64,000 bases of DNA from Yuukianura sp. NJ FZ-2021 (lineage: Eukaryota), in contig CM102289.1 of NCBI GenBank assembly GCA_046563655.1, positions 4,092,001-4,156,000 of the forward strand, in the 5' to 3' direction. Position 1 is the first letter of the stretch. Each line of letters opens with the position of its first letter. Under the pieces are notes generated by a model that was not told the origin of the DNA, did not search any database, and saw only the letters and a program-made list of their open reading frames with translations. The translations under genes and the position numbers were made by a program. Positions 1-64,000 of the stretch are shown piece after piece.

Positions 1-2130
1 ACAACTTGGTATATCCTGCTCTGGGAATGTCGTTTACGCCATTGTACCGAATACTCACTCCAGACTATGCCGACGGTACAGGGTACAATAACAAAATTTC
101 AAAATGAAAAACATTCTGTTTGAACAAACTAATTCTCCAGGAATTTGGGCACCTCGCATTGCGCAAGACTTGTCACAGCTCCCGAGCGCTAGGCTCCTGA
201 GCAGCAATTTTATTCCGGACCAGGATTCACCTGATTCCAGATTCTCCTTGTTTGTAATGCAGTTTGGACAAGTAACAAAATTATTTCAAACCTAAAAGTT
301 AAAATTTTTTATGTTGAAATTTCAAATTTTTTTAAAAAATAGTTTGTAGATCATGACCTCTCCCATGTTCCAATCTACCGATTTGAAAATGGAACGGGAA
401 TCGAGTGTTGTTCGGAATCAGGAGACTTTCTTCCTGACTCTCTCACGCATCCATTTTGTTTTCCGATTGAAATTCCGCGTGACGACCCATTTTACTCTAC
501 ATATTCTCAGAGATGCATGAATTTTGTGAGGTCAGCAGTGGGACCTAGAATTGACTGCAGTTTGGGCTATGGAGATCAAATGAGTCAGACGACACATTGG
601 CTCGACTCTTCCAATATTTACGGTTCGACACGCGACGAAGAAGTGGAACTTCGGCTCTTTAGAAACGGCATGCTCAGAAGCAGCCCACATATTGGTAGTG
701 CGCATGCTCATAATGGCGGATTCAAAGGAATGCTACCCGTACAACAACGGGAAGTAGACGAGTGTACACTTCCAGACGAGGGAAAACATTGCTTTAATGC
801 TGGTGACCTTCGTGTGAATGAAATGATTGGGCTAACTGCAACTCACGTGATTTGGTTTCGTGAGCACAATCGGGTAGCTTTGGAGCTCGGGAGACTCAAC
901 CCGAGTTGGACCGATGACCAAATATTTTATGCTGCTAGGAGAATAGTGAATGCCGAATATCAACATATTTTGTACAACGAGTGGTTACCTATAATTATTG
1001 GACGGGAATACATGGAAGTTTATGGTATACTTCCCTTATCATATGGTTACTCATTTGACTACGACAACAGAATTGATCCGAGTGTGTCAAACGCATTTGC
1101 TGCCGCCGCATTTCGTATGGGTCATACCCTCATTCAAGGAATTTTAAAGTTCGAAATTCTTAGAATATACATTTGCCAAATTTTTATGTGTTTTGTATTT
1201 CTTTTAACATAGCTTGATCAATGAACTCGGAGTGGCTGATGAACGAATTCAAATTCATGATCACTTTAATCGACCGTTTCGAATTCGAGAACTTGGAATT
1301 TTGGATAAGCTAATCCGAGCACTTACGACGCAACCAATTCAATCTTTTGACAATTTCATCACAACTGAGGTAACAAAAACTTGACAACCTAAGTTATATT
1401 TTTAACTTTATTCGATTTTAGTTAACTTTCGCAGGTGACAAACAGACTCTTCCAGCCTGTAAATGGAACATTTGGAATGGACTTGATTTCACTGAATATC
1501 CAAAGGGCGCGAGATCATGGCGTTCCTGGTTACAATTTCTATCGTGAAATCTGCAAGTTGGGAAAAGCAAGGCAATTCTCCGACTTTCTAGACCGAATTC
1601 CATTTCAAGTACTGAACACAATTATCCGCCTTTTTCCAGTTTGTTATAGGAAATGCCTACCTCAGTAATTGTTTCTTTAGACCGTGGAGTTGATGAAAAG
1701 GTTTTACAAGTCAGTGGATGACGTGGACTTGTTCATTGGTGGGATATCCGAAATTCCTGTTCCAGGAGCGCTCCTCGGCCCTACATTCACTTGCATCATT
1801 GGAGATCAATTTGCAAGGTCAAAGAAAGGCGACAGATTCGCATATGACCTTGGAGGATTCTCACATTCCTTTACCACTCCACAACTAAACCAAATACGTT
1901 TAGCAAGTTTTGCACGAATTCTTTGTGACAATGGAGACAAAATCGACCGCATTCAACCCCTGGCATTTCTACTTCCAAATTCCAATTTGTAAGATTATGC
2001 ATTTATGTTTAATATGATCTTTATTCCTCTTAAGGTTAGTTTTTCTTTCAATTTTTTTTTCAGCAACCCTGTTCTCAACTGCAATAGTGACCTCATTCCA
2101 CGGATTAACCTTTCAAAATGGAAATATTAA
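1..2130 (+). CDS. Animal haem peroxidase (chorion peroxidase/peroxinectin-like), 5'-partial, multi-exon
   Basis: Spliced motifs MQFGQ|FVDHD, LDSSNIYGS, AGDLRVNE, AFRMGHTLI, DLISLNIQRARDHG, DVDLFIGG, GDRF; GT-AG introns near 76-140, 271-342, 1149-1212, 1370-1434, 1609-1680, 1989-2063; ends INLSKWKY* at 2130. Confidence 0.93.
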
Positions 2131-2318
2131 AATTGTATTAACACAAATGAAGCAGTTTTCAGCACGCAGCTGAAACGTTATGATAGTTTTGAAAACAAAA
2201 ATTGATGTGTGTAAGTTTAGATAGTTTTGTAGCAGAAATAGCAACGTTAATTTTAGTTTTGTACTAGATCTTGAATGAAATCTTTTTAGGTATTTTTTTT
2301 TTACTTCTTTTGACTTAC

Positions 2319-2469
2319 CTGTAGTAGCAGTTGTTCCTGCTCCACAGCCAAAGTCCAGAATCATTTCGTTTGACCTCCAGGTCATGCGCTTCACAAGTTC
2401 CGGAAGAAATTCAGCAGCATCCCGTGCAGCAGCGGATTTAAAATTTTCATACCTAGTCGGATCTTGCAT
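2319..2469 (-). pseudogene. Truncated, internally deleted copy of the methyltransferase exon 1
   Basis: MQDPTRYENFK...LDFGCGAGTT matches 7500-7635, then jumps to the intron-1 donor GTAAGTCAAAAGAAGTAAAAA seen at 7274; upstream 2470-2850 matches 7636-8005. Confidence 0.85.
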
Positions 2470-2850
2470 TTTAAAATGTCGTATGCACAAACCAACAAAT
2501 TTGGCTCAAATTAAACTTAAAAGTTCTTTAAAAGTCAACTGAAGGTTAAGAACAAATGTAAAGTACTGTCTGTTTAAGTTCAAATCGAAAAAGAAAATAA
2601 CTCCCGAAGCGAGAATGGCAGATTATTAAAGGCGCTAACGCACTTTCAAGGAAGGTTTTTCTACGCAGGGTTCGTTTTCCACAATTCTGTACAACAATTT
2701 TGGAACAAAAAGGAACAATGGACACGCACAAGAAAGATAGCATTAATGTTTTCCCATGAACTTAACCACGAAACTTTGAACTCATTTCAAAGCTTTATTT
2801 TCGTTCAAACAACAAGAAAAGATTTTAAGGATCCAAAAAGAAGCATGATT

Positions 2851-3327
2851 CACTCTGAATGATATAGGTAAAGACTAAATACCGGGTTGTAAAGCCCGTA
2901 GTGCAATTCGAGACTGCTCTTGTTGTCGAATATTTTTGCGAATAATTTGTGACAATGGAGACAGAATCAACCATATCCAACCCCTGGTTCCTGGTATTTC
3001 TACTTCCAAATTCCAATTTGTAAGATTATATGTTATTTTTACTTATTAGCTCACTCTGAATTATATAGGTAAAGACTGGGTTGTAAAGCCCGTAGTGCAA
3101 TTACAGACTGCTCTTGTTGTCGAATAATTTGCGACAATGGAGACAGAATCAACCATATCCAACCCTTGGCATTTCTACTTCCAAATTCCAATTTGTAAGA
3201 TTATATGTTATTTTTACTTATTAGCTTATTAACGTTAGTTTTTTTCAACTTCTTTTTCAGTAGCCATGTTCTCAGTTGCAACAGCGACCTCATTCCATGG
3301 ATTAACCTTTCAAAATGGAAATACTAA
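2851..3327 (+). pseudogene. Duplicated peroxidase 3' fragments (two tandem ~200-bp copies plus last exon)
   Basis: GACAATGGAGACAGAATC...TTCCAAATTCCAATTTGTAAG occurs twice and matches 1927-1993; 3261-3327 matches last exon 2064-2130. Confidence 0.85.
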
Positions 3328-4034
3328 ATTTGTATTAACAGAATAAACCACAGCAGGCAAATTACATAACTGTCATATTTAGTTGAAATTTTCAAATTCT
3401 AATGAACATATTTGCTGGGTTTAGCGAAAGCACGTCAAAGCCACATTTTAGAACACATTTGGGGTCAGATGAATTAGAAGTGACGCCCACGAGTCAATCG
3501 ATGTATCGATATTTTGTTTTATTTTGAAGACGACTTATTCCTTTGACGAAAGTAAAGTCTACTTGACGGATCTACTTCCGTTTAATTTGTCTGAAATGAA
3601 CCACACCCTGTAGTGTTTTATGAATCATTAAGTTGTTTGTCAAATGCTAACTTTCTGAGGGATTACAATTTCTTAACGTATTCCTACTCAAGGGAACGCA
3701 TTGTGTATCTTACGATAGTATTAAAAAAAACACCCAATTTACCCGGCGAAGTAAAAAAAAAATTTCCAAACGCTGCTTCATAAAGTTCAAGTTTAGTTAT
3801 CAAATTTGAGTAATTCATCATCCCGAACCATAAAATTAATTAAATTAATTTGGGGTATAGCTTCTAGAGCCTGTTGAACGTCCAATTGTATGAGAGTGTA
3901 CACTTTCAGCTTGTCGCTATACTTTTTTTCGCTGAAATTAGACACACCCTTTTGATGTCAAAATTATACTGCAAGGAACAAGGCACTGGCAGTCTTTTCT
4001 CTGAAATCGTTGGATGGAATTCACGCTCGTTATA

Positions 4035-5611
4035 ATGGAACCCACAAAGCGAGTCGTAAATGGAGCAAACAAAAGCAGAAGAGTTGAGCACGCCGTAATG
4101 GGCAAACCACGTACAATTGACGCTGAAGTGGCACTGGCAGAAATTGGAAAGTTTGCAATTTTGGCAGTCCAGCTAAACGCTTACTTGACGCTGGGAGTAG
4201 TAAAAGGCAAACTTTCCGGCAAGTTCTTTACAGCTTCGTTTTTCCTACAATGTATGGTGAACCTTATCAACTGCACCGCTATCACTTTCTTTTTTGTGAA
4301 CGTAGCCGAAGTATCGGTTGCAATAGACCATTTTACTCATACTGAGCAACTCATCATTCAAATTTTGGGTTTTTCCAATACTGTCATTTCTTTATTCTTC
4401 AGAATTTATGGATTCTGCATCAGGAAGTCATCTCTCAAATTTTGGACGAAAAACGCAAATCTCCTTGAGGCGTTTCTGCTTAGTACAATGGCAACGTCAT
4501 CGCTGGATCCAAGCTTGATAAGGGTTAAGCGCTCCACTCGAAATTCACTTCTCACTTCACTTTCTTTAGTACTTCTGGCTTTAATTAGTGTGGTTGTGTA
4601 CAATAGAAGCCTTATGGTCTACAATAACTTAATGATTATATCTCAAGGCATTGTCTTCTTTTTAATTTCGCTTTATACCACCCAAGGCATTTGGATGTGC
4701 TTTTTCCTAAAAGTGTACATCGCTCTCTTTTGTCATCTTCAAAATCAGCTTTGCAGCATAAAACAAAAGTTGCGTACAAACTCGTCGGTGCAAGAGGAAC
4801 CCATGCGTGAGACTACAAAAGTAGAAGCTGAGCTGCACCAATGTTATGTACTGTACTTGAAACTGGACGAGCAGATCAAAGATTTCTGTGCTCATTTTGG
4901 AAGCCGCCTTCTAATGGACTGTGTGCTCAGTTTCCTTAACATAGTTTTAAGCGCGTTCTTTTTGATTCGCTGGAGATACAAAGGCAGTTTTCAATTCCAG
5001 GAGTTTACAAGTATGCTTCCTCAGGCGATAATTTTTACCAGATCTATGTACAACATTTGTACTGAGGGAAGTCAAATTTCGGCTAAATCGGCAGCAGTTG
5101 CTGATGAGTTGCATAAAGTTTATGCCGAAGTTGGAAGTCGCTTGTCTTATCAGTCTCACCAGGAGCTTCAAATGTTCACTACAAAAATAAGCTGTGACGC
5201 CCCCCGCATAAATGTGGCTAACTTCCTTGTAGTCAACCGTCATCTACTCACTACGGTAAGACATTGTCTTGTTTGCTACATTCTTCGTCTGTTAGGCGTT
5301 TTGGCAACGAGATAATTTTGAAACTTACGTTAGTTTCAAAACATAAATTTGTTCTATATGCCAAATACAAGACTAGAATTGAAAATTTGTTTAAGAAGAA
5401 TTAGGTTTGCGACAAAATCGCTCGAACTAATAAGGCAACCTGTTATCAGCACTTGGTCGAAATTCAATTTTGAAAAATATTTGTAATGTGTAGTTTTATG
5501 CTGAATGCTAAAATTACTTCTTTTTTGCAGATCCTCTCAACAGTATTTACATACTTGATCATTTTGATTCAATTTCGAGATGCAGAAAACGATAGAACGT
5601 CGCCCAAGTGA
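4035..5611 (+). CDS. Gustatory receptor (7tm_7 family), paralog 1; exons 4035-5255, 5531-5611 (alternative start 4014)
   Basis: Multi-TM ORF; phase-0 intron before C-terminal ILSTVFTYLIILIQF, the Gr TYhhhhhQF signature. Confidence 0.9.
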
Positions 5612-6529
5612 AAAAAGGAGGTAAAATATCACTTATTCAGGGGAAGTTAACAAAAATATATGAAATGACGTCAAAATAAAATAAAAACCTATAATGTCTT
5701 ACAATAATATACTTATTATGTATTGATTTACGCAAAATAAAAATACACTTTGGTAGCTTAAATCCGGCTTGTAAAAGTATTTGAAAGGAAATGATAATGC
5801 GTTGATTTAGTGTAGCGAAAATATATGTAGAGAAAGACTATTATCGTCGTTTACACTAAACGATAAAAGTTTTTAGTGTTTTAAGCACAAGTTTCTTTCT
5901 AAAGAAAATAAAGAAACAGATCTTTAAATTAATTAAATGCAAGTTGCTCCAGAAGTCTATGACATGCTTGATGCTGAGCAAAACTTGATCCGTTTTGGGA
6001 AATGAGTTCCGGAAGTGTCATGTTGGATGCATCAATTTTCACATTCAAAGCTCGCGTTTCGCATGCAACCATGTAACGTTGATTGTACATACTTTATAAG
6101 TTAAAAATAATGCATCACTTTACAAAATGTTGATCTTCTTTCGTGTAATAACTGCTATTTTCGAGTTTGTACTTGGAACAAAACGTATGAGCAAAAAAAT
6201 TTGTATACGATCAGAAAAAAACTATTTTTGCTGAATAATCTGGCAATTATCAGCATGGGAACTTCGCCTCATGGAATCCCTTCAACCAGGAAAGACTTTT
6301 GGTATGAAATATTTGATCTTTAACTTTTAGATTCAAACTTACAAACTCAAAAACTCTCTCCACCAGCCATGTCCATAAGCATTTGATTGTGATTAAATAA
6401 AAGAAACAATTTTGCAAAACAAAAAATGGTGATGATGTGGAATGAGTATTTACTTGAATTTAAGTTTAGCATAATACTAAACATGAAAATGAAAATAAAA
6501 AAAACTGTAATAATGGTAATTAAGACGTA

Positions 6530-7635
6530 TTAAGGTTGTGGTTTCTTTGCTAGGCAAATGATTGCCGAATATTGTGTTTGGACTTGGACGGAATTTGGGA
6601 TGTCAGAGGTCAAAGTATTGTACTTCAAGAGTCCTGCGCAGTAATCTTGTTTCAAGTCGTCTAACAGTTGCGGTGGGATTTTGTCCAAAAATGGAGCAAG
6701 TGACATGAAAAATTCTGAACAGAAAATAAGTTTAAGTGTTTGCGACATTTAGTTTTACGTATTCTCCTATGCGGGAACTTTTTTGAATAGTGAAGCTACC
6801 TGCCAAAGTCTGCAAGTCGTCCGTATGTGGTCTTTTTTCAGTTCGAATGCCAGTTATGACGAAGCCAGAATCAAGAAGTGCTCTACGCAGAGTCTCTTCT
6901 GTGGATTCTGCACAACGTGTTCCAAAAAAGGGAGCAAACGGGAGATCAAATTCCTATGAAATAAGAAAAAGGTTAATACCCATTAACGAAGGATTTGCTG
7001 TGTTGGTAGACATGTCTAATTTTTTTAACCTTCAGATAGGAATTCCACTTTGGGTTTTGCAAAAGATCTTGAGTGAAATCTGCCATTTCACAATCAGTCG
7101 CAACTGTAAGTCCAAACTCACCGCCAGGTTTCAAAATGTCGAAGAGTTTCTGAAACGTCCTTCTAAAAATGGTGGTAAATTTGTTCAAATTTGCCTTCCT
7201 CCATTGTTTTCAATTGTCCAGGAACAGGTTTTGAAACTTTTCAATAAAATTGGTTTTTACTTCTTTTGACTTACGCATAGTCCTTGATGAAATGAAAAGC
7301 ATAAATGGAGAAAATTTTGTCGAAATTCTTTCCTTGTAGTGTAGACGAGTTTGGATCTAAAATGTTCCCTTGGTAGAACTGCATTAGCGGATGCGAAACA
7401 TTGTTCTGCGCATACTCAATCATTTTTTCCGAAATGTCAAGTCCCACAATCTTAGAGTTGTTCCGTTCGGCCATTGGCAGCAGGTATTTGGAAGCCGTTG
7501 TTCCCGCTCCGCAGCCAAAGTCCAGAATCACTTCGTTTGACCTCCAGGTCATTCGCTTAACAAGTCCGGCAGAAATTTGGCTGCATCCCGTGCAGCGACG
7601 GATTTAAAGTTTTCATACCTAGTCGGATCTTGCAT
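6530..7635 (-). CDS. SAM-dependent methyltransferase, JHAMT-like; 4 exons; 1-nt frameshift near 7565 (pseudogene or assembly error)
   Basis: LDFGCGAG motif I, GLDISEKMI, FDKIFSIYAFHF, LKPGGE; exons ~7635-7275, 7162-7030, 6953-6800, 6714-6530. Confidence 0.85.
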
Positions 7636-8380
7636 TTTAAAATGTCGTATGAATAAACACAAACGATTGGTACAAATTAAAATTAAAATTTTTTTGAAAC
7701 TGAACTAACGCTAAAAAGAATTGTAAAGTCACGTCTGTTTCAGTTCAATTCGAAAAAGAAAATAACTCCCGAAGCGAGAATGAAAGGTTGTTCAAGGCAC
7801 TAAGGCACTTTCAGGGAAGATTTCTCTATGCAGGGTTCGTTTTACACAATTTTGAACAGCAATTTCAAAAAATAATGGAACAATGGACCCTTAAAGAAAG
7901 GATAGCATTAAAGTTTTGCCATGAACTTTATCAGGAAAACTTGAACTCATTTGCTTTATTTTGGTACGAACAAGAAAAGCTTTTAAGGATCCAGTAAGAA
8001 GCAGTGATGAAAGCACAACTTTTGTCTTCAAAATTTTAGAAACGGTGTGATGACATAGGTTCGAGACTGTATTCTAAAAGAAACTATTATTTGGGAAAAA
8101 TTTTAAACTTTGAAGGCCGACTTGGATGTAGTCGGGTCGATTCGTTTGCTGAAATTATGGTTTATACGCAGCAACGGGTTGAAATAACAAAATGGAATTA
8201 AATATTATAAATTGCTAAAAAATGTCAATTTATAATGAAACTTGGATATTTCAGTATCTGAAGTAATCATGTGCTTTCGATTGTTCGCATCGTTCTTTTC
8301 CTCTTCAGTTGAGCAGAAACTCCTAAATTCAAATTGTTAAATAAAGCAGAAAGAAATTGCTGCACTATGAGGATAAGCGA

Positions 8381-8926
8381 TGTGATCCTCGTCTGAGAGA
8401 AATTAATGATATAATTAACTAAAACTAATTTAGTAAGTTAGGGCGGATGCCCATAAGTGTCCCTCTCCACTCACTCCCTTTTGAGTCGACTAACCTAAAC
8501 CGACAGAAGCACCAGAGGAGAAAAACAAAAAAGAGACTCCTTTTTCAACTGCCACGCCGCGAGCAACTCTACAACATCTCCGTCTTCTTCCTGGCAACAC
8601 TCGAGAGGTCAATACAGGTCAGGTCAACCTTCAGCCAGTGATTGGCCTCAGACCAGGGATTAGTCTACTCTACGATCAGAGATTGGTCATGCCAGTGATT
8701 GGAAGGTTAAGCCACAGATGGCTCCCACGACTCCCCCTCTTTCCCCTGGATCAGCGCTTAGTTTTATGGCCCTTCAGGCCGTTGCCGTTAGCCCAAAGGG
8801 CTTAGTTTTAAGTTGTATTTAGTGGTTATTGGAGCTCAATTTAAGAATAAATCGTAGCCACAAGATCATCGGTTTGTTGGGTCTTTGCATTTATTCATTG
8901 TGAGCTCGACAATGAGGCACTACACA
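8381..8926 (+). mobile_element. Possible solo LTR
   Basis: TGTG...CACA ends, GC-richer non-coding island, AATAAA near 8846; no clear TSD. Confidence 0.3.
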
Positions 8927-9432
8927 AGTCTCATAACGCTTTTTGATAACAATTAGATTTCTTGGTTTGGGTGCCGAAAACTCGTCCTATTTTCTTTTGT
9001 TCGCAATGTACAAATAAGTGTATTCCAGTGGCATGAAAACAATATTCCTGTATATTTAAGCTTCCCCTCTCAAATAACTTATAATCCTTATAAAAAAAAA
9101 TTGAGATCATGACTTTCCGTTTTTGGACTTTTCGTATTTATTTATGTGGCTGAATTTTAGAACGTAACTCTTAACCCAAGAGTAGATTTTACTGTCTCAG
9201 CTTGTTTATGTTAGATTCGGTGAATAACAACACACACCAATTCTTATCAATTTTATTAAATCTGTGAAAAGGGGATGCCAAATTGAGTTAAACAAGGATT
9301 AAACCAAACTTCAGAAGTTGGGCTAGAATTAGCTGAAAATTTAAAGTTTTTAAAATGTTTTTAAAATAAAGCATTATAATTATGGAGTCACCAGAAGCAT
9401 GTGTTTTAATAAACCGTTGTAAACGCCGTACG

Positions 9433-10855
9433 TAAGTAGCGAAAGGAAGCTAGTGCACATCCCGGAAAGTGTCGACTTCCGGTCAAACCGGAGCCGTATT
9501 AATCACCCCAGGGCTATGATATACTGATTTGTGAAAACAGATTGCAAATCGGTCCAGGGGTTTTGGAGGTATAGCTATAATGCAGACAGACATACAGACT
9601 CGGGGGGAAACATAAAGTAGGTCATACTTCCCCGAGTAGGACGAGGGACGCCATTTTGTAAATTCTATCGTCTGTACCTCTGGAACCGTAGATCAAAGGT
9701 CAAGGTCACCTTCAAAAAAGTTGTTGAGCACAATGAGATAAACAACTTTTGTAGAAGTCATTTTTTCGATTAGCGTCAACAAAGTACTTGACCTTGACCT
9801 TTGACCCAGGCCTGGACAACATCCGGTCAAGCTGGACGCTGATTAGACACCCCTGGAACATGTGAAGAGTAAATGTGAAGCCAGATTGGAAATCGCTCCA
9901 GTGGTTCTGGAGTTATAGACGTGAATATCATGTGACCCCATTATGCAACTTCTAAGGTCTATATGTCCAGAACCCCAGGCCAGAGGTCAAGGTCACCTAT
10001 ACAAACGTTGTTCAGTTCAATGAGACGAACAACTTTTGTAAAGGTCATTTTTCCGATTTCAGTCATAAATGTACTTGACCTTGACCTTTGACCTTTAAGG
10101 GGTCTACTTCCGGTCAAATGAGTCACCGATTGTTCACCCCCAGACCGTGTCAAGTTCACCTGTGAATACAGATTGGAAATCGCTCCAGTGGTTCTGGAGT
10201 TATAGACGCGAATATCATAAGTGACCCCATTATGCAACTTCTAAGGTCTATATCTCCAGAACCCCAGGTCAGAGGTCAAGGTCACCTATACAAACGTTGT
10301 TCAGTTCAATGAGACGAACAACTTTTGTAAAGGTCATTTTTCCGATTTCAGTCATAAATGTACTTGACCTTGACCTTTGACCTTTAAGGGGTCTACTTCC
10401 GGTCAAATGAGTCACCGATTGTTCACCCCCAGACCGTGTCAAGTTCACCTGTGAATACAGATTGGAAATCGCTCCAGTGGTTCTGGAGTTATAGACGCGA
10501 ATATCATAAGTGACCCCATTATGCAACTTCTAAGGTCTATATCTCCAGAACCCCAGGTCAAAGGTCAAGGTCACCTATACAAAAGTTGTTCAGTTCAATG
10601 AGATGAACAACTTTTGTAAAGGTCATTTTTCCGATTACAGTCATAAATGTACTTGACCTTGACCTTTGACCCTTAAGGGGTCTACTTCCGGTCAAATGAG
10701 TCACTGATTGTTCACCCCCAGACCATGTCAAGTTCATCTGTGAAGACAGATTGAAAATCGGTCCAGCGGTTCCAGAGCTGGCTTGACCAGCAGACGGACG
10801 GACAGACAGACAGACTCGGGGAAAAACATAAAGTAGCTCATACTTTCGCTACTTA
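9433..10855. mobile_element. Non-autonomous element with central ~289-bp tandem repeats (DINE-1/HINE-like)
   Basis: 13-bp inverted ends TAAGTAGCGAAAG / CTTTCGCTACTTA; ~4 units of 289 bp with TGACCTTGACCTTTGACC motifs; (GACA)n microsatellite near 10790-10815 and 9583-9600. Confidence 0.7.
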
Positions 10856-10892
10856 ATAATTCTTTTGGCAAACGCGATGATTATGAATCAAA

Positions 10893-12778
10893 TCAAACTC
10901 TTTCGGTTATGACAATCCTTGATGGTTGCGCCATGAGGATAATGCCAGCTTTCGGTTGTAAACCTGGATTGGCTTTCGGGTCATTTGGATCAAAGGTAAA
11001 GCTAAACCGTTGAAAAATGTTAGTTAAGTAGAGGAATAGTGAGTCACGAGCTAACGTTTCTCCTGCGCACTGTCTTCTGCCAGTTGAAAACGGCATTAAA
11101 GCTTCATGCTTCTGAAATGTTTTTCCGTCAGGAGTGAGGAATCGTTCTGGTCGAAATTGTTCTGGATCACCCCAGATTTCTTTACTTTTGTGTATTCCGT
11201 AGAGATTTACGAACAACGCAGTTCCAGCGGGAATTGCCCAACCGTGAAACACGCGATCGCTCAGCGCACGGTGTGGAACGCCTGGAGGAACAATTGAGGA
11301 GAACCGGAGTACTTCGGCCAGTACCGCCTGTGAGTACGGCAGACTGCAAAGACATTTGGTAAACAAAAACTTTATACAAAATTTCTTGAAAAACAAATTG
11401 TTGTTGTTAATTCTTGGTTGTTCATTTTACTTTGGTCTGTCAGTGAGGCTACACGGTCGCGATTTCCCAACAACGCGATCCAGCTCTTCGTGCAATTTAT
11501 TTTGAACGTGAGGAAATGTACATAGATACAGAAAAGTCCATTCGAGCGTAGTTGCAGAAGTATCTGTTCCCGCCATAAAAAGATCGGCAATTACCCCGAC
11601 TAACTGGCGCTCTAAAATACAATTTGCGAAATAATGAATCCATTTTAGACCAAAACATGATTAAACAATTTCAAAATTAGATAATAAGCTTTTTACCGCC
11701 AAAATCTTTGTAGAACGCAGAATTTTGATCATTGCAGGCTTTAATTTCTTTAAGAAAGACATCAATAAAATCTCGCTGAAATTCGGGATCGTAGCTTTCT
11801 TTGTGTTCCTCTACTGCGTTCAGAAACGTTTCTCGAAATATCCCAATTTGCCTCCGAATAGTGTTGTAACCAGAAAATTCTGGAAGATAGTCCTTCAGAA
11901 AAGGGAAAAAGAAAACCATTCCACCTTTTTCCATAGCTTCTTCCATTGCTCTGAAAACAAATTTGCAATTACCATTTTGTAACGTTTTTTGTGAAACACT
12001 AAACCTACTTTGTCACATTTCGAGTGAGGCTAATAACCCTGGGGTCATCTTGTGAATATCGATGGCCAGAGATGATCGTCCAAAGGGAATTGACTGAAGC
12101 AATTGCCAATTTGTCACGCATCCCTATGACAGCTTTGCCATCTTGTGCTTTCAACCAATCCAGAACTTCGTTTAGCTCGTCCATAATAAGGGATTCCATT
12201 GAAGCCTTTCCAAATCCAAAGTCTCTGAGTTGGCGTAAAGTGAAACGCCGAATTTCTTCCCAATGTTCTCCTTCAGTATTGATGATCCCATGCATTTGTC
12301 CTGTTGTAAACATATCGTTAATTCCACCTCCAGGGTTCATCCTTCCTGCAAAGGCGGGATCACTTGAAAAGAGCTCCTTTGCCAACTTCAAATCCGATAC
12401 AATATATGCTCTGCAAAATTATTCTAGTTAAAAACTCTTTAAATTTCAGTCTGAAATACTTTTCTTTTTAAAAGCAAACCTGATCGGGCCGAGCGTAAAA
12501 CTGCAGAAATCACCATGCTTTGCTGCAATTTCAGAAAATGTCATAAATGGGTTCCTCAGATTCATTTGCAGCATATTTCCAATCAATGGTAATCCCCATG
12601 GTCCTACAAATTATATTTTATTAACTGACTTTTGAAATTTGAAATTGAATGACTTTAAAAAGTATGTTTCTAAACCTGGAGGTATTCTTCCATCCAGTGA
12701 TGTCTTCTTTTTGGAAAAGAAAACGTAGTGAATAATAACTGCAACGATTGCAATGCCAATTAAATACAGTGAAAACAT
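10893..12778 (-). CDS. Cytochrome P450, CYP2 clan (CYP15/303/304/305-like), multi-exon, apparently intact
   Basis: N-terminal anchor and PPG; WEEIRRF; I-helix AGTDT; EVLR; PERF; haem motif PFSTGRRQCAGE. Confidence 0.93.
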
Positions 12779-13860
12779 TTGTAAGAATTTGTTTTTCAAA
12801 ATTGACAAGAATTATAAACCTTTAATACTGAAACACTATATTTAAACACAGTCCACTTGCATCCGCACTACTGCACAATTGAGTTTCACCAATCGCTGTA
12901 TCTGCTGATAAAGCCAGAAGAAAACTTTCGGTTATAGCAAAAAAGAAACGTGACATGTTCCTACTGACTGTAGTTTTCATCTATTTTGATGAATTAGTTG
13001 CCAAGGTCAACTTTTTCAAGTGTAAATGACGGCGAATTCTCAGTTGTGTACTTGAAACCAAAAAAAAATCTACACGAACGTCCCTATAGCCAGCCGTATA
13101 GTTATGACTATTTTCATCCGATCTTTACAAATAAACCACTGAAAGAAACTACACAAAGGAAATTACAGTAGTGAATAACAAAAATCTATAACAAAACTGT
13201 TCCACGTTTTTTCTTCAATTTAACTAATTTTTGTCTATTTAACATATGAAGGAATAAATGTATCTTTCCATTTTGTCATTTATCTAAATCTGTTCTAACA
13301 TTCTAGAAATGTTTCAACTATAACCGAAACTCCTGTAAAAATTTATTTTTCAGACATTTGCGCAGAATAAAATTAGGAAGTTTTGAAACAAGAAGTGGCT
13401 TCATGGGTTATTTTTTTCCACACGTCGATACTTTAAGATAGGACGCTAAAATGATTAAAAAATGTAAGAAATTTACAGAGGAGTTCAATTTGCCTGATGG
13501 AATAGTTTGTATTGTTTACGCCATTATGTCATCCTTCAACAAAGAAAATTATGTATAAGTCCTTTAAGTGACTGGCAACGCTTCGGGGTAACAAGTTTTT
13601 CAGTTTTAACAACAGTTTTCATATCTCAAGTTTACTGTACACATTTGTCACTCTGCAAAAAAGTTGGTTGTGCTTAATTGAATTAATGTTTGGTTTTGGG
13701 GTGTTACTTTGTTGAAGGTCCAGTTGACCGAGCTAGTTCTTTTTAATCTAGTATTACTTTTTGTTGAAAAAAAACATAGATCCTTTGTATTTGAAATTCG
13801 AAATGGAATTATCATTAGTCATTTTCTAGAAATCGTTCGACAGAGTAGACGGCCAGTAAA

Positions 13861-15309
13861 ATGAAAAACACAAGCCTAGGCGTAGAAAACAAATCCAACA
13901 GAGTTACGGAAGCGGAGTTTCACGAACCAATTACAGTTGACGCAGAGTTGGAACTGGCAAGAATTGGCAAGTATGCAATCTTTGGAGTTCAGTTCAGCGC
14001 TTACTTGGCGCTTGGAGCAGTCAAAGGGAAACTTTCTTGCAAGTGTTTCATACTTCCAGTTTTTGTGCAATGTTTCGTGATCGCTACCAACTGGGCCTCT
14101 CTCTTCGTAATGGTTTTAAACAGGGACGAGGCAGCAGTTGTGTTGAGCAACTTCAGTCAGACTGAGCAACTAATGATAAAACTTCAGTCATTTCTTGCTT
14201 GCTCGATTTCCGCGTACCTTCGAATTTATGCATTCTGCATCCGGAAGTCTACTTTTAAATTTTGGATTAGAAACGCAAGTATGCTTCACGAATTTTTGGT
14301 CTGTCAAAGGACCAGAACATCATTAGAGTTAAATTTGGCTGGAGCTACGCGCTCCAGTCGAAATTCACTTATCATTCTATTCATCCTTATTGCTGCCACT
14401 GTAGTTACTTTGGTAGTATTTAATAGTAGCTTTATGAGCTTCAGTAATAACTTAATAATTTTGGCTCAGTGCGTAATCACCGTGTTTGTCACGGGTCATG
14501 CCGTTCAGAACATTTGGATGTGCTTTTTTCTAAAAATATACAACGCCCTCTTTTGTCATCTTCAAAATCAGATTCGCGGAATCAACCCAAAGCGGTGCAA
14601 GACTAGGCTGGTGCGACAGGAACTTATGCAAGAAATTATAAAAATCGAAGCCGAACTGCACCGATGTTACCAACTGTATTTGGAGGTCGACGAACAAGTT
14701 AAAGATTTCTGTGCTCATTTCGGATATCGTTTAGTTGTTGACTGTGTGTTCAGCTTCCTCAACATTATTTCAGGCTCGTTCGTTTCGCTTCAATGGGGAT
14801 ACAACCCCAACTTTAAGTTCCACGAGTACGTATGTATCCTGTTCCAGGCGTCAATTTTCATCCGATCTTTGTACAGCATTTGCACAGAGGCAAGCAAAAT
14901 TTCATCAGAATCAGCGGCAATTGGAAAAGAGTTGCATAGCCTCTACGCCGAGATCGGAAGTCGATTGTCATTCAAAGGTCACCAAGAGTTTCAAATGTTC
15001 ACAGCAAAAATAAGCAGTGACCCACCACGTATTGACGGAGGCAACTTCCTTACACTCAGCAGACACCTACTCACTAGTGTAAGAAACATTTTGTTGGTAT
15101 AACATTATATTTGACTAATATTTTGATTTTCGCTCCAAAGAATTCCTGTGTTGCAGAAGGAATGGTCCATTATAACGTTTCGTTTACGCTTGTTTCAGAT
15201 CCTTTCAACTGTATTTACGTATTTGATAATTTTGTTCCAATTTCGAGCTGCTGAAAACAAGACGATGGGATCAGATTACAAGCCAAACGAAGAAGCAAGA
15301 CATCGATAG
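13861..15309 (+). CDS. Gustatory receptor paralog 2; exons 13861-15078, 15199-15309
   Basis: Paralogous to 4035-5611; TYLIILFQF in exon 2. Confidence 0.9.
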
Positions 15310-15387
15310 GCTGCATAAAAAAATATTACAGCACTTTAAGTGGTTTATTTACCTTCTTTTCCACAGCCCACAATATACCAGTTAGTT

Positions 15388-16103
15388 AAAATTCCCAGGC
15401 GTTAGACGCCGTGATCACTAGTGCGGTGAAATTATAAGAGCGCGTCTCGACAGCGCAAATTCCTTCTGTTCTAAATATTGAGAACGAGACGTGTTGTGGT
15501 CTGTAACCAATAAAATCCGTCCATTTCAAAATTCTCAGGCGTTAGACGCCGTGATCACTAGTGCGGTGAAATTATAAGAGCGCGTCTCGACAGCGCAAAT
15601 TCCTTCTGTTCTAAATATTGAGAACGAGACGTGTTGTGGTCTGTAACCAATAAAATCCGTCCATTTCAAAATTCTCAGGCGTTAGACGCCGTGATCACTA
15701 GTGCGGTGAAATTATAAGAGCGCGTCTCGACAGCGCAAATTCCTTCTGTTCTAAATATTGAGAACGAGACGTGTTGTGGTCTGTAACCAATAAAATCCGT
15801 CCATTTCAAAATTCTCAAGCGTTAGACGCCGTGATCACTAGTGCGGTGAAATTATAAGAGCGCGTCTCGACAGCGCAAATTCCTTCTGTTCTAAATATTG
15901 AGAACGAGACGTGTTGTGGTCTGTAACCAATAAAATCCGTCCATTTCAAAATTCTCAGGCGTTAGACGCCGTGATCACTAGTGCGGTGAAATTATAAGAG
16001 CGCGTCTCGACAGCGCAATTTCCTTATGTTCTAAATATTGAGAACGAAACGTGTTGTGGTCTGTAACCAATAAAATCCGTCCATTTCAAAGTTCCCAGGC
16101 GTT
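15388..16103. repeat. Tandem array of five near-identical 140-bp units
   Basis: AGGCGTTAGACGCCGTGATCACTAGT starts at 15397, 15537, 15677, 15817 (one substitution), 15957. Confidence 0.95.
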
Positions 16104-16787
16104 TTCGACGCTTTTCTCAAGAATTCCAGTTCCCTTGCATTTGGATGAAAGCCGTAATACGTATGTTGGTTGAACAATTACGACATCCGACGGTCGCCGC
16201 CGCCATCTTCAAAATTCACCCAGCCATTTTTTTCGCCGTTTTCATGGGAATTGTATGTAGATCCGTAAAACTTGCCCAAAAGCTGTAATACATAGGTTTG
16301 TTGCTGGCGACAACTGATGGTCGTCGCCGCCATCTTGAAATTTTGTGGAAACTGATTTCACACGCTTTTATGGCATTTTGATACAAATATTTTCAAGTAG
16401 TTGACCATATGATAGATGACATGAAAATATAGCGACAAATTATTGTCAACCGACGGTCGCCGTCGCCGCCGCCATATTGGATGTCGCCCTGAACGCCATT
16501 TTAACAACTCTTCCGAGAGTTGTTTCAAATACCCACCCTAATATTATGAAAACAGTGCTGGGGCACACGAGCCTTACGGTTTTGTTCTATAGCGTACTCA
16601 TGTTTTGTTTCAGGGCGGATTCCGTGAAGCTCTAATTGATTCACCTTTCTCTTTTAATCTTGAATACTTTATTACTTGAAAACAATCGACCACACCTTTT
16701 TAATGCGAAAACTTAAATGAAATCATCCAGCAACTGGAGTTCTTTTCCAGACATCGGTGGATACAGACAGAGTAAACAGGCAATAAA

Positions 16788-18241
16788 ATGAAAGGCAGAA
16801 AACGAGACCTAGAAAGCAGGTCCAGAAAAGTAACTGCAGCCGAGTTTCACAAAACAATCACAGTTGACGCCGAAGCAGAACTGGCAAGAATTGGCAAGTT
16901 TGCAATTTTGGCAGTGCAGTTGCATGGTTACTTAGCGCTTGGAGTGGTCAAAGGAAAACTTTCGTCCAAGTACTTCACGTTTGCGGTGTTTCTGCATTTT
17001 TTCGTCATACTTATCAACTTGACATCTGTCGCACTACTCTATTTGAACAAAGAGGATGCTGCAGTTGTTATGAACAACTTCAGCCAAACTGAGCGACTAA
17101 TAATACAACTGGTGTCATTCCTTACTTATATTATTTCTACGTACCTCAGAGTCTACGGATTATGCATACGGAAATCCACTTTAAAATTCTGGATTAGAAA
17201 TGCAAACATGCTTCACGCCTTTTTGGTCTCTCCGAAGACCAAAACATTATCCGGGTTAAATTTGTCAGGAGTTATGCGCTCCAGTCGAAATTCACTTATT
17301 ATATCAGTTACCCTAATTTGTGCTACGATTGTTACTTTGCTAGCGTTTAATACAAGCTTTATGAGCGTCAATAATAATTTACTAATTTTGGCTCAGTGTT
17401 CCAGTACTGTGTTGGTCACTGGCCATGCCCTGCAGGGTATTTGGATGTGCTTTTTCTTAGACATATACAGCTCCCTGCTTTGTCATATTAAGAAGCAGTT
17501 TCGCGGAATGAATCCAAAGCTGTGCGCAAATTCGCTGGCACAAGAGGAACTTACATTGGAAACTGCCAAGACAGAAGGCGAGCTGCGGCGATATTACGAA
17601 CTCTATTTGGACGTTGACCAACAGGTTGAAGATTTTTGTGCTCATTTCAGATGGCGTTTGGTTATAGACTGCATGGTCAGTTTTCTCGGCATTATTACAG
17701 GCACGTTCGTTTCGCTTCAGTGGGGATACAACACCAATGTTCAGATCCACGAGTACGTGGGCATAGCCTTTCAGGCGACAATTTTCATCAAATGGATGTA
17801 CAGTATCTGTACGGAGGCAAGTAAAATTTCAACAGAATCGGCGGCAATTTTAAAAGAATTGCATAGGATCTACGCCGTGATTGGAAGTCGCATGTCATAC
17901 CAGGGTCACCAGGCGTTTCAAATGTTCGTTGCAAAAATAAGCAACGATCCACCTCGTATTGATGCAGGCAACTTCCTTACAGTTAGCAGATACCTACTTA
18001 CTACTGTAAGAAAAAATTTGTTGAGTATAACATTGTATTTGGTTAAGATTTTGATATTCATTACAAGTCTATATTGCGTGAGTCGCGTAAGAAATGGTAC
18101 AATATAACGTTTCTTTTACGCATGTTTCAGATTCTCTCAACCGTATTTACGTATTTGATAATTTTGTTCCAATTTCGAGCTGCTGAAAATCCGACGATGG
18201 GGCCAGATTGTAAACCAAACGACGAATCAAGACACCGATAG
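16788..18241 (+). CDS. Gustatory receptor paralog 3; exons 16788-18005, 18131-18241
   Basis: Paralogous ORF; TYLIILFQF in exon 2. Confidence 0.9.
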
Positions 18242-18276
18242 GCTGCATGAAAAACTATTGTAAGCACAATTTATTT

Positions 18277-18839
18277 CGTAGCACGTCATTACATCAGATC
18301 AATTACGTAAGTGACAATTATATAAGTGACAAAGACATCAGTGTCAATTACATCAGTACTACAAACACATCAGTAGTACAATTACATCCAAAGCATTTAC
18401 ATCAGTGACAATTACATCAGTGAGGCAATTACATCCAAAGCATTTACATCAGTTATCAAGTTACAACACAAGTGGTTCTAGTTTTGCGCGCCGAAGGCGC
18501 GGTGTTAGGTTTTCTAATGTTCGCAATACGGATTACGTCTCGCAGGTTTAGAATTTTTCAGAATTTTACTTTAATTACTCATGTTAGGTTAGTAGTAGCC
18601 AAAATTTTAAAAGTAATTAATTTTAGAAGCTTTATTATTTAAATGAAATTGTCTAATACCAATATGATATAATTGCTCTTGATGTAATTGTAGTACTGAT
18701 GTAATTGTCACTGATGTAAATGCTTTGGATGTAATTGCACTACTGATGTGTTTGTAGTACTGATGTAATTGACACTGATGTCTTTGTCACTTATGTATTT
18801 GTCACTTACGTAATTGAACTGATGTAATGACGTGGAAGC
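18277..18839. mobile_element. Foldback/MITE with ~150-bp sub-repeated TIRs and 8-bp TSD
   Basis: CACGTCATTACATCAG... at 18282 mirrored by ...CTGATGTAATGACGTG ending 18834; ATTTATTT on both flanks (18269-18276, 18840-18847). Confidence 0.8.
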
Positions 18840-19620
18840 ATTTATTTTACCTTGTTTTCCATAGTTCATTATATTTCATGTAGTTAATCTTACATATACA
18901 AAAATTATAAATTTTCGCAACCACGCTTATATAGGTGTGTGGGCTAAAGTGCACTAAATTAATTTGTTGGTAGCTATTAAAATAAAAAACAATTTGCTTT
19001 TCCTAAACAAACGTAGCATAGTGTATTTTAGTGTCGTTGGATTCATAAACTCCGACCAAATACACTCTATTTGGCATAGACTCCGCGCCGGATTATCCCA
19101 CACAGATCTATTTGCGCATGCCCAGAAAGCCACAGACCCCTACCGAACCGCTACAGGTAAAACCAATTATTCACTTACAGCAAATTTTCAGTTAATGATA
19201 CAGCAGGTAGTATGGTATAAGACGAGAATCTTCTGAAACGGGCAAACTTGAGGATTACGTAGCCTAATCAACTAATTAAAAGCTTTCCCTTGGTTCGCTG
19301 GTTTATGAGATGTAATCACTTATACACAGCCTTTATATTTCAAGCGTTTTGTTCAAGTCAATTGACCGTGCAAGCTCAATCATGAACAAAGTGCTCAGGG
19401 CACATGTGTCACTAGTTGGAAATTGGCGTACTCATGTTTTGTTTTAGGGCGGTATTCCAGGGAAGCTCTAATTGATTAAACCTGTTTTTTTAATCTTGCA
19501 TACTTTCTTTGGAAAAAATAAACCACGCCCTTTCAATGTGGAAATTGGAATTAAATCATCTTGGCACTTGAGTCCTTTCTCAGACATCAGTGGACACGGA
19601 CAGAATAAACAGACATAAAA

Positions 19621-20985
19621 ATGAAAGGCACAACTAGAGGCGGAGAAACCAAACCCAAAGACGTTACAGAAGCAGAGTTTCACAAACCAATAGTTGACGC
19701 CGAAGCAGAACTGGCAAGAATTGGCAAGTTTGCAATTTTGGCAGTGCAGCTGAACGGTTACTTACCACTGGGAGTTGTCAAAGGGAAACTTTCCTTGAAG
19801 TACTTCACACCAGCGGTTTTTGGGCATAGTATCGTGATACTTATCAACGTGGCATGCCTCGCAGTACTTTCTTTAAACAACGACGATGCCGCAATTGTGT
19901 TGAGCAGCTTCAGTCAAGTTGAGCGACTTCTAATACAACTGGTGCCAGCGCTTACTTACATCATTTCTACGTTCCTTAGAATTTACGGCTTATGCATACG
20001 GAAGTCCACTTTAAAATTCTGGATTAGAAATGCAAACATGGTTCACTGCATTTTGGTCTGCCCGAAAACCAGAACACTATCCGGGTTAAACTTGTCAGGA
20101 GTTATGCGCTCCGCTCGAAATTCAGTTATTATATTTGTTTTCCTCATTTGTGCCACGATTGTTACTTTGCTAGCGTTTAATACAAGCTTTATGAGCGTTA
20201 ATAATAATCTACTAATTTTGGCTCAGTGTTTCAGTACGGTGTTGGTCAACGGTCATGCCCTGCAGGGTATTTGGATGTGCTTTTTCATAGAAATATACAG
20301 CACCCTCCTTGGTCATCTTAAGACCCAACTTTGCGAAGTGAATCGAAAACTGCGCGGAAATACTCTGACACAAGAGGAACTTACAATGGAAACTAGGAAG
20401 ACAGAAGCCGAGCTGCGCCAATATTACGAACTTTATTTAGATGTTGACCAGCAAATTGACGATTTTTGTGCTCATTTCAGATGGCGTTTGGTTATAGACT
20501 GCATGCTCTGTTTCCTCAACATTATTGCAAGCACTTTCATTTCTCTTCAGTTTGGATACAGCGCAAATCTTCAGCTTCAGGAGTACGTGGGTATAGTTTT
20601 TCAGGCGACAATTTTCATCAGATGGATGTACACTATTTGTACGGAGGCAAGTAAAATTTCAGCGGAATCGGCGGGAATTGCAAAAGAGTTGCATAGAATA
20701 TACGCCGTGATTGGAAGTCGCATGTCATATCAGGGTCACCAATCGTTTCAAGTGTTCTGTGCGAAAATAAGCAGCGATCCACCTCGTATTGATGCAGGCA
20801 ACTTCCTTACAGTCAGCAGATACCTACTTACTACAGTAAGATGTATTACGCTAACTGTAACTTCGGTGCATCGATGTAACAATATTATCATAATTTCGTT
20901 TTTACATTTCTGTTTTCAGATTCTCTCAACCGTATTTACTTATTTGATAATTTTGGCTCAGTTTCGAGCTGCTGAAAAAGGGTGA
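19621..20985 (+). CDS. Gustatory receptor paralog 4; exons 19621-20835, 20920-20985
   Basis: Closest to paralog 3; TYLIILAQF; 84-nt stop-free intron. Confidence 0.9.
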   Translation: MKGTTRGGETKPKDVTEAEFHKPIVDAEAELARIGKFAILAVQLNGYLPLGVVKGKLSLKYFTPAVFGHSIVILINVACLAVLSLNNDDAAIVLSSFSQVERLLIQLVPALTYIISTFLRIYGLCIRKSTLKFWIRNANMVHCILVCPKTRTLSGLNLSGVMRSARNSVIIFVFLICATIVTLLAFNTSFMSVNNNLLILAQCFSTVLVNGHALQGIWMCFFIEIYSTLLGHLKTQLCEVNRKLRGNTLTQEELTMETRKTEAELRQYYELYLDVDQQIDDFCAHFRWRLVIDCMLCFLNIIASTFISLQFGYSANLQLQEYVGIVFQATIFIRWMYTICTEASKISAESAGIAKELHRIYAVIGSRMSYQGHQSFQVFCAKISSDPPRIDAGNFLTVSRYLLTTVRCITLTVTSVHRCNNIIIISFLHFCFQILSTVFTYLIILAQFRAAEKG

Positions 20986-22407
20986 GAAGCTCAAATCCAA
21001 TCCTGATCGAAGAAGAATGCGTAGTAAATGTGCTTCATGAAGGTGTGAGCACAACTTGCAGTTAAAAATTAGTTTAGTTTTCCTTTTCGAAGCCCTTATG
21101 TTAGTTATGCGTAAACAAAAATCAGTCAGTGTTGTTCCTAAGTTGTTGTACACATACGTTGTTGTACAAGAAATAGAAGAATGGCTTAAGGTTAATAATC
21201 AAAAAAAATCTTCAACAAATCATGTTGTTCAACAACATATGTAATGTCAACGGAATTGGCGTCCAAATTATTGCTACTAAAATTGTTTTAACTTATAACA
21301 TTAACAACTGTTAAAACTTAAAAATATAAATAAACTATAAAATAAAAAATCCATTCCAAAGAATTGCTCTTTATCAAATCAAACCCTTGCCTTGTTTGCC
21401 GAATGCCGAGTAGAAACCAAAACAATATAGAGTTGGGGAAAACAATGTTTTTCGGCTTCACTAATACTGTACTTTACTACGTAGCGTGACCTTAAAAATT
21501 TCAAATTAAAGGTGATTCGAATTGTTGAATCGCTTGTATGACACGTACACGACTCTAACTAAAAGGAATTATTCCAAGGTATGAAACATTTTGTTCCATG
21601 AGTCCAAATATGAAGGTTTTGAGATTTAAACAGTCGGTTGTACCGCATTAGTTGCAGACGATTTCCTTTGTTGCGTGACGGTTCAGGGACATCTCCGGTT
21701 GAAAAATAAAAATGATTGTGTGCAATTCCAACTACATTATAGCTTTCTTTTGTGAGGTCATGTTTGTGCGGTTCCCGTGTCCGTACAATATAATAATACA
21801 AAATAGAGAAATTTGAACGTTATCGGAAAAGCTTGTCTAAGCTCCAAAGTGATAAATTTTCGACCGATCTTCGATTTCAGATCTTAGAGCAATTGGAAAC
21901 TGTGTAGTAGTTTAATAACGGTGCATAAAATTCAGTATGACATTTATTAGAAAGACTTTTAAAGAATTTCAGTCCTGTCAAAAATCAAAAATCCACACGA
22001 GCAACCTTAGAGCAGAATTTTTTATTAATCTGTTTGTCGTTGATACTTTTGTGCTGTCATGGAAACGACTTTAAAAAATATGGATTTTCAATTCGCCTGT
22101 TTTGGTTGCTTGAAAAATATTATTGTCCGGGTTATAAAACCGCCGCTGTCGCTTCATTACGATGTCTTTCAAACTTAGGTAATATTTTGATCTCATAAAT
22201 TACGCCCATTTCCGCATAATACTTTATTGTAACCTACCAAACTTTTGTCAATTTAGGACGGTTTTGTTATGTATATTGCTATTTTTACTTTCATTTGACA
22301 CGCAATTTCAATTTTCTTTATTCTGCTTAGCATTTGCTAAATTAATTAGCTCTTTAAGCCGACATAAAACCATCGTCGCGGTCAGATTTCGGTTTTTCTA
22401 CACCAAA

Positions 22408-23441
22408 ATGACGTCGTTTCTAATCGCCATCAGCGTCGTACTCTCTTTATTCGCTTCTAGCTCAGCTTATGTCACCGTCTCGAGTATTGCCAACACTATC
22501 ATCCCCGGGCCGGGAATTCAAAAAGCGCGAGATATCCAGGAGGGACTTCAACAGTATGTAAGTGTATTTATTTCAGCTCGAGTGGCGGCTCGCATTTTTA
22601 TTAAACTTTGTCATCTTATATAAACTTTAGTTAAATATGTTTAAAAGTTAAATAGTATATCAAATTGTTTACTTTCTCCTTAAAATACAAAAAAAAATCT
22701 ACTTTGAAGGTGAATGAGCAGCGTGCAGCTTTAGTGAAATTGGAAGATGAAATTTCTCAAAAGAATTTTGGACCTTGGATGAAACGTTTGGTAAAATTGA
22801 TAAAAAAAATGATTATTTTTTGTTGTCAAAGAATTTAGAAATTTTATTTTCAGATGGTAGACTTTGAATCTACTGAACACACCTACGTAGCAGGGGATGG
22901 GAAAATGACCAAGTACCAAGTAATGCTGGAGAATGCAAATTCGACTTACAAGCTGGAAAATTTGTTGTACGTGTCGCATGACGAAGGAGTTCAGCACTGT
23001 GCAGATCACTTCAACGGAACATTGCTGACAATCCATTCTACTGAAGAGTCCAGTGACGTCGTCCATTGGCTTTACGTCAAAATGAGGATTCCCGCCAAAA
23101 TTTGGTTGGCGGCAAGCAAGGTAAAGAAGGTTCAACATGATAGCTCCGTCTTCAATGGCGGCTGGAACGCTCCGACCTTCATGTGGGATGACACTCTGAA
23201 GATCATGACTTTTTCAAATTGGCACAGCGGGAAAACGCTTAGCCATGCCCACAGTAATGGATTTGGACCGCAGTGTGAACCAAGTGATAGCGGAGAAAAT
23301 GAAAACTGCATTGAAATGCTTTCGCACTACTATCCATATCCTAGCCGTTGTGAAGTCAAAGCTAAAGCTGGACAGTGGAATGACATTCCCTGTGACAACG
23401 GCACAAAGAACGTCATTGTGTGCAAAAAGATTGTCAAATAG
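22408..23441 (+). CDS. Secreted C-type lectin domain protein; exons ~22408-22556, 22710-22790, 22854-23441
   Basis: Signal peptide MTSFLIAISVVLSLFASSSA; C...GTLLTIHS..E, WLAA, FSNW, EPS, ENC, WNDIPC, VCKK. Confidence 0.85.
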
Positions 23442-23649
23442 ACAGGTTTTGAAAATTTTGAAATAGCGGGAAAATAAAAATAACCTAGATGGTGCTGCAA
23501 TGTCAACATGTAATAAGTTTTTTTTTGACGTTTTTTACAAACGTAAATTGGAATTTTAGCTCAGAATGGCAAATTTTTGACAACGCTGCACTTCAAAACT
23601 TTACCGCTGTTATTAGTTGCTGATTTCGAGTTGTTTTAATTACGATTTG

Positions 23650-23760
23650 CTAAAACGTGAGAATAAGGTTGCAGACATTTTGGAGCACAATGTCTTCTCG
23701 TAGTATGACTGTGATTATAATGTCAATTCCAATCAGAACAAAATTTATGGCTATACCTAG
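23650..23760 (-). pseudogene. Degenerate C-terminal fragment of a 7TM chemoreceptor-like gene
   Basis: Reads GIAINFVLIGIDIIITVILREDIVLQNVCNLILTF*, similar to the end of 25054-25440. Confidence 0.4.
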
Positions 23761-24371
23761 TCCGGGAACCATACGAATTTTGTTGCCACATCAGATGATG
23801 CCAAGGTTGTGGCCATTCCAGATGAATTTGAAATATTATGACTTTTTTTTTGTAATGCAACCATCTTGAAACAATTTCAGAGCATATTTGTAGGTCGTTT
23901 CGGATATTGGTTTTAGAAATAGAATTTATGCCGAATGTTTTGGAAACGGAAGGTTTGGTGTTGTTTCTGGTTGTTGGATACTGTCATGTCATCCTCTTAC
24001 ATTTTTCTAACTTTGACAAACAACTTTACTAAAAAGTTCCTTTTTTTAAGTTTTTTTTTTCAAGAAACCGTGGAAGCAGCGCAGCTATAGTTAAAAATTA
24101 AATATTTCTGTTGTATATTCCGGGAAAGCTACTCCTACCACCTTCATTAGCAAACATTTCAAAGAAATATGAGAACATCCCTCCATTCTACGCTGACGAC
24201 GCTTCTGTTTTAGAAAAATTCTTGAGGTTTTAATTTTTAATTAGAAGATTTAAGCAAGCCTTTTAGAACACGCGAAGAAAAATTTATCTCAAGATTTTAG
24301 GAATAGTCCAATTTATTTGTTATTTTTCCATAATCAAAATTTTCGTATCAAAATACTTTTCTTCTCAGCAT

Positions 24372-24620
24372 TGATTTGTATTTGTATTTTTTGTATTTGT
24401 ATTTATTTCACTTCAAGTACCCTGCATGCAGGCCATTACACTTGAGCTTAAGTTAAGAAAAGATGTGTACATTAGTTAATTAGTAGGTCAATGAAAACAA
24501 ATATTGAAAAAGATAAGTCAATTTAAAAAGAGTTACATTGGTAAAATTAAGATTGAATGTTAAAACTATTTCAGATAAAAGAATTACTTAGCTTAGAGTC
24601 AAGACAGGACATATTTGCTA
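24372..24620 (-). mobile_element. Possible 3' end of a non-LTR retrotransposon
   Basis: Minus strand ends with a stem-loop (CTCAAGTG...CCTGCATGCAGG...TACTTGAA) followed by an (AAATAC)n tail. Confidence 0.35.
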
Positions 24621-25053
24621 GGTTTGAACTTTTTGTATTTTTTTTTCTTCTTTTTGTAACTTTTTGAACTTTGATTGCTGTAAATATTTTAAGAAATATG
24701 GAACAATAGTTCTAATAAGGTATTGGTTTTCAAAAAATTGTAAAGTAGCTTTTTAAAAATAACCACGTGAGCTGTGGTATCAGAACTTAAATGCAACGCT
24801 ACAAATAGAAAATAACGAAGAGGTATAAAATTCAGCAAATTTCAATATCTAAATGTCTTTCGCCATACTAAAAATTAGGTTGGAATGAAAAAGAATAATA
24901 AATTTAACAAACTGCTTTTAGTTTTCCCTTACTTCGTTCAAGGATTTGTGTATTGCACGATTTTAAGTTTATAGGTTAAGGCTAGGTTAACATCAAATTT
25001 CCTAGTTAACATTGCTCTAATATTGTTAGAAAGGCATTAACTAAAAAGACAGG

Positions 25054-25440
25054 TTAGACTGTAAGAATAAGGGTGATGACATTTTGCAGTACAATGTTTC
25101 CAAAAATTGTCAGAAGATAAGCTTTGGTGTCGAAGACAAATTGCCTTCCAACTTCGACTTCAATTGGTTTCCTTGAGATCCAGAATTTTTTGGAGAATTT
25201 CGTACAGTTGCGCAACATAAATTTACCAACATTGATGCACTTTCTAGAATTGTCGTGACACAGAACAGCTAAGGTTATTGCTTCCGTCATAATAAAAACA
25301 ATTACTATGGTAACAACCATTAAAAATAGGATAATTATAAGATACCTGAGATTGAGTAATTTGACAAAAATATAACAAAATGTTATGAGTATTATAATTA
25401 ATATGTACAGAGCAAATTGGAATGTTATATCTACTCATCT
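25054..25440 (-). pseudogene. C-terminal fragment (about three TM segments) of an Or/Gr-superfamily-like chemoreceptor
   Basis: Hydrophobic helices then SRKPIEVEVGRQFVFDTKAYLLTIFGNIVLQNVITLILTV*; no upstream exons recognised. Confidence 0.55.
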
Positions 25441-26101
25441 ACTCTAAATTATTAAAAAATCAGCCCTGGATAATCGCGATTTACAAAAGTAGCTGAAGAT
25501 GACATTGGGCAGGACGTGAACAATTTAATATTTGTGACAATTTTAACAACATTCGTTTCAACGATAGTGACATACTGACGGATGAATACCTTCAGCTAAA
25601 GGGACGTGCCACTCAGATTAAGTAATGCTGCAAGTCTAGAAGAAAGCCACAGACTTTCACTGACCGTTGAAAGTACAATGAAGTCGCGAATCTTATCAGT
25701 CACTTGCGGCAGATTTCCAATTAATAGCGTTGCGAATAACATTAGACAGCAATTTACCGAATCCGACAAAGAGAGTATTACGTAAACCTTCTGCACTTAA
25801 TCCAGTATTGTGGTCCACTGATTGAATTATGACGCACACCCATGTTTGCTTATTGCATGTTTTGCATAATTCACCTAAATATTTCCTAAGTTTCTCTTTT
25901 TCGGCGTATTCATGTTTGGTTGTAAGGTGCGATATTCCAGTGTAACTCTAATTGACTAAGCTTGTTCGTTTGGTCTTACATACTTTTTACTTTGAAAAAT
26001 CACACACCCATTCAACATGGAAATTCGAATGAAATGAGCCTGGTAACTGGTAGTCTTTTTTCAGAAATCGGTCGGCACGGACAGAATACAGAGCAAGTTA
26101 A

Positions 26102-27487
26102 AATGAAAACCGCAAGACGAGACGTAGAAAACAAGCCAAGGAAAGTTACAGAAGCGGAGATTCACAAACCAATCAAAGTTGACGCTGAAGTAGAACTGGC
26201 AAGAATTGGCAAGTTTGCAATTCTTGCGGTACAGTTAAACGCATATTTGACGCTGGGCGTAGTCAATGGAAAACTTTCCAGCAAGTACTTCACATTGTCC
26301 TTTTTTCTGCAATGTTTGGTGAACATCATCAACTGTATTACTCTCGCTGTAGCCGTTTCAAGAGCAGATGAGTTATGGGAATTGTTCAGCAACTACAGTA
26401 ACATTGAGCAGCTCCTCTTCAAGGCTGTTGGTTTGTCTAATTGCGTTATTTCAGTGTACTTTAAAATACATGGATTCTGCACCAGGAAATATACTTTGAA
26501 ATTTTGGATTAAGAATGCGAACGTTCTCCATGCATTTCTGTCATGTACAAGAACAGGACCACCTTTGGTTCAAATTCTCGTAAAGGTTACTCGGTCCACT
26601 CGGAATTCGCTTATTATTTTAGTTACTTTGATAATCACAGGTGCAACTACTTTAGTTGTGTACGTTTCAAATGCTATTGGTTTCAACAACAAATTAGTCT
26701 TTATATCTCAGTGTTCCTTTTTTGTATTGATCGTGCTTCATGCCGCTCAGGCGATTTGGATGTGCTTTTTCCTAAAACTGTATAGCGCCCTCCTTTGCCA
26801 ACTTCAGATAGAACTTAGGCGAATAGCTCCAAATGCGTGCATAAATGCGCAGGGACAAATCATTGAAATCGCTAAAATAGAAGCCGAACTGCACCGATGC
26901 TACCAATTGTACTTGAAGGTTGACGAGCAATTGAAGTATTTTTGTGCTCATTTTGGCTGTCGACTAGTTATTCAATGTCTGTCCAGTTTCCTCAACATAG
27001 TTTCATCATCGTTTTTTATGCTTCGGATGGGAAACACTAGTTCTCAATTTGACGAATACTTGAGTATGCTTCTTCAGGCCATAATTTTCATACTACCTCT
27101 GTATAGCATTTGTACAGACGGAAGTCAAATTTCAATACAATCGGCTGCTATTGGGGACGAGTTGCACCAGCTCTACGCTGCCTTCGGAAATCGCGTGTCG
27201 TATCAGAGTCACCAAGAGTTTCAAATGTTCGCTACAAAAATCAGCAGTGACCCACCTCGTGTAGATGCAAACAGCTTACTTGTCATCAACAGATATTTAC
27301 TCACTACGGTAAAATTACTGTTTTTTTTTCTAAAAGTATTGTAGTCATTGGTAAATCAAACCTCCACGAGCCCTACTTATGATTTCTTCGTTTGATTATA
27401 TTTCAGATTCTCTCGACGGTATTCACGTATTTGATTATTTTGATTCAGTTCCGAACTTCTGAGTATGGAATAACGACGGCAAAGTGA
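26102..27487 (+). CDS. Gustatory receptor paralog 5; exons 26102-27308, 27407-27487
   Basis: Paralogous ORF; TYLIILIQF; start chosen by alignment with paralogs. Confidence 0.9.
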
Positions 27488-27909
27488 ACACCAAAGGAAA
27501 AAAAACATTCGTTCATGCAAGTATAATTTGCAAAAAAAAATGAACACAATAGCGAAATAATTTAATGTTTGTTCTAATTTTACTTTATTTTAGAAATTAA
27601 AATTTATTGTTATGCATAAAGCTTCTATAAACTTAATACACTAGTGCGATTAAGGAACGAGAGTGTTTTGTGTAAAAATCCAACGGCTATAGAAATTCTG
27701 TTTTTGGAAAATATTTGTTATTTGGCATTACATAATATTTTAGTCATCTATATCTCAGCTTCTTAGTAAAAACCAAAAATTTCCAAATCAAAAGTTAGTT
27801 TTGGATATTCAATCTAGTTTTGAGGACGAAAATGCAGAGACAGAATTGTAACATACACAAAAACGATGCGTGTTTAAATTAATTTAAATATAATAAAATT
27901 ATGTACTAT

Positions 27910-29679
27910 TTACTCCAAAAGTGTCACAGGACTTGTTCGTTCTTCCGTGTAGATTCTAACTGGCACTGCGCCTGTATCGATTCCGATTGGTCGACGTTCC
28001 ATTACGGGATAGGCCAGATAGATATACCTGCGAATGAACGAAAAAAAAAAACAAGAGATGAGTGCAATAACCGAAGGAAAGTAATTCTCAATGCAGAAAG
28101 TATGGTCATTACGCAAATGCAATAGCCACAAGGACATTGAGGCATGACGACATGAGGAATGCCGTTCCAATGAAACCAGACAAAGTAGAAGTGTAGATGG
28201 CGGTGTAAATGGGCGTGGCTAAAAATGGCATCAGGCTTTCTGGAATTGCCAAGAAAGAAAGTGCTTTCCCCACATCCTCATTTACCACCACGCTTGAAAT
28301 CATTGATCTCACTATGATAATCGAAATTCCCTCTGACAGTTGGACGGTTGAGCCTAGATGAATTGGGAAAGTTAAGCTGAATCATCTACTAGATAGTTTT
28401 TTGAGTACAAGTAAAATAATCTATGATTTATGATTTCGTTACCGGCGTACATCAGCCATGGATGATTGGCAAATGCCCAAATTGTACAACCAATCACAAA
28501 CGAGGTTGCACAAACAGCACCCACCAAAGCGTCTGATACTTTGTAAATTTTTAGCGCCACGGTTGAGACAGTCATCACACCTAAAGCTGCCAATACTCCG
28601 TCATATGTAAAATAACTTGAAAAAGTGAGCTGGTCCCAGTCAAATCTGAATCTTGTGTAGAGGAACATCAGCGTCGTGTTTCCACTCATTATAAACGTTC
28701 GAACGCAAATGATGAAGACAAGAATGAGCATGAGCCTTTTATATGGCCCTGAGAATACTCTGACGCCGTCTCGAACAAGCGCCAGCGCTGAGCTGCTTCT
28801 TTCACTCCTTCCACTACCATGTTGCGGTTTGTCATCACGAACGAAAGCGGCTGCATACAACATTGCAATAATTTCCAACGAACCGCTGACGAGAAACACG
28901 GTACTAAATCCACCCCAGTCGAGTATCTGTAAACAGAAATAGCACAATTTTAAATTTTTAAGCTAAATAAACTTATTTTAGTAAAATTAAACCTTGGCTC
29001 CAAGGATTAGTCCAGCAGGTCCTCCGACCAACATCGCGCTTTCTGCAAGTCCGATTCGAAACGTCCGATCTTCATTTGTGGAATTATGAACAATCAATTT
29101 TGTAATTGAAACTGTAAATGTAATGGCCCCACCCGTCAAACCAGTAGGAAGCAATGCAACTAGAAGCCACGAAGGGTGAGACCTTGGAAAGTGCGCCAAA
29201 ATATAAAATGTGACATTCGATAGCAAATATCCACCCATTGGAACAAAGAGAAGCAACTTTGACCCCAAGCGATCATTCAGTTGACCCCAAAACAGAGCGA
29301 GGATAAGCGGTGGTCCTGCAGTGATGAAAACGCGATAGGAAGCATACCTTCCTGCTTCAGTTTCAACTTCAGCTTCTGCAATATGTCATATTGAACAGAT
29401 ATTTCTTTAGTTTCAGTATTTATTACACGAATTATTAAGTTGAAAAAATATTTGTTTACCTTGTTCTTTAAAGTGAGTGAGATTTTTACAGAAAGATTCC
29501 AAATTTATAGATTGGTTATTGGCGTAGTTGAATTCACATATCCTTTGAAGGAAGAAACTTTGAATTGTTACGCTTGCAATGGCAGTGGCTAGTGACACGA
29601 AAAAAATGACTGGTTCCACTGTAGGTACCCATTTAGAGCTACGCTTTCCTGGAAGCAGCGGTTCTTCCATCCCCTCCAT
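27910..29679 (-). CDS. MFS transporter, SLC46/proton-coupled folate transporter-like, 5 exons
   Basis: TVEPVIF N-terminus, RTFRIG, FLYTRFRFDW, RSMISSVV...DVGK, PIYTAIY; GT-AG introns. Confidence 0.88.
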
Positions 29680-30487
29680 CAGATACAATTTTAGAAGTTT
29701 CAATTTAGAACAGAAAACGAATGTCTAAAAGTCCCTACTGTGTGGCACTTTGATGTATTTGTTTGCTATTCCAACCGTGATAAACCTCACTTTCATATTG
29801 TATGAACTTGGTTCTACTGTACAAATCAGATCTTCTTCCAATTGAATGAACAACGACATGATCCTCGGTCAAGAAATTGGAAACTGGTTTTCCAGATTGT
29901 TATTCTCATTTTCTTGCAAAGATGTTGGGAAGAGTTTCTTTCAAACTGTTCCTGCCGGCTATTCAAGTGGCTATTCGTGGTCTAACACGGGGAATTCTTA
30001 TGTACTTTTTTTATTCCTTTGATCGTTGAAAAAAAAGTGGTCTGTCTTACTTTATCCAATATCAAACTCTTAAGCATATAAGAGTCAAGAACAAGTAAGG
30101 TTAAGATGAACAGGGAAGTGCTAAAATCGTTGATTGGCAATTGGTTTTACGATTCAAAGTGATGTTTCTGAATTTGGAAGAAAATTGAAATCTCGATGCT
30201 GCAATTTTTTTTTGAGTATTATCTGTAATAGTTAAGTGCTGTTAACGCTGTTAACTACTCCATCTACTGGAGTAGCTCCTGCTTTTTTTGTAACAAGTAG
30301 CGTATACCCTGTTGTGTTAAGCTCTTGGAAATTTTTAAGTGTTTAAAGACTAAAATGAATTGAATTCTATTCAACTATTGTAGATGAAAACACTGAATGA
30401 GAGAAGCATCAAATGCATAAATATTGGTGACAAGTTCTCCTTTGTTTGGAAAAAGCGTACTTTCTCCTCCAATGTTATGAGACATAC

Positions 30488-33400
30488 TCAATCAAATCCT
30501 TTCTTCATAAGCGACGGCCGTGGTGACGACTGTATTTCATGATAGTAGCTGCATGTTTCAGGAGATGGACTTAAATTTCGCGCATTTTCTTCACCGCCAT
30601 TTCTAATTTGGGTAGTTTTTGGAGCACGAAATATGACGGAGGTTGCTCGACTAGCAGTTGAATTTTGATGAAAAGAATTTGCAAAACGTCGTGATGAAAA
30701 TCGATGATATTCCCTTCGGAGAGCTTCCCTGACGTCGCTACTGAAGAAACAGTACAAGCAGCTCACAAATATTCCCTACAAAAATCATAAAGTATTGAGG
30801 ATGTTACATTATTTACTACTGGAAACGTCGTGAAAAAAAATTGTTTTTGAAATTTTGTGTATAAGTGAAATAACATAAACATAACTTAAAATAACGCCAC
30901 CAACCGTACCTGAGTGGATTGAATAATGGTATTGGCCAACATATAAACGTTCTCATACCCTCCTCCAGGATTGTACATAAACATAAGGTTATTGATTCCC
31001 AAGAGGGGGAACAAAATTGCAGTGGCCTTCACTGCTCGTCTGCAGAAAATTTCCAAAAAGAAAATTGGATTAAGCTTGATTCAATTTTTAAATTTTTGCT
31101 GAACAGCAAAGTTGACTATCGTCCACCAAGTCGACTGAGGCTCAATCGAAATTTTTATGAACATATTACTAGTAAGTTTAAATCTCTAACGCAGCAACAA
31201 ATCTATAAAGATTTTTCACACAAAAACTTTTCCATTTACCACCACTTTCAAAAAATACATTGAAAAAGTTTCAAATCCAGTTATAATACTCAACGGACTT
31301 TAAAGTTTTACAAAACGATTGGTAGAACCTGTCAAAAATTTCTCACTCCCTGCAACACATTCAGTTCGTGACACTTTTCGTTTTTCACACCGAAATTGAG
31401 AAAGAAATGGATTCTATGTAGGAGCTTTTTTGAACAGAATGAAACGCAAAAAAGTGAGTTACACTGTAATGATCTTGTTACTGGCAATCTTGAGAGAATT
31501 TTTTTTGAGGGAAAGCTAACATGGCATGTTGTTCGGATTTGAAAAATGCGGTAAAATTTTTCAACCCTCAACATATGGGGAGAATTCTTTCTTTTTGTTG
31601 AAGCGGAGGTGTTAGAAGATTCTTCCAATTTTGTGAGTAGCATGCCAACTCTACTTGGTGTAAGTGCAAATAAATAATGCAAGGAATAAGTGGGTATTTG
31701 AATGGAAATATGCTTGGAATGCTCTGACGCAAGGACTTTCACTTTTTGTACCGTCAAGTGGAGGTTGCATACCTAAACTGAGCAGCGTCACTTGAAGCAT
31801 TTGCTCTTTGAATTTTTGTCAGCAAGATCCGCATGATGTTAGACAAAAAGAGAAGATTGACCTGCAACAGACAAGAAGAAATGGATGCAAATTAGGTGAA
31901 ATTATTTTCTGTTTTATATAGCTGCCATTTCAAACTTATCTTTGACACATAAGTATAACTACTTTTGACAGTTTTATTGTTTCGCCATGTCTCTTGTCAA
32001 TGTCACGAACGTATTTGACTTATTAAACAAATATATGGAAAGCCAAAAATGAAACTTTGGGATGGACTGATAAAAATGATGTCGCTTGGCTCATTCCTCA
32101 GTTTCACTTGCACAAAATGCTACAGATGAAAGTCGTAATGCGTCAAAGTTAGGTAGCGACTTGCCATGTTTCCTTGCAGGATGAGCGCTGTAAAAGTCTC
32201 CAAAAGTAGTAAGTAAAAGATAATGCAGCTATGTAAACCAATACCGAAGCGTGTAAAACAGTTCTACAAATCTGATTGTCAAGTAAAAAATGTAAAAAAT
32301 ACGATTTAAAACTGAAGTTGAAAATTTTTCTTTCTTCACAAAACACTTGCAAAAAGTTGTTTAATTTTTATACATGTGTAAATATATAATACCTACATAC
32401 ACATAATATGTATGTAAATGTAAGGCTAGTATAACTTCCGAGAGGGTACGCCACACTGTAAAAATACTTCCAAATGGGGATGCCTAAACAAAATGGCATG
32501 ACATGTCGGTTGTAAATACAAAAAAAATACTGGTTGGATATATTGCAACGTCCCGAATAATGCTGCAGATTAAACTGAACCTAACGCATTCTAGCATGGT
32601 GTCTTGTTACTCACGTTATTAACGTGCATGATTAACGACCTTTATTAACATCTCGCCAACCCTGGAAAACGCCGTATTTGTACAACAGATTATCACGACT
32701 AATTGGTTTTATCGGGAGTGTTCTTACCGTGAGGGCTCCAATCATTGGACCAACGAGGATCCATGAGTACTTGAGCTGTGAATAGTTTTGCCAGCAGTGG
32801 GCATGGTGATGGGTTTCCATGACAACAGCCCAAATTGAAATCAAAAGCAATGGTATTCCTAAGAGTGGATGAAAGAAAAAACCAATTTAGTCTTCTTCCC
32901 TCCTTGTCCATTTTGAATCTAAAGGAAATTTGGTTATGGGGCCTGTAATAGGATGTTTCTGTTTGTTTTGTCTAGAAAATAGAAGTCCAATGCAAATATC
33001 ACACTAACGGATTTCCCATAAACTGCAGTTATTGTTAAGTGCCAGTTATTGATGCCATTACCCCATCCAATGACGTAGTAGATTCTGAATGGCGTTCCAG
33101 TGTCGAATATGTTTGTGGTAACCCTGGAGTGAAGGTAGTGACCTTGGATAAACATCCAATTGATGGATGTCACCGTTACGTACATCAATGCACACGTTAG
33201 ACATTTGCAAATCCAGTTCTGAAATCAACAAAATTTTAATCCACAAACGTTTCACAGAAGGGAATTACGCCGTTTGTGCTTCTTTTTGTAAAAGTACCTT
33301 AAAATAAAAATTGCAGATTTCCTTTAAAGAAAAAAAAACAGAGTTTCTGCTCTTCACCTCTCGGGTAGACTACCCGCAATAAAGCTTTCTTTCCTTTTTG

Positions 33401-36400
33401 AAAATTTTTGCTGATTGGTTTTGGCCTTACGACTTTTCTATAGTTGTCCGTCCTTTGGAAAATGAATGGTTCTGTCACAACAACCAGCAGCACAAACCGG
33501 AGAGCTAGTGAAATCATGAAATGGATGTGGACAGTGACACGATGACATCGGAGACATCTAAAAAGCAAAAATAAAATACGCTTCATGCCCTCGCTACTTT
33601 TTAATACTTTCTCCGAACGTAACATTTTTCATGCCAATTGTATCTGTTGCCTTTTGTGATCTTCATCATCTTACTTTCTTTTACCATACAAGATTCTATT
33701 TTACTTAAATTTAGTAGGTATTACAGGATCTCCGCGGAACAAGATTAATTTCCAACGACGAAAGAAACAATAAACTCTGATGTCCACTATTAGTCTAGAC
33801 ATGGATGAAGTTGGTAGAATGTCTGTGCTTAAACTGACTTGATTGGGTATGGCTAAAATAGATTATAGTTGAGAACATAAATAAGTTGATTAGAAAAAAC
33901 AAGGATTGATTGCATCTCTTGTAATGAAATCCTTTTCAAATGAAGTTTAATCTGAACTTTAGATTTTGATGACAATGCATCTGTAATTGAAAGCAAGAGA
34001 CTGAACACTGGAAACCAATCGGTGTTGCTATTTACCCCCCAAGTTTCTGCCATTGACAAATGGGAAAAAAATTTAGAATTTAGTCCCCTTCGTTCCTCAC
34101 AGGCCAATGTCTGTGGACTTTTCACAAAATTTTGATGTTCTACAGCCAAATTTCGAATTTCAGACTTATCATATGTACGAACGGCAAATTTTTCATTTCT
34201 CGCCGTTAAAAATTTGCCGTTTTGTGTCTTGGCATAAAAAACTATTTTCTGAACAAAATGGGAACTCTAGTTCAGAAATCGGACTAGTGGTTTAAAAATG
34301 CTTTTACTGTGAACAGTTAAAGTTAAACCTTGTCCAAATACTTATAAGCGGCACTGTAAGTGAGAAGTACAACTTTAAAAAAAATTGGATTAAGGTTTGT
34401 TTTGAGTGAAAGCTGTTTTTCAAGTTGAGTGACTGAGCATCAATTTTTACTACTATTTTCCAGAAGAAGCATAAAAAATTCGTATTTATGCAGAACTGAA
34501 GGTATGAATGTCTGTGGGTGTTTACTACATTAGTGGAAAAGCTTTTAGTGCATAAAAGTTAGAACAAAAAGTAATGTGTAATTCGTACACCCAAAATGAT
34601 GTAGCTTGTTTTGCTTCAAAAAAAATGGAATTAACCTTGACCTTTGACCCGGATGTTGCGTACTTCCGGCCAAACCGGAAACTGATTATTTACTCCACCA
34701 CCATGTGAAGTACATCTGCGAAGACAGCCTTTAAATTAGTCTAGTGGTTCTAGAGTTATTGTAACCATCCGTCGGACAAACAGAGAGACAGACTTGGGAA
34801 AAGCGTAAAGTATCAAACTACTTTCACTCCTTAATAATTCGTAATAAGTGATTGGATGAGCAGTAAATTAGGTGTTCCACTTTGTGTAATGGAAGTGAAA
34901 GTTTTCTTACTTGAAGTGGTAGAAGATGAAAAGAGAAATGGCAAGCGAGACGAAGGACAAAACAGATCCGAGAAACAGGGTCCATCGCACAGTTTCCACA
35001 ATCCAACTACTCTGACTCTGCAACAAAAATTCCGAGAAATTTAATACATCAAGCAACAGTGCACCGGATTTACAGCGGGTCTTACCGCGGATTTGGAAAA
35101 CAATTCAAACCTACTCCATCAGAAAAAGTAGATTCCAAAAATGGAAGTTAATTTGACCGAGTATCGTGCCGTCTCGAAATCAAAAGTTTAGTTTACAAAA
35201 CAACTCACATCCTACCATAACAATACAGCTCAAACGAGCGAATCTTCGCTCATCCCTCTCATGTCAAGCAAATTAGTTCGTGAAACAGTGCATTTGGAAC
35301 GCCATAGGTTTGAAAATTAATTGCTTCTAACGCAGAATTGTTTCCAAAAACTTTGTCCCTAATGTGTTAAAAGGTTGATTCTTTAGAAAAAAGTTTTAGA
35401 AACATTTCCGTTAGAAGCTAATTCATTTGAAACCATGTCCTGGAACCGTGCATATTACATATCCTTTTCGAGCTAGCATAAATGAAATAGTTTAAAACTT
35501 GACAAACTTGACATCGGCGGTCTCCTTTCTTTTCGACTGAGATATTATAATTAAAGAATTTTTGTAAGATAGGTATTTAGCCTAAGCCTGGCGCGTAGCT
35601 TCACAAATTAGCTTAATTAAAAGCATTCCAAAGGGTTCAGTCAGTGTTGCAGAGAAGAATGTAAGCCGCTAAATAATTTTACACGCAGTTATACTCCTTG
35701 GCGTGTGCGGTGAATGTGGCGCCACCGCGAGCAGCCTTGCGCTATTAGCAAAACGAAAAAGGTTGGAAACTGGAAGGAATCATTGTTCATTTGTTCTAGA
35801 AACAACGTGAATTTAAGCAGCAACCGCGACATCACGTATTAAATGCAATGTTGGCATACACTCAAAAAGAATGGACGTGATAATTTTTTAGACGTTAGAT
35901 ATTCACTTTGAGCAGTCGAACTTCAATCTCTGTCTCTGATGACTAATGGCTGTGTGTTTCAAATCCACTCACACAACCACTTTTCACTTGAGTGTCGTAG
36001 AACTACGACACCAGTCATCCCTGACCTGCAATGTCACTTGATGGATGATCCTCGGCTTCACATGTACCACCAAGTTATTACTCAGAAGCATCTAGCCTAA
36101 CTTTCATTTTCAGAAGACCCAAGGTCTTGGGAGTGACACAATGTCAACTTGGAATGTTGGTCGAATTTTTCATCTTCCAGTTCTAGTGTTCCGGGAATAA
36201 AATCAAGACAGAGAATTTGCGGAGCTTGCCTCATGCTAAGGAAATGGAGCAACGGAGAAACACGATTCTTTTGTCTTAAGTCTGGAATTGACACGACATG
36301 CTGGAGGTGTTTTATAGACATCATTTTTCAACATTTCTTGTTACAGGAAGTTGTTTGTTTTGGTTAGAACTCGGCCACAGGAGTGATCGTAGTAAGTGAC

Positions 36401-39400
36401 AGAACGCGAAAAAGTGAGAATTGGAAAAAGTGGAAGCACGTAGACAAAGGTACTCGTCCAGAAAAGTTCACTTTGCTTAAGACTCTTGAAAAATTGAGCT
36501 TTCAGTTTAATTGGAACCTCAACGCTTGAATCCTTTCACAAAAGCGGATGAAGAAGTTGAATATTAAATTCAACTGTCCAAGAAAATTAATTAACTTTTC
36601 AAACAAAAAGTTTTGCTACATTTATTTAATTTAAACTAAACCGCGACGAAGCTTAGCCTTAACATGCTGTGTTGCATTTATGTAAATTAGACTGAAAGTA
36701 ATTAAGCCTAACAATAACTATATGCAAATGATATTGCAACATAATTATTTTAAATTGTAACCTGCTTGGCCTTTCTCTTCAGCGGGTCCTTTGTGAATTA
36801 GTAACCTTTCATTCAAAGTCTCTGAATTTAGTTTAAGTTGAGTTTGGCATCGATCTGAATGCAAATGAACGTTTGTCACTCCCGCCCCCGCCTCGGGGGC
36901 ATTGCTCCCCCAATAACCTCCACTGACACTGACATGCGTTATAGTACAAAGTTGAAGGGTCATAGGCAATGTGAAGGGAACTTTTGAACACGATTAGATG
37001 TCTCAAGTGGCAAAGTGCCAGAAGACAATGACAAAAGACTCCGCAGAGCAACTTACTTTAATTAGATCTCATCAAAAAACAAAAGATTTAATGTGTTCCG
37101 TAATTCTCCGCTTTCTGCGTTCCCAGGTTACACGAATCCACAAAGTAAAAGACAATCACCAGCGTTTGGAAAATAAAATTCATGTGAAAGCTTGCAAAGC
37201 CCTCAAAGTCAAAAAAATATGTGAACATTTTTATACAAAAATTATCTCAACTTTGCCCAGGTCGCAAATGATGAATTCTTACGTTGCAAAAATTAAAATA
37301 AAGATTTTAGAATAAAAAATTGTCAGCTTCTGGAAAAGTAGAAAGTTTAAAGCTATAAAACTCGCATCATACCGTTTTAAATTTTGTAACAAGAGTTATT
37401 AATGCAACTTTAATAGGGGGAGAATGCTAATTCAACCGAGTAAAACATTTTTATGACTTCAAAATAAAATTTGTACTTTTGTACAAGAGTTTTCAAAAAA
37501 ATTGTGAATCTAATATCTAAAAGTACTTGTATTGGGTATGCTCGAGTGGATATTTTTAACAACTACCAAACATACAAAAGTAATTAAGTTTATGTCCTGT
37601 CGTTTACCTTACATAATGCCATTTGTGGTTGCCTTTCTCTAAAAATGCCATTGTATATAGATTATTAGATTCCATTACCCTCGTGGGAAGTTTAGCTGTA
37701 CTTTACATTTTTCCTACTAATGTGATTGGTTTAGTGGTAAGAATGTAAGTTTTTAATTAGTAGTAATTGGCAAAAATAACTCCAAAACCACGCAGGTTTA
37801 CTAAAAGTTAAGCCAAGCCATTCTTATGGGTATGGGTTAGGCTAGAATACGAGTTTTTTAAGACATTTGATTGGGCCGTTAAAAAATTTGTTAATATGGA
37901 AAGTGCTTACGTCAAAAGCATCTTCATCATCTCCGAGACTGTCGAGGCATTCTCCATAATTTGTCCAATTTCCCCAAAGCCATGTTCCGTTGTTTCCGCA
38001 GATCCGAATGGCGTTTCCTAGCAACAAATTACTGCTACAAGGAATGACATTTACTTAAAGTCCTGCATGAAGGATTCCCTCAACAAATCAACATTAAGAA
38101 GATGAAAAAGGTAAATCAGACTCCTTCGCTGCGCTTCTAATCGCAGTGGGTGAATCTGTTTGAGGGAAATGGTTCAACACCAGTTGGTTCAATAAGCAAA
38201 TTCGTTGAAGAGTCAATTTGTCCTAAACTTATTAGTTCAATATGACTAGTTGGTTTCAATCAATTCATTTTCCAACAGTAACACTAAAAATCAGAACTTT
38301 TATTTTGCTAAAACTGACGGATTCAGTGCTGAAATTCCGGGTTTGCTAAGAAAAATCTGTTTCTGAAGTTAAATTTCCACTTATGTAATAACGGAGTTAA
38401 GTGTGTTTCAAGCTAAGCAGCGAAGTTTTAATAACAGATTCAGTATTTTCGTTTATGTTAAAAGCCAAAGTGGCACTTGGCAGCATCTTTCTCTATTTAA
38501 AACGCTACCAAATTTATTATTTATATGAAAAAGCATGAGTCAAGTTTAACTTCTCCATTGATGAAGGACTTAATTATTTAACTCAAATAATGCTGTCTTC
38601 AAAAAACTTAAAGGTCTTGCTTGTTAATAAAGCATGCAAAACAGTAAAATTTCGACTTTAACAGTTCTTTGTTTCTTGAAGCGGAGCACTTAGCCCAACC
38701 CGATTTTTCGTCAAGTTCTTGGCCAAATTAGTCCCAAGAGGTTTCAAGATGATTTAACTGATGGCGTCTTGCCAGAATAAACTTTTAAAAGTTTTCCTGC
38801 ATGTACTTTCAACACCAGCTAATGTTTTGTTAATGTGCTTTTAGTCGTGAAGCAAGTAGTACAGCTATTTTGGATATAATTGGCGACGTTATTTATTAAC
38901 TAATTGCTTGAAACTAGTGGTACCTGTAACGGTAGCTAGCTGGGTAGACGTAATGTCCGGAGAATCCTTCATCACTTCGGCGCATGATCGAGTCAACGTC
39001 GTGCCGGGCGGAGTGAATGGCCAACAATACATCGAGTCCCAGGTAGCCGGGCAGAACGAATTTAGAAAATCTTAAAATAGTTGAAAAGAAAGAAAGAGAA
39101 AGCAACTAAATGTATGAAATTTTGTGAAAGAAATTTTGCTTCTTTGAAACTTTGGTTTCGAATTAAATGGAATCGTGACTTTGACAGGCCTGGAAAAGTT
39201 TAACCAAAGTAGAGAAACTTATGTGTCTTCCAATTTTAATGAAAAAGTTGGAGAAACCGCACAAATTTCGCAAGCTTGCAAGATGATTTGGAATTTTGAC
39301 ATGGTTCAATATTTTTTCAAAAGAGAAAGTCTCATGGGAAAAAATGGAGCTTTGAAAAATATTCCCACGGGTAATCATTCTTACACCTTGTCAAAAACTA

Positions 39401-39659
39401 CCTCTGCCAGCACTCCTTTCGGCTCTAACGCCTTAAATTTTTACACCAATTTTTCAAAATCCCATTCCTGATGCTTCTAGCGTCAATGATTTCTTTGAAA
39501 CGCTGAGCTTCAGAAAAGTTTTATCATAAAAAATTTGAAAAATGACTTACTTGAGTCGACTTTCAACTTTTCGTGAAATTCTTCTAAAGCAGTGCTAAGA
39601 CACTTTAAGCTGGGATCCTCTACTACCTCACTCATTTCTGCCATCGAATCAGCCATCAT
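30488..39659 (-). CDS. Class B1 (secretin-family) GPCR, CRF/DH44/PDF-receptor-like, about 10 coding exons; further 5' exon possible
   Basis: Hormone-binding domain CPATWDSMYCWP (39070-38922) and C..NGTW...WTNYGEC (~38012-37910); LRCHRVTVH; WMFIQGHYLH; IGWG; ILVGP; KATAILFPLLG; QGIFVSCLYCF. Confidence 0.9.
34632..34826. mobile_element. Diverged fragment of the 9433-10855 element family in a GPCR intron
   Basis: CCTTGACCTTTGACC, TACTTCCGG, GGTTCTAGAGTTAT, GACAGACTTGGGAAAA similar to 10655-10850. Confidence 0.65.
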
Positions 39660-42365
39660 TATCTCCTATAAAGTAGGTTTTGTTTTGCTTAAGTTAAATT
39701 AGCCTAGGTTTTGAGTTTGTATTAGCGTCGTACACTTTTACTTTGTTCTCTGAAAGAGTTCTTCAGAAAGCGACCACTGCGGTGAAAGTTCAAACGAAAA
39801 CTGAAGCTTTCGAGGAGTTTTCATCGCAACTTTCACTTTATACACCGCATGACTTGCATCAACGCAGTAGGTTCTGTCAGACGTATAGATTCATTTTATG
39901 TCGCCGCTTGATTGTCGCTTATCATACAGCGACTGCGGGGGGCACCGTCATAGGGTAGTGAATGCTTTTTTAAGAACATTTACATACAAAAGCCCCAGAT
40001 AAGGCTCTCTTAAGGCATAGTAACACTAACGTGCCGGAGAACCAAGCTATACCATAAAAATTGAACATTTTTTGTGAATTCTTATCCTGATTTGTCCGTG
40101 CCGAATATTTCGTTCCATGTGTAGCCTTTGTCTATTCTTAGTTTATACAGTAGAGGGCCGATTAAAACCAAAGTTGATTTTTCTTGTACTCTGGAATCAG
40201 CGGGAGAAATTTCCTTGAAAAGTATTCCCAGGCGAATTTACTTCAAAGACAAGAAGCGTGGATGTTCCGCTCAAGTCTGAAATTAGTAAATTTATTTCAG
40301 AACTAACTAGACAACTTGGAAAACTCATTTATACTTTTCCTAACCAATGTACAGTCGACAGCAAGGAAATTCGTTAAGAATTCAAAAACAAAAGTGTTAG
40401 ATGAATCACATCTAACTCCGCACTAGGTTCAAAACTGAACAAAAGCAAATTGTCTTGTCGTCGTAGCTCGGATCTTCAAACTAATAAGTTGATTTCCAGT
40501 TCGTGGAAGAAATGCATTGCTTTCGGTTTTCAATTTTGTTCTATACAAATATTTTTCAAAGTTCGACTTATCGACTTCCATTCAAAAAGTTGAATGGAAA
40601 GTAGAAAGTTAGTAAAGTTTAGGAAGCTTAAGGCTCAACAAACCTTTTCATTTACTCCTTAGACGTTTTGTTACTGATTCCATCTTTTAGTAATTGAAAG
40701 GCGGATGACGTTACTTAGAAACTTTCAACATATTCGAACCTATTTAGTCTGACAAGGAAATCCGTACAAGTAAACGTGAGATGAAATCCGTTGTACAATG
40801 CATGGCTTCTCAAAACAACAAGTGTTCTAAATTGTCGCTTGCTTAAGCAAGCACGCTTGGAATAATTTGGGTGAAGGCTGAAACAACAATTGCGCAGCTT
40901 TTCCAAGTCCAAAAACTTTTTTTTTTTTTAGATAATTGGGTGATTTTCATTTTCAATCAATTTTCAAAATTTAATAGATGGTGGAAATCGTATTTCTATT
41001 TTAACTTTACAAGGTCTATAGCTCGTCACAATACTATGTAATTTTACGTTCCTATTACATAGTATTTGTTATAGTAAGTGTGTGTAGTTTTGCTCAAATC
41101 AAACGGCTCACGTATCGAGAATTTTTCGTCTTAGATGTCGACTGGTGAGCTGAAAATCAATTTAGCTTTTAAGTCTTTCCATTTGATTTGAGCGTAGCAG
41201 CCATAGCAATGAATTGAAAACTCTTCAGCGTCTTTTCTTGCAACCTGATCTCGACTTTCACGACCGTTTGCACGAATCTCACAGACTCTCCAATTTCCTT
41301 CATCTGATCTCGTGTGGATTACTTTTATTGTTGCGGAAGGAAGGAGATCAACGCTGGATTTTGCCAATGGGGCAGAAAGTTGCAATGGATTATTTCTCTG
41401 CCTCACCTTCATCTCCAGTCTTTTGAGGAACACAAAATGTGCTGGAGTGACTGTAATGGGCAAGAGATTTATGTCTAGAAAGGGAATTCGCCTCCATTTA
41501 ATAAACATTAACTAAAGGCAAAGAAAGCCGTCTTGAAAATTCTGGAACAGTTTTTATAGTTTACTTTACCGGAGGGAGCATATCAAGCTGAAAAATTTGA
41601 AGTGGCTTTCTGCAGTATTAGCAGAATTGTAAATTCTCGCCTGACGACATGTTTCCTTTTACTTTAATTAAAATTCTTAAAAATCGGTTTTAATTGCAAC
41701 TTTTAACTAAACAAGAAACACGTATGAACATTTTAACCAAAAGAGGCTTCTAAAATCCGATTCTGAATACAGTTTTGTTATGTTATTGCTTCTACTTTTT
41801 CTAAATCGGATTGAAAATAAATGGATACAGATATTTAAATTTTAATTACAGTTGACTGTAGATTATAAAAATTGGTTCCAAAAAATTTATGTCTCTTATG
41901 CAGGAATCGTTTTGCCCATTTACTTGGCTGTCGTGAATAGCTTAATAAACGGATGGAGTTTTACTACTATGTGTCTGTTCTTCCTGCAACATGAGAAAGG
42001 ATATACTTTTGAAAGGCTTTAAAATTCAGAAGAAAATTCCAAGGTCTTTTCTTTAAGTCGTAAAAGCATATTTTTGCTACTCTCTTTTGTCTTTTTTTGA
42101 AGTTTTTGAACAAAGGAAATAAAAATAGGCTGTTTTGTGCCGTTTAAAATTGGTTACAAAAATTTCCACAACTTTACTAAAAATTCAGATGCTTTTGAAT
42201 ACTTATGTCGTCCAGATATTTGTCCGATTTTCGTAACGGTATTATCTTCTCTACTAGTTTCCCTCTGATATTAACTTATTTATTTCGTGGCCTTGTGAAA
42301 AAGAAAGTCAAAACAATGTCGTGCTAATTATTAAAACAGAAACAAGGATTTTTTCCAACGGAAAA

Positions 42366-44190
42366 ATGTCCAGTGTCATTCTCCCAGCGGAAGGTATGTT
42401 CCTTAAGTACTTAGTTTTATTTTTTTATTTAAAGTGTCAGCTAGTCAAAGTGTTTGTAATGTTTATAGTAACTGCAGTCGGTAAATAATTTAACTGATTT
42501 ATTTAATACTTTCATTCAAGAGTGTCGTATTTACGTATTTCAAAACGCTGAAAAACGAACCCTCCAGCGAAATAATTTTTCGATGTTACCAAAATAATTT
42601 ACACCTCCACGAATTCTTATAGTCACTACTCACTAACATACCTACCTCACTTTTGATTTCAGAATATAATTGCCATCCTTTCAAGAATACTGACGGGTAT
42701 GTAGATGCGGAATTAGCTGCAAAATGGCTTTTAGAAGCACAAAATGGAATGCACTCCGACTGCATTTCGACGCAAGAGCCAACAGATCCTAATACTGGAG
42801 ACGTAAGTTAAAATTTCTGGAAGATCATACAGAATTCCTCACTATCATTTACAATGACGGAGTTGGTTTCAACCTTTACAGGTCGTTTCAATACAACTTC
42901 TATGTCAAAGTACTAACTTTTATGGTTTTAACTTTAGGTTTATATTGTCAAAAGGAGTATACCGAATATGAGAGGAAAAGCTCCAAGGACACAATGGAAA
43001 AGGATTTCAACAACATCCGTGACACGCCAAGGAATCAAAATTGATGTTGAAGTGTTCATAATTCCAAATCAAGAAGGTTTCGCCATGTTTACAAAACGGG
43101 TATTCCGAATTCGAAAAGCGTCAGGTACATGAAAAGCACAAATCTGAACTGAAGTTAGTAAACTTTCTTATATTCACTATGCTTTACCCTGTTGTTCCAG
43201 TTGACTACACAAATTCAAGGTTGACTTTAGTCGCTTTCGATGGAAGCGACCCTGCGCAGAAAATTCCAAAGTGTGAAACACCAGGTACGCTAAACATAAT
43301 AGTGCTTTTTACGAAATTTATTTATAAAAGTTAATAAATAAAGGAATCTGTCGAGTTAGCTCCGAAAAAAAGAAAACGTCCGCGGAAATTGAACGTTATG
43401 GATTCGGGCACCATAGCAAAGCATCATGCCATGCCAACGCAAAAGGTCTATGGGCAAGATGTCACCACCGAAGTTCGCTCGGAATCGACCCTGAATTCCA
43501 AGAAGACAACGTTTATGAAGACTGCTCTTGATCTACTGTCAAAACAGCGTGATTTTCCGCATAATCTACCGGACGCTACAGTACCAGATGCCCTATTGAG
43601 TTCACAAGTGGTAATGTGTAAATGTGCTTTAATTGGAACTGTGCGCTAAGTTTCCATTTTCTAATCCAATCTTTAAAATTATTAGGTACGTGGGGTTGGG
43701 AATTCCAAACGGCAGAAACTAATCTTAAGGAAGCAACGAAATCATTATAAAGACCACGTTAGTCAGAGCGTTCATGGCAACACAAATCAACGAAACAATA
43801 CCAGCGCAAGTCCATTGATGCAACGAAAATTAGTCCTTCAAGAATGCTTGAAGACTAGACATTTGGTTGACGTGAAGCAAAACGTACGGTATCCAACTCA
43901 TTTGTCACAATTTTACACTAGCGTGAATATTCCGAATGAAAGTGAATCAAAAGTTGCAAATTTTTTTGACGACGCCAAACAGATTCCATTCACAACGAAC
44001 CATAGATCTCTCCGGTACGTAGCTCGAAATTCTTATATTGTTTTTATATTTTGTTCATTGGAAAACGGAATTGATTTGTTACGTTTAATTGTGTTTACGT
44101 AGGAAAAGGTCGGTTTTGACGTCACCGGAAGATTTGTCTGGGACGAAACCTACAGTGACCGTAAAGCGAAGTGCAAGCGGCCTTAAAATT
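42366..44190 (+). CDS. Multi-exon gene or pseudogene with CG-1-like (transposase-type) DNA-binding domain
   Basis: Spliced reading QEPTDPNTGD|VYIV...TQWKR...FTKRVFRI...LTLVAFDG; several GT-AG introns; first-exon frame does not join cleanly. Confidence 0.45.
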
Positions 44191-44822
44191 ACAGCAGTGA
44201 GATTCGATTGACAGACGCTATAAATAATTTATTTTTTTACTCGCATAATTATTCAGCAAGTTAAATGAAATGAAGCGTTAGCCGAAGCAAGGAATGTAAA
44301 GCGACATCTTCAGAATTGATGTCAACGTTCGCCATTGCGATGTTTTCACAACCTAAACCGCTTTCTCCTTTAACGGAGCGTCGCAATTACTCTATGTATC
44401 GGTAACACAACATGTCATAAGTCGTTTGGATTGTACTATAGAAGTAGGCCATGATCCAGGATCCACTCCCCTCGAAAGTGTTGGATATATCCGGATTTTT
44501 CTGGTGTCTTCCGAACGAAACTCAATTTTGTCAATCGGAAACTGGATTGCATCCGGATTTATCCATTTATCCAGTGGATATATCCTGGACGAAATGCTAA
44601 AAAAGTGGATATCCACAAACACTGCTGTCAGTGTTGTTGTGAAGGAAAATGTAATAGACTAGCAGTAGAGGGGAAGGAGATTTACGTACTTATTCTTAGC
44701 CCTCCGAAAAAAAGGACCACCGAACATGAAAAATGTTCGATGAGAAAATATGATGAAAAAAATAAAATGTCAAAAACATAAATAACAAAAAATGCAACAA
44801 CAAAAACATAAACTACAAAAAT

Positions 44823-47234
44823 CATAGAGTTGTCAAGACGATGATTTTCGTTTTTTCTTTTAACTAGAGTGGACATGAGGCATTTTTTCAACAAAATTTT
44901 TGAAGCAAATTAAAAGAGGTAAAAAAACCGATTTCACCTGAACTTTAAGCCCGGTTCTCACGACGAAATTCAAACGTTCTTTCAAACTTTCTAAAATTGT
45001 TAATAAAAAAAAGTTGAAAAGACAGTCAAATAATTTTTGAATTGCAAAGGGTGGATCCTTGGTTGGTGAATCGTGGAGCCAAATAAACTTCTTGGTAATT
45101 AACTTTACTGCAAGTGAGATTTGTAGAGAACGGTTGTGGCAGTACTCTAGATACTTTAGACGGATATCCATAACTTCTGAGCTACAGCAGCTTGATACCT
45201 CAACTGCAGTGAAACTACCGTGGGGTCAATTGCTAACAAGAAAAACTTTTTTTCCCACCCTTTTCGTCTCACCCCCAACTTCTGGGTTTGGCATGCGGCA
45301 GCTACGCTCCGCAAGACATCTGGCACTTTTGGAACTCTGTTGACAATTTAGAGTTTTTCTAACCAAACCTAAAGTAAATTCACTTCAAACGAATGTAATA
45401 ATTAACATAACCTAATTAATTAATGTTTTAATTAACATAAACAAGTTAACTGGCCTAATTATTTTCTTTAAAATAATTTAAGTATAAAATATTATGAATT
45501 GACCTAAAATTTGAACAAATTAACCTAACATAACGCTAACCTAATAAAATATTAACGTGTAGTTACCCAATCACCAAAACAACATTTTGGAAAAAAAAAT
45601 TTTTTTTCTTACAAACTTCATAGAATTTCACATGCTATGGGGGGAAAAAGGGTTCCGCCCACCCACCCTTAGCTCGGGAATTCCGCTCCGCGGAATTCCC
45701 TCGCCGGGTCGCCCCGCTCCTTCCCCTATAATCAAGCCCCTCCACCCTTTTTTGTGTACTTTTTTTTTAACTTTTCGCACCTGTGCACTTTCTCCATTTT
45801 TGGACAACTTACTAAATTTCAGGGTTTTGTGTAAATATGAGGTGCCTTCGACTCTAAAACTTTGTTCATTAAAAAATTTGGAGATTTGGAGTAAAAAATT
45901 AATACTTATGAAATTACCTATCCTTATACTAATTTTTAAAACATGACTTCGTAGGGTTTAGCCCAAGCTTCAGTTAGCAGCGTTAACGGCCTCAGAAATC
46001 TGCAAAAAAGTTAAATGTTACCCCTCGAAAGAGTTACGAGTTACTCCTCCAAAAGAGTTACGAGTTACTCCTTTCCGTTTCTGGATTAAAACGCCAGGTG
46101 TAGTTCATTAGTGCGGACCTCTGGCGGAACAGAAAAACCTCCAAAAAAGAGTAACAGGTAACTCTTTTTTGCGTTTTACCCATAGCATGTAAAATTCTAT
46201 GAAGTTTGTAAGAAAAAAAATTTTTTTTTTCCAAAATGTTGTTTTGGTGATTGGGTAACTACACGTTAATATTTTATTAGGTTAGCGTTATGTTAGGTTA
46301 ATTTGTTCAAATTTTAGGTCAATTCATAATATTTTATACTTAAATTATTTTAAAGAAAATAATTAGGCCAGTTAACTTGTTTATGTTAATTAAAACATTA
46401 ATTAATTAGGTTATGTTAATTATTACATTCGTTTGAAGTGAATTTACTTTAGGTTTGGTTAGAAAAACTCTAAATTGTCAACAGAGTTCCAAAAGTGCCA
46501 GATGTCTTGCGGAGCGTAGCTGCCGCATGCCAAACCCAGAAGTTGGGGGTGAGACGAAAAGGGTGGGAAAAAAAGTTTTTCTTGTTAGCAATTGACCCCA
46601 CGGTAATTAGAAAGAAGTTAATTTGACTCCAGGGTTCACCAATTCAAGATCCACACTTTGAAATTCAGAAACTATTTGACTGTTTGTGTCGCCTCAAACT
46701 CCACACAAATCAGTGACACCCGTGTCAGGTCCATAGTTCCTAAATTACGGGAAAATGACCTGGTGATTTCTACCATTGATAGATACTTAGTAAGTAGATA
46801 GTAACTTAGATGTAGATAGGTTGTTTAGATGTAATTAACTTAAGTATCAGTAATTTAATTAGAATTAGTAAATAGTAACTTCAATTTAACTTTTTGCGAA
46901 AGCAATTTCAGCAGCAGAAGCAATTGTTGGGTTGCTGCCGCTGCCACCTCTTCTTGGCACACTACTAGTCACCATTTGTATCATGACACATATGCGCGGA
47001 TATTTTGTCTAAAAAAAAACCTGCTTTTCGCATTTTTATTCATAATTTTAGAAATTTTGAAAACTGAAAATCTAATTTTCGTCGTTTCTGTGAACCGGGC
47101 TTATAGTTCAGGTGAAATCGGTTTTTTACCTCTTTTAACCTCTTTTAATTTGCTTCAAAAATTTTGTTGAAAAAATGCCTCATGTCCACTCTAGTTAAAA
47201 GAAAAAAAAATCGAATCGTCTTGGTTACTCTATG
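44823..47234. mobile_element. P-element-like non-autonomous element with long TIRs
   Basis: Termini CATAGAGT...ACTCTATG; exact 8-bp TSD ACAAAAAT (44815-44822, 47235-47242); arms 44823-45100 vs 46606-47234. Confidence 0.8.
45218..46603. mobile_element. Young MITE with ~425-bp near-perfect TIRs and TA TSD (Tc1/mariner-type target)
   Basis: TA|CCGTGGGGTCAATTGC...GCAATTGACCCCACGG|TA; 45218-45640 vs 46179-46603. Confidence 0.88.
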
Positions 47235-47396
47235 ACAAAAATGCCGACAAAAATTTTTAAATAACAAGTATTTCAATTTTTCCATACAAAATTCGAACAT
47301 TGACTCGAGCATAGTGTCAAGTCTATGTTTTTGTAACTACTCTGCGGTCGCTGGTAGGTACCTAGAGTGAAGGCACCCACCCCATCCTCTCCCTCC

Positions 47397-47853
47397 TGTG
47401 AGAGTTATTATTACAAGACTCGCGTCTTGAAACAATAAGAAATCAATAATGAAATACAAGACTTGAGTACTTTATTCAATGAACCAAAGAAAACTTTAAA
47501 ACACTAGCTTGACCTGGTAAGGTCACTGCTGAATGAGCTGAGACTTGGAAGAGTCCATGCTGGACCAACGACTGGTGCAGTTCCAGATGTGGCAAAGGTT
47601 TAAATAGCTAATTACATAACATATCTTACGGAAGGGTTAGGGATGGTCAGGGTGCATTCCTGTCCTATCCACTTTACTTACTCTAGACATTTATCAAAAA
47701 AGTTTCTTAAAAGCTTGAAGTGCAGTTGGCACTAAAACGTATCTCTACCTGAGTAATAGTTAGGAATGGAATGTACAAAAGCAAACTTAGCAACAAATCT
47801 ACTTATTAGCTAATGACATGTGTAACAGTTATGACCGGGTCATCCCACTCACA
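47397..47853 (-). mobile_element. Possible solo LTR inside the Polinton-like element
   Basis: TGTGAG...CTCACA inverted ends; minus-strand TATTTAAA (~47605) and AATAAA (~47470); flanks only partly match. Confidence 0.4.
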
Positions 47854-47948
47854 CCGTTCTGCGCATATGACTCATAAGTCTAATGCTTTCATAAGTTCAG
47901 TCGCAGTAACCTAACAAGTATGCATGACAATGCTAAATGTTCATAACT

Positions 47949-48916
47949 TTAAGACGTAGTAACTACGTGGCAGTAACACAACCTTAATAAGTCACAGGAC
48001 AAAAGTAATTCAACTACGTAGCGATTTACATTGTCTAGGTTTTCCTCAGAATATGGCCAATTTAAAAATTCATAAACTCTCCTTCTAAGTTCCCTTAAAC
48101 GATGATGCTCAATAGCTTCATAAATAACCATCAATAGAGAAATTTCGTTAAAATCATATTGTAACTCATTTTCAAAAGTCTCCGATACTATGAATTTATG
48201 AGCTAAATCAAGACGATTGTGGCGTATTACAGATAATACAATACAATAATTATCGTATTCTAACCTAGCATAAAGTCGTACAGGTCTAATATCAATTAAT
48301 CGTTCATTAGCTGAAAGAAAATGATTATCATACATGTTTTATTCCAAGCACTTCCCGTGCTTTTCGTTCCTGACGAATTTGGCGAAAAGATTTCCCCATT
48401 TTGCTTAAGCTGAACTTGCTGAACTAAAATGTCAAAATGTTTTCTGTCCCAAAGACTGAAAGAACAGGAGGTGAAGAACACACAAAGGCCTATGTGTATG
48501 CTATGTGTAAGATAGTAATTTTTGGAAATCTAACCCCTAAAGCTCAATGAAACTTAAGTTTACAGTAACATGGGGAGTGTATAATAGAAAATCTAGACTA
48601 GAAATTGGTAGACATCCCAACGCAATCCGTCGTAAACGAGCAGCAACATATGATAAGCCTCGAGGCCCATACACTTCCCTTCATTTCTCCTTAAAAAACT
48701 GCTAAAGTGATTATAATGTTGGAATATAGGAAAATAGTGGGCTACTGTCATTAAACCATCATAATTTAGATAAGACCCAATTTGCTTGGAAATATGATAT
48801 GGTAAATTAAACATCGGATGCTGGAAAGCTGGAACCTCTTCATCCTCGTAATTATGCTGTAGTTCAGCATACAACTTTTTGCTTGCTCTTTCTTTCGTAT
48901 GGGTATGAAAGGACAA
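47949..48916 (-). pseudogene. Fragmented intronless cargo ORF(s) with F-box-like motif
   Basis: ORFs 48593-48916 (FNLPYHISKQIGSYLNYDGLMTV), 48296-48481, 47949-48335 on one strand. Confidence 0.4.
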
Positions 48917-49559
48917 ATGACTTAATGTGATGTGGTTATAATAACCACACGCCGTTTCAAAATTTTGATCAGAATAAGGGATGAATTCACATGAACTGAA
49001 ATCCTGTTCTTCAGGTTTAGGTAAGTTAAGTCAACCAGCTAGGGAAAATTACCGTGAACTTTGACCCACAAGCAGAAAAAAGGCATGTCAGATGATGAAT
49101 ATTTCCTGGAAGAGCAATGATTTTCTCGGATCAGGTACATGGAAGTTGCGTCATGTTGAACAGCTACTGCGATTGAAAATGTTTTGAAATAGCAGAGCGG
49201 AGCAATGGGCATTTGCCACATGCACGGCAATGGCCGACATGGAGATTTAGCCCAGGAGTTGTCGTTTTGAATACGGGAAAGTCTTCCGTAAAGAAGAAGA
49301 GAAACAATTAAAAATTCTATCAAATTCATTTAAAAATTCATCAAATTTGGGTTAAATTTGTTAGGTTACTAACTCTTCATAAACCGTGGGAGAGACACAC
49401 GCTGTCCGGCGCGACCGACATACGCAACTGTTCCGTACGCCTCAAACAGCTTGTCTTCAAAGATGAGTCCATCGGCAGTATTTAGTGTTGATGGCTTTAC
49501 TGCCGCTTCCCTAGAAAACAAACCGGTTAAAAATACCGTTGTTTGAGATAATGTTAAAG

Positions 49560-50603
49560 TGCAAACAAGACTTCTTCCACCGGACACCAGACAAGTTAAT
49601 CACATCACCGGGCGGATTGACGATCACAAGCGCAACCCACTTGTGATCTCCACCCAAAAATTCTGGAAACTACAGCAGAATTGAGACCATCCTGCACAAA
49701 CCGCTAATTCCAATGAAGGAAGCGTGGGTTGATTTTGCTGCACATGACATTGCATTTCCCCAGAACACTTGTCCACATTTATCACTATTCTGTACAAATG
49801 AGAACTTCACCCGCAGCACTCTCTCCAAAATATCAAAAGAAGATGAGTATCGCTCCGAGTGTATTCAAGCATGCCTGTGTGCATCTTTGTAAGGGGCCGA
49901 ATCCCGAAATCACTTAAAAGGGACTCTTTCGGAACTAACATTTCTATTCCGCGATAATTATGCACTAACTTACCAAATGCAATTGGCTGTCCACCACAAA
50001 ACATTTGATGTACAAGCTCGATCATCCCTACCATGAAAACTTGAATTTGAACGGCGAGATCATTTGCATTTCCATGAAAAATATTCAGATACTCGGCATC
50101 ATGAAAAAATTCCTTAAGTTTATGAAACGGGTGTACCAAGTTGAAGGTGTCAACGAAGTACTCGCATTCTTTAACAGACAACTGCAGAAGTGCGTTATAA
50201 CTATCGATATACCCCTTATCGAAGCTCATCTCCGCGTCTAGACTAATCACTGGACACACACGGAGATGGTTAATCATACGTTGAAATTGACACACTATAA
50301 ACTATAACCAAGTCAATTTCGTTTGGACGATCTTTATACTACTTCCCCTTTAAGTTCCTTATGCTTAGTAACCATAAACTCGTCTAATTTCCAGGAATCA
50401 ACATCAGACGCAAATAGGTGCTTACTGTAGGGAAACACCTGCCACGAATTTTGAAGCACAGCACGACAAAAATACACAGAATCAGATTCCTGAGGTCGTT
50501 CTTTTGCTTTTACATACTTATGGAGACAAAAATTCTGTTCGTTTCTATAGGATGCTAAGGACCCGCTGTTTCGTACTTTTTTCTCTAAAATTGATCTAGG
50601 CAT
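49560..50603 (-). pseudogene. Degenerate intronless Rrp6/EXOSC10-like DEDDy 3'-5' exonuclease with HRDC-like remnant
   Basis: ISLDAE, LLQLS, YFVDT, FHGNANDL, SDFGIRPL, MLEYTRSDTHLLL; upstream TKLTWL and downstream RQSAR*CD* interrupted by stops. Confidence 0.75.
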
Positions 50604-52267
50604 GATGAAAACATTGTAACATAATCACTTATGGACCTCTATTTACATTTTACTGAAATTTGACACGTTGTGTTCAATTGGTACTTAAATTGTTGGTTCT
50701 ATAATCGTCTAAAATACGGTAGTTGACTGTATGTTTCTACCTGTTCTGCCAACCGGTAGAGTATCTGCTTCTGGCGATTCGTCTGACACGGCAGATACTA
50801 ACGGAAGTTTGAACTTCGACTTCCGAACCATGTACGGATTAAGTTCAGAAGCATGACGCTTACCAAAACTGGGTCTTTCCTGTAATCTGACCAATCTGAA
50901 CGTGGCGGGTGTCGGAATACGGAATACTTCTAACTCGGAGAGCAATTTCATGGTCATGCTTCACCTCTTCCATCGCTTGAGAACAGCGTTGGAGGACAAA
51001 TGTTACAATTTCGACTAATATTTTCAGAACTCATGATTGCTAGACACAGAACTCATTGTTTAAATAGCCCTCGGAACATCGTTTGAAAACTCTTAGAAGT
51101 TTTCGAGAACGTTTTTCTAGACTTTTTCTAGACGTTTTGTCGAAATATTTGTAGTTTATGTTTTTAACGTTGATAAATTTTGTTATTGATGTTTTTGACA
51201 TTTTGGTATTTTCTTGTTGTAAAGTGGAAATTTGAGCTAAGTAATGACTTGGATCGCTTGTTGGTCAGAGGTTATTGAGATGCTATTTTATTGAAATGCA
51301 AAACGGAACTGATTTCATAAAATGTATTTTCTTAAAGAAGAAGAACAAAATTGCTAAGTAAAAATAGTGAGAAAAAGCCAAAGTTCAGTTTTGTTTTAGA
51401 AGTTGGTTTCTGAGTTTTAGAAAATGAAACAATGGACTTTTTCACAAAAGTCCATGAGCATGTGAGTCATTGTGACTCACGCTGTCAAAGTACAAGCTAA
51501 AAGTTGCTTTTGGAAGTGAGGTCAAGATTGACCTTTCAACATTTCTCATCGAACATTTTTCATGTTTCGTGGACCTTTTTGTCGGAGGGATAAAAATAAG
51601 TTAGGTTACTTAAATCTTCGTCCTTCCTCTCTACTCTAGCACACCAGTTATGTACTATCACGTGCTTGTCCAAACTGGACAGAAGCCAAGTTCCATATTA
51701 TTGTGAATACGTTTGGTTTCCCTTATATCTTCATTTTCTTTTTGAAAGCTCTCAAGTGTTAGCAGTATTTGCTCAATACACAAAAGCGTATTAGCAGTTG
51801 TAGTAGAACTCTTAACACAGAAAGCCAAAGTTCAAATGAAATATTTGCGATGTATAGATTTTCACTTGAATTGTTTGATTTTGCTGATGGTCGTGTTGAC
51901 CCCTGACCTGTTCACCCCCAAAGTGCACTGGTCACTTTTTCAAGGTCGCAGGAATCACACTCCACATCCTTGAAGTGGAACCGAGGAGTTACATTGGAAT
52001 AAATTTGCATTTCTATTAGAAAATTATACTTCGGGTAGAGTCAAATGTTAAGCATAAAAACTAGGTTGGCGAATTTAGGTTATGAAGTATTTGGTTTGTA
52101 TTTTTGTCTAACCCCAGCTAAATAGCATCTAAATAAAACCACAAGTTGACAGTAAGCATTTAGCAATTGGATTAATTAAACCATGTTTTGGAATAAAAGA
52201 CGTGATTTCTAGGTCACTGCTTATAATACATAATTATTGCTCCACGTTTGGCTCTGTGACTGAAAAA

Positions 52268-53081
52268 ATGAAAAATTTTGCACTCATAGCAGCAGTACTG
52301 ATTGTTCTGGTTGCCTCAGTTGCAAATGCTGCTGTGACTAAAGAAAATTGTGAAAGTATTCCAGGATGGCTTCTTTACAGCGGACGACCGACGCGAAGTA
52401 AGGAGAGGCATTTGTTTGAAGAGATTAAAATAAAATTAGAAAAATTAAATGAGAGAAGTCTTTGAATTTTCTAGGCAAAGAAACACTGAAGGTGAGTGAT
52501 GCAGTTGCGAATAAAAACGAAGTGGATTTAAGGTTTCGTAGTTGCTGTAACTACAAGGAAAAGTGTGAAGTTTCAATTGAAGAATTGAATACTGGAAGAT
52601 CTGGACGAGAAGTGTGTAACCTTGTTGCCAGTTGCACGCAAGTTGATTCTGGAAATTTATTTATCGAACGCACATCATCCAGTGGGTGGAAATCATCGCC
52701 CTACTGTATCAACTTCCAGGAAACTTCCTATGGAATTCCAGTTCGATATTGTCAAGGTATGGAAAATTGTTCTAAGCCCGTCATGTACTTAGCTAGATGT
52801 AATTTAAAGTAAACTTGATTTTTCGGTTAGGTGCTGATGCATGTTTCCAAAGGTCACAGCAAAAAGGCGACCTTTTGACCTGCCTTAGCACTTTGTTCGG
52901 AGATGTAATGGACCATGCTGGATTTTTTTCGGATGCATTATTTCCATACAAGTCGTTTTCTTACAAAAGTCGCGGCTCTTCTGCAAATGTTGAATATTCT
53001 TTGACAAAGAGTGGACAAATTACAAAAGGCGCATCGCCATTTCTCAGAATTGGAAATAGTGCAACGCCAATTGCTGCTTGA
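52268..53081 (+). CDS. Secreted cysteine-rich protein of unknown function, paralog A; exons 52268-52397, 52475-52756, 52831-53081
   Basis: Signal peptide; GT-AG introns join in frame; paralog at 53583. Confidence 0.8.
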
Positions 53082-53582
53082 ATAATTTCAATACGCTTCA
53101 TTTTAAGCATTTATTACTTACACCACAACAACATTTGTCTCTACCATGTCAAATTGGATTCTAAACCAATAATCTGCAATTCACTATAAATTAATAAAAA
53201 TATAATTTGGAATTAACCCATACTATTCAAAATTTGCTTAGAAATTTGTTTGCAAATGTTCATATATTTCTAAAACAAAGTCGCAAGTGGAGTCATTTCG
53301 CGTTCTGAATTTGATCCGAACCTGTTTTTTGTCTTTCTGTGTTTAAATCGGTATTGATATACCAGTTGTGGTTATGCCATTAAATGTTCATAAACCGACC
53401 TTTTTTTTTGTTTTAAATTAAAAAAAAACACACTTTATCCTCGACTGCCTGTATTGATCAAATTTGATCCAATTAGAACTAATTAGAGTTTATTTAACTT
53501 GCCATATAAAACAAGGGGCAGAAAGGAGGCTAATTAGATAGTATTATGAAGCTTAGACTCCTCAGTATTTTTTTTATATTAA

Positions 53583-54408
53583 ATGTCAACGATGAACTAT
53601 TTTCTGATCGTCGTAGGTGCTTGTTTGGTGTTCACCGGCGTGAACTCTGAACTAACAGAATCCGACTGCAATAATATTACAGGATGGACAATTTACAGCG
53701 GTAGGCCACCTCGAAGTAAGTCAATAAATTTGTTACGTTTCTCATTTACCATAAAAGCAAACATAGATGTTCTAAAGAGAGTCGTCAGACTAATAAGCTT
53801 TAAATCTGCCGCTCCCTTTAGATAAGCAGCTTCTTGATCTAATCCAGTCTTTATTTTAAAGATCCTGAAACGAAGATTGTAGACGATGCGACGGCCGATA
53901 GAAATGAACGGGATTTATCACTTAGGGGTTGTTGCGACTACAAGAGAAAATGTCATTTTACATTCCAGAATTTGTTCGCTGGAACAGAGCGGGAAGTTTG
54001 CAACTTTGCTGCAGGTTGCAACAACGTGGAATCTGGAAAGTTACGCATCGAGAGAGTGTATAACGACGGCTGGAAATCCTCGCTTTATTGTCAAAACTTT
54101 TTCCAGGATCAATACGGTGTAGACATCAAATATTGCAAAGGTAACACAGATTGAAAGAAAAATGATTGATAAAACGGTGTATTTAAAGGTTTTTGGGCTT
54201 AGGTACGGAATTCTGCTTTGAGAAAGCAAATGACAAACACGAGCTTCTGACCTGTCTAAGTCACGTCTTTGAGGACAAACTGGAAAACCCAGGATTCTTT
54301 TCTGAGGCACTGTTTCCGTACAAATCGTTTAATTACAAAAAGCACTATCGCACCTCGGATGTTGTCTACACTCTTACGGAAGAAGGGAAAATTGCAAAGT
54401 CAGAATAA
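53583..54408 (+). CDS. Secreted cysteine-rich protein, paralog B; exons ~53583-53715, 53862-54140, 54203-54408
   Basis: Shared GW..YSGRP.R, CC.YK.KC, REVCN, GWKSS.YC, LLTCLS, GFFS.ALFPYKSF.YK and same intron positions. Confidence 0.8.
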
Positions 54409-55242
54409 ATTTTTCGTTAACAAGTTATATGTTTTTATTTTTCTTAGTACTTAAGTTAAATGTAGACTTTCATCTTGCTGAATAAGTTAAGAAACAAGAT
54501 AGGTTTCAAAAGTCTAAAACTTTATTGGTTCCATTTTCTATTCTGTTTTCGGAATTACCGCCTGTTGTAAAGTCGAGCCTGAACCCCTCCCATGCTGGAT
54601 ACTGCATCATCTCCATCTCCACCGCATAGTCTAGTTATACAATTAAAAAATTTTAGCGGCTTTCTTCTTCTTTTCTGAAATTTCGTTTTTTTAAATATGT
54701 TTTTATTTAAAAAACCTGTAAGATGAAAAGCAAATAGGAAAAGATTTCGCTCACGTCCGAGAGTGTAGCCGTCCACCAGGAAAATCTCTCGAAACAACAT
54801 ATTCACAGAAACAACTTATTGTTAGAGTACGTACAAAACTTTAAAAAATAATTTTAATTGCTCACAAACTGAATTGTGAAGGGACAATGGAATAAGATTC
54901 AATAAGACTCGCCATTTCTTAAAATTCAAACAGACGCCGGAACTTTCTTTGAACAGATGGAGTTTACAATAAAATGTTATGAAATATTTTTTTTTAATTT
55001 TGTTTTGCATTATTTTAATTTATGCAAATTATATTTATTTGATTACAAGAGCTTATTGATTGTACTCATTACATAACTGTAAACTTATGGGCTATTGGTG
55101 TAATTCATAACGGCTAATCACATTTCTGGTTGGCTGGTCGACGGATATAATTGAAAGGGGTGGAATCAAAACTAAAATGAAGATTTCACGATAGGAATTA
55201 AAAGCGGAGGTTGGGTTAAGGCAGCACTGCTCTAATCAGGAC

Positions 55243-56029
55243 TCATGCAACCGGTTTTAGAAGTCGGACGGATGGCCGGTTTAAGGTAGTACATGCAGTT
55301 CCAAACTTGAAAGATTTGAAACTTCCCGCTGGAAGCCCGGTTTGAAGTGGCAAATTGTCAACGGCAACTCCAATATTTATGTAGGCGTTGGAAGGGGTCA
55401 ACGGAAGACAGTATTCCAGCCCCTTGTAGTTGCTCAGTGTAAAAAAGTGCAAGGAGGTCACTCCGCTTGGACCAGTAAGAACCAGAGAATGAACTTCGCC
55501 TGCAAAGTTGCCACTTCCAAAGAAAGGTCCTGACATGTTTCCTTGGAAACCTGGAGCCGAAAAATAGGTGAAGGAAACCCGTTCACTGTCATCTGGATCA
55601 CCCAAACGTCTCAAAGAGTTGCTATTGCGTATTTCTTGGCCGTAAAATTCATGTTTTGAAAACATTTTATGCCTAATAGCACCAGTGTAATTTTCGTTGG
55701 AGTATGCAAACCAACTGAAATGCAGAAACAAAACAAGCAATAATTTGATCAGAATTCAGTTTTGTTTCAATAAATGTTAAAGAAAACGCACTATTCAAGC
55801 AAAGTTATTTATTTGATTTGTTTTAAACTTACGCCCCAATGATTGAAGATTTATAACCCGAAATCGGAATTTTGGTTAGTGATTGCTTTGTCCGCAAAAA
55901 TAGAGGCGACGTGTCAAGGTTTGTATCTTCCGTAGTAAATATAGTGACGCTTGGCGACACTTTCGCATCAACTGTCGACTGTAAAAATGTTGCCAGAAGC
56001 AGCAAAGCCAAACCTGCAAGGGACGCCAT
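55243..56029 (-). CDS. Secreted beta/gamma-crystallin-like protein; exons ~56029-55832, 55714-55243
   Basis: Signal peptide; Greek-key-like repeats WFAYSNENYTG, YFSAPGFQG, FFTLSNYKG with S-containing strands (NSLRR, HSLVL, KSFKF). Confidence 0.65.
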
Positions 56030-58403
56030 TATGATTTTATTTTAAACTTTTGAAACAGAAAATGATTTGGACCAACAAAAAAAAACGTTTTGGAAGTTTT
56101 TTTTTGGTTAAATTTTACTTTCCAAATGTGAGACGCGATATGTTTCTGGGCATTGTTCATTCGCATTTTTATAGGTGTAAAATAGGCGGAAACTGTAGAA
56201 AAAATTAGTGTCAAACTGGACGAGGTCACCTTTGGTAAAACCGCCGCGGTGTACAATTCGATTTGTTTTTTAGCCGTTTCACTGAATTAGGAGTCATTTC
56301 CGAGAATTTTGTATCACTATCAAATAAAGGCATCAATTCTAGGAATTGAAATTAGGTCAATCCTACGACCATATATTGTCGAAAACTTTTTAAAAAATAA
56401 CAATTTTTGTAGCAAGGTTCCGAAAAGGAAAAAGCCATTCTTAATTTTATTTTGTTTTCGGGATGAGTTTAGCTCCACTTTCGCAGTCAAATAGAAGTTA
56501 TAAATATCTAGGAGCAGTTAAAGAAAACCTTAGCCCTCAACAAAACTTTCCTGCGTCTACTTTTGTGAATCACTTTTGCGAAGCCTATGTTTTGCTAGCC
56601 GGTGAGGTTGCCATCCTTCTTACGACATTGTCGGAATAGTGTGATCCATATGGTTCACCAAAATATCTCCATTATCGCGTGCTATGAGGTGGAGGAGAAT
56701 AGCATAAATACAGATCAGCATAGTCGACACTAATGGAAAACAAACAGGAAAAATGTTGTGCTAAGTTATGACAAACCTTGGTCGGCGGCGAACTATTTGA
56801 AGTGATATCGCCGTAAAAAGTAAACATGACTCGATGTTTTCTTTTCCGAGAAATTCAGACGTTGATTCCAGATCTCCTATCAATACATAATAATATCAAT
56901 TTGATACATTGTAGTTCTCCTACAACCATACTTTTAACAGAGCGCATTTTTATTTTTTTTTATTTAGACAAGAGCGCATGGGCTATGCATTTACTGCTCA
57001 ACTTTCTAGGAGTTTTTGTTTTAACATGACTATAATCTGTAATTTTACAAGACGTTCTGAGATTAAAAAAAATACAGGATTAAAAAACAAAATTCCAATA
57101 CAAGCCAAAACTTTTCTTTAGCCTTTTTAGTTTTCCTTTCACAATTTGAGACTTAAAAGAGCTACACAGGTTTTTTCTCACATCACATGCAACAGTATTT
57201 TGTGCGCCTATTAATAATTTATAATTCGAAATTTTTTAAAGACAACCATAGTTTTTTTAAAAAACGAATTTTAGAATGATTCTAGCTAGTATTCATTGAT
57301 GCTATCCAAAATCTAATAAAACAGAGGCATATTTGTACTATAAAGTTCTCAATTCCGAAACTTGGGTATCATGCACACCGAGTTACTATTGGCAAAGCCA
57401 GTTCGCGAATATTCGGGCCCTTGCGTTTACCCACTCCAAAACTCTCATGTCTGCTTTTCCTATTGTGAATTCTGTAAAGCTCTTAATCCTACTCCAAAAA
57501 AAGTATTCCAAAACAGAAAAGGTTTAGTTTCTATTTTTGAAACTAAAACGAGTATTCGTTTTGAAGGGGTTTCTTTTGAAAATTGAATTAGATATTTCGT
57601 TGTCACAAGGTGAGTCGGTGAGTGACCATCAATCGACCAAGGGCAACCAACCTTAACACACATCATACGTATCAGCTCAAAGAAGGCTCCAGCACTTTGT
57701 ACTAAGTATGTTTACTTAACTGATTTCTTTAAAAATTTTATCTTTAACTTTTTTCAAGCATTATACACAAAGAGTATAACATTTTGCTTGCTGACATTTA
57801 CCAGGAACGGAAACGGAATCTGTGACGAATTGTCGAGGTCAAGCAGCGACACAATTGGAACCTGAGTCGGGAATTAAACTATGATCTCAGCTTTTTGACC
57901 CCTAAATACAACCTGCAGATTTTGAATTGAAGGTAGGTTCTCATTTTTTACATTTTGAAAACTCAACTAAATTTGAATTAATTTTCAATTCAAACATTTA
58001 AAAGTCTGGATTCATTTCTGGTTTAGCTAGATTCAATTAACTAACACAGTGTTATGCTCTGGTTAATTTTTAATTTTCTGAAACTGGAAATTTTGAACCA
58101 AAGAGTTCCGAAGCGATGCTTAATGGTTTTGCTCCTCTTGAGTCATTTCAGATAACACAGTGTTAGTTAGGGCAAACGACTAAAAATCTAGTTTGAACTA
58201 GAATAATAAGCCTTGTTCTATTTTTGAAAAATTGCCCTTTTTCCAACACTGTCGCAACAAACGGCTAACGGCTCCTTATTTTTTCTTTTTCTGTTGCTTC
58301 CACAAAAACCTACCAGAATTCAAAAACCTTTCAACACAAGTAGAGATTATTGAAAAGTAAACTCGTTTCTTTCTGTTTAATAGGTTTGCAGTAGCTAAAC
58401 AAG

Positions 58404-58768
58404 ATGGGTGGATCTGGATCAAAGTCGGAGTCACATAGTTACGGGTCGAGTACGGTAAATGGGGTTACACAAACCCATGAAATGCACAGCGTTTGCAGTT
58501 GGTACAACCCATTTTGTTCTGGAACTTCAGCAACATCCGTAAGAAGTTGTTAAAATTTAAAATAAGTTTTTATAAAATTGTTCGACAATTTTGTTTAAAT
58601 TGAAACTCATTCCATCTACAGGCTACATCTCTGTCCGGAGTCGTTTTGAGTGTATCAACGATTGCATTTGGAGTTCTTCTTCTTATGATGCTGGTTGTGC
58701 TAACCATGAATGTTAGGAAGTCAGGAAAGTATTTGAAGACTTCACGCCAAAATCCAGTTGACATTTGA
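58404..58768 (+). CDS. Small 93-aa N-myristoylation-motif single-TM protein; exons 58404-58538, 58622-58768
   Basis: In-frame upstream TAG; MGGSGSK; CSWYNPFC; phase-0 GTAAG...CTACAG intron; TM GVVLSVSTIAFGVLLLMMLVVL; basic RKSGKYLKTSR; likely UTR exon 57805-57932. Confidence 0.7.
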
Positions 58769-59681
58769 CATCCTTTGAGCGCAAGGCAAACTAAAGACTA
58801 ACTTCCAATGCCTTCATCACATAATTTTACAAACAACACTCAATTCTCAGAGGATTTTTTAAACGTATTTCATACTCCATTGTTTCATCTGAAAACTTTA
58901 TATTTCTTCTGTTTCTATCACCACTTGTTTCTATTAAAGGCTAAAAATTAACCTTAAAATGACCATTTGAACTCACATAAACAAATAAAATTAGAATTGT
59001 AAAAATTCAAAGGTTGGACACCCCGTTATGTTTCGTTCCTTTTGGAATTTGATTTTTCAACATCACGATTCAAGTATTCTGATTTGAAGACTAGTTTTTT
59101 TAACGCTTAATTCATTTCACGCCGTCATTGTTTTGTAAAATTTTCGTTGGGTCAATCAAAAAATCTTGATTCGGGAGAAATGTAGATGAACTTCGATTGC
59201 ACTTCTGTAGCAAGTCAGTCGCGGCGGGATTACATTTGATGTGTTGAATTTTACTTTTGTTGGGTTAGAATGTGTTGGTTAAGTTCGGCTTTTTAAAGTA
59301 GGTTCAGGAGTAGTTTAATTTCCTGCTAGCTTTAGTTGCAAGACAACAATGCCGTATGTTTTGATGTGATAGAATGTGCATACAAAAACTAAAAGCGTAG
59401 AAATTTAAAGTTACATTGTTACGATTATTTTTAGAAATTGTGAAAATTAAAGTTATGTTAATTATTTAATACTTAGTACCGTAGAAATCAAGGCTTTGCT
59501 TACAATGAAAAATTCATTCATTGCAAATGATCATCTCCACGAGCGAAGTACTATTAGTTGGTATACGGTGAAATTTTTCATTTTTGTAAGTTGGTCCAAT
59601 TAAACTTTTGTAGATTATTGTTTCTATCATGAACAGGGTGAAACACGTAACATCCACGGTCTTTCTAATGATGTTGTTCAA

Positions 59682-61750
59682 TCATTTACATTCACATTTG
59701 CAAACCGTTGTATGGATGATCTCATTTCGTAAAGCTACAACTATGGCATTGAGTCCTTCCAGAAGTTCTTGAGCACTTGGAACGATTTGGTCTTCGGGCA
59801 ACAGGAAACCAAATTCACCTTTGTCACGGAGCTCAATGGCATAGACCAACGGAACTTCATGGATTCCAGCGACCCAGTCGATACTTCCACCACTAGCAAG
59901 AGCTAAAAATCAGGAAGCATTGTAGATGCTTATAGGAATTAGAATTCCAAAAAATTTCCTGGTCTAAGCGCCCTAGCTTTGAACTTTTAAATTCCTTACA
60001 GAATACTTTGACAATATTGTCTGCAAAAAACTTTGTGCCATGCACTTCGGTTATGGCCTCTGCAGCACGTTGTCCAACTTTCAGCTGGAATTATACAATT
60101 CACTATCAAGTTTGGCATGGATTTACACCACTGACGTTTCAATTAGTGTAATTACTTACGTGGAAATCATGACGCGGGAATGTACCGTTGAAGCCATAAG
60201 GGATGAGAAAAACCTGACCATAAGAGTGTAAGGAAATGAAGGCATCCAGGTCAGCAGCGATTGTGGAAATGAATTCAGAGGTCAAACGTGTTTCTACTTC
60301 GGAGAATGGAGCTGGACCAGCGTAAAGTTCCACGCATGGGTCGGAAGATGAGCCTCCATCTTTTGAAAATTAGACGAAAACATAATAAGTAACCAGCAAA
60401 GAATAATTTTTACTATTCATATTTAATCATAAAATGTGTTTCTACCCATCCAATGAAAATCCCAATTTCGATTTGGATCAGTTCCTGGACATTGCAAATT
60501 TTGTGGATTAATTGAACGTGTCTTTCTCCACATGGGATCCTGTTTTTAATAAATACATGAAAGCAGCTTAAAATTCAAAGTTTTACGAATAAGCGCCAAA
60601 ATCTGTTTGCTTTATATAATTTGTATGAATGTCGTATATCGTCCACGTACAGTGGAATACGAATATACAAAGCCATCAGGATTCAGAACTGGAAGAATGT
60701 ACCTATTTAAAAAACGATGGGAAAAAACATTAACGGTTCAAATTTTGTGTTTTAAAGAACAAAGTTGTAAGAGCAAGTTGTATTTACCAATCGTAGTCTT
60801 GAATCCATGATTTGTAAATAGCGTTATTTCCATTGAGCAATTCGTTGACGATATACACACTAACGGCACTCGTGATCCATTCTCTACAAAATGGTACACA
60901 ACAGGAATTTGCTATCTCAATCTCAATTTCTCATTTAGTCAATTTCAAAACTGTCCTTTGGGCGACAGCTTTACCGTGCGTGGATGTTGGAATCCAACCA
61001 AATTGCTCGTTTCGGTACATCCGAAGGTGTAGAAATCTTAAGAACGAGAAGTTCTCGACCTTCATAAGATTCTCCAACTGAAAAGGCAGAAGCAATATCT
61101 GAATGTACTGATGCTTGCTCTTTGACCCATCCGATAATCTATATAAAACTTGCTTCTTTTAAAACGTTCCCAAACGATACTTTTTAAAATACAAATTTCT
61201 GTTCTTACGTCTTCGAATGTATGGTAATGATCAAATGCAAAACCTTCACCCTTGGTACGCGGGGTCAAAATGTTTCCACTGATTTGGTCAACACGGCTGT
61301 ACCAAAAACGGTTCAAAATAAGTAATTTCATTTTGATTTTTTTCTCGTTTCACTTTACAGTTCGTTTTATATTTTCGTATCAATGTTTTACCTTTGAACG
61401 TCCGAAATTAGTTCAGATACTGTCAGTCCTTGTCCTCTCAGAGAATCTATAATATGAAGCATTTCCGGTGGAACCATAACATCTGAGCTTCGGTTTTTTT
61501 GCCTATTCGGTCCATCCCAGAAAGAAAGCTGGAATACAATTTTTTTAAAAACCTCGACAAGGTACGAAGAATTAAAAAAAATCGAACATTTCGAACATAC
61601 CCCTTGGGTTTCTAAATTTGTCACTACTTCGACATCATGCTCATTTTTTGGAGTTATTCTAAACACTTTATATCCAGTATATTTTACTTTGTCAGCAATT
61701 ACGTGCCCGAGACTCAAGGTCAAAACTAAAATGGAAGTTTTGAAAGCCAT
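59682..61750 (-). CDS. Zinc carboxypeptidase M14A (CPA-type) with signal and propeptide, multi-exon
   Basis: YTGYKVFRI propeptide, DVMVPP, IHAR|EW, NPDG, WRKTR, DPNRNW, SLHSYGQ, ASGGSIDW, IELRD, GFLLP. Confidence 0.92.
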
Positions 61751-62733
61751 TATGGACTAAAAAAAAGCTTGAAATAAGGAAATCAGTGCATCGGGGTAGT
61801 AATGTCAAATGCTACGTTTAATAGGAGAAAGTGATAAATACATGTTTCAAGATCTTTCATAACAAAGCATTATTGTTTTGGTAAAGGTTTCTTTAGTTAT
61901 AATTTCATAGTTCAAAAACCTTGACTCCCAATAACTAATCATACTTAAACAATGAATTCCTGACGATATTTTACGACTCTTCTGCTTTTTTTTTATAATG
62001 AAAAGCCGAATTTACACACCTTTCGATTAGTCTCCAGCAATCTTTGCTGTTTAAATAAAATACAAATAAAATACAGTTTTAGAAAGTTGAAATTACTAAT
62101 TTACAAATTGTGATTTCAGTATTTTTTTTTATTCAAATGCACAATGACCATGAAAGTCTGGTTTTTGTGGTAGATTGATGCTGTTCGTAAATTTGAAGTC
62201 GTTGATGTACAGTACACTGCTAATTTGCATTTTTCTGAAATATCTATGTAGCTCAATAATTTGGTTATGAAACATCGAACCCATCGAACAAAAGACTACT
62301 ACATATGGTAACACTGTTCCCTTTGTGAAATTGTCGGCTTGTATTATCACTCAGGGCACAAACTATAGCTATGTTCAGTCCCAGCAAATATCGCTCATCC
62401 ACTGTGAAACACGTAATGAATTTCAAAAGCAATGCTATAATTTATTTTACATATGTTGTATATTTTAGGTTATGACGAATTAACCCGACACTTTCCTATT
62501 CAACGATGTGCAGTACATTATTAGCATCGTAAAAGGCGTTGAATTATGGCTCACTTTATTAATGTTGGCTATAAGTAAAGTTCACATTATAAACATCGCA
62601 GGAAATTTTACGTTTGTTGCAAATGGCCGAAAATAACAACTAAACTACATCGGCAAAATTTAATTTGTTAAGTATAAATTCTGCATAGATCGAAATATAT
62701 TTTTTTTGGACTGGGTTGTGACTTTTTACAAAA

Positions 62734-63640
62734 TTATTTTCCAAGTCCGCCAGCAATGAACCCGCCTCTAGGCTTCGGCAAATTCTTCTTGCTACCTGCA
62801 TTGCTCAATGCTGATGTGGTACCCACATTCGCTTTGCAGTCTGAAATGACGGCCTTTTCCAACCAAATCTTATCATCTTGGCTACTGACATGCTCTTTGT
62901 CGCTACTGAAATCATTTTTCGCCAAGTGCTCCTCAATTTCCTTGCGGCTCTTGTCAGAAAGCTCCGTTCCAAGTGGGGTATGAACTTGCCAAAATGCGTC
63001 AGTCCCAAAATTGCAACCAAAAAATAGGATGTACGTTTTGTTATCCGTTTTCGTCATGACAAAATCCCCGTAAACTAAATACGAAATGGCAATCTAAGTA
63101 TAAACCTAAATTTTATGATTACATTTCAAGTTGTAGTTGTACTAACGTTTAAACGCATCTTCCGCTGGTGTACCCTCGGTTCGAACAAACGCTTTGAACT
63201 GATTGATTCGATTGTACTTGAATTCAACGGTCAATACTAGCTTATGAACCATAACTTTGTAAGTGGCTGTCATACACATCTTGTGCTTCAGAGTCATGTT
63301 CTCGGGCGGTGGTGGTGGAGCACTGAATCCCTGCTTGACTGAATACTTTGATCCCATTGGGTTGTCCATACCTTCCTCCGCAAATTTGAAAAACTTGAAT
63401 TGTGAAAGAAACAAAATTTTAGATAAACTGTAAACACAATAAATCTTATACAACATTTGCAATATAAGCAGAGTATTTTCGAATTTTTGATGTTGAATCC
63501 GAAAACATTACCCAATCGTCATCAACGTCAACTGGATCATGCTCTTTGCATTTTGTGCCTTTTGGAACCTTGGCTCCTGCATAGCCTTGATCAACCAAAA
63601 ACCCAAAGCACAAAAAGAGACACAAAGTTAAACAATTCAT
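62734..63640 (-). CDS. Secreted lipocalin-like protein, multi-exon
   Basis: Signal peptide, early Cys, TDNKTYILFFGC (SCR2-like), C-terminal helix and Cys. Confidence 0.5.
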
Positions 63641-64000
63641 TTCTCTTGTGAGTTTCGCAAAGGTTCTTAAGTTTTAGAGTAGGGAAGATTTTCTTAGCGC
63701 TTGTGTGTACTAATAGATTAGGATTGAAGTCAAAGTGTTAGCAGCGCTTTAAGAATTAATTTTCGTTATTCGCAGTTAACTGGTAGCATTTAACGTGCTA
63801 TAAACCGTATTATGAATGATTTTAACGGCCAGTGATTTGTCCTTGGAGTTTTTAACTACCCTATTATGAAATGTTGATTTCATAAAAATTTTAGAAATTT
63901 TAAGTGTATTTTTATTTCTAATTGTTTGCTGAGTTACTGTCACACGTCGCGGTTTAATTTCCTACACTGCAAGAAAAGCGAAAACCTGCTTCAGTAGTTT

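What the first reader, a model, noticed from the sequence alone, without database searches (positions are those of the whole stretch)
44664..51635. Maverick/Polinton-like element carrying host-type cargo rather than viral core genes
Seen: long degenerate inverted repeats starting AGTAG, an exact 5-bp flanking duplication CTAGC, and TIR homology resuming across a ~325-bp indel and across the P-like insertion, implying original TIRs of several hundred bp. Known: AG...CT termini, long TIRs and 5-6-bp TSDs are Polinton/Maverick hallmarks. Inference: a deletion derivative that lost pPolB, integrase, ATPase and capsids but kept intronless co-oriented cargo (Rrp6-like nuclease, F-box-like ORF), i.e. 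a possible gene-shuttling family.
Basis: partly seen in the sequence, partly recalled or inferred. Interest (0 to 1): 0.8.

Follow-up and report, generated by a model that had tools for sequence, protein, structure and literature searches.

The report
Dead Polinton shell holding retrotransposon debris
This is the broken, single-copy remnant of a virus-like Polinton (Maverick) transposon whose inside is filled with decayed pieces of other jumping elements, not with genes taken from the host, so it is ordinary genomic debris rather than a gene-shuttling family.

Summary
The ends are real Polinton ends: AGTAG termini, an exact 5-bp duplication (also at 5 of 8 other paired-end elements checked), and 70-86% identity to ends of elements encoding integrase, A32 ATPase, DNA polymerase and a capsid-like protein. 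No core viral gene is left. The 'host-type cargo' reading fails. The Rrp6-like gene is a broken 3' piece of a Gypsy retrotransposon (integrase end plus third ORF, 72% DNA identity; tree support 100/100, apart from the single host RRP6). The F-box-like ORF is the broken antisense cargo gene of another Gypsy lineage, beside a piece of its LTR. Two MITEs, two solo-LTR-like inserts and a spliced gene piece make up the rest. No second copy spans the tested junctions (0 of 17, 0 of 8). Best reading: a dead Polinton derivative filled by nested insertion and deletion. Whether the composite ever moved as one unit is open (about 15%). The scan had already noted the Gypsy Rrp6-like ORF3, this cargo ORF family and mini-Polintons elsewhere in this genome.

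The parts
44659..44663 (+). Left copy of 5-bp target-site duplication CTAGC
   Evidence: same length at 5 of 8 other paired-end elements
44664..44822 (+). Left Polinton terminal inverted repeat, outer part (starts AGTAG)
   Evidence: 44756-44821 is 74-86% like other Polinton ends
44823..47234 (.). 1,019-bp MITE (CATAGAG..CTCTATG, 8-bp duplication ACAAAAAT; 'P-like' is a recalled label) carrying a nested MITE
   Evidence: 98% to G000:C5:3655458-3656476; inverted end pairs elsewhere; absent in a contig of run X5
45218..46603 (.). Nested young MITE, TA duplication, ~430-bp arms 99% identical
   Evidence: joint 45215-46604 in runs X1, X3, X5
47243..47355 (+). Continuation of the left Polinton end
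   Evidence: 74-78% to ends of other Polintons
47353..47396 (-). Short piece like the region just upstream of a SET-domain gene at G000:C1:5661.9k
   Evidence: 37 of 45 identical, E 3e-7; SET domain by Pfam
47397..47996 (+). Outer end of the 5' LTR of a cargo-bearing Gypsy lineage, interrupted near its start
   Evidence: 67-76% to LTRs incl. those of the 15.3-kb element G000:C1:5645190-5660508
47409..47827 (.). Solo-LTR-like insert with GTTAT duplication
   Evidence: copies 75-82% elsewhere; a joint that skips it in runs X3 and X5
48028..49010 (-). Broken orphan ORF with an F-box-like motif; antisense cargo gene of the same Gypsy lineage
   Evidence: 68-78% DNA, 52-69% protein to the intact 290-aa copy; frame change, 1 stop, 192-bp insert; no Pfam F-box; weak fold match to an F-box, Z 4.2, rmsd 2.6, 45 aligned
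48314..48505 (.). 192-bp dispersed repeat inside the orphan ORF
   Evidence: 92% to G000:C8:6277373-6277568
49050..49522 (-). Broken piece of a probably spliced gene with a C2H2-like motif (by eye); source unresolved
   Evidence: 58-64% protein in three blocks to L159; 3 relatives; AT-rich GT..AG gap between blocks; no Pfam hit
49597..50913 (-). Broken 3' piece of a Gypsy retrotransposon: end of integrase (50913-50727) and first ~366 of ~651 residues of the Rrp6-like ORF3 (DEDDy exonuclease, cut inside HRDC)
   Evidence: 72% DNA to three LTR-bounded elements; 3 stops and frame changes; tree; PF01612
50914..50927 (.). 7-bp tandem duplication at the Gypsy-Polinton junction
50917..51214 (-). Right Polinton end, inner part, with the first ~39 codons of a 256-aa Polinton accessory ORF
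   Evidence: 70-80% DNA; 61% protein, E 1e-9
51215..51541 (.). 327-bp solo-LTR-like insert, TG..CA ends, TTTCT duplication
51542..51635 (-). Right Polinton terminal inverted repeat, outer part (ends CTACT)
51636..51640 (+). Right copy of target-site duplication CTAGC

Best explanation
A Polinton-lineage element inserted here once through its integrase (shown: paired AGTAG ends and the lineage's 5-bp duplication). It was, or became, a non-autonomous shell with long TIRs like the mini-Polintons of this genome (inferred). LTR retrotransposons of two Gypsy lineages inserted into it, and deletions with end-joining removed the Polinton core and most of each retrotransposon, fusing the leftovers (sources shown; order and repair mechanism inferred). 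Later, solo-LTR-like inserts and two MITEs were added (shown by their own duplications and by contigs that lack them). Today it does nothing as a unit: every gene piece is broken and it is a passive target for further insertions.
For: Ends match Polinton ends. 49597-50913 is collinear with integrase-end plus ORF3 of LTR-bounded Gypsy elements, about 17% of one; 24 of 27 other exonuclease hit loci have a Gypsy-type integrase match within 1.5 kb (two of the 27 are one broken copy). Tree: window copy with three Gypsy ORF3s 100/100; host RRP6 in a separate clade 97/94; identity 66-69% to those ORF3s, 28% to host RRP6. The orphan ORF lies inside a 15.3-kb element with 97.8% LTRs and a CTGTA duplication, and the window holds its LTR end in the same order. 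Lesions in both ORFs; dN/dS 0.15-0.20 against 0.07-0.10 among intact copies. Junctions unique: 0 of 17 and 0 of 8 non-self hits span them; the terminal 14-mer occurs only here. A young model of the same process exists: at G000:C1:253k and 282k a 96%-identical 1.45-kb Gypsy ORF3/3' piece replaces about 740 bp of a Polinton, while the copy at C1:230k lacks it.
Against: The target duplication dates only the shell, so it cannot show that the pieces arrived afterwards. All four coding pieces point the same way (chance about 1 in 8). The estimated neutral decay of the exonuclease (0.11, bootstrap 0-0.19) is nominally larger than the divergence per TIR arm (0.058, 0.03-0.095), as if cargo decay began first, though the intervals overlap. 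A second organism label (run X5) holds the left-hand junctions, which fits an old shared insertion but also a second copy. No clean empty site was seen among the 15 joints listed (11 more not shown). Genome DNA searches give lower bounds.
Confidence: 0.8

Rival explanations
1. The composite formed elsewhere and was then moved as one unit by a helper Polinton: a polB-less Polinton that carried retrotransposon pieces, inserted here and died.
For: Mobile polB-less Polintons with Gypsy or LINE cargo are reported in insects (10.1101/2025.02.07.637071, passages). This genome has recently mobile mini-Polintons with 96-98% identical giant TIRs and clean duplications. Cargo decay is nominally older than TIR divergence. 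Co-orientation of the pieces. Left junctions also present in run X5, a second organism label.
Against: No second copy of either tested junction. The two Polinton copies at C1:253k/282k that share a Gypsy piece are 98.6% identical over 9.7 kb including flanks, which looks like a segmental duplicate, not transposition. The dating intervals overlap.
Confidence: 0.15
2. The two ends come from two separate Polinton insertions in inverted orientation and the 5-bp repeat is chance.
For: The inner parts of the two arms keep different segments of the reference end (left 47235-47355, right 50919-51118), and nested, rearranged Polintons exist in this genome (C1:4618k).
Against: The two outer arms are each other's only close match in the genome and share an exact 5-bp duplication of the lineage's length; by base composition that is about a 1-in-500 to 1-in-1000 chance (my estimate).
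Confidence: 0.03
3. One reading: a family of Polinton derivatives that captured host genes (Rrp6, an F-box gene) as intronless cargo and shuttles them.
For: Nematode Mavericks do carry and transfer cargo genes (10.1101/2022.07.12.499685, passages). The exonuclease family's nearest named relatives are cellular RRP6/EXOSC10. The orphan ORF has a weak F-box-like fold match.
Against: The exonuclease sits directly behind a Gypsy integrase end and groups with Gypsy ORF3s, not with the single intron-containing host RRP6. The orphan ORF's closest intact relative lies inside an LTR element. Both are broken; single copy.
Confidence: 0.02

Closest known systems
Polintons/Mavericks (adintovirus-type) and their deletion derivatives (definition: 10.1101/2023.08.22.554363, passages; PMC6431247, passages)
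   Same: AGT-type termini, long TIRs, a duplication within the reported 5-8 bp range, ends related to elements with polymerase, integrase, ATPase and capsid-like genes.
   Different: 7 kb (about 4.5 kb without the MITEs) rather than 13-25 kb; no core gene; arms 11% diverged; one copy.
polB-less insect Polintons carrying Gypsy or LINE cargo (Pannagram preprint 10.1101/2025.02.07.637071, passages)
   Same: Polinton ends, polymerase lost, Gypsy sequence in its place.
   Different: Those keep other core genes and show continued mobility by near-identical polymorphic copies; this one has no core gene, only broken pieces, and no second copy.
Nematode Mavericks with WASP/KRMA cargo (10.1101/2022.07.12.499685, passages)
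   Same: Non-core genes between Maverick TIRs.
   Different: There the cargo is intact, host-type and rides largely complete elements; here it is retrotransposon-derived and dead.
Juno/Vesta LTR retrotransposons of bdelloid rotifers with a DEDDy ORF3 (PMC5408684, passages)
   Same: Source of the 'Rrp6-like' piece: a DEDDy 3'-5' exonuclease as third ORF behind integrase.
   Different: The intact ORF3s here also carry HRDC (2 of 3 scanned) and their nearest named relatives are RRP6/EXOSC10; the rotifer paper has 0 occurrences of 'HRDC'. Relationship to the rotifer ORF3s was not tested.

Membership tests
Polinton/Maverick (lineage of the ends) | Terminal inverted repeats starting AGT | tested here: met
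   AGTAG..CTACT, 150 aligned bases at 89% identity
Polinton/Maverick (lineage of the ends) | 5-8 bp target-site duplication | tested here: met
   CTAGC; exact 5 bp at 5 of 8 other paired-end elements. An empty site was not seen
Polinton/Maverick (lineage of the ends) | Ends homologous to elements with the Polinton core genes | tested here: met
   70-86% to ends of 14-17 kb elements encoding rve integrase, A32-like ATPase, DNA polymerase (phrog_1907 E 7e-8 for one relative; B-family motifs, recalled; no Pfam hit) and a capsid-like protein (Atlas 0.98 to clusters with DJR-like_dom in 14-30% of members; no Pfam or PDB sequence hit)
Autonomous Polinton/Maverick | pPolB, integrase, ATPase, protease, capsids inside the element | tested here: not met
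   36 ORF probes from two full elements: only the start of one accessory ORF matches at E < 0.01
Mobile non-autonomous Polinton family | Several copies of the same internal structure at different sites | tested here: not met
   0 of 17 and 0 of 8 non-self hits span two junctions; terminal 14-mer only here; counts are lower bounds; other genomes not searchable
Ty3/Gypsy with DEDDy-HRDC ORF3 (source of 49597-50913) | Integrase end followed by exonuclease ORF3, collinear with LTR-bounded gag-pol elements | tested here: met
Ty3/Gypsy with DEDDy-HRDC ORF3 (source of 49597-50913) | Own LTRs, gag, RT | tested here: not met
   only about 17% of an intact element matches: a fragment, not an element
Host RRP6/EXOSC10 retrocopy | Groups with the host RRP6 gene | tested here: not met
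   28% identity; separate clades; host gene at G000:C3:14833661-14836131
F-box proteins (48028-49010) | F-box domain | tested here: inconclusive
   No Pfam F-box in 3 of 3 intact relatives at E <= 0.1; residues 62-107 of the model align to the F-box of 5ibk_E, Z 4.2, rmsd 2.6, 45 aligned, rank 13; Foldseek no match at E <= 0.001

The most novel reading that the evidence does not exclude
A gene-less Polinton shell collected accessory genes from two different retrotransposon lineages (an Rrp6-like nuclease and an F-box-like orphan), all in one orientation behind its own end promoter, and was mobilised in trans as one unit. Polinton shells would then act as vehicles that reshuffle, and perhaps carry between hosts, retrotransposon accessory genes; the in-frame Polinton integrase-HRDC fusion at C1:253k/282k would be a second product of the same traffic.
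Probability: 0.15. Interest if true: 0.5.

Novelty: new member of a known kind. Interest (0 to 1): 0.22.

Why it matters
As it stands, little: it is a worked example of how nested insertion and deletion can make a dead Polinton look like a cargo carrier, and a warning that an 'Rrp6-like' or 'F-box-like' intronless gene between TIRs must be checked against retrotransposon accessory ORFs. It also shows that this Polinton lineage makes 5-bp duplications. If the composite did move as a unit, it would extend the reported mobile Polintons with transposon cargo to fully gene-less shells. The more interesting biology it points to, a diverse Gypsy lineage with an RRP6-like third gene under purifying selection, lies elsewhere in the genome and was already noted by the scan.

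Tried and rejected
Arm-to-arm resumption beyond the P-like MITE: not significant (542 of 2000 shuffles). Empty-site search by laying contigs of 4 runs (2 samples, 2 studies; X1-X3 are one sample and may be the assembly's source): no single-CTAGC joint among the 15 listed, 11 not shown; one X1 contig at depth 7.8 skips 43308-52426, a larger loss that is not an empty site. No RNA holder listed. Flank searches: left flank holds a common 165-bp repeat, right flank is unique; no paralogous empty site. 49010-49600 has no DNA-level copy. Profile search with the orphan ORF family: 0 hits in 1.84 billion representatives; Atlas best 0.90 with low recognition, a lead only; Foldseek nothing at E <= 0.001. 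Single-sequence fold of the capsid-like protein failed (pLDDT 33) and was not searched. Pfam and PDB sequence searches did not name the polymerase, protease or capsids of the relatives. Viral-contig scan with ORF3 returned 0 loci. Dating cargo decay against TIR divergence was inconclusive. Paper searches found DEDDy ORF3s only in the rotifer paper; some searches were seen as listings, and none listed a springtail Polinton study by title; subscription papers and Repbase were not searchable, and supplements were not read. The ends of 3 of 8 elements in the duplication census gave no match: one old copy (C3:4238k, right end probably mis-picked) and a nested pair (C1:4618k) whose outer-left and inner-right flanks match each other.
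Full report
1. Observation. The window is G000:C7:4092001-4156000 of a 98.7-Mb genome, probably a springtail, since its RRP6 pairs with that of Orchesella cincta at 99/99. The element starts AGTAG at 44664, ends CTACT at 51635 and is flanked by exact CTAGC. The arms pair in two blocks (81% and 83% with gaps; 16 substitutions in 150 aligned bases). The right arm is split by a 327-bp dispersed repeat with TG..CA ends and a TTTCT duplication. The left arm is split by a 1,019-bp MITE with an 8-bp duplication, 98% identical to a copy on C5, which itself holds a TA-flanked MITE with 99% identical arms.

2. The ends are Polinton ends. Window 44756-44821, 47235-47355 and 50919-51118 match the ends of other elements at 70-86%. 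Three of these are 14.1-16.9 kb long with paired AGTAG ends (C3:7749k, C4:6654k, C3:7456k) and encode an rve integrase, an A32-like ATPase, a split DNA polymerase (PHROGs hit for a relative; B-family motifs recalled from memory and located) and a 435-aa protein whose Atlas neighbours at 0.98 carry a double-jelly-roll family in 14-30% of members. Others are 6-kb mini-elements with TIRs of about 2 kb. Five of 8 other elements whose two ends I picked have an exact 5-bp duplication and none extends to 6; 5-8 bp is the published range (10.1101/2023.08.22.554363, passages), 6 bp the textbook value (PMC3014272, passages). In the reference ends, the segment kept on the window's left lies about 140-260 bp from the terminus and the segment kept on the right about 390-590 bp, so the ancestor probably had TIRs of at least 600 bp (inference). 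Of 36 ORF probes from two full elements only the first 39 residues of a 256-aa accessory ORF match inside the element.

3. The Rrp6-like gene is retrotransposon DNA. 49597-50913 is 72% identical to three places that are gag-pol-ORF3 Gypsy elements with 99-100% identical LTRs of 374-387 bp. The window holds the integrase end and residues 3-366 of the 651-aa ORF3, about 17% of an element, with three stops and frame changes. Of 27 other exonuclease hit loci, 24 have a Gypsy-type integrase match within 1.5 kb (two loci are one broken copy). The host RRP6 is one intron-containing gene on C3. In a 32-row tree (14 of the ORF3 loci, 16 of 120 listed database proteins, host, window) the window copy groups with three ORF3s at 100/100, and host plus 15 RRP6 proteins form a separate side at 97/94; identity is 66-69% to those ORF3s and 28% to host RRP6. 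dN/dS is 0.07-0.10 among the three intact copies and 0.15-0.20 against the window copy, as expected for a gene that was selected and then died. DEDDy ORF3s are known from rotifer LTR elements (PMC5408684, passages); the HRDC-bearing form had been noted by this scan in this genome (e1-7469866, e1-7392043).

4. The F-box-like ORF is also retrotransposon cargo. 48028-49010 is 68-78% identical to two C1 copies. The window keeps that LTR's outer end at 47397-47996 in the same order and orientation, with about 2.9 kb missing between. More distant relatives recur beside the same neighbour ORFs at C3:5707k, C10:951k and C3:7444k. The window copy has a frame change, a stop and a 192-bp insert. F-box status is open: no Pfam hit, no relatives among 1.84 billion representatives, but residues 62-107 of a pLDDT-72 model align to a solved F-box at Z 4.2, rmsd 2.6, 45 residues.

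5. Remainder. 49050-49522 is a broken piece with three relatives, one inside a decayed Polinton and one beside a polymerase fragment; its homology blocks are separated by an AT-rich GT..AG stretch, so it looks spliced, against 'intronless'. Its source is unresolved. 47353-47396 resembles the start of a SET-domain gene region on C1. The assigned pieces cover 6,825 of 6,972 bp.

6. Is it a family? No non-self hit spans the Gypsy-Polinton junction (0 of 17: 3 Gypsy side, 14 Polinton side) or the LTR-orphan junction (0 of 8), and the terminal 14-mer occurs only here; these searches are lower bounds. Contigs of three runs of one sample cover the interior, with a second version about 4.5% different over 48833-49625 and a joint lacking the 47409-47827 insert; a contig of a second organism label lacks both that insert and the P-like MITE but keeps the Polinton-end/LTR/orphan junctions. 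So those junctions are older than the two inserts. Whether that contig is the orthologous site is not shown. No empty site was listed.

7. Mechanism. Shown: Polinton-type insertion of the shell; the sources of the pieces; their decay; later insertions. Inferred: retrotransposons landed inside and deletions with end-joining fused the remains; the 7-bp tandem repeat at the Gypsy-Polinton junction fits such repair. A young parallel supports this route: a 96%-identical 1.45-kb 3' piece of another ORF3 Gypsy replaces about 740 bp of a Polinton at C1:253k and 282k, fusing integrase to HRDC in frame, while the C1:230k copy lacks it. The alternative, that the composite moved once as a unit, has a precedent (10.1101/2025.02.07.637071, passages) and is not excluded: neutral decay of the exonuclease is 0.11 (0-0.19) against 0.058 (0.03-0.095) per TIR arm, and the four coding pieces are co-oriented.

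8. Verdict. It works like nothing today; it descends from a Polinton and fails the tests for an autonomous element and for a mobile family. New member of a known kind (decayed non-autonomous Polinton with nested transposon remains). Interest 0.22.

Noticed in passing
L049-L075 (27 loci across G000): A diverse Gypsy lineage with an intact 600-730 aa third ORF (DEDDy exonuclease, HRDC, C-terminal CCHC-like knuckle), catalytic motifs kept, dN/dS about 0.1, young LTRs; one unnamed metagenome protein (P0001, 37%) groups with it.
   Followed up: partly
L094:6040-7494 and L095 (G000:C1:253k, 282k): Polinton integrase fused in frame to the HRDC-to-end part of a Gypsy ORF3 (627-aa open frame); the copy at C1:230k has the unfused integrase.
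   Followed up: partly
L097-L099 (G000:C1:5645190-5660508), L140-L143: Large Gypsy elements with several antisense cargo ORFs between the 5' LTR and gag; related regions also hold dUTPase-like and exonuclease-like ORFs.
   Followed up: partly
L076, L077, L078: 6-kb mini-Polintons with about 2-kb TIRs 96-98% identical and clean 5-bp duplications; L077 and L078 keep an ATPase and one other ORF between the TIRs.
   Followed up: partly
L092:5596-6414, L135:143-943: Full Polintons carry their own ORFs with an F-box-like start (by eye) next to the TIRs; no Pfam F-box hit and unrelated to the window's orphan ORF.
   Followed up: partly
window 43308-52426: One contig of run X1 (depth 7.8) skips this whole stretch, possibly a rarer allele that lost the element with its flanks.
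   Followed up: no
window 4005-5315, 13849-15102, 16776-18107, 19609-20985, 25956-27344: Five paralogous intronless 417-462 aa ORFs, 66-84% identical in DNA, hydrophobic and receptor-like by eye.
   Followed up: no
window 9645-10798, 15248-16243, 18282-18834, 44462-44624: Tandem arrays of 289 bp and 140 bp, a 170-bp inverted-repeat element, and a common 165-bp repeat just left of the element that run X5 lacks.
   Followed up: no
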